The notes beneath the pieces are model-generated. The model was not told the origin of the DNA and did no database searches. It saw only the letters and a list, made by a program, of their open reading frames with translations. The position numbers were made by a program, and so were the translations under genes. Positions 1 through 64,000 of a stretch of 64,000 bases of DNA are shown here, one piece after another (positions within the stretch are counted from its first letter, which is position 1; every line of letters begins with the position of its first letter). This stretch comes from Erythrobacter sp. GTDB taxonomy: Bacteria; Pseudomonadota; Alphaproteobacteria; Sphingomonadales; Sphingomonadaceae. The DNA lies in the NCBI GenBank assembly GCA_013822125.1, contig PNJY01000001.1, positions 16,700 to 80,699 on the forward strand, in the 5' to 3' direction.

Positions 1-132
1 CACGCGCGGACGCAGGGGGGCGTGCGCGACGATCAGCTCCGATAACGCTCGTTACTGCAGTCGTGTGCGTGAGAGATAAACGGAAAGCACGATGCGCCGC
101 TTTATAGAGCGAGGAGGCACACGCCGCCGAGA

Positions 133-987
133 TCAATCGGCATTGCAGCTGTCATTTGCCTCTCCGTTAGAGAAGCGGTCGCAGAATGCCAGCTTCATGA
201 GGTGCTCGGTTAGCGCCCGCGCTCCGTTTTCCTTGACCATTTCGCTCCAGCTTTCCCAGCGATCGATCCGTTCTACAAGCCACAGGTAGAAACGGTTGCG
301 TGCATGCTCGTGGCCTACGGGCCATGTCATGGTCCAGAGCGTGCTGCGGACCGGTATCTCATGATTGATATGTAATCCGATCAGCTTGACTGCAGGCTCG
401 GAGGCAATCGTATCGGTGGCGAAGCGATACAGCATGCGCGCAGCCACCTGTTCGCTCCTTTCGACCTGCTCTGCCGTTTCCACCCTTTCAGAGCGACGGG
501 CAACGCTTTGATTGGCGATGATCCAGCTCAATCCAACGGCGTCTTGCGCATCCTTCTGTGTTCGCGTTGCGATCAGCATCTGCAGGACGGCGCGTCCCTC
601 CTGTGTCAGCCTTCCGCCGTGTTGATCAATCAGCCCGGCCGCCTCGAGAAAGGCCTGATAGAAGGCAGAAAGGTGGCGATCGCCAAGGAAGATGTCGAAC
701 TGGCGCTCTTCGTCAGCGACGAAACGGCCGTCTACAATCGCCAGATAGTTTGCGATAAACTCGAGAAGCTCGTCCTTCCAACGCAGATCGGGGAGTCCGA
801 GGCGGCCGATCCAGAACGCGTCTCTCACCGATTCCCATTCCCTTCCATCCTCGTCGATGAGAGGAGCCTGACCCGGGATATCGCCGGCAGAGACCAGCCA
901 ATAACCCCAAGGCAAGGCCGGGTGTCGGTTGTCGCCATAACGCTGATGGTTCTGGAATTTAAAAGCGGAAGAGTGGTACGCCATCAT
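133..987 (-). CDS. hypothetical protein (~284 aa)
   Basis: Long ORF; the ATG at 987 overlaps the TGA of the upstream gene (ATGA coupling) and has a GGGAGA RBS; no family motif recognised. Confidence 0.7.
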   Translation of the reverse strand: MMAYHSSAFKFQNHQRYGDNRHPALPWGYWLVSAGDIPGQAPLIDEDGREWESVRDAFWIGRLGLPDLRWKDELLEFIANYLAIVDGRFVADEERQFDIFLGDRHLSAFYQAFLEAAGLIDQHGGRLTQEGRAVLQMLIATRTQKDAQDAVGLSWIIANQSVARRSERVETAEQVERSEQVAARMLYRFATDTIASEPAVKLIGLHINHEIPVRSTLWTMTWPVGHEHARNRFYLWLVERIDRWESWSEMVKENGARALTEHLMKLAFCDRFSNGEANDSCNAD

Positions 988-1718
988 CCGTCTCCCGTGA
1001 CGTCTGGGGGCGGCAGCAGGCGAAGGGAAGGGGCGGTACTTTCGGACGATCCCTGCCCCGCTGCCAGCATCGCCGTGAGCTGCCTGGCGAGGGCAATGCA
1101 ATTCTCGTAGACGTAGGATTGGTCGCGGTAGGTATCGCCATTGCGGCGATTTGCCCGATCATTTGGCACGAGGTCGCCAGCGTGGTTCGTGTCAAAGCCG
1201 AGCCACCAGAGGTCCTCGTGGAACTCGTCTTCGGTGGTCTGCACGGTCCGATATTGCTGAACGAGCCTGACGCGTGTCACGTGGCAGACCGTGTAGCGTT
1301 CCTCGCGCGGTTTGCCCCAGGCTTTGCGTGCAAACCGGTTGACCTCGCAGGCTTTGCTGTAGGTCACACCGCCATGGACGACTTTCGCAATTGCTACTGG
1401 GATCGCATCGGCCTCGAAACCGAACATGGGGTGGTCGATACCGACACCGACGTAACCCGAGATCGTTCCATCTTCCTGCCTCAGCATGATGCAGCCAAGT
1501 CCGGTCTCCTCATCGACCCAGGCCACCTTGTCGGCTTCGTGGTTCCACGGTCCATCACCTGATGGCCGACGATCCGGATTGCGGTAGAGCTGCTGAGCGG
1601 TAATGCTAACCTCGCCCACCGGGTAGGCAATCGGCACTGCGTTGATGAGCCCCGCAGGCAGGGAGGACTTGACGACACCCCTGGCTCCCTCTGTGCGCTT
1701 GGTTGGTCTCTTTGTCAT
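984..1718 (-). CDS. phage-like conserved hypothetical protein
   Basis: AGGAG RBS before the ATG at 1718; motifs GYVGV..HP, VHGGVTY and WWLGFD..HAGD resemble a family seen in phage/prophage proteins. Confidence 0.7.
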   Translation of the reverse strand: MTKRPTKRTEGARGVVKSSLPAGLINAVPIAYPVGEVSITAQQLYRNPDRRPSGDGPWNHEADKVAWVDEETGLGCIMLRQEDGTISGYVGVGIDHPMFGFEADAIPVAIAKVVHGGVTYSKACEVNRFARKAWGKPREERYTVCHVTRVRLVQQYRTVQTTEDEFHEDLWWLGFDTNHAGDLVPNDRANRRNGDTYRDQSYVYENCIALARQLTAMLAAGQGSSESTAPSLRLLPPPDVTGDG

Positions 1719-1857
1719 GTCCGGTGTTCTCCTTTGCATATTGTTTGCGGGCCGTCGGAGTGGCGCCGCCAATGCTTGACGGATGTCCCTGCCCCACATG
1801 CGCGCTGACCGATGGCAGGCCGTGACCACCACTGACCCGCAAAGAGAGGATTGCCGA

Positions 1858-1878
1858 GGTATACATTAAAGTATACGT
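1858..1878. repeat. 21-bp direct repeat copy 1 (GGTATACATTAAAGTATACGT), internally palindromic
   Basis: Identical to 8751-8771; GTATAC-N6-GTATAC dyad. Confidence 0.9.
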
Positions 1879-1965
1879 CATTCTGCCTCGTTGCAAGTCC
1901 TGATTGCGGGGGTGGGGCCTGCCTCCGTAACTGCGGCCGCCAGTCCCAGGTGTTGCGAGATGGCC

Positions 1966-4900
1966 TCAAGTGCTCTTGCCGCGTGCGATCTTGATGGCGC
2001 GGCTATAGGTGTCATAGCTTGAGCGCAGCGCGGTTTCGGAACGCAACAGGCCGTAATGCTGGCGGATCATGTCTTCACTGGTCTGGAGTGCAAATGCAGC
2101 TTCCTGCACTCTGTCGTTCGACGTCGAGTTGTTGACGATGTCTGACGCTTTGAGAACCCTGTGCACGTAAGGATTCAGGAGCACGACACCTGGAAAGCCA
2201 GTTCGCGTCAGGGGGTTCCACGCGATGTGGCGTGCGCCGAACTTGCGAAAGGCTTCGTACCAGGTGAGTGACGTCATCGCCTTGCCTCTCTTGGTCAGGA
2301 ACGCATTTTCGCATGTCCCATCATCAAGAAGCGGGCGATGGATGAAGAACCATTCATCGAGCAGCTTTGTGAGGAAGGGTTCTGTAATTGTCAGATCGTA
2401 GTCGAGGCGGTGCCCAACAACCCCGAAAAGCCCGCAGTTCTTCCAGTTCTTGAACTTGCGATAGCAAACGCAAATCTTCCACAAGCCATTTTGCTTGAAG
2501 ATCTCCGGTTTGTCGCCCTTGAACTTCAAGTTGACCAGGTTCTTCGGGCGGAAACCCGTGACTATCGAGAGATGGGACATGACGATGTTGCGTATGTCGG
2601 TTGCGAGGAAGCGACCTGACCGCTCATCGCGCACCCGCGATTCAGCCTCGAACAGGAGGCTGAGGTAATTCGCCACCGGCTCCTCGCTTTCGATCAGCGA
2701 TGCGGCTCCCAACATCGCATCGCGGACCGTCGGCGTATCCTCTTCGATAAATTGGGTAATCTGCTCAGCCGCCTCCCGGCTGATTGCAATAAAGGCTCGC
2801 CAGTCGCGCTTCGCGAGATCAACGTCTTCCTGTGACAGCAGTGGTCCGCCGCTGCGACCGCTGAATGCGAGAAGCCCGCTGAAGCGCTCTGCAGATGCGG
2901 TCTGGGCGAGCGGTTCGAGCTTTTCGGCAAGTTCAGGGTGCTGGGTAAGATAGCCGGTCTCGGGATGGGTGAGAGACTTGATATGGTGAGCCACACCTCG
3001 AAGTCGCGACGAGAATAACTCGCCTCTTTTGCCACCAGTCAGTTCCACTTCGCTGAGATGGGCTGCCTCGAATGCGAAGTAACGAACAAAGAGTCCTGGA
3101 ACTACCAACCATACCATGGTCGCCTTGGAGGCATCGAGACCGAGGCCTGAGTTGGGACCATCTGAGCAAGGCGCAACGAGAAATCGCACGATCTTGTCGA
3201 TTTCGCGGCGCTTGATCTCAGTCGTAGTCTCCTCGCGCCAAATTCCGCTTTTCGGTCGCTTCAGTGGAGCAACAAACCTGGCAGTCTTGTAATGAAAATA
3301 CGCACGCAATTCCTCATGCCACGAATCAGGCAGTTCCGCGCCCGGCAAGCGGTAAGCGTCAGAGCGCCCGGCATTGCTGATGCGGGCAAAGTCGGTGCCA
3401 TCTCGTGCCAGGTGCTCGATCTTCGCAACGGCAGCCCTGATCTCCGGTTCTGAAAGGTAGCGAACTTCACGCGGAAGAAGCCGCTGCCTCGAAAAAGAAA
3501 CTTCGTACCAGTACGAGGTGACGGTCCCGGACGAGGCTGGAAGCCAGCCCCTACGCGCCAGCGCACAGAGCTTACCTTGGGGTAGCCCGAAATGCTCTTC
3601 GATCCTGGCCACGACGGGCACCGAATTGATCCCCACTTTCCCACCTGCAACCCAGTTCCTGATCGTTCCCCACGAACAACCCGCGATCTGGGCAAGGCTC
3701 TGGCAGGACAGGCCCTTCGACTTCATCAGCGCCGCGAGCTGTCCTGCGAAACTCGCAGACGGGTCGACCCGGGCGGAAATCTCATCGTAGATCGCCTTGA
3801 TACGATCCAACCGAGCCGAAACATTTCGCCGACTGCTGTCATTGTCGTAGGAGGCCCGCACCGCACTACGAAGCGCTGGAAAGCGCTCGTCTGAAAAGAC
3901 CTCTGCGGCCGGATCCTCAGTCGTGCAACCAGACTGCGCCAGGATTTTGTAGAAGGCGGAGCGGTGTGCTGCGACATGCTGATCCGGATCGGAAGCGCCA
4001 TTAAGTGTCGCTCTGCGGCGCTCACGACTGGTGAGCTCGATCAGAAGGTTTGCCAGAAGGTCAGCGCCATAGTTGTGGCCCGGCACGGCGATGCCGCGGC
4101 GCTTGGCGATCTCCGTGACAGTCCGACGGCATTGCGGGAGATCAGCTACCGAAGAAGCGACCCCTGCAAGCTCGGCCAGCTCGCCCCAGTCAATTGCACC
4201 GTGCCGATGCGAACTGCCGGGGATTTTCGCGCCAGGCACGTCGAACATCGAGACCGTCGCACAAAAAGAAGCGATCTGCCGTTCGCGATCGTCCGGTGTG
4301 GGGCAGGTCCTCACATGCGGGCTATTGGCAAGAATGGCCCGGCCGTCTGCCAGCGCCGCCTGAATAACCTGCTTGAATTTTGCGTTCTGTTTCGCGGCAC
4401 TGACCGTGACGCCGAATGATGCCTTGAACCACTGGAGTGACACACCCTGGCCGTACCGGCCAATCGTCAGCTGAAGGGAGAGGGCCGCGTAAGCGGCCGA
4501 CACGGGATCCTTGAGCCGAACGCCTTGCGACAGGTGGCACGGAAAGGTGACAAACACCTGCAGGACGTTCTCGATAAACGTGCGCGCCTCGGTACCGGGT
4601 GCGACTTCGCGCATGTTGATGTCGCATTGCCGAGTGAGTTCCTCACAACTGATCATGCCGTTGTGGGCGAGAAAAGGCCGCCCGGTGTCGATCTGCTCGA
4701 CTGCGAAGGAAGCGAAACGCGCTACGACCGCGTTCGAGGCGTTACTGGCAGCGCGCCGAGCCTCCTGCAGGGCCGCGGCGTGCTCTTCTTGGGCATTCCA
4801 ACCGCCACGCGGAATGGCGAGCCGGAGATCAGCGCTGCCCCGGAGCGGACGATCGTCGTTGGCAGGCAAGACTAGCGACAATGCTGTCGAGGTCGCAACG

Positions 4901-5025
4901 CTCGTTCCTGTGTTCTCGATTGACCCTGATATCGCAGGATCCTCAGGAGCATCGATGTGTTCGTCCTGTCTTGGAGTATATGTCGCATCGTACCTCATGA
5001 TCATTTCCTTTTGATTGTCTCGCAT
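1966..5025 (-). CDS. large tyrosine recombinase/integrase-family protein with internal XRE-like HTH (1019 aa)
   Basis: C-terminal TGFRPKN (Arg I), NPYVHR (H-x-x-R position) and RQHYG (Tyr); central LAALMKSKGLSCQSLAQIAGCSWGTIRNW HTH. Confidence 0.75.
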   Translation of the reverse strand: MRDNQKEMIMRYDATYTPRQDEHIDAPEDPAISGSIENTGTSVATSTALSLVLPANDDRPLRGSADLRLAIPRGGWNAQEEHAAALQEARRAASNASNAVVARFASFAVEQIDTGRPFLAHNGMISCEELTRQCDINMREVAPGTEARTFIENVLQVFVTFPCHLSQGVRLKDPVSAAYAALSLQLTIGRYGQGVSLQWFKASFGVTVSAAKQNAKFKQVIQAALADGRAILANSPHVRTCPTPDDRERQIASFCATVSMFDVPGAKIPGSSHRHGAIDWGELAELAGVASSVADLPQCRRTVTEIAKRRGIAVPGHNYGADLLANLLIELTSRERRRATLNGASDPDQHVAAHRSAFYKILAQSGCTTEDPAAEVFSDERFPALRSAVRASYDNDSSRRNVSARLDRIKAIYDEISARVDPSASFAGQLAALMKSKGLSCQSLAQIAGCSWGTIRNWVAGGKVGINSVPVVARIEEHFGLPQGKLCALARRGWLPASSGTVTSYWYEVSFSRQRLLPREVRYLSEPEIRAAVAKIEHLARDGTDFARISNAGRSDAYRLPGAELPDSWHEELRAYFHYKTARFVAPLKRPKSGIWREETTTEIKRREIDKIVRFLVAPCSDGPNSGLGLDASKATMVWLVVPGLFVRYFAFEAAHLSEVELTGGKRGELFSSRLRGVAHHIKSLTHPETGYLTQHPELAEKLEPLAQTASAERFSGLLAFSGRSGGPLLSQEDVDLAKRDWRAFIAISREAAEQITQFIEEDTPTVRDAMLGAASLIESEEPVANYLSLLFEAESRVRDERSGRFLATDIRNIVMSHLSIVTGFRPKNLVNLKFKGDKPEIFKQNGLWKICVCYRKFKNWKNCGLFGVVGHRLDYDLTITEPFLTKLLDEWFFIHRPLLDDGTCENAFLTKRGKAMTSLTWYEAFRKFGARHIAWNPLTRTGFPGVVLLNPYVHRVLKASDIVNNSTSNDRVQEAAFALQTSEDMIRQHYGLLRSETALRSSYDTYSRAIKIARGKST

Positions 5026-5150
5026 TCGACCGGAACCGATCGGGTGCGCATATAAAAAGGACAGATCTGAAATTTACAGTCAACAGAAAAATAAAGGAGA
5101 GAGGAAAAGTGAAGAGCTGATACTAAAAAACTAAACACCTTTGAGTCTGC

Positions 5151-5194
5151 CCATCCTGAAAACTACTAGACCGAAACGGTGATTTTCAGGATGG
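5151..5194. promoter_or_regulatory. 12-bp inverted repeat (CCATCCTGAAAA / TTTTCAGGATGG) in the divergent intergenic region
   Basis: Perfect arms at 5151-5162 and 5183-5194, with an inner ACCG-AAA-CGGT mini-hairpin; AT-rich context. Confidence 0.55.
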
Positions 5195-5233
5195 AGTAAA
5201 TTTTACAGAGTAAAGTAAAGAGAAGAGTCAAAA

Positions 5234-5515
5234 ATGCCAATTCAACGTAAAACACCAAGTAACGCTGCTGAATGGAAGAAATTTATGAGGACCTATCTTC
5301 GGGCAATCATGCTGCTTCGCGGATATGACCACAACCAGCTTGCCGAAGCTCTATCCTCAAAATTCGGGATCGAAATGCACTATGATCAGCTGAGAAAATT
5401 GACCCACCGTGGGACCTTCAAGGCCGAATTTTTGATCCAGTGCGTAGTCGCCATGGGCGGCGAGTCGCTCGAAATGCCCCGATTCGAAAGTGATGATTCG
5501 CACCCGAGTCGCTAG
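5234..5515 (+). CDS. DUF6471-like small HTH DNA-binding protein
   Basis: W..(ylraimllrG.d...LaeaL)...RGTFKAEFLIQCVVAMG pattern typical of DUF6471; divergent from the recombinase. Confidence 0.7.
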   Translation: MPIQRKTPSNAAEWKKFMRTYLRAIMLLRGYDHNQLAEALSSKFGIEMHYDQLRKLTHRGTFKAEFLIQCVVAMGGESLEMPRFESDDSHPSR

Positions 5516-6098
5516 ATTCGAGTAGTGGCTCGGTGGTGCGGGCCCAATGAGGACATACGGAGGGAGGAAATATGTGACTGACACCCCGATTTGCTGCGGA
5601 AGCGATGTAAATTCGGGCGATTGGGCAATGAATCATTCCGGAAACTGGTCTAAAGTTGGGCGCCGCTGATAGTTTTGTCGGCCCGTGCGGCTTAACCAAC
5701 TGAAAAAAGAAGCGAAATTACTTCTCGCCAAAAAGGGGCTCGCCGCCGTTGACCACTAGCCCTTTCAACAGTCAATTCGCCCAAGTGAGATAAGCATAAG
5801 TGCTTGTAAAAGAGGATCATTCAGGATCCGCCTAACGATCCTGGCGGCCTCAAGATCGAAGGCATGACATCCAGAACGCGCTATGCGCCCAAGATCCTGT
5901 GAAATCGGTGTGTGAAAATCATAATGAAGATGTGGCTTGCTGAGCATACCGAATGCCAGATTGTACATCTGGAGTTATGAGATTCGATCTCCCTTTCTTA
6001 TAAGGCCGAATGAAACCCCGATTGACATCGTTGCAGCCGAATAAAAAGAGTCGCTGTAAGAAGGTGCGTGTTTTTATCGCGGTGATAACAAAGGAGGT

Positions 6099-6596
6099 TT
6101 GATAATGTTTACCGACGTGAATTTCGAGGCTACGCAGCGCTTTGTGCTGGCGATCGGAATCTTGTTGACCGTTGACGTGACTGGGCTCGGCGTCGGCAAC
6201 CCGAGGGGGGTTGTGTTTACAGTTGCACCGGCTGGCGAGGAGCTTGGATTTGAGAGGGCTGCCGCTAACCAAGGCAAAGACGTTATCGTTCTTACGTTCG
6301 AATTGGGGAAAGAGGAGGAAGGTCCCAAGAATATTGCCGTTTTCGAGGAGCGTAATGGTCAATTACGGGTTTGGCCAAGATGTGCGTTTTGCGAGACAGA
6401 TGACGGCCGACACTTCATTATCGATTATGACGATCGCATTGGCTTTGTTCTGTGGGATGAGAAGATCATGACGGTCAACAATTTGCCGCCGGGCTTTTGC
6501 CTAGAGAATGCTGAGCGCGGTTCTGCATTTCTGAAGGAATTTGCGACCGGCTACATCGGAACGATGCATCGTAACGGTTTTCAGTGCTCCCGATGA
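6099..6596 (+). CDS. hypothetical protein
   Basis: 165-aa ORF with a GGAGG RBS; lower GC; no motif recognised. Confidence 0.6.
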   Translation: MIMFTDVNFEATQRFVLAIGILLTVDVTGLGVGNPRGVVFTVAPAGEELGFERAAANQGKDVIVLTFELGKEEEGPKNIAVFEERNGQLRVWPRCAFCETDDGRHFIIDYDDRIGFVLWDEKIMTVNNLPPGFCLENAERGSAFLKEFATGYIGTMHRNGFQCSR

Positions 6597-8386
6597 GAGC
6601 AGCGAGAAGAGTCGCAATCAATATAAGCTTTCACTCGAAAGAAAAAGTCGGACCCCGCCGAATCGCTAATCGCGAGTAGTGGACTGGTTATCTCGTCCCA
6701 TCGGCATTTATGGTGTTCGCGAAGCTCCTGGTAGCACGCAAGCACATGGTTCGCCGATGCCAGCGCCCAGCAGTGCAGTTCGTCTCTCAGAGCGTCGAGC
6801 TTTTCTTCTGTAAGGCCGGCGCAATTGAAAGCATGAGCACCGAGCGCGGGGGCGGTGTGTATGGCGATCATCCGGGACCCGAGGATGGGCTTCGGAAGCT
6901 TGGTTCGCGTGATCATCTTCGGGCCGAAGTAATCGACAATCCGGATGCGCCCCGCGCGGTCAGCTACGGGCTTTCGAGCGGTGCTGCGTTTGTAGCCGCT
7001 TTTCAGGGCCTGCGCGATCTCGCTGTCACCGTCGACTGATGCAGCGCCGGTTCCATCCATGTCGTCGAGCACGAGCAAGCCATGTGTCTGGTCAAGCAGC
7101 CTGACCATGCCGGCAGCACGAAGTTGTCCGGCCAGTGTGCCATTGATGGCAACTCTCGCAATCGCCTCACCAAGTTCCGACTTGCCGCTACCTGCGGGCC
7201 CGACCGCGAGCAGGATCGGCAGGGCGTCGAAGATCTGGTGGACGTGAGTCATAGCGACGAAGGTTGCTGCAAGTGCATAGGCTCTTTCGTCGGGTAGCCA
7301 GACGCGCGATCGCAGGTGCTTCTCGAGCGTCTCCAGGAGATCGGACAGTTCCCGGAAGGGGCGAGGTCCACGGCGCTTGCGCCACTCGACGAACTGTTGA
7401 ATGGAACCGAACGACCAAGTGCCCGATGTGCTTGCTGCCGGCAGGCCTTTGATGCGCGTGCCGTCCGAGAGAGCCAGAACACGCTCCGAAGATGCTGTCC
7501 CACAGGGTGCTGGAAGGGGTTCGGCACTGAGCAGGGCCCCGTCGGATCTCACGACCAGGGTGCGATAGCGGTGCACGATCTTGCCCAGCCTATCGTCGAC
7601 ATGACGCTGCTCCACCGCGACCGGGTAATAAAGGTTTCCGCAAGCAAAGCCGCCCGAGACGTCGATGGGCGCAGCTTCGAATATCCCGAGATCCACCGGC
7701 TGCCGGCCCGGCTCTTCGGATTCGATGACTAGCTGAATCGGCCGGGCGCTTCCGAGAAGAGTATCCCAGGGCGGGGCCTGAAAGGAGCGGACCATGTCCG
7801 TGAAGCTTTGGAAAGGCGCAGGCGTGCGAATTTGCAGGATTTCGCGTACTGTAAGCGGCGCAATTTCAGCGATGAAATCGGCCGCACCGTCCCCGTCGAT
7901 CAGCAGTACTTGCCCGAACGACGACCAGTGCTGTCCCGAGCGCCATTCCGCAGGCCATTCGCCCCACTGGGAGCGGGAGATGAAGACAACATCCTCATCT
8001 GTCTGTCCATAGGTCTGCCATGCGAGCCACAGATCGAGCACATCGGCTGCGACGACCGCAATCTTTTCGCCATTCCCCAGCCTGTACTCCGTGCAAGGTC
8101 CGGGGCCCCAGCCTTTGGGGTGCTGAGGGTTTGTCGTTATCCCTTGCAGATTGCGGTATGCATATCTCCCGATCGGCAGGCCGTCATCGCTCAGCAAAGG
8201 ATAGGAGAGGGCATCGCGCACCTCCAAGCCGTCATGGCGCGATACATAGGCCTGCTTGAGGCCCAGGTGCAGCCGCTCGATGGTCCCGCCATGGAGGCCG
8301 AGCACCCTGAGCTTGTCCATTGCCGCCTGCGATTGGCGCAGAGCGCGCTTCTGCCGTCCGAGGTTCTCTGGTCCGGCTGACTTCAC
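6581..8386 (-). CDS. putative primase-helicase/replication protein (N-terminal TOPRIM-like region, C-terminal P-loop ATPase)
   Basis: Walker A GPAGSGKS, Walker B LLVLDD and LKSGYKR motif as in phage/satellite primase-associated ATPases; N-terminal YPL...G..IG..YR and AVVAADVLDL. Confidence 0.6.
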   Translation of the reverse strand: MKSAGPENLGRQKRALRQSQAAMDKLRVLGLHGGTIERLHLGLKQAYVSRHDGLEVRDALSYPLLSDDGLPIGRYAYRNLQGITTNPQHPKGWGPGPCTEYRLGNGEKIAVVAADVLDLWLAWQTYGQTDEDVVFISRSQWGEWPAEWRSGQHWSSFGQVLLIDGDGAADFIAEIAPLTVREILQIRTPAPFQSFTDMVRSFQAPPWDTLLGSARPIQLVIESEEPGRQPVDLGIFEAAPIDVSGGFACGNLYYPVAVEQRHVDDRLGKIVHRYRTLVVRSDGALLSAEPLPAPCGTASSERVLALSDGTRIKGLPAASTSGTWSFGSIQQFVEWRKRRGPRPFRELSDLLETLEKHLRSRVWLPDERAYALAATFVAMTHVHQIFDALPILLAVGPAGSGKSELGEAIARVAINGTLAGQLRAAGMVRLLDQTHGLLVLDDMDGTGAASVDGDSEIAQALKSGYKRSTARKPVADRAGRIRIVDYFGPKMITRTKLPKPILGSRMIAIHTAPALGAHAFNCAGLTEEKLDALRDELHCWALASANHVLACYQELREHHKCRWDEITSPLLAISDSAGSDFFFRVKAYIDCDSSRCSHREH

Positions 8387-8730
8387 GAGCGGAATCCGCC
8401 GCTGCGCAGGCTCGATTGCGCCGCCAGGATCATGGCCCGTATGCAGTCAGGGCCGTTTGACAGGAAAGCCAGAGGTGTCTGCCCGAGCTCTTCGCAACGC
8501 AGCCATTGGACGAGTTCATCCTCCCCCTTCAGCGCAACCAGAAGCGCTTCGAGCCGCAGAAGGAGGCGCATGCAGGTTTCCCGATAGGCCTGAGGGCTTC
8601 CCGTCGATCGCTCAGCCGCGGGCTCGTGCGTGAGGAGCCTAACCTCGTCTTCATTGAGCAACAGGCGCCTAGACAGAGCTAGGAACTGCCGCTCGAGGGC
8701 CTCAGCCTCCATCTGGTTTTCAATGATCAT
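8383..8730 (-). CDS. Xre/MbcA/ParS-antitoxin-like small protein
   Basis: C-terminal QWLR.EELGQTPLAFLS resembles the MbcA/ParS toxin-binding domain (WL..p..lgg.tP..ll); GAGGGAGG RBS; GTGA overlap with the primase gene. Confidence 0.5.
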   Translation of the reverse strand: MIIENQMEAEALERQFLALSRRLLLNEDEVRLLTHEPAAERSTGSPQAYRETCMRLLLRLEALLVALKGEDELVQWLRCEELGQTPLAFLSNGPDCIRAMILAAQSSLRSGGFRS

Positions 8731-8750
8731 ATCGAACCCTCCCTCTAGGC

Positions 8751-8771
8751 GGTATACATTAAAGTATACGT
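8751..8771. repeat. 21-bp direct repeat copy 2
   Basis: Identical to 1858-1878; 20 bp upstream of the ATG at 8730. Confidence 0.9.
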
Positions 8772-9149
8772 AAGAGGAAGAGCCATTGTGATTGCGTTGG
8801 GCAAATGGCGCTGGAGTTTATCGAACCTGCGGTTCCCCAGCGTTCCTGAACACAAGCTCGCCGCGCCTTTCGCATCGACGCTGCGATCAGGAGGCAAACT
8901 CGCAATGGGAATGGCTGTCGTGGCTCGGAAGGGCCCACACCTCACCTGAAATTTCCGCACACAAGGATGGCCAATTCAGGCCCGCTCGGGAACTCGATCA
9001 CGATAGTCAAAGCTTAGGGGCTTTGCTCTTAAGAGACTTCGAGCAAATCATCCTCTGTTTCAGAACATACCGATGGCGAAGATAAATTCGCTGTTCACCT
9101 CATCGAACTTCCGGATTGGAAGGCAATTTCCTATAATATATGTCTAGAT

Positions 9150-9791
9150 ATGACTGAGTTTCAGAAAGGAAAAGAAATGATCAAGAGTGCAGCCGGAGAT
9201 TGTTACTGGGGTGTCGATTTGAACGACGAGTACAGGCTGACCTTCATGGCTCGTGATGCTGACGGGAGCGAGAAGGCACTCTTTACCTTCCGTACGTTCG
9301 AGAAGGACAAGTTCCTGTCGATCGCGGTGATGCTAGGGGAAAGACAGCACATCTGGGGCAAATGGCGCGCTTTGGCGGAGAAGCATGGCGCTGCGGCGCT
9401 GGACCAGATCCTGGACACAGCGACGCCGCAGGGCCCCTTTCCGAATGTCGTTGACGCGAAGATTGCTGGTCACCCTGCCAACAAGCGAGCCGTGACAGTG
9501 TCGGTGCGCTTGGTTCCCTCGCGCAAGGTCGACCTGATCAGACACACATTTCAGACCTCGCAGCTGCGAAAGTCCTTCATGGGCTGGGCGAAAGAGGCTG
9601 GCCTTGGCGCGCGCCTCGATCTCTGCCTTGTCGGCCTGCTGAAAGGTACGAAAGCGCTTGCCGCCAAGATGGACGAGTATGCGCAAGCCGAGCTCGCTTA
9701 CGGCCTCGCGGTCCAGGACGCCATGTTGACAGCTCTTCAGGAAGGTCGCGATGAAGCCTTCATCCCTCCCATGCAATTGCCTCGTAGGTGA
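9150..9791 (+). CDS. hypothetical protein
   Basis: 213-aa ORF with normal codon bias; TATAAT at ~9132 upstream; start may be 9178. Confidence 0.7.
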   Translation: MTEFQKGKEMIKSAAGDCYWGVDLNDEYRLTFMARDADGSEKALFTFRTFEKDKFLSIAVMLGERQHIWGKWRALAEKHGAAALDQILDTATPQGPFPNVVDAKIAGHPANKRAVTVSVRLVPSRKVDLIRHTFQTSQLRKSFMGWAKEAGLGARLDLCLVGLLKGTKALAAKMDEYAQAELAYGLAVQDAMLTALQEGRDEAFIPPMQLPRR

Positions 9792-10005
9792 CGGGGGCCG
9801 GCAATGGAGCGGCGCGGGCGGAAACTGATCGTAGCTGCTGTAGCCACTCAGGATCAGGTCACGGTTCAGCAGGAGCGGACTGCAGCACTGCTCCTCGGCC
9901 GGCACCAAGGCATCCATCTCGGCAAGGGAGCTGGTCTGAACCCTCGTCAGACGTCGGAAAAAACAGGTCTGCGTGCGCTCTTCGAAGCGCCGTCACCCTC
10001 AAATC

Positions 10006-10605
10006 ATGAAAGCTGCACATATGCATTACATCGGTTGCGGACATCCAGATGTCCTGTCCTCGCTCGTTTTTGTTCGGACGGCGCCCGAGCTTGAGGAGGG
10101 CTCGCTGGTTTCGAGCCTTGCGCTGTTCACAGTAACCCGCTGCGGTGACAGTGAAGCGAGAATTGATCTTGTCCACACCCGGTTTGACCCCATGCAGGAC
10201 CGGGATGCCATCATTGCAGATGTCTGCCGGGCCATTCCCGACGGAACGCCGTTGCTGGTGCGCCAGCGATATCACGAATATTTGCCGGACTTTTCAGGCG
10301 AACTCCAGGCCGCACTGCCATTGCTCGACAACGGTCGGCTGGCCTGCGCGCTCCCGGGCACCACATTACTGCCACTCTGCAGCAGTGATGAGGAAATCTA
10401 TGCCAGCGGTGAGGCGGCAGGCCTCGATATGCCGGGCCCAGATTCGACGCCGCGCAAGTGCAATCGCCGCGCCCCGCTGGAAACCATGGCTCTTTGGTCA
10501 ATCTACGTCCGCGGCTTTTGTAAGGAGCGTGAGGCACGGGAACTCATCGCAGCCTTCGGTGCGTGGTATCTGCTCGAGCGAGTGAAGCCAATTCCCTCGA
10601 GGTAG
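10006..10605 (+). CDS. hypothetical protein
   Basis: ~200-aa ORF; start uncertain (9973/10006/10021). Confidence 0.6.
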   Translation: MKAAHMHYIGCGHPDVLSSLVFVRTAPELEEGSLVSSLALFTVTRCGDSEARIDLVHTRFDPMQDRDAIIADVCRAIPDGTPLLVRQRYHEYLPDFSGELQAALPLLDNGRLACALPGTTLLPLCSSDEEIYASGEAAGLDMPGPDSTPRKCNRRAPLETMALWSIYVRGFCKEREARELIAAFGAWYLLERVKPIPSR

Positions 10606-10659
10606 ACGCCTCACGAGACGGCGCTTGTTCAGACACGGCGCAAGGTACGGCTGAGCCGG

Positions 10660-10923
10660 CTACTCGCACGCCTTACCGTCGCCATCCCGGTCCAGATGTC
10701 GTCCATAGCCGGGTTGACCGCGGTAGATCGGAGCAGCACCCGCTGCCCGTGCCGCAGCACAGTTCGGGTAATAGACGTCACCTGACCGCGACGTCGTCGG
10801 CGCGGGAGGCTGTGTGCGGCTGCCGTGGCAATGACGCACGCCAGCCCTGCGATCAAAATGGCACCCATCCGCAGCCAAGCCTCCAGGATGGGCTTCGGCG
10901 ATTGAAGCGCCGACAAGCGTCAT
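10660..10923 (-). CDS. YHYH-motif / Excalibur calcium-binding domain small secreted protein
   Basis: AHPGGLAADGCH.DRR.G.RHCH followed by YYPNCAAARAAGAAPIYRGQPGYGRHLDRDGDGKACE; start may lie further upstream. Confidence 0.85.
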   Translation of the reverse strand: MTLVGASIAEAHPGGLAADGCHFDRRAGVRHCHGSRTQPPAPTTSRSGDVYYPNCAAARAAGAAPIYRGQPGYGRHLDRDGDGKACE

Positions 10924-11485
10924 GAGTCCGAGAAGAAAAGTAAGCACCCACGCTGCGGAGAAGATCAGGATTTCGATCCCCGCCCAGGCCGAGATTGCTT
11001 TGGCTTCTGCCCCGATTGCACTGCTCGAAATAAGCCTGTCCCTCATTTCGCTGATCGCCCGCATGGATGTGAATTGATGCTGTCGGATCTGGATGTGCAA
11101 TAATATCAGACAATTGACTTTTGAAGGGATAATCCGACACCCGGCTCAAGGATCGGACTTGATGCCGTTCATTGCGTTCATTTCTCACTGCAAACCCATC
11201 ATCGCAAATGATGGAGCCAATCTATCTCCAGCAGCATTACGAGGGGCGCCCCCAGCTACAAGTTCTGCGAAGATCGGGTTGAACACGCGAGGACGGCTCC
11301 AGCGAATGAACCAGGGTCAGATCGTCTTGTGCGGAACACGCCGAAGGACCGATGAGCGACTTTCCAGCCGATCCAGGTTAGCGCGCGCCTTATCTTGAGA
11401 AAATTAAGCGCAGTTATACAACATATTGCCGCTTGCTGATCCTGTGCGACGGAAGTAGGGAGTAGGTGAGGGGTCGCGCTCACTA

Positions 11486-13684
11486 ATGCCAGAATCAGTT
11501 GATAACCCCGCGGCGGGACCCGCCGATGCGGCGCTGGCGAGCTTCGTCTTGCTGGCGCAGTTTCTTGGTATCCCGGCAGACGCCCAGCAGATCCACCATG
11601 ATCGCGGGCAGGGCGACCAGCCATACTCCTTCGACGACCTGATCCGCGTTGCCAAGAAGCTCGGCCTGATGGCTCGCCGCAAGGAAGCGGCAGTCGCGGA
11701 ACTCTCGAAACTGCCCCTGCCCGCCTTGGTGAAACTGTCGGGCGACGACACGGCGATCCTGCTCAAGATCGACGACAGCGGCGAGACCGGCACGCGTTAC
11801 ATGGTGCTGCGCAGCGATAGCCAGCGCCCCGAGGTGTGGAGCGAGGCCGACGTCTCCGCGCGTTTTGCGCTGAAGAGCGACAAGGTCGAACTGCTGCTGA
11901 TGACAAGCCGCGAGCATATCGCGGGGCAGAAGCGCGCCTTCGATATCTCTTGGTTCATCCCCGCGCTGGTCAAATACCGCAGGCCACTTCGGGACGTGCT
12001 GATCGGCAGTTTCTTCCTTCAGCTGGTCGGCCTTGCCTCGCCGATCTTCTTCCAGCTGGTGATCGACAAGGTGCTGGTCAATCAGACGATCAGCACGCTC
12101 GAGGTGCTGGCGATCGGCCTCACAGCGATCCTGATCTTCGAGACTCTGCTGTCGGCGCTGCGCAACTGGCTGTTCGCGCACACCTCTAACCGGGTCGATG
12201 CCGAGCTGTCGGCAGCGCTGTTCCGGCACCTTGTCGCTCTGCCATTGTCTTACTTTGAGGCGCGTCGTGTGGGCGACAGCGTAGCGCGGGTGCGCGAGCT
12301 CGAGAGCATCCGCAACTTCCTCACCTCCAACGCGGTGACGGTGGTGATCGACCTGTTCTTCACCATCGTCTTTTTCGCCGTGATGTACCTCTATTCACCG
12401 CTTCTGACGCTGATCGTGGCGCTGACGATCCCGGTCTATGTCGCAATCTCGGGGCTCGTCACACCGCCTTTGCGCGCGCGGCTCGACGAGAAGTTCAAGC
12501 GCGGGGCGGAGAACCAGTCCTTCCTCGTCGAAACCGTCACCGGCATCGGCACGCTCAAGGCGATGGCGGTGGAGCCGCGGATGCGCGACCGGTGGGAGAA
12601 GCAGTTCGCCGGCTATATCCAGACGGGATGGGACGTCACCGTGCTGTCCAACTGGGGCAGCCACCTCATCCAGCTGGTCTCGAAGCTGTCGACGGTCGCA
12701 ATCCTGTTCTTTGGCGCCAAAGCGGTCATTGCCGGCGATCTCAGCGTCGGGAGCCTCGTTGCCTTCAACATGCTGTCGGGCCGTGTCGCGCAGCCCATCC
12801 TGCGCCTGTCGCAGCTGTGGCAGGATTTCCAGCAGGTGCGCATTTCGGTCGACCGGCTGGGCGATATCCTCAACTCGCCCGCCGAGCCCGAGCATAATCC
12901 CAACCGCGCCACTCTGCCGCCGATCAAGGGGCGGGTCGAGTTCGACAAGGTCCGCTTCCGCTATCGCCCCGATGCGCCCGAGGCGCTGCGCGGGATCAGC
13001 CTCGACATCGCGCCGGGGGAAATGATCGGGATTGTCGGCCCTTCGGGATCGGGCAAGTCGACGCTGACCAAGCTGGTGCAGCGACTCTACGTGCCCGAAC
13101 AGGGTCGGGTGCTGGTCGACGGGACGGATCTCGCGCTGGTCGATCCCGCATGGCTGCGGCGGCAGGTGGGGGTGGTGCTGCAGGAAAATATCCTGTTCAA
13201 CCGCACCGTGCGCGAAAACATCGCGCTCGCCAATCCGACCCTGCCGATGGACCGGGTGATCGCCGCGGCCGAACTGGCCGGCGCGCACGAATTCATCCTC
13301 GGCCTTGCGCAAGGCTATGACACGGTCATCGAGGAGCGCGGCGCGAACCTTTCGGGCGGGCAGCGCCAGCGCCTTGCCATCGCCCGCGCGCTGATCACCG
13401 ATCCGCGCATCCTGATCCTCGACGAGGCGACCAGCGCCCTCGATGCCGAGAGCGAGGAGATCATCCAGAACAACCTCGCCCGGATCGCGGAAGGGCGCAC
13501 CGTGCTGATCATCGCCCACCGCCTGTCCGCGGTGCGTCCGTGCGACCGGATCATCACCGTCGAGGCGGGCGAGATCACCGAGATCGGCTCGCACCACGAA
13601 CTGCTGCGCGCCGGCGGGCGCTATGCCCAGCTCCACGCCAAGCAGACCGGCTATCGTCCCGATGCCGAGGTGGTGCCGGCATGA
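11486..13684 (+). CDS. hlyB: type I secretion ABC transporter (HlyB family, C39-like N-domain)
   Basis: Walker A GPSGSGKS, LSGGQRQR signature, ILILDEATSALD; ABC transmembrane domain; N-terminal C39-like domain with no catalytic Cys seen. Confidence 0.95.
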   Translation: MPESVDNPAAGPADAALASFVLLAQFLGIPADAQQIHHDRGQGDQPYSFDDLIRVAKKLGLMARRKEAAVAELSKLPLPALVKLSGDDTAILLKIDDSGETGTRYMVLRSDSQRPEVWSEADVSARFALKSDKVELLLMTSREHIAGQKRAFDISWFIPALVKYRRPLRDVLIGSFFLQLVGLASPIFFQLVIDKVLVNQTISTLEVLAIGLTAILIFETLLSALRNWLFAHTSNRVDAELSAALFRHLVALPLSYFEARRVGDSVARVRELESIRNFLTSNAVTVVIDLFFTIVFFAVMYLYSPLLTLIVALTIPVYVAISGLVTPPLRARLDEKFKRGAENQSFLVETVTGIGTLKAMAVEPRMRDRWEKQFAGYIQTGWDVTVLSNWGSHLIQLVSKLSTVAILFFGAKAVIAGDLSVGSLVAFNMLSGRVAQPILRLSQLWQDFQQVRISVDRLGDILNSPAEPEHNPNRATLPPIKGRVEFDKVRFRYRPDAPEALRGISLDIAPGEMIGIVGPSGSGKSTLTKLVQRLYVPEQGRVLVDGTDLALVDPAWLRRQVGVVLQENILFNRTVRENIALANPTLPMDRVIAAAELAGAHEFILGLAQGYDTVIEERGANLSGGQRQRLAIARALITDPRILILDEATSALDAESEEIIQNNLARIAEGRTVLIIAHRLSAVRPCDRIITVEAGEITEIGSHHELLRAGGRYAQLHAKQTGYRPDAEVVPA

Positions 13685-15177
13685 GCCTGCTCGCCGAACG
13701 CTTCCCCACGCTCGCGCGGCATTGGCAGGTGCTGCGCGAGAGCTGGCGCTGGCAGAACGAGGCGGACAAGGCCTTCAAGCCCAAGGCCGAGCATGAATTC
13801 CTGCCCGCCGCGCTCGAAATCATGGAAAAGCCGCCGAGCCCGGGGCTCAGGTGGCTGATGCTGATGACCTGCGGGCTGATGGTGCTGGCGCTGATCTGGG
13901 CGATTATCGGCCGCGTCGATGTGGTCGCGACCGCGGCGGGCAAGACCGTGCCGGGCGAGAACGTCAAGATCGTGCAGCCGATCGAAATCGGTGCGGTGCG
14001 TGCGATCCATGTCCGCAATGGCCAATTCGTGAAGAAGGGCGAGCTGCTGATCGAGCTCGACCCGACGCTCGCCACAGCAGACGAGGCGCAGAGCACCCAG
14101 TCGCTCCGTTCGGCGCAGATCATCAAGGCGCGCAACGATGCCCTCCTTGCCCACCTGCGCGGCGCGCCCGCCCGGTTCGTGGCGCCGGAGAGGACATCCC
14201 CTGATATCGTCGCCACCGAAGAAGCCTTCGTCCGCAATGCGGTCGCGCAATACGAGGCGCAGAGAAGCGCGCTCGTCCAGCAGCGGGCCGAAAGTGAAGC
14301 CGACCTTGCAGCCACGAAGGCCGAAATCGCCAAGCTGGAGGAAGCGCTCCCCTATATCGACAAGCAGCTTAATGCACGGGCAGAGCTAGCAAAGAAGGGC
14401 TTCTTTGCGAACCTCAAGCTCCTCGAGTACGAACAGCTGCGCGCCGAGCATGTTCGCAACATCGAAGTGCAGCGCGCCAACTTCGCGCGGTCCGAAGCTT
14501 CGATCCGGCGGCTCGATGCCGAATTGCTCGCCCTGCGCGCCGGGTTCGGGCGCACCGCGGTGACCGACTTTGCGGAGGCCGAGAGCGAGGCGGGGCTTGC
14601 CAGCGAGCAACTGCGCAAGGCGGCGAGGATGCGGCAATATCAGGAGCTGCGCGCGCCGGTCGATGGCGTGGTGCAGCAGCTGGCCGTGACGACCGTTGGC
14701 GGGATCGTCCAGCCCGCTCAGCCGCTGATGGTGATCGTGCCCTGTTCTGGCGGCGGGACAGACGCGGCGAGCTGCAACGGCGGCGTAACGGTTGAAGCCT
14801 TCGTGCAGAACAAGGATATTGGCTTTGTGAAGGTTGGCCAACGGGTGGCGGTAAAGCTCGAAGCGTTCAACTTCACGGATTACGGCCTAATCGAGGGCAA
14901 GGTCACCACCATCAGCCGCGATGCGATCGACCAGAGCCAGCAGCCAGTGGGCAGCGTGCGCGACGAGAATGGACGCCCGATCCAGCCCGGCCTCGTCTAT
15001 GCCGCGAAGGTCGAGCTTGCCTGCGGGCGGCAAAACTTGGCGCGCCATCCGCTGTGCGACCGGGTGCAGCCCGGCATGGCGGTGCAGGCTGAGATCAAGA
15101 CCGGGCGTCGGCGGATCATCCAGTACCTGCTTTCGCCGATCAGCCAGGCGCTGAGCGAGGCGGGGCGGGAGAAGTGA
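13681..15177 (+). CDS. hlyD: type I secretion periplasmic adaptor (HlyD family)
   Basis: EFLPAALEI, single TM, VRNGQFVKKGELLIELD, APVDGVVQQL, PGM.VQAEIKTGRRRIIQYLLSP; ATGA overlap with hlyB. Confidence 0.95.
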   Translation: MSLLAERFPTLARHWQVLRESWRWQNEADKAFKPKAEHEFLPAALEIMEKPPSPGLRWLMLMTCGLMVLALIWAIIGRVDVVATAAGKTVPGENVKIVQPIEIGAVRAIHVRNGQFVKKGELLIELDPTLATADEAQSTQSLRSAQIIKARNDALLAHLRGAPARFVAPERTSPDIVATEEAFVRNAVAQYEAQRSALVQQRAESEADLAATKAEIAKLEEALPYIDKQLNARAELAKKGFFANLKLLEYEQLRAEHVRNIEVQRANFARSEASIRRLDAELLALRAGFGRTAVTDFAEAESEAGLASEQLRKAARMRQYQELRAPVDGVVQQLAVTTVGGIVQPAQPLMVIVPCSGGGTDAASCNGGVTVEAFVQNKDIGFVKVGQRVAVKLEAFNFTDYGLIEGKVTTISRDAIDQSQQPVGSVRDENGRPIQPGLVYAAKVELACGRQNLARHPLCDRVQPGMAVQAEIKTGRRRIIQYLLSPISQALSEAGREK

Positions 15178-15604
15178 TCAGCTTCTCTGGGGCACCGCAG
15201 GCCGCCAACCAGCTCATAATTGCCTGATAGGTGCCCCTTGCCGTTAGACATTGGATTGTAGCGATAAAGCTCTTGCATCTGTGACCGAAATGCGCAGGAT
15301 GAAGGGTGAATGAGAGGGGCGCGCCGTTGTTACTCATGAATTTGAGCAATTCTGTGTTCTGCGCGAAAGCGCTGCGCCGTAAGCCATTCGCAATCCGGTG
15401 TCGTGACCCTTTAGCTTCTGCCGCATTCGAGCGCTTTCGTGCCCAGCCGACTGTGCGAGTTCCAGTTCTGCATGGTTCACTCTCTGTTCTGGATAGAAAT
15501 ACGAGGCTTCTTCTTCCTGTAGAAGGTGGCTCCAAGCTGCTTCGATTCTTCGCGCAGCGCCGAGGTGCGGCAGCAATCCGCAATTGTTATTCGGAGGCGT
15601 GTCA

Positions 15605-16327
15605 ATGATGCGACGATCGCTCCTTCAGGTACTTGGAACTGGGTTACTTAGCCTTACGTTGCCGGCTTGCTCATCTGCCAAGGACACGGCTCCAGATTAC
15701 CGCTATCGTCTCACGGTCGAGGTCGAGACTCACGAGGGCCTAAGATCGGGGGCGAGCGTGATCGAAGTCCGGCAAAACATCGGCCGATCCGGCAGCAGCC
15801 CGCTCCATTCGCAAATATACCGCCATGCCAAGGGCGAAGCGGTGGCCGTCGATCTGCCGGGAGGCAAGACGCTGTTTGCGCTGTTGCGTTCCGACAGTGA
15901 CGTTGAATGGGCGGCTCAAGTCATGCATCTGCTCGCGCCCCAGATCCAAGGCGAGACCAGCCAAGATTCGTTTGACAATGTGCTGCTGATCAAGGGCAAG
16001 GTCGAAGTTCCCCGCACTTTCCCGCGCGTCGCGTGGATACCAACGCGCTCAGCCTACCCGATGATGGTGGTTTTCGGTGATCCCACCGATCCGACTAGCG
16101 TGACTAAAGTTGATCCAGATGATCTTGCGGCGACGTTTGGCGAGGGAGTGAAACTGAAGCGCGTTACTGTCGAGCTGACCGACGATCCTGTGAGCACCGG
16201 GATTGAGAAGCGGTTGGCCTGGTTGAGCAGCTATCCTGAACCGAGTTTGCGGCCGGGACACGACCTTAACGACTTTAGTTTGCCAGCCACACTTCGGCAC
16301 GGCGACTTTCGGCGAGGACAAAATTAA
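15605..16327 (+). CDS. lipoprotein of unknown function (candidate immunity protein)
   Basis: RR-containing signal peptide with lipobox-like LPAC; GGAGG RBS; TAATG overlap with the giant RTX gene. Confidence 0.75.
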   Translation: MMRRSLLQVLGTGLLSLTLPACSSAKDTAPDYRYRLTVEVETHEGLRSGASVIEVRQNIGRSGSSPLHSQIYRHAKGEAVAVDLPGGKTLFALLRSDSDVEWAAQVMHLLAPQIQGETSQDSFDNVLLIKGKVEVPRTFPRVAWIPTRSAYPMMVVFGDPTDPTSVTKVDPDDLAATFGEGVKLKRVTVELTDDPVSTGIEKRLAWLSSYPEPSLRPGHDLNDFSLPATLRHGDFRRGQN

Positions 16328-19300
16328 TGTTGAGCCCTGACGTCTTCTTATCGCTGCTAGCTCTAGATGCATACAATCGAGGTTACGGGCGTGGCGTATT
16401 CGCCAATGGTAGTGCGAACGATGACAGCGAAGCCGGCCGAAAGATTGGCAACGCGACGATCTTAAACGTCGACTTGCCTGCTGGTTCAGAGGCAGTAGGC
16501 TTTTACGCAATCGCATACGAATTGGACGGTGCAAAAATAATCTCTTACCGTGGAACGAATTTCGAATTCAATTCGCTCAACGAGTTTCTGAGCAGTCCAG
16601 CAATATTGGATATCTACAATGGCTGGGGTATAGGAGGTGGCTACGCTCCGTCTAGTCAGGCTCAATTAGCGATAAATTTTTATGAAAGTGTAGCAGGCGG
16701 TCTGTCCATTTATGATACAAATGGAGGTACAACTACACTTGTCGGCCATTCCCTCGGAGGTGGGCTAGCTGGATTTGTAGGTGCTTTAGGAAAAGTTGAT
16801 ACTTTTGCTTATGACCATATGCCTTTTATGAAGGCAGCCGAGGCGCAGGCTCTTTCGGTCGCACTTTCACGCGCTCTTGATGCTGCAAGAGCGCAGTTTG
16901 ACTCAAGTCTAGGTCTTTCATCGCTAGTGGCACCAGCTTTGGCCGGTCCCGGCAGTCCTCTATATGATGTACTGCAAGCTTTCACTGATGAATTTGTAGA
17001 TCAATGGAGGAGAGTCCGGCCAAGTGCGGAAACAATCAAAGGAATTTACGTTGAGGGAGAGCTTGTTGTCCCGATTCGTGCACTTGATAGTGCTATAAAC
17101 GGGATCGATGGATCGCTTCTAGCTCCTCTTCTTGTCTACTTAAGAGGAGCACTTTCAGCGCTCGACGTTGAAGGCAATTATTCAGAAGACATTGTAGTTA
17201 AAGATCCTGTCAGTAACAGAGGTATCGAGTTCGGCGGCGGCTTTGCTGATCTCGTTGGCCGGCATTCGATATCTCTTCTGACGATTTTGCAGTTCGGTGA
17301 GAAGCAATGGTCGGCTGAGCGCGGGCAAGAAGGATGGAAAAATTCTGCTAAATTTATCTTCGATAAAATCAGTGATGATGGAATTGGCTCTTCAGTAGGA
17401 CTTAGGCAGGGGCAGACGGGAGGGGCGTCTGAAGGCGATCAACTTAGCTCAGTCGTGGCATACTCCGCCATCAATGAAGGCACCCGTCTTTTTGGCGATA
17501 CTGGAATCCGCGCGCTGTTCAACGATGCTGACGACCTCGGACGACTTCTCGGCCGCACGTACAATGTCCTTAGTGAAGAAACCACCAACCTAATTGGGGG
17601 TCTCATCGCTGAGTTCTCGGGTTTGCTTGCGAAAAATCAGGTTCTTTCTGCTTCTTCTCCGCAGGCACTTAGTGGCGTCATTTCAGTCGGCGAGTCCTCG
17701 CCCTATCTAACAATCCGAACAGATCGAGATTATTGGTCGACATTCGGCGATAATCCGACTTTCTTTTCGAGACAGAGTAGCCTTCTGATTTCGAACATTT
17801 TCAAAGAGAATCTTTCTGGGGCGGCGCAATCGGAACTGAGATCCTGGCTGAACGAAGCTGCCTCAAAGAAGGGATTCCAAATCACGCCCCTTACGACGCT
17901 AGCAGAATATATAGATTATGTTTCCTTTACGTTCGCTGGAGATTCCCTGTTTAGGGGCAACGATGATCCGAGTTACAACGGATTCCAATTGTTTGTTGGG
18001 CAAGATGGAAACCAATCAGTCGGTCCTGAAGCAGGCTTTAAGAATACCTTATTGGAAGGTAGCGATATCTTCATCGGGGCAAATGGCCGGAACCATTTGC
18101 TAGGGCTCGGTGGTCATGATGCGCTCATCGGGGGCAGAGGGGTCGACGAACTTGATGGCGGTGCAGGCGACGACCTAATTGTCGGCGGAAGAGGTCCAGA
18201 CACCCTTAAAGGCGGATCCGGCAAAGACATCATCCATGCAGGTGACTTTGACGAAGCTGAGGACAGCGCGGGCGATACTCTCACGGGCGGAACTGGAGAC
18301 GACATATTCTATATTGGAAACGGAGACCGAATTACCGATATTGATCGCGGCGACACGGTTTTCCTCAGAGGCAAGAGGCTCAGTGGAGGGAAGGAGACAA
18401 AACCTGGTTCCCGTATTTTTCTCGATGAGCAGGGTGGCAGGTTCGTTTGGGCGGCGGATGGTACGCTCACATATTCGATCAATCCGACCATTTCGATCGA
18501 GGGCTTTCGCAACGGCTATGGGGGTATCAGGCTGATCGAGGCCGAGGACGATGAGGAAGATGATGATGGTGGCAATGATGACGATGATGGCGGTCGTCCT
18601 GATTTCGATCCGGCTGAGCGCCTTCGCGATCCGCTGATTATCGATCTTGACGGTGATCGCAACGTCATTTCCGGTCGCGACAGCGTCGCTGCCTACTTCG
18701 ATATCGACAACGACGGCTTCTCCGAGCGCGTCTCTTGGGCTCGAGCAGGCGATGGTTTCCTCGTTCGCGATCTCGACGGCAACGGCTTGATCGAAACCGG
18801 TTCGGAGTTGTTCGGCACCGGGGCCGTGGACTCGAGCGCTGCGCAGCTCCAGCCATTCGGCGAAGACGGTTTTGCTGAGCTTGCGTTGCTCGACAGCAAT
18901 TTCGATGGCGCTATCACCGCCGCGGACACGCTGTTCTCGCAGCTCCGGGTTTGGATCGATGCCAATCTTGATGCGAGGACCGACGCTGGCGAGTTGGTAA
19001 CGCTGGAATCCCTGGGCATCGTTTCGATCAGCCTCAGCACTTTCGATTCTGACCACGTTGCCATCACTAACGATGCCTCGGTGATCACACGCGCGTCGAC
19101 CGTCGGCTTCGCAAATGGCTCCACGCGCACGATTTACGATGCCTATCTATCGGTCGACCAGTTTGACGCACGCGAACTCGCGGGCGATGTCACTGTCGAC
19201 GAGCGCATTGCTGATCTTCCCTTCCTGCTTGGGTCCGGCAACGTGTCAGACCTCGACATCGCGATGTCGCGCGACGCTGGTCTTGCCGAGCTGGTGCGCG

Positions 19301-22300
19301 AGTTTTCCGAACTCACGATCGAGAACGCGCACGAGATTCTGGAGCGCGCACAGCAAATCCTGTTGCGCTGGACGGGCGCGGACCAGGTCGCGCCGGATTC
19401 CCGTGGGCCAAATATCAACGCCCAATGGCTTCATGCGTTGGAGGCGATCACTGGCGAGGAGTTTGTCCAGAGCGGCAGTATTGGAAGCGATCCCAGAGGC
19501 GATGCCGCCGGAGTTCTCATTGGAGAATGGCAGTCGCTGGTAACGAGGACGGCCGCAAGGCTTGTCGGGCAGATCCCGCTCGGCGACGCGCTTACCCCAG
19601 GCCTTTCCTTTGAAGGCGCCGCTTTCTTTACGGTTGCCGACGGAACCACGCTCCACAGCATCTTGACAAGCGCGGCTGCAAATCAGCCGACGAGTAAAAG
19701 CGAAGCCATTGGCTACTGGGCGGCACTCGTTGAGATTCTCGGGATGTATCGCGAGTTCCTGCCGATTGAGGCGGGTGTCACAGGGCCCCCCCTTGTCGAG
19801 GAATTTGACGCAAGACTGGGCGCCGCGCTCACCGAGGCTGGCATACCATTCTCCTTGGAAGATTTGCGGCGGATTCTGACCGTTTCATCTGGGGAAGACA
19901 AGGTCATCGGGCGAACCCGCGGTGCTCCGACGTCGCTAAATGATCTGATTATCATTCAGGGCGATGCTGGTCGTGTCGACGGGGCATCGGGTGACGACAT
20001 TTATGTCGTCGGCAAGAATGTCGGAGCACTCGACATCGTTGACGCGAGTGGAAACAACGAGTTGTTCCTTTCCGATTTTCTCGCGTCCGACATCACGGTC
20101 GTGGCGGTTGTTGAGGACGGACGTTCGTGGCTGCGCTTCTCCGATGCGTCGGGCGCTTTGAATATGCGTGTTCGCGTGGACGTGGATGTCGATAGTATTG
20201 AAACAGCGGTTCAAAACGTCCGCTTCGGTGACGGTACGACCTCAAACATTTTTGAACTTATCGAAGGCGGCGGCGCTGCCTTGGGGGTCATCTTCGCAGG
20301 TGATGGCTCCGACCCTGTAGCAGGAACAGCTGCGGATGACTTGATCGTCGGGGTCGGTGCAAACAATTCGTACCTCTTTGCGCGGGGGGCGGGAAGCGAC
20401 ACAATCTTTGATCTTTCGGGTGAAGGTGATCGCATCATCGTCGCTGGGAGCGTATCCGACGTTGAATTCACAGTCGGTCGTACGGATGACGGCGACGACC
20501 TCATCCTCCGCTTCCGCGACACGGGTGAAAGCCTGCGCGTTGTCGGCCACCGCTCTGATCGTGGCCGCGAGATTGAGCTCTTCGAGTTTGCAGACGCTAC
20601 TCTCACTTTGGCGCAGGTCGACAGCATTCTGAATTCCGGGAGCCCGTCGGAAGATACCATCGTCGGGTCGAGGCGGGATGATCTGATCAGCGGATTTGCC
20701 GGGGATGATATCCTTCAGGGGATGGGCGGCCGCGACACCTACTTTTTCGACCTGGGGTGGGGACAGGATCGTATCGTCGAGGCCGACAGCGCGAATGCGA
20801 TTGTCTTTGGAGCATCGGTTCGCGTCAGCGATATCACGGCGGAACGTGGCAACAATGGTGACCTCGTCCTGCGCTCGTCCGCAGGAGACAAGATTACCAT
20901 TGTCGGCGGCTTGCGTAGTCCGATCGTCACGTCGTTTGCATTCGCGGATGGCACGACCAAGACCCTGACCGATATCGTCGATCAACTTCTGGCTGGCGGA
21001 ACCAACACCATTTCGGGAACGGCGGCCGATGAGGAACTGATCGGCACGGCAGAATCCGAGACATTCGTTGGCAATGGCGGCAATGACACGTTCCGCGGCT
21101 TTGGCGGCGTCGATTTTTACAGGATCGATGCCCCGTTCACCCGCGTCTTCGGCAGTGCCGCGGGCATCGACACTCTGATCGCACCGACAGGTGCAGTTCT
21201 TGCCGATCTTCGTTTCGACGATGATCGTCATGTGTTCGTGTTCGGACGGAACGGTCCTGTAGCTTATGCCGACTCCGAACTCGATTACGTTCGGTTTAGC
21301 GATGGGGCGCTGGTGGATCTCACCGGCCCAGGAATATCGCTGGGCACTGCAGGCAATGACTTTCTGTACAGCACAGGGCGTGCTCCAACCACGTTCCGCT
21401 CCGGTGCTGGCAATGATGTGATTATCGGCAGCGCGAAGGAAAGCGCGCTCGATACCTACGAGTTCGAAGTCGGGTTCGGCAATGACACGATCTACGACCT
21501 TGGGGGGCAAGCGGACCGGATTACCTTCCTCAGCCCCGAGCTTTCGGTCGCCAATGCCACCTTCCAGAAGATCGGAAGCAACCTCGTTATCGCTTTCAAC
21601 TCGGGCGATCGACTGACGATCGAGGGTCATTTTTGGAACTACTCATACGATAACGGCATCCCTGATCTCTTGGGTCAGGACAGTGGCGGTATCGAGTTCT
21701 TCACGTTCGGCGACGGACAGTCTTTCGCCGGTGTAAGCAGTTTCCTGTCCTCTGTGACCGCAGGTGACGACCTCGTCATGAGCGGCAGCTTTGCGGGCCT
21801 GCGCGATGGAGGCGCGGGGAACGACATCCTCTTCGGTGGTCGAGAAGCCAACACTTACATTTTCCGCGCAGGCTATGGGCACGACATCATCAAGGATGAT
21901 GGCGGCAACAATCAGTCTGTGCGTTTCTTCGGCCTCGAGCCCGACGACGTAGTGATCACCCGTGATCCGTCCGATCCGTTTTCAATCGTGTTCACGATCG
22001 CAGCGACGGGGGAGACGCTTACCATCGACGGATCACCCGATGACGGGTTCCTGCCTGACCGTGATCCGCGCGCCGCGCTTAATGAGCGGGGGCTCAATAT
22101 CCAGCAGTTTGTCTTCAGTTCGGTGACCCTTACTGCTGGCGACATCCTCGATCGCGTTTTCGCTGCCGAGGGGACTGATGGCGATAACGTCATTTGGGGC
22201 ATCAACTCCGATCGGGACATCAGGCCCGGGCTGGGCAACGATATCATCAACATCGGAAACGGTCAGGAGCGGGTGGTCATCGGCCCCAATAGCGGATCGA

Positions 22301-25300
22301 AGATCATCACCTTCGATCCTGACGGATCCCGCCCGGAGTCAGGCCCCGGGTCTTTCTCCGTTTTCTTCGAAGGCATATCGCTCACGGACCTCATCCTCGT
22401 AGAGGTTAACGAGGCGAATGGACAGACAGGCAGGCACCTCCAACTCATCGCTGGGGAGACAGTGGTCACCATTCTGAACGGGCTTGATCCGCGGTTCAAT
22501 CAGGTAAGCCGGACTGAGGAAGGAGTTGTGCCGCGGTTCTCGATCCAAAGCGATGATGCAGAGCTGGATTTCGGGCAAGGAGACACCGGGGCGCCTATTT
22601 TCATTCCGCTGGGGCCAGTGAGCGCACTGGTCCAGGGAACGGATGGTGCTGATTTTCTCCGTGCACCGCGCAGTTTCGATGGAACACCTCTGCCGTCGCA
22701 AGTTATTGATCCCCTTGCCGACGATGACACGATCTTCGGCTCATCGGAAGGGGAGACCGTGCGCTTCGATGTCGGCTATGGCGTCGATCGTTACGAATGG
22801 GCTGGTGGGCCGCTTACCGTAGAGGTGGGCGAAGGACTCTCACGAGACGATATCAACATCAGCTGGTCGAAGACCGAGCCCGGGCTCGTCGAAATCGGGA
22901 TAAATGGCACGAGCGATAAGCTCATTTTTGACGCTCGCGCTCTGGCCAAAATCCGCGTGGGCGGCGAGACCCTGACGACCGGTGCATATCCAGATTCGGA
23001 TATCTCGTCCTTGCCGGCTTCCAGTGTGGAGCCGGACCAGCAGTTAAGGTCCGGTTCGGGAGACGAGCGCATCATCGCGACCGGGGGATCGGCTACAATC
23101 GTCATCGCGCCGACCTCTGGCTCGGACTATCTTGAGGATGCCCGTCTCGACGCAGCGGCCGGCGGTATCGACGGGCTTGATGGTTGGTCGCCCAATACGC
23201 TCGTCATTGATGAAATCGGATCCGTCGACCAGCTTCGCTTCATTGTGGAGAGCGGTCGGCCCAATGACCTCATCATCGAGAAGCCCAATGGTGAGCGGAT
23301 CACAATCCTCAATCAGTTCGCGTTCGGCATCCCGGACGTGGCGCCACCCTTGCGTTCCCCCGATATTGATGGGGATGGGTCAGCGGATTGGGCGAACTTC
23401 GATCTCAACGGGGATGGCGCTCCCGATTTTGCTGCGCTCGATCCCGATGGGGACGGTACGCCGGGTTGGCTCAGCGTCGACCTGAACGGCGACGGAGCCA
23501 ACGATTGGACCACTTTTGCCACTGCAAGCGCAAGCTTTGATGGCGGCGAAGTGTACGCTGAAGATTATGACCTCGACGGCAATTTCGAATATTACTCCTT
23601 CTATGCAGACGATCTGTTCTTTGCCGCACGTGACGTGGATTTTGATGGCGTCGCAGATGAATATTCCGAGGATGGTCTTGTCTGGACGCCTGCCCCGCAA
23701 GATCCTGCGGGCAATGTCGAATGGTCGCTGCTCGACATAAACGGCAATGGGGTATCGGATCTCGACGGATTTGCCACACTTGGCGGCCCATCTTGGTTGA
23801 GCGCGTTCAACCCGCAAACGGGAGCCACCGGTTGGTCGGTCCGCGGTTTCGGAGAATTGTATGACGCCGACGGAGCGTTCGTGGCTGAGCGTCAGTTCGA
23901 CCTCGCTACCGGCGCATCAACCTACTTCGTCTACGGAGATGGCGCCTCGGATGACAACACGACCTTCATCGCGCAGGACATCGATGGTGATGGCCAACCT
24001 GATCTCGTAGGGGCCGATTTCACGGGGGATCTTGTTGCTGATCCGATAGCCGACACCAATGTGCCTGTCGTCGTCAGCCGGATCGTCCTGCGTCAGAGCA
24101 CGCCGCCGTTCTTTACCGAAAGGCAGGTGCCGCTGGGCAGCGTGATTTCGCGGATCGAGTTCGTTGCTTCTCCGCCCGTCACCGTTCTGAACCTTGCAGA
24201 TTTCAGGGATCCTGCGACGGACGGGGCGGATCACCTTTTGCTCGGTACCGGGGAAGAGCTCGACAGCCTCGCCGGCGATGATGTCGTGACCAGTTTCGGC
24301 GAAGGCGGCGTATTCCGCTGGTCCGCAGGGGACGGCAACGATCTTTTCAAGAGCACCCTGCGCATTCCCGGCGGTGACAATTTTGCTGGCCCTGCCACAA
24401 CTGCCCTCGATACCATCCGTTTCGACGGCATTCTTGATCCCGCACAACTGCGATTCCTTGTTTCGGCTACCAACCCCGCCAACCTCGTTGTCGAGATCAT
24501 TGCAACCGGCGAGCGGTTGACGATTGAAGGCCAGCTTGGCGCACTGGATGGTGGCCAACGGGCAGCTCCCCCGGTGGCGCGCTTCGTGTTCGGCAGCGGT
24601 GTGGTCCTGACTGCCGGCGAAGTCGCGACGCTGCTGCGCGACCCAGTGGACGTCGACGGATCCGATACGCAAACGACGAATAATGAGGGCGGACTGCTCG
24701 ATGCAGGTGCGAACGCTGACGGGGAAGCCATTGACCAACTGCGTGGCGGGACCGGCAACGACATCTACCGGTTTGGCCGTGAATATGGCGAAGACCTTGT
24801 TCTCGATGCTGGCGGCGTAGACGCTGTCCAATTTGGCAGCGAGATCACGCGCGACGAGCTGTTCTTCTCCCGGACCGGACAAGGCGGAAAGGACCTGCTG
24901 ATCGAGGTGCTCGGTGCGGACCGTCTGGCGCTGACAATCGTAAACCAGTTTGCAGGCGAGGCGAACCGCATAGAGAGTTTCGTGTTCGACGATGGCAGCC
25001 GCCTGTCCTGGCAAGCGGTACAGGAGATCATTCTCGACATCGCCGAAACCAACTCTGACGACGAAATTCGAGGTTTCCTCACCGACGACATCATCCGAGG
25101 TGGGCGCGGGAACGATGTGCTCACCGGTGGGGGAGGAAACGATCAGATATTTGGCGGGGAGGGTCGCGACCGGGCGATTTTCACCGGAAGGCAGGACGAA
25201 TACGACATTTCGACGAATGGCGAGATCACGATCGTCACAGATAGTGTCGCCAACCGCGACGGCGTCACGCGCCTGATCTCGGTCGAGGATCTGCAGTTCC

Positions 25301-28300
25301 GTGCTGACGATGCAGTTACGCCGATTGCCCCCGTCAACATCGCTCCTGTGGTCAATAATGTCACTCTGGAGGGTAACGAGGACGCTACCCTGTTGATTGA
25401 TGCCGCGACATTGCTGGCAGCAGCAACCGATCCCAACGGCGACCAATTGCGGATTGCTAACGTCGGCGCGGCATTCAAAGGCAAGGTATGGATCGGTGTC
25501 GACGGTAATGTCCGCTTCCTGCCGGATATCGACTTCGCCGGCGAGGCCGGGTTTGATTTCGTCATCAGTGACGGCAATGGCGGGCTGACTACAGCACGAG
25601 CTCTGGTTTCTGTCCGCGGATCTAACGATGCCCCTCGTATCGCGGTTGAAGGCCGCACGTTCACGACCTTTGAGGATCGCCCGATCGATTGGTTCTTGCC
25701 GACCGGGGCTATTACCGATCCGGACGGTGATCCTTTGGTCTTTGAGGCAAGGCTGTCGTCCGGCGAGCCATTGCCCGATTGGCTGACATTTGACGGCAAT
25801 CGGTTTACCGGCACACCACCTTCGGACTTCAATGGTCTTCTGGCTATCGTCCTGACGGCTTCCGATGGAAACGTTACGACGTCATCCAATCTCACGATCG
25901 AAGTCTTGCCGATCAATGACGCCCCGCGTCAAGTGAGCGCGCTGGCCGATCAGATATTCCGGCCGGGCGAGGCCTTTGCCTTTACGCTGCCGACAAACAC
26001 GTTCCTCGATGTCGAGGGAGATCCGCTCTCGTTTGACATCGTTTCAAGCGACGGCAGTCTTCTACCCGATTGGCTCACGATCGACGGGCTGACAATCTCC
26101 GGCACAATCCCTGACGGTCAGGTCGCGCCAGTCAACCTCGCGTTGCGTGCCAGCGATGGCGCGTCGACGAGCATTGCCACCTTCGCAATCAACCCGGCAC
26201 CAAATGCCGCTCCGACGGTTGGTACCCAGCTCGGGCCGGTGTCAGGAACGGAGGATCAGGCGTTCAGCTTCACCTTGCCGGACAACGTCTTCGTCGATGC
26301 GGATCAGGACAGTCTTGCGATTACAGCTGTTCTTTCTGACGGCTCCCCATTGCCATCCTGGCTCAGCTTTGAGAACGCAACATTCTCGGGCAGTCCGCCG
26401 CAAGACTTCAATGGCGTCCTCGCCATCCGCCTGTCCGCAACCGACGGGCGCGCCTCAGTGTCTCAGAACTTCGTATTGACCATCAACCCGGTCAACGATG
26501 CGCCGGTGCTCGTGGTGCCGCTCGCCGACGCGGAAAGCCCAGAAGACACGGGCTTCTCGGTCTCGATCCCCACGGAAACCTTCGGCGATGTCGATGGTGA
26601 CGCCTTGACGTTCAGCGCGACGCTTGCGGGCGGGGCACCGCTGTTCGATTGGCTGAGGCTCGAGGGAAGCACGATCGTCGGTACCCCGCCGCAGGACTTC
26701 AACGGTGACATCGACATTGTCGTTTTGGCCAGCGATGGCTTGCTGTCGGCTTCCGATACCTTCCGCCTCACTATCTCGTCAACCAACGATGCCCCGGTGG
26801 TGCTGGTGCCGCTCCCCGACTTCACCGTCGCCGAAGATCAGCCCATCATGCTTGATCGTCTCACCGCAGGCTTCGGGGATGACGACGGTGATGCGCTAAC
26901 CTTCACGCTGACAGGTGCCAATGGTGCGGCGCTGCCCACTTGGCTGAGCCTTGCAAATGGCCAGCTTGTCGGGACTCCGCCAGCAAACCTCAATGGCGTA
27001 TTCGACCTTGAATTGAGGGCGAGCGATGGCGCGCAGAGCGTCGTTGATGCTTTCCGGCTCACGTTGTCGCCCGTCAACGACGCGCCGGTACTGGCTCAGC
27101 CCCTCACTGATCAGACCGCGACCGGCATTGGCCCGGTTTCGATCACCATTCCGGCAGGTGCTTTCACCGATCCTGATGGTGACGCGCTAACTTACACCGC
27201 GCGTCTGGCCGATGGTTCAGAGCTGCCGCAATGGCTAGCGTTCAACGCAGCGAGCCGGACCTTCACCGGTACGGCGCCCAATGCCAATGCCGCGCTCAAT
27301 GTCCGTCTGACGGCGAGCGACGGTGCCTTGAGCGCATCGGACGATTTCCTGCTGACCGTGACGGCGCAGGCCGAAAACGGGGGCAGCAGCACCGGCTTCC
27401 GGCAGGTAGGCCTCAACAGCTGGTTCAACCCTTCCTGGGGCGGCGGCTACAATGTCACCTTTGAATACCAGGTGCAGCCCGACGCGATCGTCGATGGCCG
27501 CCTGAAGGCCTGGGACATTCTTGCGAGTTACACGGGTCCGGGCACCATCACCAATGGCTGGGTCAGCGGTTTTCCAGGAACGACGACCTTCCAGATTGTC
27601 CCGGGCGGAGCACGATTCACCAACACCGGCCAGAGCTATCAGCCAAGTCTCGGCGAAGGCACGCGTTTCCAGGTCTCGGTGCAGGTCGATGGTGCCGCAT
27701 ACAACCCGGCGCATTTCGGGCTGTCGATCTTCGACCGCGACCCGGCGTTCAACCTGGCGGACGATAGCGACACCCTGCTCACCGTCGCCCCGACCAGCGT
27801 ATGGGCTGGCGGGCTCAGTCAGAACCTCACGCTGCGCAACACCGGCGCGACAGCGATCGATGGCTGGCAGGTTGTGCTTGATGTGCCGACGGGCGTGACG
27901 TTGAACATTACCAGCGTCTGGGGGGCTACTGCCACCACGCTCACCAGCGGCGACATCATGTTCCGTGCTCTCTCCAGCAATGAGAGCGTAGCGACAGGTG
28001 CGGAAACCAGCTTCGGCTTCAACGCGAGCTACTCCGGCGTCAGCACCTTGCCGCTCAGCCGCGGAATGTTCAGCTTCACCGATGGCGACGCCCGCCAGTT
28101 CGATGCAGTGATCGCCTCGCTTACCGGCACGGGCCTCACCAGCAATTGGCGTTACGGCACCGCTGCGGTCGATGCGCTCACCGCGCCGACGACGGCCGAC
28201 ACCCGCCTGTTTGGCGGCGTGGGGGCGGACACGATCAATGGCAATGCCGGGGCCGACTGGATCGCGGGCGGATCGGGCGACGATGTGCTCTATGGCAATG

Positions 28301-30762
28301 GCGGCAACGACCGTTTCTGGGGCGGGGCGGGCAATGACCTCCTCTACGGTGGCGTAGGCACCGACAGCGCCTATTTGTTCGGAGTGCGGAGCAGCTATTC
28401 GCTGGTAACGCAGGCCGGAGCGCTTGGTCTCAGGGTCACCGATCTCGGGGCCATCGCGCACGGCGACGACGGGATTGACCAGCTCTCCTCGATCGAACAG
28501 CTGGTGTTCCGCGGTGGCGAGACCATCAACATCGCCTCGCCGATCATTCTCGATCTTGACGGCGATGGCGTCAGGACGTTGTCGGCGGTGCAGAGCGAGG
28601 CGCGCTTCGATCTTGATGGCGACGGGCTGGCTGACGACACCAGCTGGATCAGCGCCGGCGACGCCTTCCTTTACCTTGACCGGGACAGCAACGGCACGGT
28701 GTCGGGATACGAGGAAATCAGCTTCGTCGACGATGTGCCCAATGCCAGAACCGATCTTGCTGGGCTTGCCGGTTTCGACAGCAACAGTGACCGCGTGCTC
28801 GATGCGCGCGATGCGCGCTTTGCCGACTTTGGCGTATGGCGCGATGCCGATGGCGATGGCGCGGTGGACGAGGGCGAAACTGCCAGCCTCGCAGCGGTCG
28901 GAATCCGCTCCCTCAATCTGGTGGGCACCCCGGTCAACCAGGTCACCGAATTCGGCGAGGTCGCGATTGCCAACACCGGCAGCTTAACACTGACCAACGG
29001 CACCACCCGCAGCTTTGCCGATGCGGCGCTGACCTATTTTTCGGCAGCGACCAACCTGCCATCGTTGGGCGTCACCCAATACGACTTCGACCGAAAGGCT
29101 TCGAAGTTCCGGATCAGCGCGGCGGGCGGCGCGCTGACGGTGGGTTCACGCAACACGCGATCCGACGTCGATCCGCTGGCCGGACAGCTTGGGGCCAACA
29201 CCATCTTGAATTTCCGCGATGGTGACTATGGCATGTTCGCGCCGGTCGTCCTCGATCTCGATGGTGATGGTGTCGAACTCGTCAGTCGCAAGAAGTCGCG
29301 AGCTGGCTTTGATTATGCTGGCGACGGTGCAGCCGATGACACGGGCTGGATCGGCCGCGATGATGGCTTTCTGGTGATCGACCGTAACAATGACGGTCTG
29401 ATCACCGAGGCGGCCGAATTGTCGCTGGCAAGCGAGGATGAAGAGGCCCGCGGCGGCCTTCAGGGCCTTGCACGGCTTGACAGCAACAGTGATGGCGTGG
29501 TGGACCAGAGCGACGCCCGCTTTGGGGAACTACGCGTCTGGCGCGACGGCAACGGCAACGGGCGAACCGATGCGGGCGAATTGCTCACTCTGGAGCAAGC
29601 CGGTGTCGTCGCGATCCGCCTCAATGCTGTGACACCGACGCAGCAGAACATGAAGCTCGACCGGAATATGATCGCCGCGACGGCGAGCTTTGTGCGCACC
29701 AACGGTTCCACCAGCACGGTAGCCGACGTGTCACTCGCCTATCGGCCGGTATCAGCACCGGCTGCGCCAGTTGCAGCATTTGATCTCGCCGAGAGGTTAG
29801 CTGGCTTTGACACAGACCTGTTCCTCGCGCCGCGCGAGATTGATCGTCAGAGCCGGTTTGATCAATTGCCGTCGGTCAGCGAGTTGGCCGCCATGCTCAG
29901 CAGAGCTGATGCGGAGACTGTGTCAGACATGTTCGACCGCGTGTCGGCGGCCGCGACGCCTGCCCGTGTGCGCTCGGCGCAGCAGGTTACCATTGCTCCT
30001 CAGGCGACCGAGGCCGTGCCTTTGCCACCACGCGTGTTCGATCCGTCATCGCTCTACTTCGCGATGTACGATTCAGTCAGGCTGAACGCTTGGCGGGGCG
30101 GTGTGGGCGAACTGGCAGACATTGGCCTTGAGGGAGTGGTGCTGTCCGAACCCGGACAGGTTCCTCACAATAAGAGCGGAAATTCTGACCCATTCCTAAT
30201 CGATGGGATGTCGGACGAGCCTTCGCCTGGCCCAAGCGAACCGAGGCAATTGCTGAATCAGTCGGCGCACGAGCTCTGGGGCAGTCCGGCCTGGATCGGC
30301 AGTCTACCGGTGTCGGAAGCGTCGGCCGAAGCTAACCCGCCGTCAACTGCGTTTGTGCCGGCTACATCGTCGAACTCGCCGGTTACCCGGGACGACAGCA
30401 GGTCAACCGAGGCAGCACAGCCCGCATCGAACAATCCGCACGAAGCGTTGGCAAAAGCAGAAGCCGTCGTGGAACCTCCGACCTTGGAGCAAACAGATCA
30501 TCTCCGTCTCGATCCCGCGCAGCACGAGCTCTGGGGCGGGCCGCTGCATGTCAGCCTTTTTGGGTCTTCTCCTGAAAGCGAAGAACCTGGTGTGTTCATC
30601 GAAGCAGCGACATCCGATGCGATGCATGGACTGGCTGATGTAGAGATCGCGCGTAAGCTGGCCATGATCCGGCAGGATTTGAGCACCTTCGGCGCGACAG
30701 GAGTTGGCGAGGTCGAACGACTTCGCCAGCTTCCGGCGCAGGCGATGGATATCTTCGCCTGA
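16327..30762 (+). CDS. giant RTX/calcium-binding T1SS substrate (4811 aa): N-terminal lipase-like domain, RTX repeats, Ig/cadherin-like repeats, two CBM2-like domains
   Basis: GHSLGG at 16744-16761; many GGxGxDxLxG repeats; three (I/V)(I/V)LDLDGD modules; NDAP-type repeats at ~25330-27370; CBM2-like Trp motifs at ~27400-28080; no Sec signal; adjacent to hlyBD. Confidence 0.92.
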   Translation: MLSPDVFLSLLALDAYNRGYGRGVFANGSANDDSEAGRKIGNATILNVDLPAGSEAVGFYAIAYELDGAKIISYRGTNFEFNSLNEFLSSPAILDIYNGWGIGGGYAPSSQAQLAINFYESVAGGLSIYDTNGGTTTLVGHSLGGGLAGFVGALGKVDTFAYDHMPFMKAAEAQALSVALSRALDAARAQFDSSLGLSSLVAPALAGPGSPLYDVLQAFTDEFVDQWRRVRPSAETIKGIYVEGELVVPIRALDSAINGIDGSLLAPLLVYLRGALSALDVEGNYSEDIVVKDPVSNRGIEFGGGFADLVGRHSISLLTILQFGEKQWSAERGQEGWKNSAKFIFDKISDDGIGSSVGLRQGQTGGASEGDQLSSVVAYSAINEGTRLFGDTGIRALFNDADDLGRLLGRTYNVLSEETTNLIGGLIAEFSGLLAKNQVLSASSPQALSGVISVGESSPYLTIRTDRDYWSTFGDNPTFFSRQSSLLISNIFKENLSGAAQSELRSWLNEAASKKGFQITPLTTLAEYIDYVSFTFAGDSLFRGNDDPSYNGFQLFVGQDGNQSVGPEAGFKNTLLEGSDIFIGANGRNHLLGLGGHDALIGGRGVDELDGGAGDDLIVGGRGPDTLKGGSGKDIIHAGDFDEAEDSAGDTLTGGTGDDIFYIGNGDRITDIDRGDTVFLRGKRLSGGKETKPGSRIFLDEQGGRFVWAADGTLTYSINPTISIEGFRNGYGGIRLIEAEDDEEDDDGGNDDDDGGRPDFDPAERLRDPLIIDLDGDRNVISGRDSVAAYFDIDNDGFSERVSWARAGDGFLVRDLDGNGLIETGSELFGTGAVDSSAAQLQPFGEDGFAELALLDSNFDGAITAADTLFSQLRVWIDANLDARTDAGELVTLESLGIVSISLSTFDSDHVAITNDASVITRASTVGFANGSTRTIYDAYLSVDQFDARELAGDVTVDERIADLPFLLGSGNVSDLDIAMSRDAGLAELVREFSELTIENAHEILERAQQILLRWTGADQVAPDSRGPNINAQWLHALEAITGEEFVQSGSIGSDPRGDAAGVLIGEWQSLVTRTAARLVGQIPLGDALTPGLSFEGAAFFTVADGTTLHSILTSAAANQPTSKSEAIGYWAALVEILGMYREFLPIEAGVTGPPLVEEFDARLGAALTEAGIPFSLEDLRRILTVSSGEDKVIGRTRGAPTSLNDLIIIQGDAGRVDGASGDDIYVVGKNVGALDIVDASGNNELFLSDFLASDITVVAVVEDGRSWLRFSDASGALNMRVRVDVDVDSIETAVQNVRFGDGTTSNIFELIEGGGAALGVIFAGDGSDPVAGTAADDLIVGVGANNSYLFARGAGSDTIFDLSGEGDRIIVAGSVSDVEFTVGRTDDGDDLILRFRDTGESLRVVGHRSDRGREIELFEFADATLTLAQVDSILNSGSPSEDTIVGSRRDDLISGFAGDDILQGMGGRDTYFFDLGWGQDRIVEADSANAIVFGASVRVSDITAERGNNGDLVLRSSAGDKITIVGGLRSPIVTSFAFADGTTKTLTDIVDQLLAGGTNTISGTAADEELIGTAESETFVGNGGNDTFRGFGGVDFYRIDAPFTRVFGSAAGIDTLIAPTGAVLADLRFDDDRHVFVFGRNGPVAYADSELDYVRFSDGALVDLTGPGISLGTAGNDFLYSTGRAPTTFRSGAGNDVIIGSAKESALDTYEFEVGFGNDTIYDLGGQADRITFLSPELSVANATFQKIGSNLVIAFNSGDRLTIEGHFWNYSYDNGIPDLLGQDSGGIEFFTFGDGQSFAGVSSFLSSVTAGDDLVMSGSFAGLRDGGAGNDILFGGREANTYIFRAGYGHDIIKDDGGNNQSVRFFGLEPDDVVITRDPSDPFSIVFTIAATGETLTIDGSPDDGFLPDRDPRAALNERGLNIQQFVFSSVTLTAGDILDRVFAAEGTDGDNVIWGINSDRDIRPGLGNDIINIGNGQERVVIGPNSGSKIITFDPDGSRPESGPGSFSVFFEGISLTDLILVEVNEANGQTGRHLQLIAGETVVTILNGLDPRFNQVSRTEEGVVPRFSIQSDDAELDFGQGDTGAPIFIPLGPVSALVQGTDGADFLRAPRSFDGTPLPSQVIDPLADDDTIFGSSEGETVRFDVGYGVDRYEWAGGPLTVEVGEGLSRDDINISWSKTEPGLVEIGINGTSDKLIFDARALAKIRVGGETLTTGAYPDSDISSLPASSVEPDQQLRSGSGDERIIATGGSATIVIAPTSGSDYLEDARLDAAAGGIDGLDGWSPNTLVIDEIGSVDQLRFIVESGRPNDLIIEKPNGERITILNQFAFGIPDVAPPLRSPDIDGDGSADWANFDLNGDGAPDFAALDPDGDGTPGWLSVDLNGDGANDWTTFATASASFDGGEVYAEDYDLDGNFEYYSFYADDLFFAARDVDFDGVADEYSEDGLVWTPAPQDPAGNVEWSLLDINGNGVSDLDGFATLGGPSWLSAFNPQTGATGWSVRGFGELYDADGAFVAERQFDLATGASTYFVYGDGASDDNTTFIAQDIDGDGQPDLVGADFTGDLVADPIADTNVPVVVSRIVLRQSTPPFFTERQVPLGSVISRIEFVASPPVTVLNLADFRDPATDGADHLLLGTGEELDSLAGDDVVTSFGEGGVFRWSAGDGNDLFKSTLRIPGGDNFAGPATTALDTIRFDGILDPAQLRFLVSATNPANLVVEIIATGERLTIEGQLGALDGGQRAAPPVARFVFGSGVVLTAGEVATLLRDPVDVDGSDTQTTNNEGGLLDAGANADGEAIDQLRGGTGNDIYRFGREYGEDLVLDAGGVDAVQFGSEITRDELFFSRTGQGGKDLLIEVLGADRLALTIVNQFAGEANRIESFVFDDGSRLSWQAVQEIILDIAETNSDDEIRGFLTDDIIRGGRGNDVLTGGGGNDQIFGGEGRDRAIFTGRQDEYDISTNGEITIVTDSVANRDGVTRLISVEDLQFRADDAVTPIAPVNIAPVVNNVTLEGNEDATLLIDAATLLAAATDPNGDQLRIANVGAAFKGKVWIGVDGNVRFLPDIDFAGEAGFDFVISDGNGGLTTARALVSVRGSNDAPRIAVEGRTFTTFEDRPIDWFLPTGAITDPDGDPLVFEARLSSGEPLPDWLTFDGNRFTGTPPSDFNGLLAIVLTASDGNVTTSSNLTIEVLPINDAPRQVSALADQIFRPGEAFAFTLPTNTFLDVEGDPLSFDIVSSDGSLLPDWLTIDGLTISGTIPDGQVAPVNLALRASDGASTSIATFAINPAPNAAPTVGTQLGPVSGTEDQAFSFTLPDNVFVDADQDSLAITAVLSDGSPLPSWLSFENATFSGSPPQDFNGVLAIRLSATDGRASVSQNFVLTINPVNDAPVLVVPLADAESPEDTGFSVSIPTETFGDVDGDALTFSATLAGGAPLFDWLRLEGSTIVGTPPQDFNGDIDIVVLASDGLLSASDTFRLTISSTNDAPVVLVPLPDFTVAEDQPIMLDRLTAGFGDDDGDALTFTLTGANGAALPTWLSLANGQLVGTPPANLNGVFDLELRASDGAQSVVDAFRLTLSPVNDAPVLAQPLTDQTATGIGPVSITIPAGAFTDPDGDALTYTARLADGSELPQWLAFNAASRTFTGTAPNANAALNVRLTASDGALSASDDFLLTVTAQAENGGSSTGFRQVGLNSWFNPSWGGGYNVTFEYQVQPDAIVDGRLKAWDILASYTGPGTITNGWVSGFPGTTTFQIVPGGARFTNTGQSYQPSLGEGTRFQVSVQVDGAAYNPAHFGLSIFDRDPAFNLADDSDTLLTVAPTSVWAGGLSQNLTLRNTGATAIDGWQVVLDVPTGVTLNITSVWGATATTLTSGDIMFRALSSNESVATGAETSFGFNASYSGVSTLPLSRGMFSFTDGDARQFDAVIASLTGTGLTSNWRYGTAAVDALTAPTTADTRLFGGVGADTINGNAGADWIAGGSGDDVLYGNGGNDRFWGGAGNDLLYGGVGTDSAYLFGVRSSYSLVTQAGALGLRVTDLGAIAHGDDGIDQLSSIEQLVFRGGETINIASPIILDLDGDGVRTLSAVQSEARFDLDGDGLADDTSWISAGDAFLYLDRDSNGTVSGYEEISFVDDVPNARTDLAGLAGFDSNSDRVLDARDARFADFGVWRDADGDGAVDEGETASLAAVGIRSLNLVGTPVNQVTEFGEVAIANTGSLTLTNGTTRSFADAALTYFSAATNLPSLGVTQYDFDRKASKFRISAAGGALTVGSRNTRSDVDPLAGQLGANTILNFRDGDYGMFAPVVLDLDGDGVELVSRKKSRAGFDYAGDGAADDTGWIGRDDGFLVIDRNNDGLITEAAELSLASEDEEARGGLQGLARLDSNSDGVVDQSDARFGELRVWRDGNGNGRTDAGELLTLEQAGVVAIRLNAVTPTQQNMKLDRNMIAATASFVRTNGSTSTVADVSLAYRPVSAPAAPVAAFDLAERLAGFDTDLFLAPREIDRQSRFDQLPSVSELAAMLSRADAETVSDMFDRVSAAATPARVRSAQQVTIAPQATEAVPLPPRVFDPSSLYFAMYDSVRLNAWRGGVGELADIGLEGVVLSEPGQVPHNKSGNSDPFLIDGMSDEPSPGPSEPRQLLNQSAHELWGSPAWIGSLPVSEASAEANPPSTAFVPATSSNSPVTRDDSRSTEAAQPASNNPHEALAKAEAVVEPPTLEQTDHLRLDPAQHELWGGPLHVSLFGSSPESEEPGVFIEAATSDAMHGLADVEIARKLAMIRQDLSTFGATGVGEVERLRQLPAQAMDIFA

Positions 30763-31002
30763 CAAAGGCAGCTTGCTCGGGAGTAGGTAGCGGTGGCTCG
30801 GAATTCACAAGGGTCGTTGGACCTTAACTCCCGAACAGTGCCTCACTGGTTGAACGGTCGAAGTCTACGCGCCAACAGGGGAGTGCTGATAATGCATGTC
30901 TCGATCATTCCGCAAAGGAGGATCGTCTATCGCAGCCCGGTAAGCGCGCTCCCCACGAGCCACGCGGCAACAAACCAAGCAGTCGGAACTAAGGCCGGCA
31001 TC

Positions 31003-31995
31003 TCAGGGAAGGGCGGGGAACTTTCGCCGACGGCTGTGAACGAGTTCCCGAAGAATTTCAGGCTGAAGTACTTCGACCGAGGTGCCCCAAGCGTAAAGAT
31101 GCCAGCACATTTCAAGCAGGCCGGAGGCGCGAAACCTTACTAGCAGAGATCCGTCACGTTCCTCCTCGACAACCTGTGTCGGGTGAAAAACAAAACGGCG
31201 TGCATGCGCGGCAGCCTCCGGAGAAAAGCGCCAGACCACATCGCCATATTCAGCGGCATTCTCGTATGAACCGAAACCCCGTTTGGCGTGCTCGTGAATA
31301 TCGAAACCGGCATCGAACTCGAAGCTCTCCGGCAGCACCTCAGCCTCGGTGATCTCCTCGACCCGGTAGTGCTGGAGCGGGGCAGACGCTGGCTTTGCAG
31401 TGTCCCTTGCGACAAGATAGCGCCGCACTCCCAGGAGCAGACCATGCGGGGCTACGATACGGTCGACGGGCTTCGCCTGACCCCGCTTGCGATAAGGGAA
31501 GCGCAACAAGAAAGGCCCCTTGAGCGCCTCATAGATAGCCGTGTCCACTTCGCGAATGGCGGCTGGTTTCGGGCCCGGCCGAGCAGCATGGCCGAGGGCT
31601 TCCAGGAGAGCTTCCTCGTCGACCGCCAGCCTTGTGCCTTTCTCCGGCGGAACCAGAGCTCTGACCTTCTGCGCCAGGCTGCGCGTCAGCGCCGCTTCCT
31701 GCAGCATGCCTGCCTGCTCAAGCTGGGCGATGCCGGTCGAAAGCGCGGCAAGCTCTTCGGATGAGGGCGACAGCAGGGTAGCCACATGCCGCGCGGGGAT
31801 GTGCCAGCGCTTCCTGCGATCCTCGCCCTCACTGGTTTCCGTTTGAGGAAAGGCGGCCTCGAGCGCCTCGGTCATGCGCTGCGCCGTTCGATAGACGCAG
31901 CCGAATTCCTCGATGATCTCCTCGAGGGTAACGCCGCTGCGGCGCGTGGCCATCATCGCGAGCTTCAAGAGCTCCTGTGCCTTGGCAAAGGACAT
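31003..31995 (-). CDS. WYL-domain transcriptional regulator (HTH-WYL-WCX)
   Basis: N-terminal wHTH (TLEEIIEEFGCVYRTAQR), PHGLLLG.RRYLVA..., YRVEEI WYL core, C-terminal WGTSVEVLQP. Confidence 0.92.
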   Translation of the reverse strand: MSFAKAQELLKLAMMATRRSGVTLEEIIEEFGCVYRTAQRMTEALEAAFPQTETSEGEDRRKRWHIPARHVATLLSPSSEELAALSTGIAQLEQAGMLQEAALTRSLAQKVRALVPPEKGTRLAVDEEALLEALGHAARPGPKPAAIREVDTAIYEALKGPFLLRFPYRKRGQAKPVDRIVAPHGLLLGVRRYLVARDTAKPASAPLQHYRVEEITEAEVLPESFEFDAGFDIHEHAKRGFGSYENAAEYGDVVWRFSPEAAAHARRFVFHPTQVVEEERDGSLLVRFRASGLLEMCWHLYAWGTSVEVLQPEILRELVHSRRRKFPALP

Positions 31996-32005
31996 CGAAA
32001 ATCTC

Positions 32006-32024
32006 CATGACAGCTTTTGTCATG
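32006..32024. promoter_or_regulatory. palindromic operator CATGACA-N5-TGTCATG
   Basis: Perfect 7-bp inverted repeat in the 63-bp gap between the divergent WYL and helicase genes. Confidence 0.7.
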
Positions 32025-32058
32025 CGGTTCGGCTATAGCTTAGGCAAGGGAGCTATGC

Positions 32059-35000
32059 ATGCGATTTGTCGAAGGAAAACTCCGCTACTCGGCCTCGGAC
32101 CTGATGCGCTTCAAGGGGTGCCGGCACGCCACCACACTTGACCTGCGCCTCCTGGAGATCGGAGATATCCGCCCGAAGGACGACAGCGCTGAGGCAGAGC
32201 TGCTCCAGCGCCAGGGAGACGAACACGAACTCGCCTTCCTTGAAAGCCTGCGCGCAGAAGGGCGCGTGGTCACCGAGATCCCCAAGGACGGCATTACGCT
32301 CGAAGAGGCTGTAGCCTTGACCCTGGAAGCCATGGCCCGAGGCGCCGACATCATCTTCCAGGGGGCGCTGCTGGACGGAGAATGGGGCGGCTACACGGAC
32401 TTTCTCGAACGGGTCGAGCGCGCCTCCAGTCTCGGCGGCTGGTCCTACGAGGTCGTCGACACCAAGCTCAAGCGCAAGCCCGATCCCAAGCACGTCCTTC
32501 AGCTGTGTCTCTACAGCGATCTGCTTGCGAAGGTGCAGGGCTCTGCGCCCGAAAGCGCCCACCTTCAGCTGGGTGACGGAAGCCGATATTCGGTGCGCCT
32601 TGCCGATGTATCCGCCTATGCACGGCATGCCCGCGCGATGCTTGAAGGCTTTGTGACCGAAAGGCCTGCAACCCGAGCCGAGCCCGTTTCCTCATGTGGT
32701 CTGTGCCGGTGGAGCGACCATTGCCATGCACAATGGGAGCAAGAAGACAGTCTTGCACTGGTTGCAGGCATAACGCGCAGCCAGCGCCAGAAGCTCGAGG
32801 CGGCGGGCATTACGACGATGACGGCACTGGCTGGGAGAACCGAGCGGGTGCCGAAGATGGCCGCTGAAACCCAACGCAAGCTGGTAGCACAAGCGCTTTT
32901 GCAGTCCGCCCGTCGGAATGGCGGTGCCCCGAGCTTCGAATTGCGGGTGCCTGAGCCGGGCAAAGGCTTCGGCCTGCTGCCAGAACCGGCGGAAGGCGAC
33001 GTATTCTACGATATCGAGGGCGATCCCTATTTTCCCGGCGGTCTCGAATATCTCCACGGTGTCTGGTTCATGGAGGATGGCCAATGGCAGTTCCAAGCCT
33101 TCTGGGCCCATGATCGCGAGGCGGAAGGCAAGGCCATGAGCGACCTGCTTGGCTTTCTAGTCGAGCGCATGCGGCGATATCCCAAGGCCCATATCTACCA
33201 CTACGCCAACTACGAAATCGCCGCCTTGCGCCGCCTGACCGCTGCACACCGAACCGGCGAGGCAGCCATGGACCAGCTTCAGCGAGAGCGGCGCTTCGTG
33301 GACCTTTTCAAGGTGGTCGGCGGCGGTCTCATCGCTTCGGAGAAGGGCTATTCGATCAAGGATCTCGAAGCCTTCTACATGGAGAAGCGGGCTGCCGATG
33401 TCGCAACCGCCGGAGCCAGCGTCGTATTCTACGAGGAATGGCGTCAGACCGGCGAACAGCGGCTGCTCGATGAAATCCATGACTACAACCGGACCGACTG
33501 TGTTTCGACGCAGCTCCTCATGGATTGGCTGGTCAAGGATGTGCGTCCGACTGGAATGCCCTGGCCCGTGCTCGGCGATGTTCCCGCTGCCGGCCCGCTT
33601 TCGAACGTCGCAGCGGAAGACGAAGAACTCGATCTCTTGCGGCAGCGCCTTGAACCGGTGCGCGCACGCCTCGGGGAGCGCGTCGCCACCTTGCTGCTCG
33701 ATCTCAGCCAGTTTCACAAGCGCGAGGACAAGCCTGCCTATTGGGCGATCTTCGACCGGCTTGCGCAGGAAAGCGAGGAGCTGCTTGACGACCTGGAATG
33801 CATACAGGGGCTCGTGGCAATCACCGGACCTGTACAGGTCACCGCCAAATCCTCAGAGCGGACTTACCGCTTCCCCGAACAGGAAACCAAGCTTCGCGCG
33901 GGCAAGACGCCATGCATCAAGCCTGCAGCCATGCCCGAAGAGGTGCAGCTGCAATCCATCAACCACGACGAGCGAACTCTCATCTTGCGTCGCTCGCACG
34001 TCAAGGGCCCGCTCCCTGACAGGCTCGACTTGCTTCCGCCAAGGCCGCTGCAGAACAAGATCCTCCGGGAGTCGCTGATGGCTGTGATCGAAGAGATCAT
34101 TGCCGCTTCCGGCCAGGTCACCGCGATCGAGCAGCTCCTGACCCGCGCCATCCCGGCGTTTGTCGATAGTGCGCGTCCCGGCAGCATTGTTCGGCAAGAT
34201 GGGGAGCTCGTCGAGGAGACGAGCCGCGCCATTGCCGCCATGGATTGCTCGACGCTTGGCATCCAGGGGCCGCCCGGTACGGGCAAGACCTTTGTCAGTG
34301 CCGCGTCGATCAACGATCTGGTGCAGTCCGGGAAGCGGGTCGCTGTCGCATCGAACAGCCACAAGGCGATCGGGAATCTGCTCAAGGCCGTGGCTGAACG
34401 AGCACAAGATGGTGGGAAGGCGATCTCGATCGTCCAGAAGGTATCCGATGGCGACGACGCCGACGATCATCCCATGATCATCGCCGTGACCGACAACAAT
34501 GCGCCGGAAATCAGCCGCGCGGATGTCGTCGGATCCACCGCGTGGCATTTCGCCCGCTACGATACGCCTGCCTTCGACTACCTCTTCGTCGACGAGGCTG
34601 GCCAGGTTTCACTCGCCAACATCCTGGCGATGGGGCGATGTGCGCGAAACATCGTCCTCGTGGGCGATCCGATGCAACTTCCCCAACCGCTGCAGGGCAG
34701 CCATCCGGGCGAGAGCGGGCTCTCCTGCCTCGAATACCTCATCGATGGGCACCGGGTCATTCCAGCCGAGCGCGGCATCTTCCTCCCCATCAGCCGCCGC
34801 ATGCATCCGAATATCTGCCGCTTCATTTCCCAGGCTGTTTATGAGGGGCGACTGGACAGCGATGCAGCCGCGGCCGCGCAGTCTCTCGTGTCATCAGCGG
34901 GCGACAACCTCGTTGGTGCGCAGTTCAGACCTGTCGAGCACACGGGGCGATCACAGGTCGCCCCTGAAGAAATTGCAGCAATCCGCGCGACAATCGAGGC

Positions 35001-35394
35001 CCTGGTCGGCTCGGTCTATTGCGACCGGAACGGCAACGAGCGCGTCATTGCTCACGGCGACATTCTTGTGGTTGCTCCCTACAATGCGCAGGTCAATGCG
35101 CTCAGGGCCGCCTTGCCGCTCGAGGTGCCCGTCGGAACCGTCGACAAGTTCCAGGGACAGGAGGCGCCGATCTGCCTTGTGTCGATGACGACGTCGAGCG
35201 GCGAGGAATTGCCTCGCGACATTGCGTTCTTGTTCTCGCTCAACCGGATCAATGTGGCGGTTTCTCGGGCGCAGGCGGCGGCGATTGTGTTCGCAAGCCC
35301 ATCATTACTCGAAACACCGTGCCGGACGGTAGAGGACATGGCGCTGGTGAATGTCCTTTGCCTTCTTCGCGAGCTTTCATCGGGCGATCCCTGA
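32059..35394 (+). CDS. TM0106-family RecB-like nuclease / RNase H-like / superfamily 1 helicase fusion
   Basis: PD-(D/E)xK-like TDFL..YEVVDTK; FYDIEGDP/IYHY RNase H-like region; GPPGTGKT, VDEAGQ, TVDKFQGQEA, NRINVAVSRA. Confidence 0.92.
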   Translation: MRFVEGKLRYSASDLMRFKGCRHATTLDLRLLEIGDIRPKDDSAEAELLQRQGDEHELAFLESLRAEGRVVTEIPKDGITLEEAVALTLEAMARGADIIFQGALLDGEWGGYTDFLERVERASSLGGWSYEVVDTKLKRKPDPKHVLQLCLYSDLLAKVQGSAPESAHLQLGDGSRYSVRLADVSAYARHARAMLEGFVTERPATRAEPVSSCGLCRWSDHCHAQWEQEDSLALVAGITRSQRQKLEAAGITTMTALAGRTERVPKMAAETQRKLVAQALLQSARRNGGAPSFELRVPEPGKGFGLLPEPAEGDVFYDIEGDPYFPGGLEYLHGVWFMEDGQWQFQAFWAHDREAEGKAMSDLLGFLVERMRRYPKAHIYHYANYEIAALRRLTAAHRTGEAAMDQLQRERRFVDLFKVVGGGLIASEKGYSIKDLEAFYMEKRAADVATAGASVVFYEEWRQTGEQRLLDEIHDYNRTDCVSTQLLMDWLVKDVRPTGMPWPVLGDVPAAGPLSNVAAEDEELDLLRQRLEPVRARLGERVATLLLDLSQFHKREDKPAYWAIFDRLAQESEELLDDLECIQGLVAITGPVQVTAKSSERTYRFPEQETKLRAGKTPCIKPAAMPEEVQLQSINHDERTLILRRSHVKGPLPDRLDLLPPRPLQNKILRESLMAVIEEIIAASGQVTAIEQLLTRAIPAFVDSARPGSIVRQDGELVEETSRAIAAMDCSTLGIQGPPGTGKTFVSAASINDLVQSGKRVAVASNSHKAIGNLLKAVAERAQDGGKAISIVQKVSDGDDADDHPMIIAVTDNNAPEISRADVVGSTAWHFARYDTPAFDYLFVDEAGQVSLANILAMGRCARNIVLVGDPMQLPQPLQGSHPGESGLSCLEYLIDGHRVIPAERGIFLPISRRMHPNICRFISQAVYEGRLDSDAAAAAQSLVSSAGDNLVGAQFRPVEHTGRSQVAPEEIAAIRATIEALVGSVYCDRNGNERVIAHGDILVVAPYNAQVNALRAALPLEVPVGTVDKFQGQEAPICLVSMTTSSGEELPRDIAFLFSLNRINVAVSRAQAAAIVFASPSLLETPCRTVEDMALVNVLCLLRELSSGDP

Positions 35395-35600
35395 GCTGGC
35401 GCCATGCTTCCGCCGTGGTGCCGGAAGATTGATCTTCTTAAGGCACGGCGAAGCGCATCCTTCCATCAGCCTGGTCGAGCCGCTTCTGAAGCACTTGCGT
35501 GTTCCAGGATGCCCCATCTCTCCCGCGCCGATGGTCATAGTTCCGGAAATGAGAAGAGGAGGTGAAAAGATTGGCTTGAAGCCAAGGAAAGGAAAAAATT

Positions 35601-36080
35601 ATGGAGTTCAGATATCTAAACTACCGCCACAAGGAATTCAGCATGCCGGAGTTCTGGCCGGACATTCATGTCGAGCCTTGTACGACGATCCACCGGGAGG
35701 ACGAAGTTCTACGCTTCTTCGAGCGGTTCAATAACCTGCTTGCCCAGCTGACCGGATACACTCCTGCCTACAGGCCCCTGTTCAAGCAAATTGGCGTTCT
35801 CGAGGGTGTGACGCATATTCGCTATTTCCGCGCGGATACGGGCAAGCAGTACGTGGCGAACTCCTGCGCGATTGACGACGTCATGGATGCTGACGAGATT
35901 TCCAACTGCGCATTCATGGTCCCCCAATTCCACGTGCATCGCCCCCGCTCGATCCGGCCGATCCGGATCAAGGAAGGTGAAGCTCTACATGTCGCTGTCG
36001 ACGCGGATTTTGAATACTGGGGATGGTATCCGAATGCCTATGACCCGGTAATGCTTCGCTACACAGCCGACATCATCTGA
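35601..36080 (+). CDS. hypothetical protein
   Basis: 159-aa ORF with an AGGAAAGGA RBS-like sequence; no motif recognised. Confidence 0.65.
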   Translation: MEFRYLNYRHKEFSMPEFWPDIHVEPCTTIHREDEVLRFFERFNNLLAQLTGYTPAYRPLFKQIGVLEGVTHIRYFRADTGKQYVANSCAIDDVMDADEISNCAFMVPQFHVHRPRSIRPIRIKEGEALHVAVDADFEYWGWYPNAYDPVMLRYTADII

Positions 36081-36102
36081 ATCGTGCTTGCTGCCAGCGT
36101 CC

Positions 36103-36453
36103 CTAGATGACCACGAAGGTGCCATTCAGGGCGCTGGCAGCTACCCTTACGGCCTCATGCAGCGCGATCGTGTGCTTTTGCCGGGGCATTTCTTGCCCGT
36201 TTAGCTGCCGCCTCGCGGTCTGATCACCGATTTCCACGGTCACGCTGCTCGCACCATTGGCGATGGCATCTGTAAGGCAGGACAACACTGCCAAATAGTA
36301 GGCAACGTGATTGCTGCATCTCGGGATGTTCCAGTTCCTTCTTTTGCCGTTGACCGTCACCTCGATCTTCGGCCGAAGGTCACCGTTCTTGAAGACTGAG
36401 ACTTGAACGGCATAATGCATCGTTGGTCCGGTGGCAGGCGAACTTGAAGTCAC
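36103..36453 (-). CDS. small RNase HI-like (RVT_3-type) protein, probably degenerate
   Basis: SNHVAYYLAVLSCL..A...GASSVTVEIGDQ...QLNG parallels TNN.AEY.AL..GL...G...V.V.GDS...Q..G; GTG start at 36453 with AGGGA RBS (ATG 36420 is an alternative). Confidence 0.55.
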   Translation of the reverse strand: MTSSSPATGPTMHYAVQVSVFKNGDLRPKIEVTVNGKRRNWNIPRCSNHVAYYLAVLSCLTDAIANGASSVTVEIGDQTARRQLNGQEMPRQKHTIALHEAVRVAASALNGTFVVI

Positions 36454-36543
36454 TGGTTTTTCCCTTTGGCGAGTACAGGCAAATAACTGATAGGTAGAGA
36501 TAATTGTTGGCAGCGGGTTTGAGACCCTGCGGCCAGCACCTAC

Positions 36544-36945
36544 GTGGTCGCGCTTATGCGAACGCGTTTCGAGGCAGAACCAGAAGCGCCATGGGATGGG
36601 CCAAATGCTCTCGGTCCAAGCAGCATGACAGGTTTTGACGTGTTGGACTGCGATACTCCTTTCATGGAAGAAGGAGCATCGCAGATGGCTTACTGGGACC
36701 TGGGAATGAAGCATATCGTCGACGTTGACGGGCAGCTGCTCGCGATCGACGCGGATGTCATCGATACGACCCGCCTGCTTGAAAGGGCCAATCGGCCAGC
36801 GGACAGCCACCTCGCCATGGTACGGGCCGGCGAGCGCATCCTGCTCCAGCCCCGGCAGTTGATCCGGCTTCCCGTCGATGAAGTTCTCTTCTTTGAAACG
36901 AACGAAAATTCAGTGCATTATGGCGAGCGCCGTCTGGCGGCGTAG
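36544..36945 (+). CDS. hypothetical protein
   Basis: ORF ends just before the DUF2235 operon; start uncertain. Confidence 0.45.
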   Translation: MVALMRTRFEAEPEAPWDGPNALGPSSMTGFDVLDCDTPFMEEGASQMAYWDLGMKHIVDVDGQLLAIDADVIDTTRLLERANRPADSHLAMVRAGERILLQPRQLIRLPVDEVLFFETNENSVHYGERRLAA

Positions 36946-36983
36946 GGCGACGCAAACGCATGGTCTGAGGAAGAGGAGGTGGT

Positions 36984-38423
36984 GTGATGCAGACTGAGGG
37001 TGCTTCAGGGAAAAACATCATCATCTTCTCGGACGGCACCGGGCAGTATGGCGGTGTGCTGCCGGATCAGCGATTGTCCAACATCTACAAGATGTACCGT
37101 GCCATGCGCCCCGGCACGCAGACCAGCTTCGATCCCGCTCATCAGGTTGCCTACTACGATCCCGGCCTTGGGTCAGGCGAACTGAGTGGCAGGGTGCGGA
37201 ACATTCTCGCAGCTGCATTCGGGACGGGGATCAGCGAGAACATCATCGATTGCTACGAAGCCATCTTGCGTCACTATGAGGATGGCGACCGGATCTTCCT
37301 GTTCGGCTTCAGCCGGGGCGCCTACACCGCCCGGAGCGTTGCCAACGTGATGAATCTGTGCGGGGTTCCGCGCCATGACAAAGGCGGAAAGCCGCTTCCG
37401 ACCGGCGGCGTCGCCCTGCGCAAGATCGCGGAAGAAGCGGTCTACCGCGTCTATGAGCATGGCTCTGGCAAGGATCGCGCAAGGTATGAACCGGAGCGCG
37501 AGGAACTGGCACGGCGCTTCAGGCTGAAGTACGGAAGCGAAGGACAGGGTGCCAAGGGCGAGTCCCAAGGCAATGTCGCCCCGACGTTTATCGGCGTGTT
37601 CGACACGGTCGCAGCTCTCGGAACGGTGATCGTCAAGAGAGTGCTCTTCGTCCTGGCGGTGCTGAGCGGAGTGCTCGGACTTGCCGCGTGGATGAGCGAC
37701 CTTCTTCTCACCTGGAAAATCCTCGCTTCGATTCCGGCAATGTTCTTTGCCGGGAGCTGGGGCTGGGCGGCGAAGAAGCAGTTCAAATTCATCGGGAACC
37801 CGCCGCAAGGCGGAAAGGTGAGCTGGCACTTCGCGGCCTGGAACCTCAAGCATTACGACCGCTTTCTCGACAGCAGCGTGGGCTACGCCAGGCACGCGCT
37901 CTCCATCGATGAAAACCGAAAGCGCTTCCCCCGGGTAGGCTGGGCTAACGGCGGCGATGCCCTCAAGCAGGATCGTGGGCCACTTGAGTGGCTGAAGCAG
38001 GAGTGGTTCGCGGGCAATCACTCCGACATCGGTGGGAGCTATCCGGAAGACGAATCCCGCCTTTCCGATATCGCCTTGCGGTGGATGATCGATGAACTGA
38101 AATCGATCCCGAACCCTCCACTAATCGATGAGCGCTTTGTGCAAACCTTTCCCGACCCGCTGGGGATCCAGCATGACGAGGTCAGGGCCAGCTTGGAGCT
38201 CTGGCCGCGCTTTTGGCCGAAATGGGCAAGGTTTGGTTGGTCGGCCGAGACCAGAAAGATCAACCCAGAAGCGGCCCTACATGAGAGCGTCCTTGCCCGC
38301 TTTGCTGCAGCGTCCGTACCCCAATATGACCAGCGGGCTCCCTATCGGCCGGAAAACCTTCGTGGGCACCTCAGCACACAGCGCTATTTCTCGGCGTGCG
38401 AAGCAAGCCACGAAGAAATTTGA
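36984..38423 (+). CDS. DUF2235 (Tle1-like alpha/beta hydrolase, putative phospholipase) with internal TM hairpin
   Basis: KNIIIFSDGT, YYDPGLG, FGFSRGAYTARS, GVFDTV, RHALSIDE.R, WFAGNHSDIGG; hydrophobic insert RVLFVLAVLSGVLGLAAW... Confidence 0.9.
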   Translation: MMQTEGASGKNIIIFSDGTGQYGGVLPDQRLSNIYKMYRAMRPGTQTSFDPAHQVAYYDPGLGSGELSGRVRNILAAAFGTGISENIIDCYEAILRHYEDGDRIFLFGFSRGAYTARSVANVMNLCGVPRHDKGGKPLPTGGVALRKIAEEAVYRVYEHGSGKDRARYEPEREELARRFRLKYGSEGQGAKGESQGNVAPTFIGVFDTVAALGTVIVKRVLFVLAVLSGVLGLAAWMSDLLLTWKILASIPAMFFAGSWGWAAKKQFKFIGNPPQGGKVSWHFAAWNLKHYDRFLDSSVGYARHALSIDENRKRFPRVGWANGGDALKQDRGPLEWLKQEWFAGNHSDIGGSYPEDESRLSDIALRWMIDELKSIPNPPLIDERFVQTFPDPLGIQHDEVRASLELWPRFWPKWARFGWSAETRKINPEAALHESVLARFAAASVPQYDQRAPYRPENLRGHLSTQRYFSACEASHEEI

Positions 38424-38481
38424 CATACTTCCCCAACGACTCGGTGCAGGATTGGGCGAGGCTACAAGACGGAGCGGAGCG

Positions 38482-39513
38482 ATGAGGTTGCTTTTCGTAA
38501 GCCTGGGGCTCAGCCTTGCCATGACTGCGGCCCCTGTGGCGGCGCAGCGGTTCGTGTGCAGCGGGGCAACAAACTCGCCCTATCCGCAGTTCGTCGCAAC
38601 GTATCACGATCATCAACGTGTCGCACCATCCGGACGGGGGCTGTCTGATAAGTTCACCGCCTTCTCGACCGTGTTCGACGATGCGGACGACGACGATGGC
38701 GATGGGCAGCCCGATCTGCGCCTTAATCCCGAATACGTGGTCTACGAGCTGCGCGGTCTCGCACCGGGCCGCAGTGGCAATTACGACGAGCCTCCCGTCT
38801 CCATCGACCGGCCCAACAAGTGGTACGCCTCTCCGGGCCTCGTCCCCTTGGTCGAGGCAATACAGGGCGCCACCAATCGCCGCATCGATGACAGCTACAG
38901 CGGCGCAGCGACAGTCTGGAACCGCGGGCATCTGGCGATGAGCGACCACGCGCAGCGCATCAGCCCCGAGGCTGGCTGCAACACCCACGTGTTCTGGAAT
39001 GCCTCGCCCCAGGCAGCAGACCTCAATCAGGGTCCGTGGCTGCATCTCGAGAACTACACCGCCGCCGCCTCGAACAAGTATCGCAGCATCTGGGTGATCG
39101 CAGGGCCGATCTTTGACCCCGCCACGCCCACGCTCACGATCGGCGATCCGGGAGAGCTGAAGGTCGAGATCCCGGACGCCTTCTTCAAGATCCTCATCCA
39201 CGAAAGTCCCTCGGGCATCGATACGCTGGCCTTCATCTTCGAGCAGCCCAACGCGCTCGGCGCCGACGGCAAGCCTGTGCCGACACAGGCATGGGTCAAC
39301 TGCAAGCGGGCACGTCAGGTGGGGCATGTCTATGATCATCGCCCCAACCTCGTGGCAATCGCGGACATCGAGCGGCGCACTGGGCTGAAGTTTTTCCCGG
39401 ATCGTCAGGATCGACAAGCGCTCCTGAGCAAGCGGGCGCGGGAGGTCTGGCCCGTCGAGACCCGTTTCTGGGATAGCAGTGCGCCCTGCGGCGGACAGCG
39501 CGGTCATCCCTAG
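38482..39513 (+). CDS. secreted DNA/RNA non-specific endonuclease
   Basis: Signal peptide; NRGHL (DRGH-type) motif, NASPQ...LNQGPW..LE, VEIPDAFFKIL, DIERRTGLKFF. Confidence 0.85.
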   Translation: MRLLFVSLGLSLAMTAAPVAAQRFVCSGATNSPYPQFVATYHDHQRVAPSGRGLSDKFTAFSTVFDDADDDDGDGQPDLRLNPEYVVYELRGLAPGRSGNYDEPPVSIDRPNKWYASPGLVPLVEAIQGATNRRIDDSYSGAATVWNRGHLAMSDHAQRISPEAGCNTHVFWNASPQAADLNQGPWLHLENYTAAASNKYRSIWVIAGPIFDPATPTLTIGDPGELKVEIPDAFFKILIHESPSGIDTLAFIFEQPNALGADGKPVPTQAWVNCKRARQVGHVYDHRPNLVAIADIERRTGLKFFPDRQDRQALLSKRAREVWPVETRFWDSSAPCGGQRGHP

Positions 39514-39527
39514 GGGGAGGGGAGGGC

Positions 39528-40655
39528 ATGCCCAAGAACATTGTCATCCTGCTCGACGGCACGTCGAACGAGATCGAAGAGGACCGCACCAATATCCTGC
39601 GGCTCTACGGCGTACTTGAGAAAAACAGTGATCAACTGGTCTACTATGATCCGGGTGTCGGAACCTTCGGTGCCGGCGGATCTTGGTCACGGATTTGGCG
39701 CAAGGCGAACGAGATCTGGGGGCTCGCCACGGGCTGGGGCCTCGATGACAATGTGAAGCAGGCCTATCGATTCCTTGTCGAGAACTATGACAACGGAAAG
39801 AAGACCGAAGGCGAGCAGCGTGACGCTATCTACATTTTCGGTTTCAGTCGCGGGGCCTATTCGGCCCGGGTGCTTGCCGGCTTCATCAATGCGGTTGGCC
39901 TCATCGAGCCGCGGAATCTCAATCTGCTCGAATATGCCTACCGGGCATACAAATCGATTGGAGAAAAACAGGGTGACAATGCGTTTGCTGAGGTTCGCCT
40001 TTACGAACGCATCCTCAGGCCCGATCGACCTCCCATCAGAATGCTCGGTCTCTTCGATACGGTTGCGTCGGTTATCGAAGCCGGGCGCTTTGGTCCACGC
40101 CTCACCTCGCATGCCTTTACGAAGAAGAACCCCAGCGTAGAAAGTGTCTACCATGCAGTCGCCCTCGACGAGCGCCGCACCATGTTCCGGCCCCTGCTCT
40201 GGCCTGCTGGTGAAGAATATCGCGGTAATCCAGTTAGGCGAGGGTCCGCGCCCAAGCAGGATGTCCATGAAGTCTGGTTCGCCGGCGGACATGGTGACGT
40301 AGGCGGAGGGTACCCCGAGGCCGACAGTGCGCTTTGCAAGGTCCCGCTCGTCTGGATGATTGAGGGAGCCCGACGGTGCGGGCTTAAGTTCCGCCAGCAA
40401 AGCATCAACGCGCTTGTACTCGGCAAGCGCAAGGACACAGATTATGTCGCGCCTGATCCCCTTGGGAAATCCCACAACACGATGACATGGGGATGGGCGA
40501 TCCTCGAGTTTCTCCCGCGTCGTAAGCCGGAGTTCTCATCGAGACCCGCCATATTCGGCTTCTCCATTCCATTCTTCGAGCGTCGGCATGTGCCGACGGA
40601 TGCCGTCTTGCATCAGTCGGTTCAGGCCCGGCGACAGGCAAATCTGAGCTCCTGA
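39528..40655 (+). CDS. DUF2235 (Tle1-like alpha/beta hydrolase)
   Basis: KNIVILLDGT, YYDPGVGT, FGFSRGAYSAR, GLFDTV, HAVALDERR, WFAGGHGDVGG. Confidence 0.92.
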   Translation: MPKNIVILLDGTSNEIEEDRTNILRLYGVLEKNSDQLVYYDPGVGTFGAGGSWSRIWRKANEIWGLATGWGLDDNVKQAYRFLVENYDNGKKTEGEQRDAIYIFGFSRGAYSARVLAGFINAVGLIEPRNLNLLEYAYRAYKSIGEKQGDNAFAEVRLYERILRPDRPPIRMLGLFDTVASVIEAGRFGPRLTSHAFTKKNPSVESVYHAVALDERRTMFRPLLWPAGEEYRGNPVRRGSAPKQDVHEVWFAGGHGDVGGGYPEADSALCKVPLVWMIEGARRCGLKFRQQSINALVLGKRKDTDYVAPDPLGKSHNTMTWGWAILEFLPRRKPEFSSRPAIFGFSIPFFERRHVPTDAVLHQSVQARRQANLSS

Positions 40656-40946
40656 TGCGAGGCGGCGGCGCAGAAAATCGATCAGGAGGGAGGCCCAGGG
40701 CGCGGCTGCACCTTGAACAACAGGTGCGTCATGACCCCCATTCATGTCGGTGCTTAAATGCCATGGGGCCTGATCTTGATAAGCAGTCGCCCATCTATTA
40801 ACTTATTGACTGAGAATGTTTTTCATCGAGAAGCGCTGATCTGCGTAGCAAGCGGGAGGCCTCAGGAGTTCAGACGCCACGGCGAAAGCAGTCTTTCCTA
40901 CAAACTTCCTCAAGCACGCATTCGCGCATGCAAACGGAGACGCACA

Positions 40947-41546
40947 ATGGCACGACGCACTTTCTTCTCGTTTCACTATCAACCCGATGTCTGGAGGGCA
41001 TGGAACGTCCGCAACAGCTGGGTCGTGCAGAACGAAAAGGAGAGCGAGGGCTTTTTCGACGGCAGTGTGTTCGAGTCGAAGAAGCGTGAGAGCGACGATG
41101 CCCTCAAGCGATTCCTGACCGACGGTCTGAAGAATACCTCGGTGACCTGCGTGCTCACCGGATCGGCAACCGCAAGCCGACGCTGGGTGCGTTATGAGAT
41201 CGCACGCAGTGTCCTGAAGGGCAATGGTCTGCTGACAGTCGACATCCATGGGGTGAAAGACGAGGATGGTAAGACGTCGGCCAAAGGATCAGATCCTCTC
41301 GCATCGATGGGATTGTATCTTTTGGACGAAAAGATCTATCTTGCGGAGAATAATGCTGGAAAATGGGTGAAGTATTCGGATTATTCGCTTGCCATCCCGG
41401 CAGGCCAAATCTGGCTTCCCAAGCCGACGTCCAATGCTGTCGTCCCGCTTTCGAAGCATTGCTTACGCTATGATTACAGCGCCGAGGATGGCCGCAAGAA
41501 TCTTGGAAGCTGGATTGAGTCTGCGGCCAAGGCGGCTGGGAGGTAG
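40947..41546 (+). CDS. ThsB-like TIR domain protein (DUF1863/MTH538 type)
   Basis: RRTFFSFHYQPDVWR, TSVTCVLTG..T..RRWVRYEI (catalytic Glu), GNGLLTVDIH. Confidence 0.9.
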   Translation: MARRTFFSFHYQPDVWRAWNVRNSWVVQNEKESEGFFDGSVFESKKRESDDALKRFLTDGLKNTSVTCVLTGSATASRRWVRYEIARSVLKGNGLLTVDIHGVKDEDGKTSAKGSDPLASMGLYLLDEKIYLAENNAGKWVKYSDYSLAIPAGQIWLPKPTSNAVVPLSKHCLRYDYSAEDGRKNLGSWIESAAKAAGR

Positions 41547-41551
41547 CGTTC

Positions 41552-42709
41552 GTGGCCCTCTATGAGCTCCTCATCCTCGGCGATCCGGAACCCTGGCAAG
41601 TAACCGCTCTGACGGATCGCTTCGCCGAAGCGGCACAGGCTTTCGAGTTGGATGTCCCGCATAAACTTGCATGGAGAACGGGGGCAGACGCCGATGAGCG
41701 GGAGCGGAAGGCTGCGACCGTGGCGGCCTTCTTCGGAGGGGATCCCGAAGCAGATCGCGAACTGGTGGCCGAATTGCAGGCGGACGAGATCCCGATAATA
41801 CCCGTCGTCGCGGCCGGTGAGCCATTCGCCGCACAAGTCCCGAACAACCTCCATGCAACCAACGGATACTTCATTCCGATCAACGACACCTCTCTCGAGG
41901 GGCTGGCAGCTGCACTGCTGGAGTGCGTCGGCTTGCTTCATGAGCAAAGGCGCGTGTTCATTAGCTATCGGCGAACCGAAGCTCGTGAAGTCGCCGTACA
42001 ACTTCATGATGTTCTCAGCGCACGCAACTTCGATGTCTTTCTCGACACCCATGACATCCGACCCGGTGCGCCCTTCCAGGAGATGTTATGGCACCGACTG
42101 GTCGATTGCGATCTTGTCATCGTCCTCGACACACCAGACTATTTCGGCAGCAAGTGGACCACCCAGGAACTGGGCCGCGCTTTGTCAAAGGGGATCCACA
42201 TCCTGCGGCTGACCTGGCCCGGGCACTCACCATCGAGGCAGTTGACCCTCGCAGACGGGCTTTCTCTCGACCATGCTGACTTCGATCAGGACAAGCGCCT
42301 GAAAGAGCGAGTGGTCGATGCAATCATCGATCGGGCCGAGCGGTTGAGGAGCCGAAGCATAGCAACCCGGCACCTTGCAATTGCCGGAAAGCTCAAGACC
42401 GAAGTCGAGCGGATCGGAGGGCAGTTCGAAGGGATCGGGGCCCATCGCCTGATGTCACTTACTCTGCCATCGGGCCGGCGGGTCTGGGCTTACCCCGTCG
42501 TGGGCATACCCACCGCAGACATGCTCAACGATGTACATCGGAAAGCCGAAAAAGCCCCTGCAAAAGGGTTCCCGCTATTAATCTATGATCACGTCGGTAT
42601 CAGAGATGCCTGGCTTGAACATCTCCAATGGCTCGACACGTATATCAGCGATGTTCGCGCCCTGAAGGTGATGGACGCAGCATGGGAGCTTGTGGCTTGG
42701 GACAGTTGA
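41552..42709 (+). CDS. TIR_2 domain protein with extra N- and C-terminal regions
   Basis: RVFISYRR, VFLD..DIRPG..FQ, LVIVLDTPDYFGSKW..QEL (catalytic Glu); GTG start 5 bp after the previous stop. Confidence 0.88.
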   Translation: MALYELLILGDPEPWQVTALTDRFAEAAQAFELDVPHKLAWRTGADADERERKAATVAAFFGGDPEADRELVAELQADEIPIIPVVAAGEPFAAQVPNNLHATNGYFIPINDTSLEGLAAALLECVGLLHEQRRVFISYRRTEAREVAVQLHDVLSARNFDVFLDTHDIRPGAPFQEMLWHRLVDCDLVIVLDTPDYFGSKWTTQELGRALSKGIHILRLTWPGHSPSRQLTLADGLSLDHADFDQDKRLKERVVDAIIDRAERLRSRSIATRHLAIAGKLKTEVERIGGQFEGIGAHRLMSLTLPSGRRVWAYPVVGIPTADMLNDVHRKAEKAPAKGFPLLIYDHVGIRDAWLEHLQWLDTYISDVRALKVMDAAWELVAWDS

Positions 42710-43359
42710 TTGGCTCAGGGGCGATCTTCCTCTCCGCCGGCGTCCCCGACCCCGGTGCTAACCACTTCCTGGGCGAGGGCGATAGCGCCGCAATTTCTGC
42801 AGCGGTTTCTGGCCTGTTGTACGTCACGCTAGGCCGCCGGCGCCTTGTCTGGGGTGGGCATCCTGCCATTACCCCCATGATCTGGTCTGTCGCAGAGGCC
42901 ATGAATGTGGACTATGGTGAGTGGGTGACGCTGTACCAGACCCTTCTGTTTGAAGATGAATTCCCCGAAGAGACGGCACGCTTCGATAATGTCGTTTTCG
43001 TCGAAGCGGTCGGGACGGATCGAGAGCAGAGCCTCGAGAAGATGCGCAAGCGGATGCTAGGCGAAACACGGTTCGAGGCAGCTGTTTTCATCGGCGGAAT
43101 GGCTGGGATCATGAATGAGTACGAAATGATCCAGGCGTCAGGAGCTTCTGTCAAAATGATCCCGGTGGCCTCCACAGGAGGTGCGGCCGCGATCCTGCAT
43201 CAACAGCTCGGCGCCGATCCTATGCTTGTTGATGAGCTCGACTATGTTGCATTGTTTCATAAGGCTCTAGCCATCGATCCCAACGAGCGGCGTTACCGTG
43301 TTCCAAGCGAGCAGCCGGAAACGCAAGCTGAGCGGATCTCAATTCCAACACGGAAGTAA
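42706..43359 (+). CDS. standalone SLOG-superfamily protein
   Basis: AIFLSAGVP, LVWGGHPAITP, SLEKMRKRM, AAVFIGGMAGI..EYE, PVASTGGAA; TTGA overlap with the TIR gene (ATG 42682 is an alternative). Confidence 0.8.
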   Translation: MIGSGAIFLSAGVPDPGANHFLGEGDSAAISAAVSGLLYVTLGRRRLVWGGHPAITPMIWSVAEAMNVDYGEWVTLYQTLLFEDEFPEETARFDNVVFVEAVGTDREQSLEKMRKRMLGETRFEAAVFIGGMAGIMNEYEMIQASGASVKMIPVASTGGAAAILHQQLGADPMLVDELDYVALFHKALAIDPNERRYRVPSEQPETQAERISIPTRK

Positions 43360-44155
43360 GAACCAGAATATACGAGCCAAACCGAATCGCTTCATGCGAC
43401 CCTCCCTTTGCTGACAGCTACGACAAGTTTCTGGCTGAACGCCGCGGATTTGCCCTGTTCCGAAGCCTCCAATGATCGGCACATTTGCCGTCGCCTTTCC
43501 CGCTTGAGGCACCCGAACGGAATTCGGGCTTGAACGCCCCGATGTGGCAGCCATGAGACGCTTGAATGCCCGTTCAGATAACTTTGCAACGAAAGTCCGG
43601 AGGGGGCGGCAATCTTGGCGATTGATCCTGTTCCATTGCAGAGCATTCCTCGTGTCCGCTCAACGGGCTTGCTGGCGACGTATTCAAGCGAGCCCGCAAG
43701 GGGCGTCTTGTCGCCCTATTCCGATCTTGTCCGCGGCGGGTCGCGCCCCGCGTTTCGCCCCTATCTACAGCCCGCCATTGAGGCAGTAATTCGTCCAAGA
43801 GCAACGGGCTGATCGCCGCGGTAAACATTCGCTGCGTATCCCGTTCGAGAATCGCATCGAGCGCTGCTTGCGGCGAGTAGGAAATCGCCATTTGCTGTTG
43901 GCGGCTCTGGCGTCTTTTGCGTCGCCGTTTGCGGCTTCCATACCTCCGCCAGGAACGATCACGCCCTGTAGGTAAACGTATCTGCGCATCTCGATCGTCA
44001 AACAAATCATGGAAATTCAGGCGCGCAGCAATCACGGCTGTTCGAGTTTCGCCGAATAGTTTATTAGAATTCCGAAAATGTTATTCTATTATGAAGTAAG
44101 TTAAAAGTGACATGAAAGGAGAAAAGAGGTGTGGAAAATGACAGTAATTTGCTTT

Positions 44156-44977
44156 TTAATTCTCGGTGAGCCATTTGGCGCCATCGCGGACAAATTTCTT
44201 TTCGAGGGGCACCAGATTGCCGTCCAAATCGGTGCAGTTGCAAAGCACGCTCAGGGTGATCGCATTGGTTCTGAGCTCAACTGCAATTTCGCCGCCGATT
44301 CCAATCCGATCCGTTTCAAGTCGGGCTGGTGTGTCATCGACAACAAGCAAGATGTCACTAGCCGGACCCAACCCGATGTTGCGGACCGTGACCCTGATAT
44401 GGCCCCTCCTTATCTGGCTGATATGGATTGCCATTGTCGGCTTGAGGGCTCCGGTACGGGTAGTCTGCAGACTGATGGCAGTGACCGCTACACCCACCGC
44501 CGCGATCAGCACGCCAAAGGCGGACATGAAGCCGATCCAGCCATTCTGACGGAAGGTTTCAAGCGCGATGCGATTTGCTGTTCTACTCAGATCAATGGTC
44601 CGGTCGGCCGTTCGGTCGCTACGCTGTTCGACAAGGCGCTGACCTTCATCACAGTCGTCTCCATTATGGGAGGAACAATCTACTTCATTTTTGCTGTTGG
44701 CCTTGCCCGCCCGATCCTCACGAGAAGCTGGCGCCGTGACGCCTGGATCGGCTATTTGACGGCCATTGGCGGCCTCTACCTCATGGCCCTCACCCAGCTG
44801 TGAGGTGGGTGCGACGTCGGGGGAGGTGCCGATCTGGCGGTACATCGCGTCGGTGTGGCCCGTAACGAGCCACAGCGCGACGAACAGGAGGGGTACGCCA
44901 ATGAAGACCGTCAATGCGAAGCCGGTTTGCCCTCGGATCAAGCGAGCAAGCAAAGCTAGAGATTCACGGGCGCGCAT
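44156..44977 (-). CDS. hypothetical membrane protein
   Basis: Two hydrophobic segments and a C-terminal TVRNIGLGPA motif; overlapped by an antisense ORF. Confidence 0.5.
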   Translation of the reverse strand: MRARESLALLARLIRGQTGFALTVFIGVPLLFVALWLVTGHTDAMYRQIGTSPDVAPTSQLGEGHEVEAANGRQIADPGVTAPASREDRAGKANSKNEVDCSSHNGDDCDEGQRLVEQRSDRTADRTIDLSRTANRIALETFRQNGWIGFMSAFGVLIAAVGVAVTAISLQTTRTGALKPTMAIHISQIRRGHIRVTVRNIGLGPASDILLVVDDTPARLETDRIGIGGEIAVELRTNAITLSVLCNCTDLDGNLVPLEKKFVRDGAKWLTEN

Positions 44978-45192
44978 TCCGGACTATCCATTAGCTTGAT
45001 CCAGCAGGAGACCGGATGCGCATGGGCTGCAGCAACGATCATCTTGCTCAAGCCTCTGCTCTGATTGACTTAAAATCCAGCAGATGGTTCCTCGGGGATG
45101 CTGCGAAGCATTGGCAGGAGGAACCCCTAGGGCTATTCTCAATCCCTTGCCTGCATCAATTCGGTCCGAGCTGTGCAAGAGATACCGGGCGA

Positions 45193-45549
45193 CTAACTTA
45201 TGGCGCCAATTGCTTGCTCATGCCGTGCCCCCCAGTCGCGCATGGCCAGAAGAATGGGCTCCAGGGTGAGGCCATAATCGGTCAACCGATACTCCACCTT
45301 CGGGGGCACCTGCGGATAGACCTTCCGCTCGATCACACCATCGGCCTCGAGTTCGCGTAGCTGGTTCGTGAGCATCTTCTGCGTCACCCCGGGGACAAGC
45401 CGCCGCAATTCGCCAAAGCGCAGGACCCCTTCCTCCATAAGCTTGAACAAGATCACTGGTTTCCACCGGCCGCCGATCACGGAGAGCGTGGCTTCGACCG
45501 AGCAGCCAAATGGAGCCTGAAATGGCGAAGTTTCAGAGGGATCGTTCAC
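45193..45549 (-). CDS. HxlR-family winged-helix regulator
   Basis: CSVEATLSVIGGRWKPVIL, RFGELRR, QKMLTNQLRELE.DG, PPKVEY.LT; GTG start with AAGGAG RBS. Confidence 0.92.
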   Translation of the reverse strand: MNDPSETSPFQAPFGCSVEATLSVIGGRWKPVILFKLMEEGVLRFGELRRLVPGVTQKMLTNQLRELEADGVIERKVYPQVPPKVEYRLTDYGLTLEPILLAMRDWGARHEQAIGAIS

Positions 45550-45666
45550 GCGGCTCGTCTCCTTGGTATCCAAAAAGTGTGTATGGCACAAAATAGTGCA
45601 TTCTTGCGCTGATCACACTGTGTGTCCAGCTTAGGCGCATCTGCAATCCCAACGGAGCACCGGCGC

Positions 45667-46659
45667 ATGAAGGCTGCAATTCTCAAGCAACTTGGCCCTC
45701 TTGAACCCTTTCATCTTGTTGATCTGCCTACGAGGTCCCCTGGAGCCGGCGAAGTTTCCATCAAAGTTCGGGCCACGAGCATCAATGTGGTCGACACCAA
45801 AATCCGGGCGGGCATGGGCGATATTGCGCCGGCCGGCGACATTGTTCTTGGTTGCGACGTTGCTGGCATAATCGAGGCAGTCGGGCCGGGCGTCACCCGG
45901 TTTGCCATTGGAGACGAGGTCTATGGCTGTGCAGGCGGCGTAAAGGGGCGTGACGGTGCCTATCGGGAGCAGATGATCACTGATGCGCGCCTGCTTGCGA
46001 AAAAGCCCACATCATGCACCTTTGAGCAGGCCGCTGCCCTGCCGCTCGTGTCGATCACTGCCTGGGAAGCGCTGGTGGATCGCGCACAGGTAAAGCCAGG
46101 TGAGACCGTGCTGGTGCATGGCGGTACGGGCGGTGTCGGTCACATCGGCGTGCAACTCGCCAAGGCTCTTGGCGCCATCGTCCACACAACCGTCTCATCG
46201 GACGAGAAGGCGCAATTGGCAAAGAAGCTGGGAGCCGACGTTACGATCAATTATCGCGCCCGCCAGGTTGTCCAATATGCTGCCGAGGAAACGAACGGGC
46301 GCGGTTATGATGTGGTCTTCGACACGGTCGGCAGTGACAATATCGCAGCCTCACTCGAGGCGCTCGCCGTCAATGGACGATGCGTTTCGATTGTCTCGCT
46401 GCATACAAGTCCCGATCTGTCAGCGCTTCACATGAAGAACGCGAGACTCGACCTTGTTTTAATGCTGATCCCCATGCTGACCGGTGAGGGTCTCGAGCGA
46501 CATGGCTTCATTCTCGAAAATGTCGCGAGGTTGGTCGATGCGGGGAGAATCCAGCCCCTGCTCGATGACCGCGTCTATTCTCTTGATGAGCTTATCCTTG
46601 CGCACGACCACCTTGCGAGCGGGGCGGCGATCGGGAAAATCGCAGTGCGCGTCAGCTAA
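45667..46659 (+). CDS. zinc-type alcohol dehydrogenase family / NADPH:quinone oxidoreductase
   Basis: LGCDVAG, TAWEAL, VLVHGGTGGVGH, GKI.V; divergent from HxlR. Confidence 0.9.
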   Translation: MKAAILKQLGPLEPFHLVDLPTRSPGAGEVSIKVRATSINVVDTKIRAGMGDIAPAGDIVLGCDVAGIIEAVGPGVTRFAIGDEVYGCAGGVKGRDGAYREQMITDARLLAKKPTSCTFEQAAALPLVSITAWEALVDRAQVKPGETVLVHGGTGGVGHIGVQLAKALGAIVHTTVSSDEKAQLAKKLGADVTINYRARQVVQYAAEETNGRGYDVVFDTVGSDNIAASLEALAVNGRCVSIVSLHTSPDLSALHMKNARLDLVLMLIPMLTGEGLERHGFILENVARLVDAGRIQPLLDDRVYSLDELILAHDHLASGAAIGKIAVRVS

Positions 46660-47045
46660 TGGCTCCAGCGTTTCAGAAGCCAGGCTGCCTGCCGCCGGTC
46701 AGGTGCTAAGGCCGCGAGCACGAGGAGAAAGCCTCAAGCTGAACTAGAAGTCCCAAGAAAAGCCTCTGATTGGGGCGGCAAACACCGGGTCGCTGGTTCG
46801 CCGCCCCGCGCTCATCGCTGCGGGACCAGCTCCGTAAGCGCAAGTGAACAATACTGCCCTGTGCGACGGGCAGCAATGCGAAATGCAAGTGCCTGCTTCC
46901 GCCATCAAGGCCCTGTCTGGATGTCTGCCGGTTACGGATAATTGCAATTCAGCCAAGCCCATTCAAGCGGCCATATTCCAAGCTTGCAAGTAAGGTGCCT
47001 CGCCAGGCAAGCCAGCAATTGCGGTGCGCCGTAAACCTGCTCATT

Positions 47046-47669
47046 TCAGTCGAAGCGGGCAAGGGCCCTGCTTGTCGCATCGTGCCTCGAGATACGTCCC
47101 GCCCACTCCGAGAGAGCCGGAAATTCGTCGAGATCCTGACCTGCGTAGCCAGCATTCCGGACCCATCCGAAGTGGGCGATATCCGCGATGGAGTATGCTT
47201 CGCTGTTCAGCCATTCGACCTGCGATAGGCGCTGTTCGAGCAACTGGAGCTGACGGCGCGCCTCGCCCTGAAATCTGCCGGTGGCATAGGGATCGGGCGT
47301 GCGCATGGACAGGAAATGTCCGGCATTTCCCATAGCAGGCCCGAGCCCCGACACCTGAAGTAACAGCCACGCCAGCGTGTCGGCACGAGCCTGATGAGCC
47401 TTGCCCATGAGCGCGCCGAAGTGATCAGCGAGTTAGAGCAGAATTGCCCCGGATTCGAAAACGCGGATTTCTTCGCCCGACGTCCGGCGATGGCGCAAGG
47501 CAGGAATCTTCCCGTTTGGATTGAGGCTGAGAAATGCGGGCGTGTGCAAGACAGCCGGATCAAGCGCAAGCTGGCGAAGCGAATAGTCGACGCCAAGCTC
47601 CTCCAGCATGATCGGAACCTTGATGCCATTGGGCGATCGGGCTGTGAAAATCTCAAACTCTTCATTCAT
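47046..47669 (-). pseudogene. glutathione S-transferase (YfcG/YghU-like) interrupted by an in-frame stop
   Basis: SPNGIKV..MLEELG, NPNGKIPAL, FESGAILL, then TAA at 47433-47435; the same frame continues LADHFG...SIADIAHFGWV. Confidence 0.8.
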
Positions 47670-47680
47670 GACTGATCGCC

Positions 47681-47854
47681 CTAAATCACCAGCAAGAGCG
47701 CCTCGGTGGCCATTCTGCCGAAGCGCGACTGCAGGTAGAGTTCCGCAAAGGGATCGTTCGGAAGACGGTCCAGAAGTTCTTCTGTGCTGCTGTGCCCATC
47801 GGGCGGGGCAGCTCGGCGAATAACGGGGCCTGGAGACTGTGACGAGCAGGTCAT
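47681..47854 (-). CDS. small hypothetical protein (57 aa, not in ORF track)
   Basis: ATG overlaps the upstream TGA (ATGA); ORF ends 11 bp before the GST start. Confidence 0.4.
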   Translation of the reverse strand: MTCSSQSPGPVIRRAAPPDGHSSTEELLDRLPNDPFAELYLQSRFGRMATEALLLVI

Positions 47855-48177
47855 GGCGCGACAGATCCGATGATCTGCCGCGTGCGCTGGGCGACAGCCT
47901 CCAGTTCTTCGTCGCTCAAGCCGAACACATATGCCCGGTTGCGGGCATCGGCGACCAAATCGACACGCGCTGCCTTGATTGCGCAGGCATAGGCCAAAGC
48001 TGCTGAAGTTCGGGCCTCGAAGCTTCGCCCTTCCAGCGCTACATCGATTTCGGCGCCCGTCATGCCCGTGCGGCGCGCATCCGTCTCGAGCTTGCCGAGC
48101 ATTTCGAGGCAGCCGCAGTCGGAAAGAAGCGCGAGCGCAAGTTGTGCCTCAAGGCGATCCTGAAAACTAGCAGGCAT
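47851..48177 (-). CDS. AhpD/carboxymuconolactone decarboxylase-like protein
   Basis: LALA..CGC, ARRTGMTGAEI, FEART.AALAYA, AYVFGLSDEEL. Confidence 0.5.
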   Translation of the reverse strand: MPASFQDRLEAQLALALLSDCGCLEMLGKLETDARRTGMTGAEIDVALEGRSFEARTSAALAYACAIKAARVDLVADARNRAYVFGLSDEELEAVAQRTRQIIGSVAP

Positions 48178-48367
48178 CGTTCGTCTCCAACGTGAGGAGG
48201 GAACGCGAACGGACCGTATCGTTCAGCGCAAAGGCGATCTGCATCGCCATGCGTGCTGAACCAGCCATCAGCGAGCCGCTGGCATAAGCGACGTTAAGCG
48301 CCGCCACCCAATACCAGAGGGTATCCGAACGTACCAATCCGCGAACGCGGTCCATGAAAAGCGCCAT
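48167..48367 (-). CDS. small hypothetical membrane protein
   Basis: 66-aa ORF in an operon-like run; hydrophobic core. Confidence 0.45.
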   Translation of the reverse strand: MALFMDRVRGLVRSDTLWYWVAALNVAYASGSLMAGSARMAMQIAFALNDTVRSRSLLTLETNDAC

Positions 48368-48446
48368 CGTTTGTCTCGCGTATCATGTCGGTGCCGACCC
48401 GTTTCCAGCGGATCGGCACCGAGTTGATTTCCTCGATCAGCTGGGA

Positions 48447-49052
48447 TCAGAAGTTGTAGCTGACGCCGAACAGGGTCTGGTGACGCTCATAGTCGCCGCC
48501 ATTCTGGCCGAAGTCGCTGTAACGATACTCGACGCGCGCCGAAACCTTGTCGGTGATGGCATATTCCACGCCGCCGCCGAGGACCCAGCCGTCGAGGCTG
48601 TCGCTGTCGCGGACAAGACCTGCTCCCGTGTCGAGCGAGGTGCGCACCCGCTGGTTCGCATAGCCGCCGCGGACATAGACGAGCGCCTTGTCAGTGACGA
48701 GGTAGCCCGCACGGGCCGTGAGGTCGAAGCTGTAGCGCGGATCGACGACGAGGCTCTGGCCTGCGGAGGCGGCGCGAATGCGGTCGTCCACTGTGGCAGT
48801 GAACCCAGCTTCTGCACCAATGACGACCTTTTCGCTGAGCTTGTAGTTGTAGCCAGCATAGCCACCAAGCACGAGGGAATCACGAGAAGCCTGGCTATCG
48901 ACCGCCTGCGAATTGATGCGGTCCGAGACCTCACCGCGATCCCAGCCAGCGCTCACCCCTACATAGGGACCCTCGAAGGTTTCCGCCTGCGCCGGCGCAG
49001 CAAAGGTGGCAGCAGCGCCCAGAAGGACAAGAGGAAGGGTTGCTTTGTACAT
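48447..49052 (-). CDS. outer membrane beta-barrel protein (Omp25/RopB-like)
   Basis: Signal peptide ending AQA; FEGPYVG, GYAGYNY, VYVRGGY, GGGVEYA, RVEYRY; C-terminal Phe. Confidence 0.88.
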   Translation of the reverse strand: MYKATLPLVLLGAAATFAAPAQAETFEGPYVGVSAGWDRGEVSDRINSQAVDSQASRDSLVLGGYAGYNYKLSEKVVIGAEAGFTATVDDRIRAASAGQSLVVDPRYSFDLTARAGYLVTDKALVYVRGGYANQRVRTSLDTGAGLVRDSDSLDGWVLGGGVEYAITDKVSARVEYRYSDFGQNGGDYERHQTLFGVSYNF

Positions 49053-49170
49053 TGCTTTATCTCCAGGTCTTCCCACGCGGTGTGGGGAACGGCCTGGAAA
49101 TAGGCGACGAGGCTTGCTGCGATAATCAGCCTTACTTGGAATGGATGATTTCAATCAGCGAAACAAATGG

Positions 49171-50067
49171 TCAGTTGATCAAGCGGTTTGCCCTGAGCCG
49201 CTCGCGCGCAAACTCTATGAAGGTCCGAACCTTCGCTGACGCATTGCGCCCCTCGGGATGCACAATATGGACCGGAAGCGGTTCCTGCTCGAATTGCTCG
49301 AGGACAATCTGAAGCGTGCCGGAGACCAGGTCCGGCCCGATCTGATAGGACAATAGGCGAGTCAGTCCCCATCCTGCCCGCGCTGCTCCGATGACCGCCT
49401 CGTTAGAATTGCAGAACAAGGCTGGCTTGACCTGAACAGGGAGGCTCCCATCCCGGCCGAACCGCCACTCCAGCGAAGTCCACGCGCTGGTCGCTGCGAC
49501 GATACGATGGTCGACCAAGGCGTGAGGCTCATCGGGTATGCCGCACCTTTCGAAATAATCGGCCGCGCCGCAGATCACGCGCCGGACCGAGCCGACCTTG
49601 ATCGCGCTATAGCTTGAGTCAGGGAGGTGTCCGATGCGAACCGCCACATCGATCCCTTCGTCCACGAGATTCACGACACGATCGAGCAAGATCACTCTTC
49701 CCGTAACAGACGGATAGAGATCCAGAAACTCGGTGATGATCGGCATGACATAGATCTGGCCGAAGAGAACAGAACTTGTCACAGTCAGCGTCCCGGAAGG
49801 CGTGGCAAAAGACCCTGCCGCAGCCGCTTCAGCCTCCTCGATCGCAATGAGGATCCGACGGCAATCTTCAAGATAGCGATGCCCGGCTTCAGTGAGCTTT
49901 ACCGACCGGGTTGTCCGGGTCAGAAGACGGGCCCCGATTGTCTCCTCCAATGCCGAAACCGCTCGCGTCACCGCTGGGGGACTCATGTGAAGTTGGCGTG
50001 CGGCCTCTGCAAATCCTTGCGCTTCCGCGACCCGCACGAATACGCGCATAGCAAGATGCCGGTCCAT
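49171..50067 (-). CDS. LysR-family transcriptional regulator
   Basis: FVRVAEAQGFAEAARQL.MSPPAVTRAVSALE..IGARLLTRTTR; DEGIDVAVRIG. Confidence 0.95.
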   Translation of the reverse strand: MDRHLAMRVFVRVAEAQGFAEAARQLHMSPPAVTRAVSALEETIGARLLTRTTRSVKLTEAGHRYLEDCRRILIAIEEAEAAAAGSFATPSGTLTVTSSVLFGQIYVMPIITEFLDLYPSVTGRVILLDRVVNLVDEGIDVAVRIGHLPDSSYSAIKVGSVRRVICGAADYFERCGIPDEPHALVDHRIVAATSAWTSLEWRFGRDGSLPVQVKPALFCNSNEAVIGAARAGWGLTRLLSYQIGPDLVSGTLQIVLEQFEQEPLPVHIVHPEGRNASAKVRTFIEFARERLRANRLIN

Positions 50068-50113
50068 GCCCGCGCCCCCTCACATGTTCTCGTTGAACTC
50101 CAACCTGAGGCGG

Positions 50114-50974
50114 TCATGCCCTTTGTGCAAGATCCGCAGAGTTCATTTCCTGCGCCGAAGAGCGCGGATGCCACCTGCGCCGGAATGCTCCAGGTGTCGT
50201 CCCCAGTTGCCGTTTGAAGGCCGAGGTCAAATGACTCTGGGAAGAAAATCCGACTGCATAGGCCACCTCGGCAATCGGTTCGCTGCTCTTGCTCAGCAGC
50301 TGCTGGGCACGGTCCACCCGCTTGGCAATGACATATTGCAGCGGGCTAAATCCCGTGGCCTCCTTGAACGTCCGAAGAAAGTGATAGCGGGACATTCCGG
50401 CGAGACGCGCCATGAACCCAAGGTCGACATGCTCCTCCATGTTTTGTTCGATGTAGCGATCGATTCGAGCGACAATCTGGGGATCGAGCGCCTTGACCCG
50501 GGTGCGATCGCCCGGCGGCGTCTCCTCCCATGCTATGAGTGTCTCGTGCAGGAGAAGTTGTGCAATGGAGGCCAGACACGCAGAGTTTTCAATCTCTCCA
50601 ATCGCGGCAAGATGGCGAACGACCTGAAGCATGGCGACAACCGCAGACCTTCTGTTCAGAATCTGGGCAGATGCTGGCAGGTTTCTCGCAGGTGAGGGCG
50701 TAGCGAGCGCGATCCTGCGGCGGAGACCGGGATCGATCGAAAGCACAACCGCACTGTATGACTCATGGAACGAAACTGCATTGCAGGTGGCAGCCGGGAT
50801 GAAGAGCAAGCTGCCCGACCCAATCTGGCTTATGCCAATGCCCGGAAATGCAGAAACCGAAGTCGGCGACTGTGGGAGAATGAGCGCATCGAGCTCGCTT
50901 AACAAAGGCAAAATACCCCTTCTGCCTTGAACAAAAGAACAGGTGACCTGGTCATTAATCTTGTTCATCGACAT
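50114..50974 (-). CDS. AraC-family transcriptional regulator
   Basis: MSRYHFLRTFKEATGFSPLQYV; IAEVAYAVGFSSQSHLTSAFKRQLGTTPG. Confidence 0.9.
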   Translation of the reverse strand: MSMNKINDQVTCSFVQGRRGILPLLSELDALILPQSPTSVSAFPGIGISQIGSGSLLFIPAATCNAVSFHESYSAVVLSIDPGLRRRIALATPSPARNLPASAQILNRRSAVVAMLQVVRHLAAIGEIENSACLASIAQLLLHETLIAWEETPPGDRTRVKALDPQIVARIDRYIEQNMEEHVDLGFMARLAGMSRYHFLRTFKEATGFSPLQYVIAKRVDRAQQLLSKSSEPIAEVAYAVGFSSQSHLTSAFKRQLGTTPGAFRRRWHPRSSAQEMNSADLAQRA

Positions 50975-51465
50975 GATATTGCTCGCCTTTCTATGGTTCC
51001 GAGGCTACTTTTTTCGCCAAGGGTTCGTCAGTTCGCACCAGCCAACTTAGACAAGATTGATAGCTGCGGCGCGCCATCGCTTTTCATCAAGGTTCAATTC
51101 TTGCTATTGATGACGAGGCGTTGTGGCTCCTGAGGCGAGAGGCTGATCCCGTGCAACGCCCCTTGCTTGCTCTCGGCACGTGGAAGGGGTTTGAAACCTT
51201 TCTCATCGATGCGAGCCGTCCAGCGCCCGCAAATGCGCAAGAATTGCTGATCAGCCGAAATTTGCTGGTAATGTAGCAGCTATGTTGCGCTTGCAGCGCG
51301 GCTAGGCAAATGACGTTGCGTAAGTGGGCGTAGGCGAGGGTGGTCGCGGAAACTCGGCGAACGAATGAGTCAATCGGTTGTGAGGGGAGCGTGACCGGCA
51401 GCAACAAGCCAGAAGCCTTGGCGGACGACGCGCTAACGTCGCTCCCCCCGCCTCGCTGTTCAGCA

Positions 51466-52257
51466 ATGCTCATTGGCGGCTGGCACGCGATGGATGGCGT
51501 GACCCATCGGTGTGCCTGCCAGGTCTTCATGCCACTATGCGACGGCTACGACCTTGAAGTAGACTTGGGCACCAGCTCCCGCCTGATCGAACTCACCCCA
51601 TTCTGCATATCCGTCCTGCCGCATGGGCTAAGCTACCGGATCTCGTCAGCTTCTCCCAAGGCTGATAGCGTGCTCTATGTCTGCATCGCCGACACGCTGT
51701 TCGGGACCGATCAGTATGGTCTGATCGCCTCCGACATTCGTCCAGTCCTCGGTGAGCGGCATATTGGCTTGCAGCGCCTCCTTCAGACGATCGTTGCGGA
51801 AGTGAAGGCTGGAAAGGTCGCTGCGCCGGCCATGATCGAGGGGCTGACGCTTCAAGCTGCCGCCGTCATCGCCCGCGAGTTCGGTCCCCATTCAGGAATG
51901 CTGGCAAAAGGTGGACTTTCACCTTGGCAGCTGAGGCAAGCAGTGGAGTACATGAAGGAAAATCTGGCGGAGCCGATCACAGTCAGCGCAATCGCGGCCA
52001 CTTCGGGACTATCGCGCTTTCACTTCACGCGAGCATTCCGGGAATCGGCAGGCATGTCACCTGCTCAGTACCTCAAGCAGTTGCGAATTCAGCGGGCGTG
52101 CGATCTGCTGGAGATAACTGACCTTGCGGTCAGTGATGTTGCCAAACGAGTCGGATATGGTGCACCACAAGCTTTCGCCCGCCTATTTCGCCAAGCTGTC
52201 GGCGTGAGTCCTCGCGAACACAGGCAGGTGCGCAGGCGAAGTCATCAACCCAGTTAG
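51466..52257 (+). CDS. AraC-family transcriptional regulator
   Basis: LSRFHFTRAFRESAGMSPAQY; VSDVAKRVGY...FARLFRQAVGVSP; start uncertain. Confidence 0.9.
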   Translation: MLIGGWHAMDGVTHRCACQVFMPLCDGYDLEVDLGTSSRLIELTPFCISVLPHGLSYRISSASPKADSVLYVCIADTLFGTDQYGLIASDIRPVLGERHIGLQRLLQTIVAEVKAGKVAAPAMIEGLTLQAAAVIAREFGPHSGMLAKGGLSPWQLRQAVEYMKENLAEPITVSAIAATSGLSRFHFTRAFRESAGMSPAQYLKQLRIQRACDLLEITDLAVSDVAKRVGYGAPQAFARLFRQAVGVSPREHRQVRRRSHQPS

Positions 52258-52357
52258 TTGTCCGCAGGGCTAACATCACGCCACAAGGACATCATTTCGT
52301 AAGCGCCTTTCCGTTCTCCATTCGGCACCGTTCGATAGGCAAGATAGAAGATCGCAG

Positions 52358-53248
52358 ATGGTTTCGCGGGGTCAGCAAATGGCAGAACTGAATCAGGACG
52401 GCCTTCCGAGCGGGACACGTTACCTCGGCGGTCGCTCGATTGAGCTTGCTTGTCCGCCATGCATCACGGGCGGCGGCCTCATTGCAAGTCTCGTCGAGCA
52501 TGAAAGCATTGAAATGGAGGTTCCGGCTCAGGTTCATCATCGTGTGAGTATTGCGCTCGGCAGGCGGCCGAGCGTCTGGTCCGATATTCTTGGGATAAAG
52601 TCCGCCCGGGATCTTGAGCCCTTGAACGCAAACATTGTGCCGGCTTCACACACAACCTGGGTCGATGAACCGACGCCCGGGCGTTTCCTGTTCTTGAGAA
52701 TCGCGGTTGATGCGGGCGGACAGCATGAGGGAGACGCTTTCGAGCCAGTTCCGGCGTTCAACTACAGCGATGCCGTCCTTCAACGTGCAGCACGCTGCCT
52801 CTTGTTGATGCTGAGAACGCCCGCCATTGCCGATGATCTCAAGATGGGTTCCATCGCGAATGCTGTTGCCACCCGGCTCCGGTATCTGAATACAGCGTCT
52901 TCGCCACGGTGTGTTCCCGCGATCGAGTCCTGGCGCAAGCGCCAACTGGTCGAGTTCATCAACGCCAATCTCCACAAACGCTTAAGCGTCGAACAGCTCG
53001 CGACAATCGCGGACCTCCCTGTCGTTGAGTTCCTCAACGCTTTCCATAGATCGTTCGGGACTCCGCCATTCCGATATGCTGCCTTTGCAAGGATGCGAGA
53101 CATTCGCGCCCGCTTGGCGGAGACCACGGCCTCTCCCGCCCACATCGCCGATACGTTGGGATATGACTATCACGCGCTTGAAGCCGCCTTCGAAGCGGTC
53201 GTCGGGATCGGTATGGCTGAGTACCAGCAATTGCGTCGGAACCGCTAA
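52358..53248 (+). CDS. AraC-family transcriptional regulator (divergent HTH)
   Basis: FINANLHKRLSVEQLA, FLNAFHRSFGTPPFRY, IADTLGY; start may be 52379. Confidence 0.8.
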   Translation: MVSRGQQMAELNQDGLPSGTRYLGGRSIELACPPCITGGGLIASLVEHESIEMEVPAQVHHRVSIALGRRPSVWSDILGIKSARDLEPLNANIVPASHTTWVDEPTPGRFLFLRIAVDAGGQHEGDAFEPVPAFNYSDAVLQRAARCLLLMLRTPAIADDLKMGSIANAVATRLRYLNTASSPRCVPAIESWRKRQLVEFINANLHKRLSVEQLATIADLPVVEFLNAFHRSFGTPPFRYAAFARMRDIRARLAETTASPAHIADTLGYDYHALEAAFEAVVGIGMAEYQQLRRNR

Positions 53249-53348
53249 AGCCAATCACTGCGCGGCCCGCCCGTGAACAACCGCTCGAAGGTGGGAACCA
53301 GCCCTCTCGAGATTGCACTCACCGTCCTGGATTGGTGGTCTTCCAGAC

Positions 53349-53666
53349 CTAGACCGAACCCTTCCGTTCGACAACGAGGATGCGAGCCTCGCCCAAAGGG
53401 TGCGCAACGTGTTCGTCGCCGACAAACGCAAGAAAGATATTCGATGGTTTAAGCCGGACGCACTCTTCTCGCCCATCTTGCCTGAAGTGCATATCCACTT
53501 CGCCGTCCAGGACAATGAAGGCTTCGGCCCCGTCATTGATCTGCCATATGTAGGGCCGGTCAGTCCAGTGCAGCCGAACGCTAGCCCCGTCAATGTCAAT
53601 GAGATCTCGGGCCCCCCAAGCGCGGCGAGCGCGAAACGATCCTACGTCAGTGATTACTTGCGGCAC
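53349..53666 (-). CDS. cupin domain protein
   Basis: VRLHWTDRPYIW..NDG.E.FIVLDGEVDM, GDEHVAHP; GTG start with GGGGG RBS. Confidence 0.85.
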   Translation of the reverse strand: MPQVITDVGSFRARRAWGARDLIDIDGASVRLHWTDRPYIWQINDGAEAFIVLDGEVDMHFRQDGREECVRLKPSNIFLAFVGDEHVAHPLGEARILVVERKGSV

Positions 53667-53868
53667 GACACCCCCTTGCAAATGCCAGATCTTAGACCTG
53701 CAAGCTGCCGTCCGCAACGAGCGCTCGCCGCCACATAGTTGATGGCAGTTCTGGAGCGACTTGCGATTTGCCGCCTCCAGCAGCCAATCCGCCGAAACGG
53801 CAATGCCGCTAACCGGAACGCGCCTCAAGGCCGCTGATCAACGGAGTGGGGCTGCTTGTCGATGCCTG

Positions 53869-54207
53869 CTAAGGGGTGCTCAGGTCCGGCATGTGTTGTT
53901 CAACCCACCTAATTAGCGACACAGCTTCCCGTCTAAGGGATTGGCCGAGCGGCGTCAGTGTATAATTCACATGTGATGGTATCGTCTGCAAGTCTTGTCG
54001 CACCACGATGTGCAGCCTCTCCAAACTGCGGAGATTTTGCGTCAGTACTTTCTGCGAGATGCCTTCAACAGCCCGCATGAGCTCACCATTCCTCATTGAC
54101 CCCTCCCCGAGGGCGTTGATAATGAGCATCGACCACTTGTCAGTCAGAGTGGCCATGTAGACGCGCGATGTGCAGCGCTTCGACATCACATCGGGTTTTA
54201 GGCTCAT
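53869..54207 (-). CDS. HxlR-family winged-helix regulator
   Basis: LTDKWSMLII, ELMRAVEGISQKVLTQNLRSLE, V.YTLTPLG. Confidence 0.9.
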   Translation of the reverse strand: MSLKPDVMSKRCTSRVYMATLTDKWSMLIINALGEGSMRNGELMRAVEGISQKVLTQNLRSLERLHIVVRQDLQTIPSHVNYTLTPLGQSLRREAVSLIRWVEQHMPDLSTP

Positions 54208-54323
54208 CGTTCACGTCCAACCACAAAGCAGGCAACCACGACGTAGGCACCTCAAGGTGCGTACTATCAGCATGTGAATGGAACTGCTAGCGTATTCCCG
54301 TATTCGGATTGCGGGCGCGGCAT

Positions 54324-54683
54324 ATGGAATGGTTGAACGGTATGGGGGCGGGGATCACCATCTTCATTGGGTGTCTGGGCCTATTCTTTCCCGACAAAGC
54401 GTCTGCCATGACTGGCCTTGTTGCCATGACTCCTGCTGCCCGCGCCGAGTTTCGAGGCACTCTGGGGGTGACATTCGTATTTCTGGGCGCCATTCCGTTG
54501 ATTTCTGAGAGCCCCTACGCCGTTTTTACTGCAGGCGTCTGCTGGCTTGGCGCGGCAGTTGGTCGCATCATTTCGATCTTCCCAGATTACGCCAATGACA
54601 AGAGGAATTGGAGCGCGGTTGCCTTTGAGTGCGTTGTCGCCTCTCTCATGCTTTCGGGGGAACCCGTAAGCTTGGTAGTCTGA
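54324..54683 (+). CDS. DUF4345-like membrane protein
   Basis: Four hydrophobic helices; AEFRGTLG, GRIISI motif; divergent from HxlR. Confidence 0.7.
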   Translation: MEWLNGMGAGITIFIGCLGLFFPDKASAMTGLVAMTPAARAEFRGTLGVTFVFLGAIPLISESPYAVFTAGVCWLGAAVGRIISIFPDYANDKRNWSAVAFECVVASLMLSGEPVSLVV

Positions 54684-54860
54684 TATCCGGAGTATGGCCG
54701 ATTGTTGATCGCGGCAGACCCAAGTGCCGAACGGCTCAATAGCGGCTCCGGGGTCGAATGGGGAGTTTCCGTCCGCGCCATCGAGCGGCCGAAGCTGTCC
54801 CGCGAGTTTCGGCTTACTCGAGCCGAAGGTGGCTTCAATGCCTCGAATGTACCGGCAGGT

Positions 54861-55259
54861 CTAGCCGCCGTGAACAAATGGCCAGGACGGAATGCCGGTC
54901 GGATCGAGAAGGATCCTCAAATCGCAAATGAAGCCATCCAAGGTTCTAAGGATTATTGCACAGGGGACCGATTTCAGATGGCCTCCTCTTTCGCTATAGA
55001 CGACTTCGGTCTCCAGGATCGCTGCCTCCCGGAACTCCCAAGCCTGCGCAAAGGGGCTGTGGAAGCGTTCAGCGACGCTATAGAAGCTTTGCAACATCTC
55101 AAGAACGGGAACCTTGCCAACGGCAGGTGGCGCCGTTCCAATCCGGCCATGACACCCCTCTGTCAGCACCATTGCCCAGTCCGTCTTCGAGAATCGCGTC
55201 GCTTCAATAAGTTGCTGGAGGCTTTGGGCCCGAGGCGATTTCAAAGTGGCCGGCATTGG
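54861..55259 (-). CDS. NTF2/SnoaL-like fold protein
   Basis: GTAPPAVGK, AILETEVVY, VPCAIILR..DG.I.DLRI.LDP. Confidence 0.55.
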   Translation of the reverse strand, partial: PMPATLKSPRAQSLQQLIEATRFSKTDWAMVLTEGCHGRIGTAPPAVGKVPVLEMLQSFYSVAERFHSPFAQAWEFREAAILETEVVYSERGGHLKSVPCAIILRTLDGFICDLRILLDPTGIPSWPFVHGG

Positions 55260-55517
55260 GACTGCATCTTCTCGCTTTACGGGCAAGATCAACAACGAGA
55301 TGGCTTCAGGGCCGGATGTCCGTCTGACCCCCCGGATATGCTGACGCCACGACATCCTCGCACACCATTTGCCACATCGTCCGTCGATCACCAACAGCCA
55401 ATGACTCAATCGGTGAAGTCAGCGGATGGCTCAGCTGCACCTGATGTGCCTCATTGCACCAAAAAGAACATATACTGATGCTAAGATATTTCGGATTATT
55501 GCCGTTTTTGTTGCGCA

Positions 55518-56453
55518 GTGTCATTGGAAGCGTGCAAATGGGGGGGCAGAATGCACGGGCCGGGCCACTCAGTCTATTGTGATGATCACTCTGAATCATC
55601 TGGCCGACTCGGGCTAACGGTCAAGCGTTGGGATGGACATACGCGTCTTGAGTTCCAGTTGCGCAACGTAGACAAGTTACCTCCAGTCATTCCTTTCGAC
55701 GACGATGCCGATATTCTTATAGTCATTGCTCGACGAAATGACGTCGGCGCGGGAGCGGGGCCCGATAGCCATATTTCGCTGGTGAAACGGCCAGACCAGG
55801 TTTGTCCTTCTCCTTGTCCGATCAGCAGCCAGATTGGGATCTGTGCGCCCCGCTCCAACGTCCTGCACATCCGCATGCCGCATGAGTTAATCCAGGAAAC
55901 GTCGCTGCATCTGGGTAAGCGCTATTCCCCGTCTCTTGTGCGAACAGCGCTTTGCCGAACCGATCATGGGCTTTCAGCACTTGGCAGTTCGCTCGCAGAG
56001 TTTGTTGAGGCCGGGCAGCACATCTCCTCGCTTGAGTTGGAAACGTACGCGCGTGCCTTTGCGGGCTTCGTCGTTAGTCGATATCTCAGCAAAGGAGACG
56101 ATCCCAAGGCGGTCGGCGGACTCAGCAGGCGAGCCCTAAGGCGGGTAAAGACCCTTATCGAAACTCGCTATGGCGAGGATCTCAGTCTCGGCGATCTCGC
56201 TTCGTCTGCGGGCCTTTCGGTGAGTCACTTCTCTCGCGAGTTCAAGCGAACTGTCTCGTCGAGCCCGATGCAGTACCTTCAAAACGTGCGCTGCAAGCAG
56301 GCGATGATCCTGCTGGACGAAACCAATCAGACGCTTACGCAAATTGCCATGGAGTGCGGCTTCGGCAGTTCGCAATCTTTCGCCCGGGCCTTCCGCAAGG
56401 TCATTGGCATGACGCCATCGCAATATCGTAGTCGGCGACAGCGCAAGTCATGA
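55518..56453 (+). CDS. AraC-family transcriptional regulator
   Basis: LSLGDLA..AGLSVSHFSREFK; LTQIAMECGF.S.QSFARAFRKVIGMTP; start uncertain. Confidence 0.9.
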   Translation: MSLEACKWGGRMHGPGHSVYCDDHSESSGRLGLTVKRWDGHTRLEFQLRNVDKLPPVIPFDDDADILIVIARRNDVGAGAGPDSHISLVKRPDQVCPSPCPISSQIGICAPRSNVLHIRMPHELIQETSLHLGKRYSPSLVRTALCRTDHGLSALGSSLAEFVEAGQHISSLELETYARAFAGFVVSRYLSKGDDPKAVGGLSRRALRRVKTLIETRYGEDLSLGDLASSAGLSVSHFSREFKRTVSSSPMQYLQNVRCKQAMILLDETNQTLTQIAMECGFGSSQSFARAFRKVIGMTPSQYRSRRQRKS

Positions 56454-56741
56454 AGCGGTCGGTGCTGCCAGCGATCATGCGGGAACGGAAATGGCAATTT
56501 TGAAACAAGCCATGAAGACTGCAATATACTGAACGAAAAAAGTTTAATGGTCGACGTGAATCAAGTCGAAGTCTGAACTCCTGGGATCAGTGAAACAAAT
56601 CGCAAATGCCCCGATTATTCCGCTGCGCGGAATCGGGCCTTTCGGAATGCCAAGGTTCAGCACAGAATCTGGCGAGATAAAGTGGCGGGTAAGGGCGGAC
56701 ACATCCGGTGTCCGTCCAGGCATCCGATGAAAGGTCATCCC

Positions 56742-57353
56742 ATGAAGCTTTACTACCATCCGATCTCTGGTCACGCCCATCGCGCCCGGTTGTTTCTCTC
56801 GTTGATCGGTGCGCCGGTCGAGATCGTTGACGTCGATCTCGCCAAGGGCGAACACAAGTCTGCGGAATACCTGGCCAAGAATCGTTTTGGCCAAGTGCCT
56901 GTCCTTGAGGACGACGGGCATTTCATTTCCGACTCCAACGCGATCCTCGTTTATATTGCCAAGAAGTTCGGCAAGACTGATTGGCTCCCGGAAGATCCGC
57001 TGGGCGCTGCGCGCGTACAGCGCTGGTTGTCGGTCGCGGCCGGACAGATCGCTTTCGGTCCCGGAGCCGCGCGGCTTATCTCGATCTTCAAGGCCGATTA
57101 CCGGCCTGAAGAGGTGATCGCCCGTGCCCATGCCGTCCTGAAGCTCATTGAGGCCGAATTGGAAGGTCATGACTGGATCGCGGCTGACCATGCAACCATC
57201 GCTGATGTCGCTCTCTACAGCTACATTGCACGGGCGCCGGAGGGCAACGTCGACCTCGCCGACTACAGCAATGTCCGCGCCTGGCTCGAGCGGATCGAAG
57301 CGCTGCCCGGCTTCGTCGAGTTCGGGAAGACCCCGGTCGGTCTCGCCGCCTGA
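56742..57353 (+). CDS. glutathione S-transferase family protein
   Basis: [43 protein letters not shown]. Confidence 0.95.
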
Positions 57354-57421
57354 GGTCTCGGGGGCCGGAGTGCCGTTGCTCCACCCTCCGGCCGCCCTTC
57401 ATCCATCGAAAGAAAAGCGCC

Positions 57422-57691
57422 ATGGCAACCCTCGAGTCTGAAAAGCCCTCGCCCTTCCACCCCGGGGAAGTGGCCATGCAGGCATCGCTGGGCGTTGCTG
57501 AGCGCATGGAGCAGTTCGGCAAGCGGGTCATCTGCGACTTCATGCCGGATCAGCACAGAGCCTTCTACGCACAGTTGACCTACGCCCAACAGCCCCAGGC
57601 GCAGGTTGCCGAAGACCACGCCCTTATCTGCTGCGCGGTTCCTGCCGCACCCGAAGCGGGTGGCGGCGACCGGCTGATACTCGAAATGTAA
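57422..57691 (+). pseudogene. truncated pyridoxamine 5'-phosphate oxidase-family gene (N-terminal fragment)
   Basis: SPFHPGE..MQ..LGV.ERM...G.RVI.DFMPDQHR.FYAQL matches the family start; similarity is lost after ~57577. Confidence 0.6.
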
Positions 57692-57705
57692 AGAGAGGAA
57701 ATTGA

Positions 57706-58332
57706 ATGAAACGGGTCTTGCTGCTGCTGGCGGATGGCTTCGAACCGCTCGAGGCCGCCGGCTTTACTGATGTCTTCGGGTGGGCAGCCATTGATGGTTC
57801 GGAGCCGGTCGAACTGGTGACGGCAGGACTGACATCGCCGCTCAAGGCGACCTTCGGCTTTTCTGTCATCCCGCAAACGTTGTTGTCCGAAGTCGATCTA
57901 TCCAGCTTCGACGCTCTTGCCGTACCCGGCGGCTTCGAAGGTGCTGGTTTTTATGACGAGGCACTTTCAGAGCCTTTCCTCGATGTGCTTCGCCAGTTCG
58001 AGAAGACCGAGCGCCCGGTCGCTTCGGTCTGCGTCGCCTCGCTCTCTCTCGGTGCAGCAGGCCTGTTCAAGGGACGACGTGCAACCACCTACCACCAAAT
58101 CGGAGGCAAGCGAAAAGCCCAGCTCGAAGAGCAAGGCGCAATCTTCGTCGACCGCCCCGTTGTTGATGAAGGCCAGTTCATCAGTTCGACGGGGCCCGGA
58201 ACCTCGGTCGAGGTGGCCCTGCTGCTTCTGGCCAAGCTTACCAGTCCGGCCAACGCAGCGCATATCCGCAAGCTCATGCGGGTACCCTGGCCAGACCCAG
58301 AGTGGTACTCCACGCCGCAGGTGGCCGCATGA
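57706..58332 (+). CDS. DJ-1/PfpI family protein
   Basis: LLLLADGFEPLE, DALAVPGG, ASVC nucleophile elbow, SSTGPGT. Confidence 0.92.
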   Translation: MKRVLLLLADGFEPLEAAGFTDVFGWAAIDGSEPVELVTAGLTSPLKATFGFSVIPQTLLSEVDLSSFDALAVPGGFEGAGFYDEALSEPFLDVLRQFEKTERPVASVCVASLSLGAAGLFKGRRATTYHQIGGKRKAQLEEQGAIFVDRPVVDEGQFISSTGPGTSVEVALLLLAKLTSPANAAHIRKLMRVPWPDPEWYSTPQVAA

Positions 58333-58925
58333 TCAAGCGGCCTGTTGACGTCGCATTCACGCCTGCTGTCGTCGCCGCCCAGGAGCGAAAACGTTCGCGG
58401 TCCCACTATGTCGGGATGGAGATGGGGCGTGCCATCGACAGAAATCTCGCGGCCTTCATTGCGGAAGTCCGAAGCTTCTACATCGCGACAGCGAGTGCTG
58501 ACGGTCAACCATACATCCAGCATCGCGGGGGGCCGGCTGGCTTTCTCAAAGTCGTCGGTGAGCATGAGCTCGCGTTTGCCGACTTCAAGGGAAATCGCCA
58601 GTTCATCAGTGCTGGCAACCTGTCCGAGAACCCGCGCACATTCATTTTCCTGATGGATTATGCGCGACGCCAGAGGGTCAAGATCTGGGGGCGAGCCCGG
58701 GTTATCGAAGGCGACCCTTGGCTCGAGAGGCGCTTGATGCCCGAGAATTATCACGCCGAAGCTGAACAGGTTATTTGCTTCGAGGTCGATGCCTGGGACA
58801 TCAATTGTCCACAGCACATTCCGCAAATGTTTCCAGTCGAAGACGTCGAGAAAATGCTCGCGGAACGTGATAAGAAAATTCAAATGCTTGAGATTCAGAT
58901 CGGATTATTGCTGAGCAAGGAATAG
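58329..58925 (+). CDS. pyridoxamine 5'-phosphate oxidase-family FMN-binding protein
   Basis: SFYIATASADGQPYIQHRGG..GFLKV, DF.GNRQF.S.GNL, WD.NCPQHIP; ATGA overlap with the DJ-1 gene. Confidence 0.9.
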   Translation: MIKRPVDVAFTPAVVAAQERKRSRSHYVGMEMGRAIDRNLAAFIAEVRSFYIATASADGQPYIQHRGGPAGFLKVVGEHELAFADFKGNRQFISAGNLSENPRTFIFLMDYARRQRVKIWGRARVIEGDPWLERRLMPENYHAEAEQVICFEVDAWDINCPQHIPQMFPVEDVEKMLAERDKKIQMLEIQIGLLLSKE

Positions 58926-59119
58926 AATATTCCGGTTTTTTGATATCATCGCTGCAGCGCAATGGGGCTATAAGCAAGACATGAGGACGGGCTCGGTCAC
59001 CTGACCCGCCTTCATCGAAGATGACGCTCCATGTCGCCCCCCCCGAGGCGTCATCAACCTGCCGGGCGGAGCAAGTCCCCCTCCACTCCGCCCGGCTACT
59101 TTTTTGAGGATCTTCCGCC

Positions 59120-59584
59120 ATGGCCCGTCCCCCGTTTCCGCCTTTCACCGAGGAAACCGCGCGCGAAAAGGTCCGTCTTGCAGAAGATGGCTGGAACAGC
59201 CGTGATCCTGCCAGGGTCGCACTCGCCTATACCGAGGACACCGTCTGGCGGAACCGTGCGGAATTTCCCCATGGACGAGATCAGGTCGAAGCCTTTCTGA
59301 CGCGCAAGTGGGCCAAGGAACTCGACTACCGTCTGATAAAGGAGCTCTGGGCCTTCACCGGCAACCGCATCGCGGTGCGCTATGCCTATGAATATCACGA
59401 TGACAGCGGCAACTGGTTCCGCGCCTATGGCAATGAGAACTGGGAGTTTGTCGAAGATGGCCTGATGCACCGGCGCCATGCCAGCATCAACGAGCATCCG
59501 ATCCGCGAGGAGGAGCGCAAGTTCCATTGGCCGCTTGGCCGCCGGCCTGATGATCACCCGGGTCTGTCAGACCTCGGCCTGTAG
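59120..59584 (+). CDS. DUF1348 / NTF2-like protein
   Basis: [50 protein letters not shown]. Confidence 0.92.
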
Positions 59585-59592
59585 GTGACACC

Positions 59593-59910
59593 ATGATCGC
59601 AGAAGTCAGCGCCGCCTCGTTCAAGCACGAGGTTCTCGAAGCCACGACCCCTGTGCTGGTCGACTTCTTTGCAGACTGGTGCGGACCCTGCCGCACGCAG
59701 TTGCCCATGCTCGAAGAGCTCGCGCCCCGGCTGAGACAGGCAGCAAGAGTGGTAAAGGTCGACGTCGATCGTTCGCCCGAGCTCGCCAATCTTTTCGATG
59801 TTCGATCGATCCCCACCCTGATCCTGTTTTCTGGCGGCAAGATCGCCAATCGCTTCACGGGCCTGACTCCGGGCCGGACCCTCGCAGCCGCCATTATGGC
59901 TGAGCTTTAG
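59593..59910 (+). CDS. trxA: thioredoxin
   Basis: VLVDFFADWCGPC, SIPTLILF. Confidence 0.92.
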   Translation: MIAEVSAASFKHEVLEATTPVLVDFFADWCGPCRTQLPMLEELAPRLRQAARVVKVDVDRSPELANLFDVRSIPTLILFSGGKIANRFTGLTPGRTLAAAIMAEL

Positions 59911-59961
59911 GCGCGCCAGCCGTTGTCTCAGGCTGCTCGCCATAGCCCGCGCAGTCAAAGC

Positions 59962-60192
59962 CTATCGCCGGCTGGCAGCGGCCTCAGTTTTGTCGAGGTC
60001 GCGCAGAAGCCGTGCCAGACGAGCCTGGCGCTTCTGCCCGAATTCAACCGCTGTCTCGCCAGCAGAAAGATCGTGGTCAGCTATTCGCGCGGCTTTCTCG
60101 GCCCGTTGCGCGAGCACCGGAGGAAGCATGACCGCGCTGGTTACCGCGAAGCCCAGCAGTGTCGCCAGCAGAGCATCCTTATGACCGCGCAT
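59962..60192 (-). CDS. small hypothetical exported/membrane protein
   Basis: AAGGAAG RBS; N-terminal hydrophobic stretch. Confidence 0.45.
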   Translation of the reverse strand: MRGHKDALLATLLGFAVTSAVMLPPVLAQRAEKAARIADHDLSAGETAVEFGQKRQARLARLLRDLDKTEAAASRR

Positions 60193-60470
60193 GTAACTTC
60201 CTTCTCTGAGCAGGGGGGCTGAATCGGTCCCAAGCATGTTCGAGGAAGAAATTGAGCTATTTGGGAGGACTATTGAATTCATCGTTTTCGAAAGAGTGAG
60301 TTTCAGATTATGGAATAAATAAAGCTTGTCTTCGATGAATAATATTTCCGCTTCTGCATTTCCGGTGGTGGAATAATGCATTCCATATTCGGATTATTCT
60401 TCAGAGAGCAAAGGGGGGGCATATCTTCGCTTATAGAGGCGATCTCTGATCGTCGATCTGGAGAAAGAAC

Positions 60471-61721
60471 ATGACAGACGTCTTCCTTGTTGCTGGTGTT
60501 CGTACGCCTTTCCTCAAGGCCGGGACCGGATTTGCAGACCAGACCCCACTCACCTTGTCCGCCCCGGTGCTTCAGGCGATGGCCGAGCAGAGCCGGCCCG
60601 ATCTCATCATTTGGGGGCAGGTCATACCCAGCCTCTCGCTTTCCAACATTGCCCGCGAGGCTGCGCTCGATGCGGGTCTTGATCCGACCATTCCTGCCTA
60701 TTCGACCCAGCTTGCCTGCTCCACCAGCATGATGGGAGCGATCCAGGCCTCGGGACTTGTCGGCCGAGGCGGGATCGATCTCGCACTGGTTGGGGGCGTC
60801 GAACAGATGAGCCGCTCTCCGATCGCCCTCGATGAAAAGGTCTCGGCGAGGCTGGCGGCCATGGCGGCGCGTGATCCAGTCGGAACGATGCGGGCGTTCT
60901 CCGAGCTTACCCCGAGTGATTTCGCACTTCCCAAAAAGGGTTGGGCCAATCGGATCTCCGGACGTTCCATGGGCGACCACATGGAAGAGACGGCAAAGCT
61001 TCTCAGAATCGCGAGGACTGAGCAGGACAAGATTGCACTTGCCAGTCACTGGAATGCAGCGCGGGCCTGGGAGACCGGGGCCTTCGACGCGCTGGTGGTG
61101 CCCTTCAACGGCCATTCCCGTGATGCCATGGTGCGGGCCGATACGTCTGCCGAGAGGCTGGCCTCACTTAAGCCGGTCTTCGATCCCGAGGCCGGAACGC
61201 TCACTGCGGGCAATTCCTCGCCGCTCACCGACGGGGCAGCCGGTATGTGGGTCGCGTCAAGGGCCGGGCTCGAACGGCTCGGGCCAGACGCGGTCGCGGT
61301 CAGGCTCGTCGACTTCGAGCTGGGAGCCCTCGACTTTCGGACTGACGGCATGCTCATGGCGCCGGCTTACGCCATACCCAGGCTGCTTGACCGGAATGGC
61401 CTACGCTTCGATGACATCGGGATCTGGGAGATCCACGAGGCCTTTGCGGCGCAGGTTCTGGCAAACATCGCGGTTGCCACAAACGATAAGGCCCGGACGA
61501 GGCATGCGCCCGGCATCGGCGACCTGGGCCCCTTCCCGCGTGAACGGCTCAATCCGTGGGGCGGCAGCCTTGCGCTCGGGCATCCCTTCGCAGCGACAGG
61601 CGCTCGCATCATCAGCCAAGCAGCCCATCAGCTCGCCCAACTGCCATCAGGAACGCGTGCCGTGGTCTCGATCTGTGCCGATGGCGGGCAGGGCACCGTC
61701 ATGCTGCTGGAGGCGGTGTGA
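60471..61721 (+). CDS. acetyl-CoA C-acyltransferase (thiolase, FadI-like)
   Basis: QLACSTS, GNSSPLTDGA, EIHEAFAAQ, GHPFAATG, SICADGG. Confidence 0.93.
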   Translation: MTDVFLVAGVRTPFLKAGTGFADQTPLTLSAPVLQAMAEQSRPDLIIWGQVIPSLSLSNIAREAALDAGLDPTIPAYSTQLACSTSMMGAIQASGLVGRGGIDLALVGGVEQMSRSPIALDEKVSARLAAMAARDPVGTMRAFSELTPSDFALPKKGWANRISGRSMGDHMEETAKLLRIARTEQDKIALASHWNAARAWETGAFDALVVPFNGHSRDAMVRADTSAERLASLKPVFDPEAGTLTAGNSSPLTDGAAGMWVASRAGLERLGPDAVAVRLVDFELGALDFRTDGMLMAPAYAIPRLLDRNGLRFDDIGIWEIHEAFAAQVLANIAVATNDKARTRHAPGIGDLGPFPRERLNPWGGSLALGHPFAATGARIISQAAHQLAQLPSGTRAVVSICADGGQGTVMLLEAV

Positions 61722-61954
61722 TGTCGCTCTGCGTTGACTGCCTCATCAAGGAGGAGCCGAACTGGCTCAGGCGGTACTGGCGGATGTGGTGGGGCTTGGC
61801 GCTTTATGGTCTAGCCGTCTTCCACCTGCCCGTAGGTTGGGTCGCCATCTTCCTACAGGCGAGCTTTTTTCTCGCTCTATTCCCTCTGACGCTCTGGCCC
61901 CTCATTGCAGCCCAGCGCTCCGCTAACGAACGGAAGGACATTTTTCATGGCTAA
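61721..61954 (+). CDS. small membrane protein
   Basis: TGATG overlap with the thiolase gene; two hydrophobic helices. Confidence 0.6.
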   Translation: MSLCVDCLIKEEPNWLRRYWRMWWGLALYGLAVFHLPVGWVAIFLQASFFLALFPLTLWPLIAAQRSANERKDIFHG

Positions 61955-62216
61955 TGTTGAAATCTACACAAAGGACTATTGCCCCTATTGCCACCTCGCC
62001 AAGTCGATCCTTCGGCAGCACGGCGCAGATTACAACGAGCATAGCCTGACAGAGTATCCCGAGCTGTTTCGTGACATGGTTGCTCGCGCAGATGGCCGGA
62101 TGACAGTTCCCCAGATCTTTATCGATGGTGTGCCGATCGGAGGTGCCGATCAGCTTTCGACGATGGAAGAACAGGGAAAGCTGAAGGAACTCCTGCAACG
62201 CAAGCAAGCCGCATGA
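61947..62216 (+). CDS. grxC: glutaredoxin 3
   Basis: VEIYTK..CPYC, TVPQIFIDG..IGGAD. Confidence 0.9.
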   Translation: MANVEIYTKDYCPYCHLAKSILRQHGADYNEHSLTEYPELFRDMVARADGRMTVPQIFIDGVPIGGADQLSTMEEQGKLKELLQRKQAA

Positions 62217-62557
62217 GCGGCCAAGAGCAAGGCAAGGGCACTCCATCGGCGCCTTGCCTTGCCTTCCTTTCAGTTCGAGAGCGTTGGGCAAACCGGCTCT
62301 TTGCTCATGCGGTGCTTGAGCAGAAACGATGAAATCATCGAGGCGGAGAGTCTGCCGGGATTCTGCTGCACACCTCCAAGACGAATTTTGCCTAGCAATC
62401 TGAATGAATTGAACATCTCTTCCGCGGCACTCTGGAGCTTGCGATTACACATTTGAAAACCTGATATTCTCCGAACTCGAGATGCATTATACTGGAAGTA
62501 CGAAAGTGCCATGCTTTGGCAATCATGAGTCGCCTTACGCAAGAAGGGCTAGGCGAG

Positions 62558-63169
62558 ATGTCGACTGAGGTCTATATCGTTGATGATGAAGCGCTTCTCC
62601 GCCGGATGCTCAAACGTGCCTGCTGTCACGCAGGGATGCAGGCGATGACTTTTGCAGATGGACCCGAGTTCTTGGCGGCATCTGCAAGTCTAAAGCCGGG
62701 AGTGGTTCTCTTGGACATGCACATGCCAAGACTTACCGGAGTGCAGGTTCTGGCTGCTCTCGGGCCAAGGCTGCGGCTCTTCCCAGTGCTTATCATGACA
62801 TCATACGGCGATATCGCCCTTGCTGTTGAGGCGATGAAGGCCGGTGCTGCTGACTTTGTCGAAAAGCCATTTCATCTTCCGGGGCTCATCGAGCGCATCC
62901 GGATCCTTCAGACGGAAAACCAGTCCCGTGGGCAGAAGCGCGAAGCTTTGGCCAACGCCGAGGCGCAGCTTGCCGTCCTGACAGCCAGAGAGCGTGAAGT
63001 CGGTGAGCTACTCTCGCGCGGTTGCTCCAACAAGGAAATCGCGCGATCTCTTTCAATCAGCCCACGTACCGCGGAAGCTCATCGCGCCAGGCTGATGAAA
63101 AAGCTCGGCGTCTCGAACATCGCCGATCTCGTTCGCACTTTTCTCTCAGTCGAAGTTGAAGGCGCTTAG
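62558..63169 (+). CDS. FixJ/LuxR-family response regulator
   Basis: VYIVDDE, LLDMHMP, AMKAGAADFVEKP, LTAREREV...SNKEIA. Confidence 0.92.
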   Translation: MSTEVYIVDDEALLRRMLKRACCHAGMQAMTFADGPEFLAASASLKPGVVLLDMHMPRLTGVQVLAALGPRLRLFPVLIMTSYGDIALAVEAMKAGAADFVEKPFHLPGLIERIRILQTENQSRGQKREALANAEAQLAVLTAREREVGELLSRGCSNKEIARSLSISPRTAEAHRARLMKKLGVSNIADLVRTFLSVEVEGA

Positions 63170-63200
63170 CCGTTGCGCTGAAAGCAGGAGCATCGCATTG

Positions 63201-64000
63201 ATGCAGAACGATCTGTGCTGGAGCGGTCCCTTCAACCGCAAATTCGCCGCTATGATGGCCTCAGGGCACAGCCCGCAAATCAAGACGCAAGCGATCAACG
63301 ATTTTGCCGCAGAGGCAATAAGGAAGCTGAACGCAGGTATTTTTGTGGTGTTTCTTTATGACGACGCTGGCGGTGCGACCGAAATTGTTGCGTATCCTCG
63401 TGATCGTTCGGTCGAGCGAAAAGTTCTTGATGGCCTTCTGCATTGGGGAGCTTTGAGTTGTCGCTGCTCATCGATCAGGGAGGAATCTGGTGGCAGCTCC
63501 GGGGAGGGGGCGTCCCTGTTCGCGGGTGCCCAAGCAAATGGCTCGATGACTGTGCCCATCCTGTGCGGCGCGGGCTATCCAGTGGGCGGACTGATTGCCT
63601 CTGATCCTTTGGAGCGATCATGGCAGCCCGATGCGCAATCGGAGTTGGTTTTCATCGCCAAGGTTTTCGGCACCTATCTTGAGTTCAGCCATAAAATCTT
63701 CGAGTTTGAGAACCTTCAAGCAGAGTACGAGGAAACGAGAGATTGCCTCTCGCGCACGGTGGAAAGGTGCGCCGGGCTCACTGGTAACTTACCAGGAGCG
63801 ATGTTTCGGTATCATCGGCCGAAGTCGGCGAGTGACTGGATCGAGGCCATGTCGCTCGGTTCCAAGGAGGTTCTCGGCTTCACACCGGCTGAATTGGAAG
63901 CCGATGCATCACTCCTTTGGTCACGCATCGTCGAGGAAGACAGGGCAGCGGTAGAAACCTCGCTCCGGGAGTCAGCAGCGACCATGACGCGTTGGCGTTT
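63201..64000 (+). CDS. GAF-PAS sensor protein, probably a histidine kinase (runs off the window edge)
   Basis: Own translation gives a frame open from the ATG at 63201 (AGGAG RBS) to the end; GAF-like VPIL..GYPVGGLIASD..ERSW, then PAS-like NLPGAMFRY...LGFTPAEL..DASLLWSRIVEEDR. Confidence 0.75.
   Translation, partial: MQNDLCWSGPFNRKFAAMMASGHSPQIKTQAINDFAAEAIRKLNAGIFVVFLYDDAGGATEIVAYPRDRSVERKVLDGLLHWGALSCRCSSIREESGGSSGEGASLFAGAQANGSMTVPILCGAGYPVGGLIASDPLERSWQPDAQSELVFIAKVFGTYLEFSHKIFEFENLQAEYEETRDCLSRTVERCAGLTGNLPGAMFRYHRPKSASDWIEAMSLGSKEVLGFTPAELEADASLLWSRIVEEDRAAVETSLRESAATMTRWR

Follow-up and report, generated by a model that had tools for sequence, protein, structure and literature searches.

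A conserved palindrome, probably a shared operator, ahead of two operons in a rare Erythrobacter gene cluster

Gene content and surroundings of the cluster

The window (the whole 64-kb stretch of DNA that was analyzed) contains a cluster of genes in which the same palindromic 21-mer is found ahead of two minus-strand operons (Table 1). The cluster is rare, being present in 1 of the ~185,000 species-representative genomes searched and in a handful of metagenome contigs. Related loci and lineages are referred to below by L numbers, and individual metagenome runs by X numbers.

Table 1. Features of the cluster, with positions in the window.
Feature	Position	Strand	Description
Palindrome copy 1	1858-1878 (core 1859-1876)	-	Exact match; gene strand ACGTATACTTTAATGTATACC; 140 nt upstream of the 244-aa gene
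Palindrome copy 2	8751-8771 (core 8752-8769)	-	Exact match; 20 nt upstream of the 115-aa gene
-35-like hexamer CTTGCA, copy 1	1892-1897	-	Predicted from sequence; 16 nt before TATACT in the left half-site
-35-like hexamer CTTCCT, copy 2	8775-8780	-	Predicted; 16-17 nt before the right half-site, which would be the -10
284-287-aa protein (about)	133-987	-	Start overlaps the upstream stop (ATGA); always paired with the 244-aa protein
244-aa protein	984-1718	-	RBS AAAGGAG before ATG 1718; first gene behind copy 1
1,019-aa protein	1966-5025	-	Central XRE-type HTH and C-terminal tyrosine-recombinase-like domain
Second, different conserved operator (candidate)	5151-5194	.	CCATCCTGAAAA-N20-TTTTCAGGATGG, between the DUF6471 and 1,019-aa genes
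DUF6471 protein, 93 aa, HTH-like	5234-5515	+	PF20075, E 8e-14; divergent from the 1,019-aa gene
163-aa protein	6105-6596	+	ORF convergent with the 601-aa gene; variable cluster member
601-aa P-loop NTPase	6581-8386	-	ORF; Walker A GPAGSGKS, Walker B LLVLDDMD
115-aa protein	8383-8730	-	ORF with RBS GAGGGAGGG; first gene behind copy 2

The operon behind copy 2 consists of the 115-aa and 601-aa genes, and the overlap of the 601-aa start with the 115-aa stop suggests translational coupling. The 115-aa protein is all-helical and was assigned to no family, and its AF2 model (pLDDT 58) gave no fold match; there is no profile match in the PDB and no DNA-binding domain is detectable, while a search of 5.8 billion proteins returned one relative only. 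The 601-aa protein matches nothing in Pfam, NCBIfam, PADLOC or PHROG and its PDB matches are at the P-loop level only. Its N-terminus is conserved in L161 and L300. The nearby 163-aa protein has a homologue in L300 (E 4e-14) and is also found in L133.

Behind copy 1, the 244-aa protein belongs to the phrog_2164 family (E 2e-21), contains invariant His and Cys residues, and has 132 relatives in Sphingomonadales. The 244-aa/287-aa pair is present in 79 of 80 related loci, and the remaining locus ends inside the 244-aa gene. The candidate operator between the DUF6471 and 1,019-aa genes is conserved in L297, L217, L215, L298 and L300.

The original prediction placed a recombinase beside one copy of the repeat. 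This is correct in kind: the family profile of the 1,019-aa protein reaches XerD at E 8e-9, as well as XerA and XRE HTH structures, and R826, K859, R956 and Y991 are invariant in the family alignment. However, the window's protein itself has no direct match to a Pfam integrase; within the family, 12 of 40 members match Phage_integrase (PF00589). In the window's protein, Y953 replaces the His of the family's H-x-x-R, and the HTH is a weak match to HTH_31. A profile search retrieves 235 relatives, and the AF2 model has a pLDDT of 44.

The surroundings of the cluster in some relatives resemble defence islands. These include genes for McrBC, PLD, patatin and a trypsin-like protease in L298, and for Abi_C and a DUF4011 helicase in L215. 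Except for weak partial matches of DUF6471 to the candidate systems PDC-S23 and PDC-S05, no PADLOC model is matched by the cluster proteins. A defence function for the cluster would be a guess made from this context.

Sequence, conservation and position of the palindrome

The two identical 21-bp repeats that had been noted are confirmed by exact-match search. GGTATACATTAAAGTATACGT occurs on the plus strand at 1858-1878 and 8751-8771 only, in direct orientation, and no third copy is found in the 64-kb window even with 3 mismatches allowed. The distances given for them are likewise right (88 nt past the 1,019-aa stop at 1966, 140 nt before ATG 1718 and 20 nt before ATG 8730). The window contains four GTATAC hexamers, all inside the two repeats; this count is not unusual by itself, with 1.7-3.5 expected from Markov models. 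A scan for GTATAC-N6-GTATAC with up to 2 mismatches returns just the two known sites.

Mere coincidence as the origin of the two copies is effectively refuted. The window's composition predicts just ~9e-4 identical 21-mer pairs by chance, none of 100 shuffled windows yields any 21-mer match, and each copy is independently conserved in related lineages. Random short AT-rich palindromes do turn up in very large databases; nothing else favours coincidence.

Identity between the copies ends at 21 nt and conservation across lineages is limited to the inner 18 nt, which read GTATAC-TTTAAT-GTATAC on the gene strand in the window. Read on the minus strand, this core is a near-perfect continuous palindrome, GTATACTTT/AATGTATAC. 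The palindrome is perfect in more distant relatives (GTATACTTTAAAGTATAC). L278 and L294 have the perfect 18-bp dyad, and in L298 the symmetry is 9+2+9. The ancestral form is GTATACTTT|AAAGTATAC. The two GTATAC half-sites are 12 bp apart, centre to centre, or about one helical turn. The asymmetric TTTAAT spacer has the same orientation relative to the downstream gene at both sites, and also in L133 and L297.

Copy 2 is the more widely distributed of the two. In five lineages, its core is located 18-23 nt upstream of the orthologous 115-aa start codon, down to 41% protein identity (window/L123; L133, 87%; Q. aestuarii, 53%; L215, 50%; the L298 cluster, 41%). It is kept in L133, Q. aestuarii L161/L217/L301, L215/L216 and L298, while the surrounding intergenic DNA has diverged; in L133, ~120 nt of DNA neighbouring the core is deleted and the core is retained. 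Three blocks do not vary in the alignment of upstream regions: CTT, G-ATACTTTAA-GTAT and the RBS of the 115-aa gene. L298 retains the half-sites with a different spacer (TGTATACTAggTAGTATACA), which is the usual pattern for a dimer reading two half-sites. In a more distant relative of the 601-aa gene, the corresponding position holds another palindrome, of 16 bp. The 8751 position is the ancestral site of the element.

Copy 1, on the other hand, is confined to the window's clade. Its core is unchanged in L123, L297 (77% nucleotide identity) and run X26, while both immediate flanks vary; run X26 has changes at 1855, 1858, 1877 and 1884, and none within 1859-1876. No palindrome is present at this position in L161/L217, L215 or L298, and other lineages transcribe the 244-aa/287-aa module without it.

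Both palindromes probably overlap the core promoters of the minus-strand operons behind them. At copy 2, the -35-like hexamer reads CTTGCC or CTTGCG in relatives, and its CTT is invariant, 5-6 nt upstream of the palindrome, in an alignment (A6) of five sequences from four lineages. A consensus scan proposes an alternative promoter, ATCACA-18-TATACT at 8792-8763, which also overlaps the palindrome. At copy 1, the TTGC of the -35-like hexamer is retained in L123 and L297. The hexamers are weak at both sites, and those of copy 1 fail a simple consensus scan, which places a -10 within the palindrome for copy 2 alone. Two other Erythrobacteraceae genomes (62% GC) have an identical perfect 18-mer between a CTTGACA -35 and an ATG, just past an HTH_31 gene; by our hand estimate, made with no tool, ~1e-3 such matches would occur there by chance.

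A shared operator and the alternatives to it

Taken together, the position, the dyad symmetry and the phylogenetic footprint in several lineages support one of the two alternatives in the original prediction, namely that the 21-mers are probably two copies of one shared 18-bp palindromic operator on two operon promoters. Conservation upstream of orthologous genes, which had been proposed as a test of this alternative, is found against a background of diverged non-coding DNA.

The ancestral copy at 8751-8771 would control the 115-aa/601-aa operon. In the window's clade, a xenologous 244-aa/287-aa module, equipped with a promoter and a ~130-nt leader of its own, would have come to lie behind the 1,019-aa gene, and the copy at 1858-1878 would have been added there, bringing the module under common control with the 115-aa/601-aa operon. 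We infer that a dimeric DNA-binding protein occupies both sites and blocks RNA polymerase, so that the two operons would switch together.

The DUF6471 HTH protein is the leading candidate for this protein, albeit a tentative one. Its gene is present in every palindrome-bearing cluster, and gene and palindrome are both missing from L300, the one locus without either on which this link rests. The same palindrome also occurs at the L278 locus, which lacks DUF6471. Autoregulation by the 115-aa protein and binding through the HTH of the 1,019-aa protein are both less likely, and a host factor is slightly less likely than these. The HTH proteins and the second, distinct operator point to a small regulatory circuit.

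A palindromic operator that is reused at two promoters is by itself an ordinary kind of feature. Its value here is as a handle on a rare and nearly unannotated cluster, which comprises the 115-aa protein, the 601-aa NTPase, DUF6471, the 1,019-aa protein and the 244-aa/287-aa pair. GTATAC-N6-GTATAC and the candidate operator beside the DUF6471 gene offer direct, cheap entry points to the switching of the cluster and to the role of DUF6471. Furthermore, the locus may be a case in which a newly acquired module was wired into an existing circuit via operator copying.

The other alternative in the original prediction, in which the repeats are the attL and attR of an excisable element, is not supported. 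Syntenic relatives have a single copy, the cluster extends beyond both repeats, structural variants break elsewhere, and an excision joint is not seen in the assembled contigs of 16 metagenome runs. The same observations bear on a broader rival that we regard as unlikely, in which the dyads are sites of the 1,019-aa tyrosine-recombinase-like protein, which would excise or re-insert the 6.9-kb segment in the window's clade, with some other recombination or topological role in the single-copy relatives. Several features agree with such a role: the predicted active site of the protein encoded beside copy 1 is apparently intact, the two copies are direct repeats, and from lineage to lineage the GTATAC arms are kept around a variable 6-nt spacer (TTTAAT, TTTAAA, TAGGTA) that is identical between both copies within one genome, as strand exchange would require. 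In addition, L134 and L135 have the 210-aa gene, which here flanks the segment on its right, directly after the 244-aa/287-aa pair.

However, only a single copy is present in syntenic relatives over 10 kb to each side. No second copy is found in L161/L217, L215/L216, L298 or L301 at up to 5 core mismatches, in a search that also covered half-sites with up to 1 mismatch and spacers of 4-8 nt. The conserved arms are just 6-7 nt long, their flanks are common neither to both copies nor to the lineages, and such a role would not explain the fixed spacing from the RBS and start codon. The 244-aa/287-aa module stays with the 1,019-aa gene in lineages without the second copy, and thus no unit is bounded by the repeats; in Q. 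aestuarii, L215 and L298 the conserved cluster reaches beyond both of them. In four natural structural variants from metagenomes, every break is away from the repeats (1961-1963; 8639-8645; 1705/8878; 3770/4181 with 7202/7998), with rearrangement breaks given as 83-153 nt from them. In one of these runs, X14, positions 1706-8877 are missing, the breakpoints lie 153 and 107 nt outside the repeats, and the gap is filled by foreign DNA bounded by inverted repeats. The joint of 1878 to 8772 is absent from the assembled contigs of 16 metagenome runs, in which rare forms are dropped. Finally, comM is the integration site of the surrounding island in two relatives, with a large serine recombinase next to it.

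Since the 1,019-aa protein is a divergent HTH and tyrosine-recombinase-like protein, a recombination-site role retains a minority probability. More doubtful is the bolder version, in which the GTATAC dyads are its working sites and the 6.9-kb block (recombinase, DUF6471 and NTPase operon) is a recombinase-gated cassette or switch within an undescribed multi-gene system in defence-island-like surroundings.

It is similarly improbable that the repeat is merely a duplicated core promoter with TATAC-type -10s and no dedicated regulator, its symmetry being incidental since GTATAC is self-complementary. Conservation is common in AT-rich promoter cores, and each half-site does contain a TATA-like -10 (TATACT) with -35-like hexamers at workable distances. 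Yet conservation covers both half-sites as well as their exact spacing of 12 bp, when just one can serve as the -10 of each promoter, and the register relative to the -35-like hexamer differs, the -10 being the right half-site for the 115-aa gene and the left one for the 244-aa gene. Nor does a -10 need symmetry as extended as the 9+9 of the perfect palindrome or the 9+2+9 of L298. Far less probable still is an RNA hairpin in both 5′ leaders, such as a processing or translational control element. A transcription start upstream of the palindrome would give both leaders a 6-bp stem with a 6-nt loop, but they fold no better than shuffled sequences (z of 0.07 for the 115-aa leader and -1.4 for the 244-aa leader), and in Q. 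aestuarii and L215 the stem is weakened by uncompensated changes (GTATCT, GCATAC). No Rfam match was obtained.

Resemblance to known regulatory and recombination sites

As a shared operator, the palindrome resembles in layout the operators of small XRE/Cro-type repressors, such as the C-boxes of C.AhdI and C.BclI and the sites of phage Cro/CI. These are short dyads with half-sites about one helical turn apart, placed on the -35/-10 region and bound by an HTH dimer encoded on the element itself (both predicted here), and one operator serves several promoters. In sequence-profile comparison, the C.BclI and C.AhdI structures are matched by the HTH of the 1,019-aa family. The candidate binders (DUF6471, the 115-aa protein and the embedded HTH) are, however, outside the controller-protein family. 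To our knowledge, the GTATAC half-site also differs from the known C-boxes.

Regulators of defence islands that bind upstream inverted repeats (BrxR- and CapH-type) are comparable in that conserved operators lie at promoters and the surroundings in relatives are defence-island-like; the difference is that the proteins of the present cluster fit no PADLOC model beyond the weak DUF6471 matches mentioned above. The core sites of tyrosine recombinases (dif, loxP, attP/attB) share the inverted arms, the 6-nt spacer, the direct copies and the adjoining recombinase-like gene. Their arms are usually 11-13 nt long, whereas those found here are 6-7 nt, only one copy is present in syntenic relatives, and the repeats lie at no border between present and absent DNA.

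The operon behind copy 2 also recalls type II toxin-antitoxin operons with Xre/MbcA/ParS antitoxins (PF09722), with its small first gene, larger coupled second gene and palindrome directly before the RBS. The likeness of the 115-aa protein to these antitoxins is weak and transitive, by way of BLASTP matches (E 1e-6 and 1e-5) to two L300 proteins that themselves match PF09722 (Xre_MbcA_ParS_C) weakly. We rejected it as such an antitoxin: four 115-aa orthologues have no Pfam match up to E 10, neither to PF09722 nor to an HTH. Moreover, the partner is a 601-aa P-loop NTPase rather than a RES or ART toxin. One marine strain has an IS-like insertion within its 115-aa gene and a seemingly intact 601-aa gene, which is unexpected for an essential antitoxin.

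Repeated palindrome and its genomic setting

The 21-mer GGTATACATTAAAGTATACGT occurs exactly at two places on the + strand, upstream of the 244-aa gene (copy 1) and of the 115-aa gene (copy 2). A third copy was absent from the window at up to 3 mismatches, while none of 100 shuffles gave any, and the GTATAC-N6-GTATAC dyad with up to 2 mismatches is likewise confined to these two places. With ~9e-4 identical 21-mer pairs expected from the window's composition, the repeat pair seen in the original prediction is real and non-random; the distances that prediction gave from the copies to the adjoining genes, listed in the table, are also correct. The window's 64 kb contain four GTATAC hexamers, each of them inside one of the two copies. 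This number is not unusual in itself (1.7-3.5 expected under Markov models), and avoidance of GTATAC as a restriction site was rejected on the same count. No tRNA genes were found in the window, and megablast gave no plasmid match for it.

Coordinates of the repeat copies, neighbouring genes and related features
Feature	Position	Strand	Remarks
Copy 1	1858-1878	+	core 1859-1876
Copy 2	8751-8771	+	core 8752-8769
115-aa gene	8730-8383	-	starts 20 nt after copy 2
601-aa P-loop protein gene	8386-6581	-	start overlaps stop of 115-aa gene
1,019-aa gene	5025-1966	-	stop 88 nt before copy 1
244-aa gene	1718-984	-	140 nt past copy 1; phrog_2164; invariant His and Cys
~284-aa gene	987-133	-	coupled to 244-aa gene
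DUF6471 gene	5234-5515	+	between the two operons
163-aa gene	6105-6596	+	between the two operons
Second inverted repeat	5151-5194		CCATCCTGAAAA-N20-TTTTCAGGATGG
Type I secretion set	11486-30762		
Stretch noted for the comM-inserted island, locus L215	1811-4115		truncated ChlI/Mg-chelatase N-terminus
Stretch noted for the comM-inserted island, locus L217	4107-6537		truncated ChlI/Mg-chelatase N-terminus

Nine local proteins were searched against Pfam, NCBIfam, PADLOC and PHROGs with almost no matches, the exceptions being phrog_2164 (244-aa protein), DUF6471 and a weak HTH_31 (1,019-aa protein). In addition, the DUF6471 protein has weak partial matches to the PADLOC candidate defence proteins PDC-S23 and PDC-S05 (E ~1e-3). 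Viral relatives of the 601-aa and 1,019-aa proteins were not found, and neither the 18-mer core nor DUF6471 is mentioned in the searched literature. The feature is ordinary in kind; its interest lies in a rare, unannotated cluster under putative operator control. Elsewhere in the window, the type I secretion set pairs a 732-aa ABC transporter with a 498/545-aa HlyD/AprE-type adaptor; after it comes a repeat protein of 4,811 aa, in which HemolysinCabind, cadherin-like and Big_9 domains occur.

Conservation of the core and origin of copy 1

Both copies are present in near-identical metagenome contigs, and in more distant relatives the conserved part is limited to the inner 18 nt. In one metagenome run (X26, ~93% identity), changes fall at 1855, 1858, 1877 and 1884, with none in 1859-1876. 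Copy 1 has the form GCGTATACTTTAATGTATACGC in locus L123, where both flanks are unlike the window and ~8 more substitutions lie nearby, and the same core is retained within the diverged leader of the 244-aa gene in locus L297 (77% nt identity). The motif is also conserved upstream of orthologous genes, namely at the 115-aa gene in five lineages; there the sites read GTATACTTTAAAGTATCT in Qipengyuania aestuarii GH1, GCATACTTTAAAGTATAC in L215/L216 and TGTATACTAggTAGTATACA in L298, a locus with no more than 41% identity in its 1,019-aa orthologue. In locus L133 (87% aa identity) this core is kept despite an adjoining ~120-nt deletion.

The palindrome lies 18-23 nt upstream of the start codon of the 115-aa gene in all five lineages, and an upstream alignment of five sequences from four lineages is invariant at CTT, G-ATACTTTAA-GTAT, the RBS, the ATG and a few scattered single bases. 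Conservation of the core across lineages shows the ancestral element to be a perfect palindrome, with GTATACTTT and AAAGTATAC on either side of its centre and half-sites that outlast a change in the spacer. Both copies in the window's clade share a single A-to-T change (TTTAAT), which at each of them has the same orientation with respect to the gene behind it.

Scanning genome-wide for a degenerate 15-base pattern gave chance matches only, across all phyla. The exact 18-mer returned mostly noise from AT-rich genomes, with two Erythrobacteraceae loci and one Rhodoferax vapBC promoter as exceptions. In the former (L278, 5193-5251, and L294; Qipengyuania sp. XHP0211 and Erythrobacteraceae Alg239-R51), the perfect 18-mer, GTATACTTTAAAGTATAC, comes directly behind a 96-aa HTH_31 gene, with a CTTGACA hexamer before it and the ATG of a 209-aa HATPase-like gene after it; the cluster genes of the window are all absent from its surroundings. 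In the Rhodoferax MAG (L226), the same 18-mer precedes a vapB-vapC pair. Furthermore, a perfect 16-bp palindrome of other sequence and the same architecture, TATGCACATGTGCATA, stands directly before an RBS in locus L302 (905-935), where the gene behind it is a different one and precedes a more remote 601-aa relative (46% identity).

The 244-aa gene and its ~284/287-aa partner form a two-gene module that is widespread in Sphingomonadales (79 of 80 related loci, L134-L213, the 80th ending inside the 244-aa gene), usually with an RNase T-like exonuclease gene in front. None of these 80 loci carries the palindrome, and the motif is therefore no part of the module; it goes with the promoter of the 115-aa and 601-aa genes. 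The full cluster (115-aa, 601-aa, DUF6471, 1,019-aa, 244-like and 287-like genes) was found in Q. aestuarii, L215/L216, L214, L301 and L298; in these clusters the 244-like gene starts ~55-90 nt behind the 1,019-aa gene, or in L298 behind an inserted 195-aa gene, with no palindrome in the gap. In its 244-aa protein, the window shares 66-71% identity with the Porphyrobacter/Qipengyuania type and only 46% with the Q. aestuarii-cluster type, while for the 601-aa and 1,019-aa proteins the identity to the Q. aestuarii orthologues is 60-67%. On the simplest reading, the window's clade exchanged its original 244/287 module for a xenologous one; the incoming module would then have gained its own promoter with a copy of the cluster's operator. 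The module may serve defence or belong to a mobile element. In some loci it is followed by a homologue of the 210-aa gene that the window has at 9973-10605, and in L141, the one locus examined for this, it adjoins a YobI-like NTPase gene.

Recombinase-like protein and structural variants

The original prediction placed a recombinase beside one copy and offered attL/attR of an excisable element as one reading of the repeats. Judged by its family profile, the 1,019-aa protein appears to be of the recombinase type, although the window protein itself has no direct Pfam integrase match. A profile search yielded at least 235 relatives, all large proteins of ~600-1,260 aa. In a 40-sequence alignment, R826, K859, R956 and Y991 are invariant (consensus GPHAxRxI...HYGR), and the window protein has Tyr where the family has the His of H-x-x-R; 12 of the 40 members match Pfam Phage_integrase. 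The HTH segment of the window protein covers about residues 415-495 and its C-terminal domain about residues 720-1019. The family profile matches XerD (E 8e-9) and the central domain matches XRE-type HTH structures, whereas the window protein alone gave no direct match to a recombinase and its AF2 model was unusable (pLDDT 44). This family, in which an XRE-type HTH is joined to a divergent C-terminal domain of the tyrosine-recombinase-like kind, appears to be uncharacterised.

The behaviour of the repeats themselves is not that of att sites, and the attL/attR reading is not supported. Syntenic relatives have the palindrome in one copy only; the conserved cluster reaches beyond both repeats, and all natural structural variants found have their breakpoints elsewhere. 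The conserved arms are only 6-7 nt, and no contig joining 1878 to 8772 was found in the assembled contigs of 16 runs, in which rare products may be missed. The island around the cluster in L215 and Q. aestuarii lies in a truncated comM beside a large serine recombinase, with Abi_C, DUF4236, Excalibur and DUF4011-helicase genes downstream; in L298 the cluster's neighbours are McrBC, D12 methyltransferase, PLD, patatin and a trypsin-like protease.

A marine strain (runs X3, X4 and X6; L127, L129, L132, L219 and L220) has an insertion at 1961-1963, 3 nt past the 1,019-aa stop, and at 8639-8645 an IS-like insertion bounded by imperfect inverted repeats, which interrupts the 115-aa gene and leaves the 601-aa gene apparently intact. 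In its assembly, segment 1961-8645 forms a contig of its own with foreign sequence at the ends. The 3- and 7-nt overlaps at these ends look like target-site duplications, and the 8639/8645 ends, with imperfect inverted and internal repeats, resemble IS21. In a drinking-water strain (run X14), both flanks are ~99% identical and 1706-8877 (7.2 kb) is replaced by foreign DNA that begins and ends in an inverted repeat (TGGACCGGCGTGCAAAAGGGACCCC... and an imperfect reverse complement of it). The 244-aa gene has lost its start, and this is therefore a deletion derivative, not an empty site. A 15-nt near-repeat (1690-1704 and 9501-9515) ends beside one of its breakpoints and mismatches the other, and was taken as coincidence. 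Finally, L124 (SRR25400210) has internal deletions at 3770/4181 in the 1,019-aa gene and 7202/7998 in the 601-aa gene, which may reflect gene decay or assembly error.

Operator reading and candidate binding proteins

The palindrome combines dyad symmetry and a 12-bp half-site spacing with half-sites that survive when the spacer changes, and it keeps a fixed place shortly before the RBS, over putative promoter hexamers (-10-like and -35-like). These are features of an operator for a dimeric binder, and a dimeric DNA-binding protein would read the palindrome as such. Together with its footprint against diverged DNA, the dyad and its fixed position support the shared-operator reading, and a cis-regulatory operator common to the two promoters is the probable function. 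That the palindrome serves the neighbouring recombinase-like protein as a recombination site is unlikely, given the variants described, even with the family's recombinase signature. Slightly less likely still is a plain duplicated promoter core, which the hexamers would suit and against which the conservation of both half-sites speaks; minor alternatives share the small remainder. An RNA-hairpin role is not supported: the fold statistics led to its rejection, and the Rfam search gave no matching family.

The second inverted repeat lies in the divergent promoter region between the DUF6471 and 1,019-aa genes. It is unrelated to the GTATAC dyad and kept in every lineage examined (L297, L217, L215, L298 and L300, the last with a shorter spacer and a third arm). 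Two distinct conserved elements therefore imply at least two DNA-binding specificities. L300 lacks DUF6471 and the GTATAC dyad but has the second element and the 1,019-aa gene, a single case pointing to DUF6471 as the possible reader of the dyad and the 1,019-aa protein as that of the second element. The 115-aa protein is a possible autoregulator; HMM and profile searches detected no DNA-binding domain in it, its AF2 model was too poor (pLDDT 58) and Foldseek gave no match. Its identity as a DUF2384 antitoxin, suspected by eye, was not borne out by HMM searches. Near the second element, AAATTTACAG (5070) and AAATTTTACAG (5198) were also observed.

Follow-up and report, generated by a model that had tools for sequence, protein, structure and literature searches.

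What does a lipoprotein do for a giant secreted protein that begins with a lipase-like domain? The question is raised by a locus in a 64,000-nucleotide stretch of Erythrobacter sp. DNA, hereafter the window, in which the genes for two such proteins overlap next to those of a type I secretion system (T1SS). The initial annotation of this DNA proposed that the giant is an antibacterial lipase exported by the T1SS and held in check by a cognate immunity lipoprotein. We compared the locus with about 160 related loci. The reading that we favor, with a probability of roughly 0.55 on the strength of sequence comparison, is that the giant is a polymorphic T1SS lipase toxin, that the lipoprotein is its cognate immunity protein, and that many immunity genes of this kind occur as orphans.

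Organization of the locus

The gene order described initially is borne out: hlyB and hlyD precede the lipoprotein gene, which overlaps through TAATG the gene for a 4811-aa RTX protein (Table 1). The transporter scores 995 bits with TIGR01846 (cut-off 726) and matches Pfam ABC_membrane and ABC_tran, with Peptidase_C39 at 21.9 bits. The hlyD reading frame is open from 13540, and its product scores 345 bits with TIGR01843 (cut-off 209). The window ORFs that were scanned include no TolC-type gene. The hlyBD genes adjoin the lipoprotein–head pair in the window and in five related loci (L026, L054, L070, L083, and L104).

Table 1. Features of the lipase–lipoprotein locus, in coordinates of the window
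Feature	Position	Strand	Evidence
hlyB-type T1SS ABC transporter, 732 aa, weak C39-like N-terminal domain	11486..13684	+	
hlyD-type T1SS membrane-fusion protein, 498 aa as called	13681..15177	+	gene call on identical contigs
Spacer between hlyD and lipoprotein gene, 428 nt	15178..15604	+	
Lipoprotein gene, 240 aa, candidate immunity or specificity partner	15605..16327	+	lipobox; invariant Cys
Polymorphic lipoprotein C-terminal tail, aa 207-240, here of the 'YPEPSL...GDF' type	16223..16324	+	
TAATG stop/start overlap coupling lipoprotein gene to giant gene	16325..16329	+	read directly
Giant RTX protein, 4811 aa	16327..30762	+	ORF; Pfam; RTX motif map
Lipase-like head, aa 1-545: alpha/beta-hydrolase part, then helical subdomain	16327..17961	+	
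Variable N-terminal head loop, aa 23-57, co-varying with lipoprotein tail	16393..16497	+	partial Mantel; mosaic DNA identity profiles
Conserved head segment GFYAIAY..ISYRGTNF, aa 58-80; right-hand arm of variable cassette	16498..16566	+	
First RTX nonapeptide block, aa 600-660, directly after head	18124..18306	+	GGxGxDxU motifs aa 602-654; Pfam HemolysinCabind
Adhesin-like array: Cadherin_5/Big_9/He_PIG repeats aa 3000-3680; CBM_2 aa 3822-3909	25324..28053	+	Pfam
Last RTX block (aa 3963-4010) and 800-aa C-terminal region	28213..30762	+	motif map

A GGAGG Shine-Dalgarno sequence lies 7 nt upstream of the lipoprotein ORF. The lipoprotein TAA (16325-16327) and the ATG of the giant gene (16327-16329) have one base in common, and overlapping or abutting junctions of this kind are also present in related loci. 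Small contigs from RNA-labeled runs, one of which is a lake metatranscriptome, cover both the lipoprotein and the head genes, and one contig crosses the junction itself (16285-16435). The spacer contains an unsupported 100-aa ORF (15306-15608), which runs into the start of the lipoprotein gene through an ATGA overlap; it has no Pfam match and no tblastn match in 80 related loci. A scan of the spacer found no promoter-like site, a terminator scan was likewise uninformative, and neither the window nor the spacer holds a second lipoprotein copy.

Pfam domains matched by the giant protein are HemolysinCabind (92.7 bits, five stretches), HCBP_related, Cadherin_5, Big_9, He_PIG, and CBM_2, and the motif map places RTX nonapeptide (GGxGxDxUx) blocks at aa 602-654, 2925-2944, and 3963-4009. 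Residues 3915-4547 are 50-58% identical in three related loci (L026, L033, and L072). The last 800 aa match no Pfam family; this C-terminal region presumably carries the T1SS secretion signal.

The display of the lipase on a long RTX/adhesin stalk, which was part of the original proposal, is doubtful as a general design. RTX repeats come after every full head among the relatives, and most head-family proteins consist of a head and RTX repeats only, with a length of about 860-1000 aa. T1SS substrates leave the cell C-terminus first and N-terminal end last, so the head would form the cell-proximal end of any retained stalk and not its tip. The adhesin-like RTX body in the window, unusually long and equipped with cadherin-like, Ig-like, and CBM_2 domains, might keep the enzyme at a surface.

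The head resembles class-3 lipases

Two lipase motifs had been noted in the head, and both are present: SYRGT at aa 73-77 (16543-16557) and GHSLGG at aa 140-145 (16744-16761), with Ser142 encoded at 16750-16752. Among 43 head homologs (29-51% identity), residues R75, G76, T77, G140, H141, S142, E245, and H313 are invariant, which argues that the motifs did not arise by chance. The likely catalytic set would comprise Ser142 of GHSLGG, His313 (17263-17265), one of the candidate acids Glu245 and Asp163, and the RGT oxyanion motif.

An AF2 model of the head (pLDDT 85.1, pTM 0.88) was compared with the PDB by using Foldseek. The best match, and the sole PDB match with an E value below 1e-3, is 9cys_A (E 5.4e-4, probability 1.00, TM-score 0.45 over the target, 16% identity); other lipases and esterases are matched as well. 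The best non-RTX profile match is again 7ubz/9cys (5e-6 over 47 residues), and fungal class-3 lipases (1dt3-type) match at 3e-5. With Pfam PF01764 (Lipase_3) the head scores 16.5 bits (E 0.0084), which is below the gathering cut-off of 22, and the term lipase thus rests on fold class and motifs. Some head homologs exceed this cut-off (25.9 bits for P0140), and PF26363 is precomputed on most of them. By its modeled fold class and its motifs, the head is a class-3-lipase-like hydrolase.

The lipoprotein represents a large family

The partner gene encodes a signal peptide and a lipobox cysteine, Cys22 (15668-15670). Its ORF carries the sequence feature MMRRSLLQVLGTGLLSLTLPAC, and Cys22 is invariant in 25 homologs. 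The conserved core of the protein (aa 30-206, 15692-16222) is followed by the polymorphic tail. Searches of Pfam, NCBIfam, PADLOC, and PDB sequences gave no match to the lipoprotein; for the head, they gave lipase matches below threshold. Its AF2 model (pLDDT 82.5) consists mostly of beta strands, and comparison with PDB folds returned noise alone (best E 0.029, TM ≤0.2, LolA/RseB-like). The family comprises 4,980 clusters at 50% identity. For an immunity protein, its core varies unusually little, which counts against that role: identity among Erythrobacteraceae is 55-70%, compared with 30-40% for the heads.

Heads occur with the lipoprotein, and the lipoprotein often occurs without heads

The lipoprotein gene is directly upstream in 43 of the 50 head-seeded metagenome loci that have room upstream. 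Since this arrangement, usually with stop and start codons that overlap or nearly abut, recurs in independently found heads, the pairing is not a product of chance. Linkage still holds where lipoprotein identity falls to 28-35%, and in a genome with a GC content of 33-38%. The remaining seven heads have no lipoprotein, a point against an immunity role, and two of these have an HlyC-type acyltransferase gene instead. When all ORFs lying no more than 5 kb from the lipoprotein gene in 80 loci were clustered, the head was the only recurrent neighbor (28 loci versus ≤6 for others). Many of the genome-derived related loci come from Sphingomonadales.

An independent census of the lipoprotein yielded about 90 (88-91) intact genes and only about six fragments. 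A full head comes next in 10 of the intact cases (plus three cut by a contig end), a 5′ head stub in 23, another lipoprotein gene in 10, and nothing related in 42. Therefore, 75 of the 88-91 intact copies, or about 85%, have no intact head. These orphans occur as multiple copies in unrelated contexts, and tandem arrays are found. Genomes carry two to four copies; Porphyrobacter TH134 has four, each with a different tail. The closest orphan–orphan pairs have dN/dS values of 0.09-0.36, which indicates purifying selection.

The initial annotation regarded a lipoprotein family without lipase-headed neighbors as evidence against immunity. This is the situation of most copies, yet the idea is not refuted by it, since genes that stay intact and selected, often with the 5′ end of a head gene behind them, look like orphan immunity genes. 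The stubs end at HMM positions ranging from 20 to 352, with a clear mode at 78-85, and the commonest end point is the conserved head segment. Several truncation events are thus indicated, and a single ancient truncation as the source of all stubs was rejected. A mobile element carrying lipoprotein-plus-stub units was also considered and rejected: no integrase, transposase, or other recurrent neighbor was found (≤6 of 80 loci).

The orphans also bear on a different view of the locus, in which the RTX-lipase is an ordinary exoenzyme, used to acquire nutrients or to attack the surfaces of algae or eukaryotes, and the lipoprotein is its helper, serving as a foldase or activator, a tether that fixes the N-terminal head to the outer membrane of the producer, or a guard that shields only the producer as long as the head stays at the envelope. 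A dedicated helper should vanish with its client, and it is hard to see why some 75 genes would be maintained by selection after the head was lost, several to a genome and with different tails. Likewise, a foldase or tether is not expected to have polymorphic, recombining specificity segments such as those described below. Family I.3 lipases, whose layout of an N-terminal GHSLG lipase and C-terminal RTX repeats exported by a T1SS is that expected of such an exoenzyme, are not known to need a partner protein. This shared layout does favor the helper view, as do profile matches to 2z8x-type PDB lipases through the RTX part, the CBM_2 and cadherin-like domains, which suggest binding to polysaccharide surfaces, and the presence of the sequence in phycosphere, freshwater, and drinking-water samples. 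Furthermore, the N-terminal end of a T1SS substrate, being last out, sits beside the envelope of the producer. The Tli lipoprotein of Enterobacter cloacae is known to activate its lipase in addition to its immunity role (PMC11470151). On balance, we consider a helper function unlikely.

Lipoprotein tail and head loop vary together

Lipoprotein tails of ∼35 aa fall into 48 types among 127 genes. Paralogs in tandem or in the same genome have cores with 93-100% nucleotide identity, whereas their tails have ∼30-45% and are unalignable. Tails have been swapped between near-identical cores, and identity profiles are mosaic; in Porphyrobacter paralogs, 96-97% nucleotide identity returns at the conserved head segment.

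The initial annotation had suggested examining whether the two genes co-vary across genomes, and they do so in a specific place. Tail similarity correlates with similarity of the ∼35-aa head loop (r = 0.59). With the core controlled for, the partial Mantel r is 0.52, and none of 2000 permutations gave a value as high. Moreover, the same pairings of tail and loop recur across genera. Part of this covariation is plain linkage, since tail and loop are merely about 60-170 nt apart.

These patterns raise a tentative possibility for the stubs, to which we give well below even odds. Lipoprotein-plus-stub units may form a reservoir of exchangeable specificity cassettes, in which the lipoprotein core and head codons 58-80 are the arms that flank the hypervariable tail and loop, the two sides of the presumed interface. 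Recombination with an expressed T1SS locus would then re-key toxin and immunity together. Such cassette exchange could involve a family that numbers about 5,000 lipoprotein clusters.

Covariation and discrete polymorphic types would equally be expected of a recognition pair devoted to kin recognition or adhesion. The tail of a surface lipoprotein receptor would be read by the RTX head loop, matching cells would stick together or exchange material, and the hydrolase would be secondary or serve remodeling. Several receptor-like copies per genome and the adhesin-like body of the window protein fit this scheme. However, the catalytic-type Ser, His, acid, and oxyanion motif are invariant in 43 of 43 heads, which argues that the enzyme is under selection. 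Most heads are on short RTX proteins that have no adhesin domains, and a lipoprotein that is kept while the head is lost again and again suits defense better than mutual recognition. We therefore hold a recognition pair to be quite improbable. A coincidental neighborhood, in which a widespread envelope protein of unrelated function happens to lie where RTX-lipase genes tend to insert or survive, could draw on the many lipoprotein genes without an adjacent head and on the very large family with its strongly conserved core, but is scarcely credible given that the lipoprotein gene directly precedes 86% of heads in overlapping or abutting frames, that the 80 loci have no other conserved neighbor or housekeeping context, that head stubs follow 23 further copies, and that tail and loop co-vary.

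A model for a putative secreted lipase toxin and its candidate immunity protein

The favored reading is a two-gene polymorphic toxin/immunity module that would be served by HlyB/HlyD type I secretion. The toxin would be an RTX protein with an N-terminal class-3-lipase-like serine hydrolase, most likely a phospholipase or esterase that damages membranes. The lipoprotein is probably translated from the same message by way of the TAATG overlap, exported, and lipid-anchored, after which it would bind the head and neutralize it. Its conserved beta-rich core might act as a common scaffold, with the ∼35-residue tail and head loop aa 23-57 setting which lipoprotein fits which lipase. Cells that have lost the toxin would keep the lipoprotein gene, often with several tails, as protection from the lipases of neighbors. 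New tail-plus-loop cassettes may enter by homologous recombination, for which the lipoprotein core and head residues 58-80 would be the sites. The comparisons show the gene structure, motifs, fold class, linkage, numbers of orphans and stubs, purifying selection, tail polymorphism, a mosaic recombination pattern, and tail–loop covariation. From these we infer that the head is enzymatically active and toxic and that the lipoprotein binds and neutralizes it, and the route of export, the organism targeted, and the place of contact between lipase and lipoprotein are inferred as well.

Thus, the core of the original proposal, that a lipase toxin leaves the cell through a T1SS and has a cognate lipoprotein for immunity, has strong comparative support in the form of a head whose best PDB match is a T6SS lipase effector, gene linkage, orphans, and tail–loop covariation, whereas a stalk is doubtful as the general design. 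To our knowledge, T1SS have been implicated in bacterial antagonism mainly through small bacteriocins. If the model is correct, then a widespread system of enzyme toxin and immunity protein would be added to type I secretion, and a large lipoprotein family that lacks annotation (some 5,000 clusters at 50% identity, no Pfam model) would gain a function. It would also offer a compact case of specificity, in which a ∼35-residue tail and a ∼35-residue loop are exchanged together. A topological question would follow as well, which is a difficulty for the model. T1SS release their substrates outside the cell, and an exported lipase could meet an envelope lipoprotein, which may face the periplasm or the cell surface, either in the producer or in the target. 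In Sphingomonadales, the outer membrane contains glycosphingolipids rather than LPS, and the lipid target of the lipase may therefore be unusual.

Comparison with known systems

Our literature searches found no described T1SS lipase with an immunity lipoprotein. By both structure and profile, the head comes closest among PDB entries, though remotely, to Tle, an antibacterial T6SS lipase effector of E. cloacae from the proposed Tle6 group; the structure of Tle with its immunity protein Tli, a lipoprotein, is available (PDB 7UBZ, 9CYS; PMC11470151). The match is weak, and homology of the head to Tle and to Serratia Slp is tentative. Both enzymes have a class-3-like alpha/beta-hydrolase with a GxSxG serine, a His, and an acid; Tle uses Ser-Glu-His, and Glu245 is invariant in the heads studied here. 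In both cases, a partner lipoprotein is encoded beside the lipase. Tli, however, is an ankyrin-repeat protein, whereas the partner in the window belongs to a new beta-rich family, is encoded upstream, and has a polymorphic tail; it has no ankyrin match in Pfam, and its fold does not match that of 9cys chain B. Delivery also differs. Tle is a T6SS effector, whereas the head here is fused to RTX repeats with hlyBD alongside, and T1SS delivery is predicted. The scanned window ORFs include no T6SS structural genes, VgrG, or PAAR.

The family I.3 T1SS lipases (Pseudomonas sp. MIS38 PML, PDB 2Z8X; Serratia LipA; P. fluorescens TliA) share the N-terminal GHSLG lipase, the RTX beta-roll, and ABC/MFP/TolC export, and their layout matches that of the ∼900-aa relatives. 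In contrast to this overall likeness, their listed PDB profile matches fall within the RTX part, and none of these lipases is among the 50 best fold matches of the head. We know of no partner lipoprotein and no polymorphism in this family.

Giant RTX adhesins such as LapA of Pseudomonas fluorescens and MpIBP of Marinomonas are likewise T1SS substrates of great length that combine Ig-like or cadherin-like repeats with RTX blocks and ligand-binding modules. Their N-terminal domain is a retention module held at the producer envelope, whereas the giant in the window begins with a hydrolase. Membership among LapA-type retained adhesins was rejected, as the transporter scores 578 bits with TIGR03375, the model for LssB/LapB-type transporters (cut-off 693), while passing the HlyB model, and neither LapG nor LapD is present among the window ORFs scanned.

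An alphaproteobacterial precedent for antibacterial T1SS proteins encoded with an immunity gene is the Cdz bacteriocin of Caulobacter crescentus, which reportedly acts in a contact-dependent manner through small exported glycine-zipper peptides and has a membrane immunity protein. Unlike the present system, Cdz is not known to have an enzyme domain, an RTX giant, or a lipoprotein.

The orphan modules of CDI, Rhs, T6SS, and polymorphic toxins (Zhang et al. 2012, PMC3482391) resemble the present genes in that immunity-like genes outnumber toxins, form arrays, occupy unrelated contexts, are under purifying selection, accompany toxin-gene remnants, and recombine at conserved flanks. The geometry is reversed, however, which is a point against the toxin/immunity reading. 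In classical polymorphic toxins, the variable toxin domain is C-terminal and the immunity gene is downstream (PMC3482391), whereas here the toxin domain would be N-terminal and the partner gene is upstream, and the part of the toxin gene that stays with orphans is its 5′ end. Classical systems also exchange whole toxin domains of different activities, whereas in this family the enzyme type is constant and a short tail and loop vary. If stub units do act as a cassette reservoir, then the process would be a 5′-end mirror of CDI/Rhs orphan displacement or of cassette switching of the pilE/pilS type.

A polymorphic toxin and immunity pair is the best-supported reading of this locus, and we give it a probability of roughly 0.55. 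The T1SS would export a lipase-type toxin, which the cognate lipoprotein would bind and neutralize. Orphan immunity genes would be widespread, and a specificity cassette would be exchanged by recombination. That the head is active and toxic, that the two proteins bind, the export route, the target and the compartment are all inferred.

Organization of the locus

The SYRGT (residues 73-77) and GHSLGG (residues 140-145) motifs of the giant RTX protein, its TAATG overlap with the lipoprotein gene and the neighboring hlyBD genes are all present in the sequence where the initial annotation had placed them. The stretch after the last RTX block matched no Pfam family and is unusually long for the C-terminal end of a T1SS substrate. 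This region is 50-58% identical up to aa 4547 to its counterparts in three related loci (L026, L033 and L072), and Pro, Ser and Glu are abundant in its final ~260 aa.

Features of the locus and its flanks (window positions, or residues of the giant protein)
Feature	Position	Strand	Details
Upstream ORF	1966-5025	-	1019 aa
Upstream ORF	6581-8386	-	601 aa
hlyB	11486-13684	+	TIGR01846, 995 bits
hlyD	13681-15177	+	TIGR01843, 345 bits
hlyD-lipoprotein spacer		+	428 nt
Spacer ORF	15306-15608		100 aa; overlaps lipoprotein start (ATGA)
Lipoprotein gene	15605-16327	+	240 aa; N-terminus MMRRSLLQVLGTGLLSLTLPAC; GGAGG 7 nt upstream
Giant RTX ORF	16327-30762	+	4811 aa; shares one base with lipoprotein TAA (TAATG)
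Head (N-terminal lipase-like domain)	aa 1-545
First RTX block	aa 600-660
HCBP_related and RTX segments	to aa ~2950
Cadherin_5, Big_9, He_PIG repeats	aa 3000-3680
CBM_2	aa 3822-3909
Last RTX block	aa 3963-4010
Stretch after last RTX block	28357-30759 (aa 4011-4811)		800 residues
WYL/WCX regulator	31003-31995	-
MkoA-like SF1 helicase	32059-35394		RNase_H_2 and PD-(D/E)XK domains
Tle1-like DUF2235 phospholipase genes (two)	36984-38423, 39528-40655
Endonuclease_NS gene	38128-39513		between the DUF2235 genes
ThsB-like TIR genes (two)	40758-41546, 41552-42709
SLOG cluster3 gene	42628-43359

The spacer ORF was predicted by one gene caller; it has no Pfam match and was not found among 80 related loci. 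A second lipoprotein gene occupies this spacer position in L026 and L054. L026 comes from the cultivable strain Erythrobacter longus DSM 6997, and its locus is complete and includes hlyBD. The two large upstream ORFs matched no Pfam family except for a sub-threshold HTH_31 match. Directly downstream of the giant gene lies a defense-type island (31003-43359).

The locus is present in identical form in metagenomes from freshwater, drinking water, marine sites and the phycosphere. Small contigs from RNA-labeled runs lie on both the lipoprotein and the giant genes, including one that crosses their junction (16285-16435); a lake metatranscriptome covers 15842-16064 and 16687-16886. These contigs hint that both genes are transcribed, with DNA carry-over as another possible source.

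The head resembles class-3 lipases

The Pfam family Lipase_3 matches the head below threshold (16.5 bits versus a cut-off of 22). A homolog search with the head returned 133 proteins, mostly of 860-1000 aa and consisting of a head and RTX repeats. Among the 43 homologs that were aligned (29-51% identity), R75, G76, T77, G140, H141, S142, L143, G144, G145, E245 and H313 are invariant, and D163 is nearly so. The AlphaFold2 model of the head is confident (pLDDT 85.1, pTM 0.88). Its only PDB fold match with E < 1e-3 is 9cys_A (E 5.4e-4, probability 1.00, TM 0.45 over the target), an entry entitled 'Toxin/immunity complex for a T6SS lipase effector from E. cloacae'. The top non-RTX match of the alignment profile is likewise 7ubz/9cys (5e-6), and fungal class-3 lipases rank next (3e-5). 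Given the invariant residues, the confident model and the fold and profile matches, the head is predicted to be a class-3-lipase-like serine hydrolase and distant kin of a known antibacterial lipase. The E. cloacae effector carries a Ser-Glu-His triad and is neutralized by Tli, an ankyrin-repeat lipoprotein (PMC11470151).

The GC content of the head-coding DNA (window 16400-18000) is 0.44-0.53, far below that of its surroundings, and GC3 is 0.43 in the head versus 0.64 in the lipoprotein gene and 0.65 in the remaining giant gene. This drop is the largest among 29 full loci compared, and the low-GC head looks like a recently imported module.

Lipoprotein family and orphan genes

The lipoprotein has no sequence match in Pfam, NCBIfam, PADLOC or PDB. 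Its structure model is good (pLDDT 82.5) and mostly beta, and a fold search with this model gave no meaningful match. The family comprises 1,331 clusters at 90% identity in a word-indexed search and 4,980 clusters at 50% identity in an exhaustive profile search, 704 of which score below 1e-30. Nearly all of the 4,980 consist of this protein alone, at 220-270 aa. Conservation is strong across the core (aa 30-206), with the motifs PDYRYRLTVEVETPEGLKTGSSVIEV, RGEAVAVDLP and AYPMLVTFGD..DPTSV..VDPDDLAATFGEG, whereas the last ~35 residues (the tail) do not share it.

Many lipoprotein genes are orphans, which lack an intact head. Some of these are followed by a stub, whose frame stays open from head residue 1 to somewhere between about 20 and 350 (mode 78-85, just past ISYRGTNF); the remainder of the head was not found in the 10 kb downstream. 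Orphan lipoprotein genes are intact, with dN/dS of 0.09-0.36 between the closest pairs and 0.18-0.20 among three stub-linked paralogs of Porphyrobacter sp. TH134, and they persist without decay. Several genomes carry more than one copy (four in TH134, two each in E. longus and Erythrobacter PB2.004). Tandem arrays of two to three lipoprotein genes before the head are frequent in full loci (L026, L054, L055, L058-L060, L062, L067, L072, L074). Intact orphans under selection, multi-copy genomes and tandem arrays speak against a role that serves only the head encoded in cis. The rival in which the lipoprotein helps or tethers an otherwise ordinary exolipase is unlikely when set beside these orphans.

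The three TH134 units of lipoprotein gene and stub (L009, L015, L017) share ~150 nt of identical sequence past the stub end. Beyond it, their translated frames resemble REP-type repeats of alphaproteobacteria. Contig ends lie close to two of these units, consistent with repeated DNA.

Joint exchange of tail and loop

The 127 lipoprotein genes compared have 48 tail types. Tandem or same-genome paralogs nearly always differ in tail type, even when their cores are near-identical (core and tail similarities of 0.94 and 0.00 in L023, 0.96 and 0.05 in L059, and 0.92 and -0.01 in L072). At the DNA level, paralogs are 93-100% identical in the core and about 30-45% identical in the tail, which is effectively random. 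The unalignable stretch in the TH134 units consists of the tail and head codons 1 to about 60, after which identity returns to 96-97% over 240 nt. Between L007 and L026, the cassette is 78-93% identical, but the first two-thirds of the lipoprotein gene are just 43-77% identical.

Among 63 units, similarity of the tail is correlated with that of the loop, a variable segment of the head (aa 23-57; r = 0.59). The partial correlation controlled for the lipoprotein core is 0.52, a value reached in 0 of 2000 permutations. For comparison, r is 0.37 for tail versus core and 0.32 for loop versus the conserved arm of the head (aa 58-80). The tail-loop correlation is partly linkage, because the two segments lie near each other on the DNA. 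Particular pairings of tail and loop recur in different genera (window/L054; L007/L026/L074; L012/L035; L013/L015/L070; L033/L039). These patterns show that tail and loop travel together, both in descent and in exchange, as a single cassette flanked by conserved arms. If tail and loop together formed a specificity interface, such joint exchange would be expected, although it falls short of proof. A kin-recognition pair of receptor and ligand might also have such an interface, and with catalytic-type residues invariant in the head we regard it as quite doubtful.

Linkage of lipoprotein and head

A lipoprotein-seeded scan with one genome per species gave 80 loci. By record title most are from Sphingomonadales (Erythrobacter, Porphyrobacter, Novosphingobium, Sphingomonas and others), and several are labeled merely Alphaproteobacteria, Pseudomonadota or Proteobacteria. 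When all ORFs within 5 kb of the lipoprotein gene were clustered, the head was the sole recurrent neighbor, directly downstream on the same strand at 28 loci; no other gene was common to more than six. In an HMM census, the element after an intact lipoprotein gene was a full head in 10 cases (plus three cut by a contig end), a stub in 23, a further lipoprotein gene in 10 and nothing related in 42. Lipoprotein fragments are rare (about six copies).

A head-seeded metagenome scan yielded 50 heads with the N-terminus present and room upstream, and 43 have the lipoprotein directly upstream, at lipoprotein identities down to 28-35%. Taken together, the lipoprotein accompanies the head almost always, whereas the head accompanies the lipoprotein in a minority of cases. 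Coincidental neighborhood, which the many unaccompanied lipoprotein genes might suggest, is very improbable beside these 43 heads. Heads without the lipoprotein form a lower-scoring subgroup. Two of these seven have an HlyC-family RTX-toxin acyltransferase gene upstream (L095:1204-1836 and L116:5039-5713; PF02794, 39.5 and 40.1 bits), and this subgroup may represent acylated RTX proteins of different biology.

Individual loci vary in setting. A pair on a contig of 33-38% GC (L103) indicates that the arrangement is not limited to high-GC Sphingomonadales. On a Sphingomonas contig (L167, with homolog P0125), a 268-aa lipoprotein overlaps a 989-aa head-RTX protein; the pair is flanked by a phage-type integrase with Dam methylase and by an rve transposase, and no T1SS genes are nearby. 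An environmental contig (L164) is 99.7% identical to the window around lipoprotein and head but lacks ~1.6 kb (compare window 13169-14779) with the hlyB 3' end and most of hlyD. Its exporter is broken, and the lipoprotein gene and giant gene start are kept; the deletion may have arisen naturally or be an artifact of assembly. A locus labeled Acidovorax delafieldii CCH4-A2 (L048) has the same downstream ORF as Blastomonas loci L045 and L051, and its lipoprotein gene has a dS of about 0.37-0.39 to Blastomonas/Sphingomonas copies (L045, L043). This suggests that the contig is mislabeled or a contaminant, or that transfer was recent.

Weaknesses of the toxin and immunity reading

Three main weaknesses count against a toxin and immunity pair. 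The conservation of the lipoprotein core is unusual for an immunity protein, and the arrangement is the reverse of that in classical polymorphic toxins, both in the order of the genes and in the position of the domain. In addition, it is problematic where an enzyme released by a T1SS would meet an envelope-bound lipoprotein. T1SS substrates exit C-terminus first, so the head of a retained giant would adjoin the producer's own envelope. This placement could account for the producer's need of a guarding lipoprotein. It contradicts the earlier proposal that a long stalk displays the lipase, and the giant body is itself a minority form.

Comparison with known systems

Literature searches and the 2012 polymorphic-toxin survey yielded no description of the lipoprotein-head pair. 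Family I.3 T1SS lipases have the same layout as the head-RTX protein, and are not known to have a partner protein. Cassette exchange and orphans are also seen in CDI and Rhs systems, but here exchange occurs at the other gene end and the toxin type is constant. Closest in mode of working are the T6SS Tle/Tli pairs with their orphan immunity genes. In contrast to those, this pair has no T6SS, a non-ankyrin partner and only remote homology, which places it outside that group.

Follow-up and report, generated by a model that had tools for sequence, protein, structure and literature searches.

The three genes at positions 36984-40655 of the window (the whole 64,000-nucleotide stretch of Erythrobacter sp. 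DNA analyzed here) are not a conserved three-gene system but a single instance in which two more widespread gene pairs have been joined. We tentatively interpret this trio as uniting two alternative versions of the same mobile defense-island cassette, which may supply abortive-infection-type effectors; in this interpretation, the cassette is neither a type VI secretion system (T6SS) toxin nor a scavenging unit. The locus itself is confirmed. Its only plus-strand genes are, in this order, those for a membrane-anchored Tle1-like (DUF2235) serine hydrolase (DUF1, 36984-38423, 479 aa), a predicted Sec-exported non-specific DNA/RNA endonuclease (NUC, 38482-39513, 343 aa), and a soluble Tle1-like (DUF2235) serine hydrolase (DUF2, 39528-40655, 375 aa). 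The open reading frames, the two GFSRG motifs, and the exact gaps of 58 bp (DUF1/NUC) and 14 bp (NUC/DUF2) were all verified as described in the original prediction, PF09994 and PF01223 matches confirm its domain assignments, and its interpretation as a whole is partly supported.

The conservation of the trio was assessed in approximately 35 related loci, with gene linkage traced by tblastn over 76 loci. The three-gene synteny, which the original prediction had set as a test, is not conserved: outside contigs of identical sequence, the DUF1-NUC-DUF2 order did not turn up, and relatives have either DUF1-NUC or NUC-DUF2, with NUC as the constant part. DUF1-NUC alone is present in approximately 14 Erythrobacter-type loci. 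NUC-DUF2 alone is present in at least five independent contexts: a WYL-helicase island, an integrative and conjugative element (ICE) next to traG/trb, a plasmid next to an insertion sequence, a Gabija-containing island, and one other. A single metagenome contig has a NUC-DUF2-DUF1' order. The seam between the two pairs is visible in blastn comparisons, where DUF1 appears as an indel that separates NUC from a shared 5' block (36624-36905), homology to the DUF1-NUC loci stops exactly at the NUC stop codon, and homology to the NUC-DUF2 loci stops at approximately 40530-40580, inside the 3' end of DUF2. All NUC homologs with at least 67% identity and readable flanks have a DUF2235 neighbor; therefore, the pairwise linkage is real. 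NUC homologs with 66% identity or less lack such a neighbor. NUC and DUF2235 genes adjoin each other more often than expected by chance, in several genomic settings that are unrelated to one another and with both DUF2235 subfamilies.

On the other hand, each DUF2235 subfamily is large and greatly outnumbers NUC, and most members of both have no NUC beside them. Since the DUF2235 genes and NUC also occur apart, any coupling between them is facultative. The three genes could be autonomous neighbors, with NUC acting as a periplasmic barrier of mobile elements to incoming DNA (transformation, rival elements) and the DUF2235 genes riding as independent cargo in a shared hotspot. In line with this, the slot beside NUC varies: it is occupied by DUF1, RmuC, nothing, Lamassu-like SIR2 and SMC genes, or Thoeris. 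Moreover, NUC homologs in Caulobacter and Sphingobium adjoin other secreted nucleases of the S1/P1 type. We nevertheless consider this explanation somewhat unlikely. The NUC-DUF2 gap is at most a few tens of bases, the pair travels together between unrelated contexts, and the DUF2235 neighbor is a feature of every close NUC homolog with flanks; in addition, NUC has gained two DUF2235 subfamilies, one on each side, and a third arrangement in locus L037. The RmuC variant of the slot is seen in two loci (L005 and L035), where an RmuC gene with an N-terminal transmembrane segment takes the place of DUF1 directly 5' of NUC, with a 4-bp overlap at the NUC start. In the Shield system, reported only in Pseudomonas, ShdA is a membrane-bound RmuC nuclease, and a WYL regulator lies nearby, as it does in these two loci (PMC10270631). 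However, the window has no RmuC gene, and ShdB to ShdE are neither nucleases of this kind nor DUF2235 proteins (PMC10270631).

DUF1 matches the PF09994 model (T6SS_Tle1-like_cat) with an E value of 4.8e-66 and 223 bits (gathering cut-off 27); an alternative ATG at 36987 would give a protein of 478 aa, as called in an identical contig. Its GFSRG motif lies at residues 108-112, and S110, D207, and H346 show no variation among 33 aligned sequences from the DUF1 and DUF2 families; these residues are assigned as the catalytic triad by conservation, not by superposition. Directly after the FDTV aspartate, the catalytic domain is interrupted by a predicted transmembrane hairpin (residues 215-266, 37626-37781; Kyte-Doolittle peak 2.29), which the AlphaFold2 model (mean pLDDT 85.5) resolves into helices 215-237 and 242-266. 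The insert is found throughout the DUF1 family, with variable sequence, and is missing from the DUF2 family. Because basic residues flank the hairpin on both sides (KR ahead, KKxxK behind), the catalytic domain is predicted to be cytoplasmic. DUF2 matches PF09994 with an E value of 1.6e-75 and 255 bits (gathering cut-off 27), has GFSRG at residues 105-109 and the same invariant Ser, Asp, and His, and contains no hydrophobic segment. Identity between the two subfamilies is 30-34%. Hydropathy reveals no signal peptide in either hydrolase; by this measure and the positive-inside rule, both are predicted to face the cytoplasm, which would leave NUC as the sole exported product.

In Foldseek searches of the PDB with the DUF1 model, the best structural matches were Tle1 from P. 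aeruginosa (PA3290, PDB 4O5P; E value 5.9e-11) and from EAEC (PDB 6SJL; E value 9e-7), both with a probability of 1.0, followed by thioesterases. Tle1 shares with DUF1 and DUF2 the PF09994 domain, the GxSxG serine motif, and the conserved Asp and His. However, the two window proteins are much smaller and only 15-18% identical to Tle1, and the TM-scores of the DUF1 model against the Tle1 structures are low (0.29-0.36); a phospholipase activity of the hydrolases is suggested by analogy with these distant relatives. They also lack the VgrG-binding or membrane-anchoring module of Tle1, and they are predicted to act on the cytoplasmic membrane leaflet of the producing cell itself, not in the periplasm of a rival.

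Membership in the Tle1-like superfamily, by both Pfam and fold, raises the possibility of an interbacterial toxin cassette whose products leave through a conjugative type IV secretion system or through a T6SS with genes at another locus, and one NUC-DUF2 pair does lie directly 5' of traG/trb genes. Several observations make this highly improbable. No T6SS domains (VgrG, PAAR, Hcp, Tli) were detected by a Pfam scan of approximately 50 window ORFs, mostly of at least 150 aa, a size limit that a small PAAR gene could escape. VgrG, PAAR, Hcp, adaptor, Tli-like lipoprotein, and other T6SS genes were likewise missing from the called genes of the approximately 35 related loci, which agrees with the original prediction that the genes stand apart from T6SS and immunity genes; none of the homologs in this set sits in a T6SS locus. 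DUF1 and DUF2 begin straight at the catalytic domain without a delivery domain, and the internal membrane hairpin of DUF1 is unsuited to secretion. Finally, a lipase acting in the periplasm would need an immunity gene, and no Tli-type immunity lipoprotein gene adjoins the three genes at the locus.

NUC matches PF01223 (Endonuclease_NS) with an E value of 8.6e-25 and 88 bits (gathering cut-off 23), and its start is backed by more than 100 homologs of 338-345 aa. A heuristic based on hydropathy predicts a signal peptide at residues 1-21 (38482-38544; Kyte-Doolittle peak 1.94), with the sequence MRLLFVSLGLSLAMTAAPVAA and cleavage after VAA, before a Q; the N-termini of NUC homologs are hydrophobic and variable and end in AxA. 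phmmer searches matched NUC to EndoG, ExoG, NucA, and the Serratia nuclease, and the alignments bring the NRGH and LNQ..LE motifs into register. N147-R-G-H150, N182, and E190 do not vary among 33 homologs and align with the EndoG core, which corresponds to the (D/N)RGH histidine, metal-binding Asn, and Glu of the beta-beta-alpha-Me nucleases from Serratia (NucA), Anabaena (NucA), and mitochondria (EndoG). The conserved cysteines and, if borne out, the predicted signal peptide would be further likenesses to the Serratia nuclease; all four Cys of NUC are invariant across the 33 homologs, and NUC probably relies on disulfide bonds. NUC differs from these nucleases in the following respects: approximately 100 additional residues, which include an acidic DDADDDDGDG stretch, precede the Pfam-matched core; the locus lacks a NuiA-type inhibitor gene; and the nuclease gene is associated with mobile elements and with DUF2235 genes.

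The predicted export of one product bears on two ideas from the original prediction. Of the proposed envelope-level module, the nuclease part would fit its predicted export; the hydrolase part is not supported, as both hydrolases lack signal peptides and the DUF1 catalytic domain is predicted to be cytoplasmic. For the same reason the proposed lipid scavenging appears unlikely. A related explanation is a nuclease-release unit, in which the hydrolases permeabilize the envelope and free periplasmic NUC to feed on extracellular DNA or remodel biofilm. There are precedents for such release: OMPLA acts in colicin release, and NucE/NucD act in the release of the Serratia nuclease. The predicted export of NUC, the S1/P1 nucleases beside some of its homologs, and the aquatic source of the sequences (marine and drinking-water metagenomes) would fit, but with hydrolases devoid of export signals, genes located on ICEs, plasmids, and defense islands rather than in nutrient-uptake loci, and no adjoining nucleoside or phosphate transport genes, we find it very unlikely.

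The defense-type flanks noted in the original prediction are real, and the locus is set in a defense island. Pfam and NCBIfam domain calls identify, on the 5' side, a WYL-WCX regulator (31003-31995, minus strand) and a 1111-aa protein with RecB-like nuclease, RNase_H_2, and SF1 helicase domains (32059-35394, plus strand), a block (31003-35394) common to approximately 15 related loci. Next comes a window-specific insertion of 1257 bp (35367-36623), which carries a 159-aa ORF and one minus-strand ORF; by blastn, six loci (L010, L014, L042, L034, L005, and L035) are contiguous across this site. Between the insertion and the cassette lies an 86-aa ORF (36685-36945, plus strand), also called in an identical contig. 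It has no Pfam match and belongs to the WYL/helicase block: tblastn found it at 82-94% amino acid identity in 15 of 15 WYL-helicase-linked loci and gave no match in the remaining NUC loci. A sigma-70-like promoter match (TTGAAA-17-CATTAT, 36893-36921, plus strand; a consensus match only) is located approximately 60 bp 5' of DUF1 and is followed by a ribosome-binding stretch, GAGGAAGAGGAGG. This match falls at the end of the 36624-36905 block, which is itself common to loci without DUF1. Downstream of it, no terminator-like site occurs on the plus strand before 43872, and the three genes probably share one promoter 5' of DUF1.

On the 3' side lies a separate plus-strand TIR-TIR-SLOG set (40947-43359), consisting of genes for a ThsB-like TIR protein (40947-41546), TIR/ThcB4 (41552-42709; 459 bits to the NCBIfam type III Thoeris ThcB4 model, cut-off 220), and SLOG/ThcA (42682-43359, alternative start 42628; 231 bits to NCBIfam ThcA, cut-off 110). 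These genes form a type III Thoeris-like system, which had gone unrecognized in the original prediction. The set has two TIR genes, and the reference system, judging from the name ThcB4, perhaps has more TIR proteins. Conceivably, DUF1 and DUF2 are signal-activated effectors or accessories of this system, and the six genes are one unit. All six are on the same strand within the same terminator-free stretch, and both DUF2235 subfamilies recur beside nucleotide-signaling systems (SMODS-SLATT, CBASS, and a TIR gene in Phyllobacterium); more weakly, one contig from what may be an RNA sequencing run crosses the DUF2 stop codon into the intergenic region. However, DUF2 and the called TIR start (40947) are approximately 290 bp apart, homology with the NUC-DUF2 loci already ends within DUF2, and the set adjoins the cassette in none of the approximately 35 NUC-anchored loci, nor in any other related NUC or DUF2235 locus examined. 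The sole TIR-like match in a DUF1-NUC locus (L042, whose DUF1 is 88-90% identical to that of the window) is weak, on the opposite strand, and approximately 4.5 kb from NUC. According to bioRxiv 10.64898/2025.12.03.692087, which cites van den Berg et al. 2024, type III Thoeris comprises TIR proteins and a SLOG effector and nothing further. Since the two cassettes are found separately in every relative, DUF1, NUC, and DUF2 are not part of the Thoeris set; nothing supports an obligate tie, and a six-gene unit is unlikely.

The wider distribution of the hydrolases is consistent with a role in defense. Both DUF2235 subfamilies are common on alphaproteobacterial plasmids and ICEs; a DUF2 query gave no matches in 50,697 phage genomes versus 142 plasmid records. 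Both are usually found amid defense genes and repeatedly beside CD-NTase systems. Members of the DUF1 family occur in SMODS/AGS_C-SLATT_4-DUF2235 operons with gaps of 3-30 bp, as a third gene appended to the SMODS-SLATT pair in Roseobacter-group plasmids and Novosphingobium, and a CD-NTase gene adjoins DUF1 homologs in L086, L091, and L092. In Sphingopyxis, Agrobacterium/Rhizobium, Phaeobacter, and Nitrobacter, DUF2 homologs either follow CBASS immediately or are found close to it, and further homologs, each from one of the two subfamilies, adjoin Hachiman, DarTG, AbiE, RES-Xre, or Gabija. Some homologs (L081, L093, and L096) have non-defense contexts, and most SMODS-SLATT pairs, such as those on enterobacterial plasmids, lack DUF2235; the window contains no such pair. 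DUF1, NUC, DUF2, and their homologs had no matches to curated defense models (PADLOC-DB v2 and NCBIfam 2026 antiphage models), and a literature search found no report tying DUF2235 to phage defense.

The analogy drawn in the original prediction to CBASS CapV, a patatin-like phospholipase effector, is strengthened by the presence of DUF1-family genes in tight SMODS(CD-NTase)-SLATT-DUF2235 operons, where they hold an effector-like position after the CD-NTase. CapV and the hydrolases would be alike as cytoplasmic lipase-type effectors without an immunity protein. However, their folds are unrelated (patatin versus Tle1-like alpha/beta hydrolase), no CD-NTase (SMODS) gene was found among the window ORFs scanned, and activation of DUF1 and DUF2 by a nucleotide is hypothetical.

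According to our preferred reading of the trio as a composite defense cassette, its constant part would be the Sec-exported non-specific nuclease, and its variable partners would act at the cytoplasmic side of the inner membrane: hairpin-anchored DUF1, soluble DUF2, or, in some relatives, a membrane-anchored, ShdA-like RmuC nuclease. DUF1 and DUF2 may be latent phospholipase-type suicide effectors. Infection or invading DNA would trigger them to attack, from within, the inner membrane of the cell that makes them, in the manner of CapV in CBASS; no sensor or trigger gene is identifiable inside the cassette. The hydrolases would need no Tli-type immunity because they would be kept inactive rather than neutralized, and NUC would need no inhibitor because it would be active only after export. 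NUC may then degrade nucleic acid in the periplasm, or nucleic acid that arrives there after the membrane fails.

Three co-directional genes, as in the original prediction, were confirmed by ORF listing, translation and profile searches: DUF1 (36984-38423, 479 aa; PF09994, E 4.8e-66), NUC (38482-39513, 343 aa; PF01223, E 8.6e-25) and DUF2 (39528-40655, 375 aa; PF09994, E 1.6e-75). The gaps are 58 bp between DUF1 and NUC and 14 bp between NUC and DUF2. A promoter-like site lies at 36893-36921, no plus-strand terminator-like site was found before 43872, and the three genes are probably co-transcribed. The one possible RNA run among public reads yielded scattered contigs only, too weak for defining a transcript.

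Both DUF1 and DUF2 contain the GFSRG motif, and in an alignment of 33 sequences from the two families the residues corresponding to S110, D207 (in FDTV) and H346 (in WFxGxHxDxGG; DUF1 numbering) are invariant; thus, to judge from their sequences, both hydrolases look catalytically intact. Two inserts set DUF1 apart from DUF2: a helical segment of ~50 aa before FDTV and, directly behind FDTV, a hydrophobic hairpin of ~55 aa. This hairpin varies in sequence but is found in the whole DUF1 family; in an AlphaFold2 prediction for DUF1 (mean pLDDT 85.5, pTM 0.87) it forms two long helices (215-237 and 242-266). Because its flanks are basic (KR before, KKxxK after), the positive-inside rule predicts that the catalytic domain lies at the inner membrane, facing the cytoplasm. 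DUF2 comprises a catalytic domain from its N-terminus onward and has no hydrophobic segment. The proposal that these hydrolases are exposed in the envelope was not supported: both are predicted to face the cytoplasm.

The N-terminus of NUC is hydrophobic and ends in VAA-Q, four cysteines are invariant across 33 homologues, and the catalytic NRGH, Asn and Glu align with those of EndoG and Serratia nuclease. We read NUC as a putative Sec-exported, disulfide-stabilised enzyme. Serratia-nuclease-type enzymes are active only once oxidised outside the cytoplasm; this would account for the lack of a NUC inhibitor gene. Rival readings of the locus are a secreted toxin cassette and a unit for nuclease release or scavenging. 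The defence-island setting was borne out by the surroundings of the locus.

To our knowledge, Tle1-like (DUF2235) lipases have so far been described solely as weapons that the T6SS fires into rival cells. By sequence, neither DUF1 nor DUF2 matched any PDB chain. The best structural matches of the DUF1 model were Tle1 (4O5P, 6SJL and 6SKI) and TleB (9J3F), with E from 6e-11 to 8e-6, followed by thioesterases, so the link to Tle1 structures is visible by fold search only and not by PDB sequence search. DUF1 and DUF2 belong to the Tle1-like superfamily, with putative lipase activity. They fail every defining feature of the T6SS Tle1-Tli system that was tested, and a role as T6SS effectors was ruled out by gene context and architecture. 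The predicted absence of T6SS genes held, with no T6SS domain anywhere in the scanned window. PADLOC and NCBIfam models matched neither DUF1, NUC and DUF2 nor their homologues, and literature searches for DUF2235/Tle1 together with phage defence, CBASS or SMODS/SLATT returned T6SS papers or nothing (the original SMODS/SLATT survey fell outside their scope). In the accessible portion of the supplements of a TIR-systems preprint, DUF2235, PF09994 and PF01223 are not mentioned. Effectors of this kind (lipase, nuclease) are already known; for the present variant, PADLOC, NCBIfam and the literature search gave no curated model or publication.

Using NUC as an anchor, we obtained 179 homologue matches, a small and mostly alphaproteobacterial family, and gathered 76 loci from genomes, metagenomes and assemblies, which were searched with the window proteins. 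Among these 76 loci, the order DUF1-NUC-DUF2 was found only in contigs identical to the window, which rules out the conserved three-gene operon that had been proposed. Three other forms were seen (handles of the type L001 denote related loci, with locus-internal coordinates). The first, DUF1-NUC without DUF2, occurs in ~14 loci (Erythrobacter, Porphyrobacter, Tabrizicola, metagenomes), whose NUC proteins are 85-89% identical; those with a long enough flank have the WYL-helicase block of the window (31003-35394) upstream. In one of them, L010 from Erythrobacter sp. T5W1-R, DUF1-NUC is followed (11902-16636) by a Lamassu-like SIR2_2 protein, a 196-aa ORF and an LmuB-like SMC ATPase. The second form, NUC-DUF2 without DUF1, is found in five or more contexts that are unrelated to each other: the WYL-helicase island that the window also has (L005, L034, L035); an ICE, directly before traG/trb and beside an nSTAND NTPase (L006); a Sphingomonas changnyeongensis plasmid, adjoining an IS, where a frameshift near codon 71 interrupts the DUF2 homologue after NUC (L001, 11049-12187; unannotated in the record); a Sphingobium/TARA island that also carries Gabija and an S1/P1 nuclease (L015, L038, L039); and one further context (L007, L008). 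The third form, NUC-DUF2-DUF1', is represented by the single locus L037, where DUF1' has the hairpin and is 46% identical to DUF1. NUC homologues at ≤66% identity had no DUF2235 neighbours in the NUC-anchored loci. S1/P1-family nuclease genes adjoin NUC homologues on the same strand in Caulobacter (L002, 11221-12228) and divergently in Sphingobium (L015, 9042-9854), suggesting that exported nucleases are a recurring theme beside them.

At the DNA level, homology between the window and the first form extends over 36624-39512 and stops at the NUC stop codon. Homology to the second form in the same island covers 36624-36905, with the 86-aa ORF and promoter region, leaves out DUF1 and continues from ~38540 inside NUC to ~40530-40580, close to where DUF2 ends. 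In L005 (8466-10004) and L035, the slot of DUF1 holds a gene for a 512-aa RmuC protein with an N-terminal TM helix, which overlaps the NUC start by 4 bp; from its sequence, this would be a ShdA-like protein translationally coupled to NUC and thus a Shield-like gene outside Pseudomonas. The homology breakpoints and the RmuC replacement therefore identify NUC as the constant core, with an upstream slot filled by DUF1, RmuC or nothing and a downstream slot by DUF2 or nothing. Only in the window, among the loci compared, are both slots occupied by DUF2235 genes. A rival explanation is that DUF1, NUC and DUF2 are autonomous neighbours: most members of both DUF2235 subfamilies occur without NUC, and against this reading stands the recurrent pairing with NUC.

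The upstream block consists of a divergent WYL-WCX regulator and a 1111-aa RecB-like nuclease/RNase_H_2/SF1 helicase (both within 31003-35394), followed by a conserved plus-strand 86-aa ORF (36685-36945) upstream of DUF1. It is conserved at 82-94% amino acid identity in ~15 loci (including L005, L009-L014, L034, L035 and L042), and PADLOC matches within it are confined to the helicase C-terminus (MkoA-like); it may be an uncatalogued defence system or a hotspot backbone. An "RNaseH-like" minus-strand ORF (36103-36810) was discarded, the conserved signal being better explained by the 86-aa ORF. The parts specific to the window are the downstream Thoeris set and a 1257-bp insertion (35367-36623) between the helicase and the 86-aa ORF, the latter containing a 159-aa ORF that matches no family and, on the minus strand, an ORF whose RNase H-like match is below threshold. 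Farther left, 11486-30762 encodes a T1SS (C39-ABC transporter, HlyD) and then a 4811-aa RTX/cadherin/He_PIG/CBM_2 adhesin, unrelated to the trio; the minus-strand ORFs 1966-5025 (1019 aa) and 6581-8386 (601 aa) have essentially no Pfam match, only a weak HTH_31. Ordinary regulators and metabolic genes lie to the right of the Thoeris set, and the GC content of the window is unremarkable.

The Thoeris set (40947-43359) holds just two TIR genes plus SLOG: a ThsB-like TIR that matches only the PADLOC ThsB1 and PDC-M50B models, a second TIR that exceeds the NCBIfam cut-off for type III ThcB4, and a SLOG protein that does so for ThcA. Type III Thoeris combines several TIR proteins with a SLOG effector, and its signalling is uncharacterised (bioRxiv 10.64898/2025.12.03.692087). 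Its absence from all related islands marks it as a recent insertion. Its adjacency raises the alternative that the hydrolases are accessory effectors of Thoeris; however, DUF1 proteins 88-90% identical to that of the window are found in loci where no TIR/SLOG set adjoins the cassette, and such a link is therefore not required.

Away from NUC, the two DUF2235 subfamilies are large (>6000 and >5000 matches among 8000 candidates scored per search) and well conserved across Sphingomonadales, Rhizobiales and Rhodobacterales. Plasmid records with matches numbered 142 for the DUF2 query and 124 for DUF1. None of 50,697 phage genomes had a DUF2 homologue, and a role in phage counter-defence was dropped on that ground. 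No T6SS genes were seen at the NUC-less loci examined. Members of the DUF1 family form three-gene SMODS/AGS_C-SLATT_4-DUF2235 operons, with the hairpin in the DUF2235 protein (L091 and L092, both 4107-7446; L086, 4997-8392), on at least four Roseobacter-group plasmids (hosts Sulfitobacter, Roseovarius and Pseudosulfitobacter); a variant with a SLATT-like gene, SMODS/AGS_C and DUF2235 is found in Novosphingobium PP1Y (75% identical, 22-bp gap). The third gene is missing from most SMODS-SLATT pairs elsewhere. By analogy, these operons suggest that the DUF1 family may be activated by nucleotides; the window contains no cyclase gene. Other DUF1-family neighbours are Hachiman, RES-Xre pairs and a TIR gene, and two contexts are without defence genes.

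DUF2 homologues directly follow type III CBASS on a Sphingopyxis ICE, follow CBASS and adjoin Hachiman and DarTG on Agrobacterium and Rhizobium plasmids, and lie near CBASS in Phaeobacter and Nitrobacter. They precede a protein of ~600-625 aa that is conserved but uncharacterised (33% identity between Sphingopyxis and Agrobacterium; also in Phaeobacter) at L077 (6001-9129), L085 (7001-10109) and L097 (5001-8094), and at all three the pair adjoins a CBASS operon. In Methylocystis (L083, 2672-8161) and Roseovarius (L084, 3689-8131), a ~1100-aa ResIII/DEAD helicase (36% identical between the two) is immediately upstream; a DDxxGExADxV...HxKxS-like motif is common to the C-terminus of this helicase and the ~600-aa protein. 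DUF2 homologues precede an AAA ATPase (~415-465 aa) and a ~280-aa hypothetical protein on three plasmids, of Methylocystis, Rhizobium and Sphingobium (L083, 8259-10492; L098, 6320-8544; L100, 6219-8353). One context is plainly metabolic. Such modular combination with changing partners, on mobile elements and in defence islands, is a usual trait of defence effector domains and gives circumstantial evidence for such a role.

The best-supported reading of the locus is a composite defence-island effector cassette of putative function, in which latent, cytoplasm-facing lipase-type suicide effectors (DUF1, DUF2) would be combined with the exported nuclease NUC. A more novel reading, which we consider unlikely, is compartment-gated suicide. 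NUC would be stored in the periplasm, active yet harmless, physical separation taking the place of an immunity protein; upon infection, the Tle1-like hydrolases would breach the inner membrane, and NUC would flood back into the cell and destroy phage and host DNA. On this same reading, Tle1-like DUF2235 hydrolases in general would form a widespread, so far unrecognised class of defence effectors, paired modularly with NUC, SMODS-SLATT, CBASS, large helicases, the ATPase pair or the 600-aa protein.

Even if the three genes are unlinked, the locus clearly exemplifies how cassettes are shuffled at a defence hotspot. That such hydrolases are repeatedly paired with an exported nuclease raises the idea that compartmentalisation, not an antitoxin, keeps a lethal enzyme safe. 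Neither of the two large Tle1-like subfamilies depends on a T6SS or comes with immunity genes. Their predicted orientation is towards the cytoplasm of the producing cell itself, and their genes are carried by plasmids, ICEs and defence islands, in many cases next to CBASS, SMODS or TIR signalling systems. Should they act as suicide effectors, a fold known from weapons would have been put to new use in abortive infection, and defence-system catalogues, now without a model for such proteins, would gain a new effector class.
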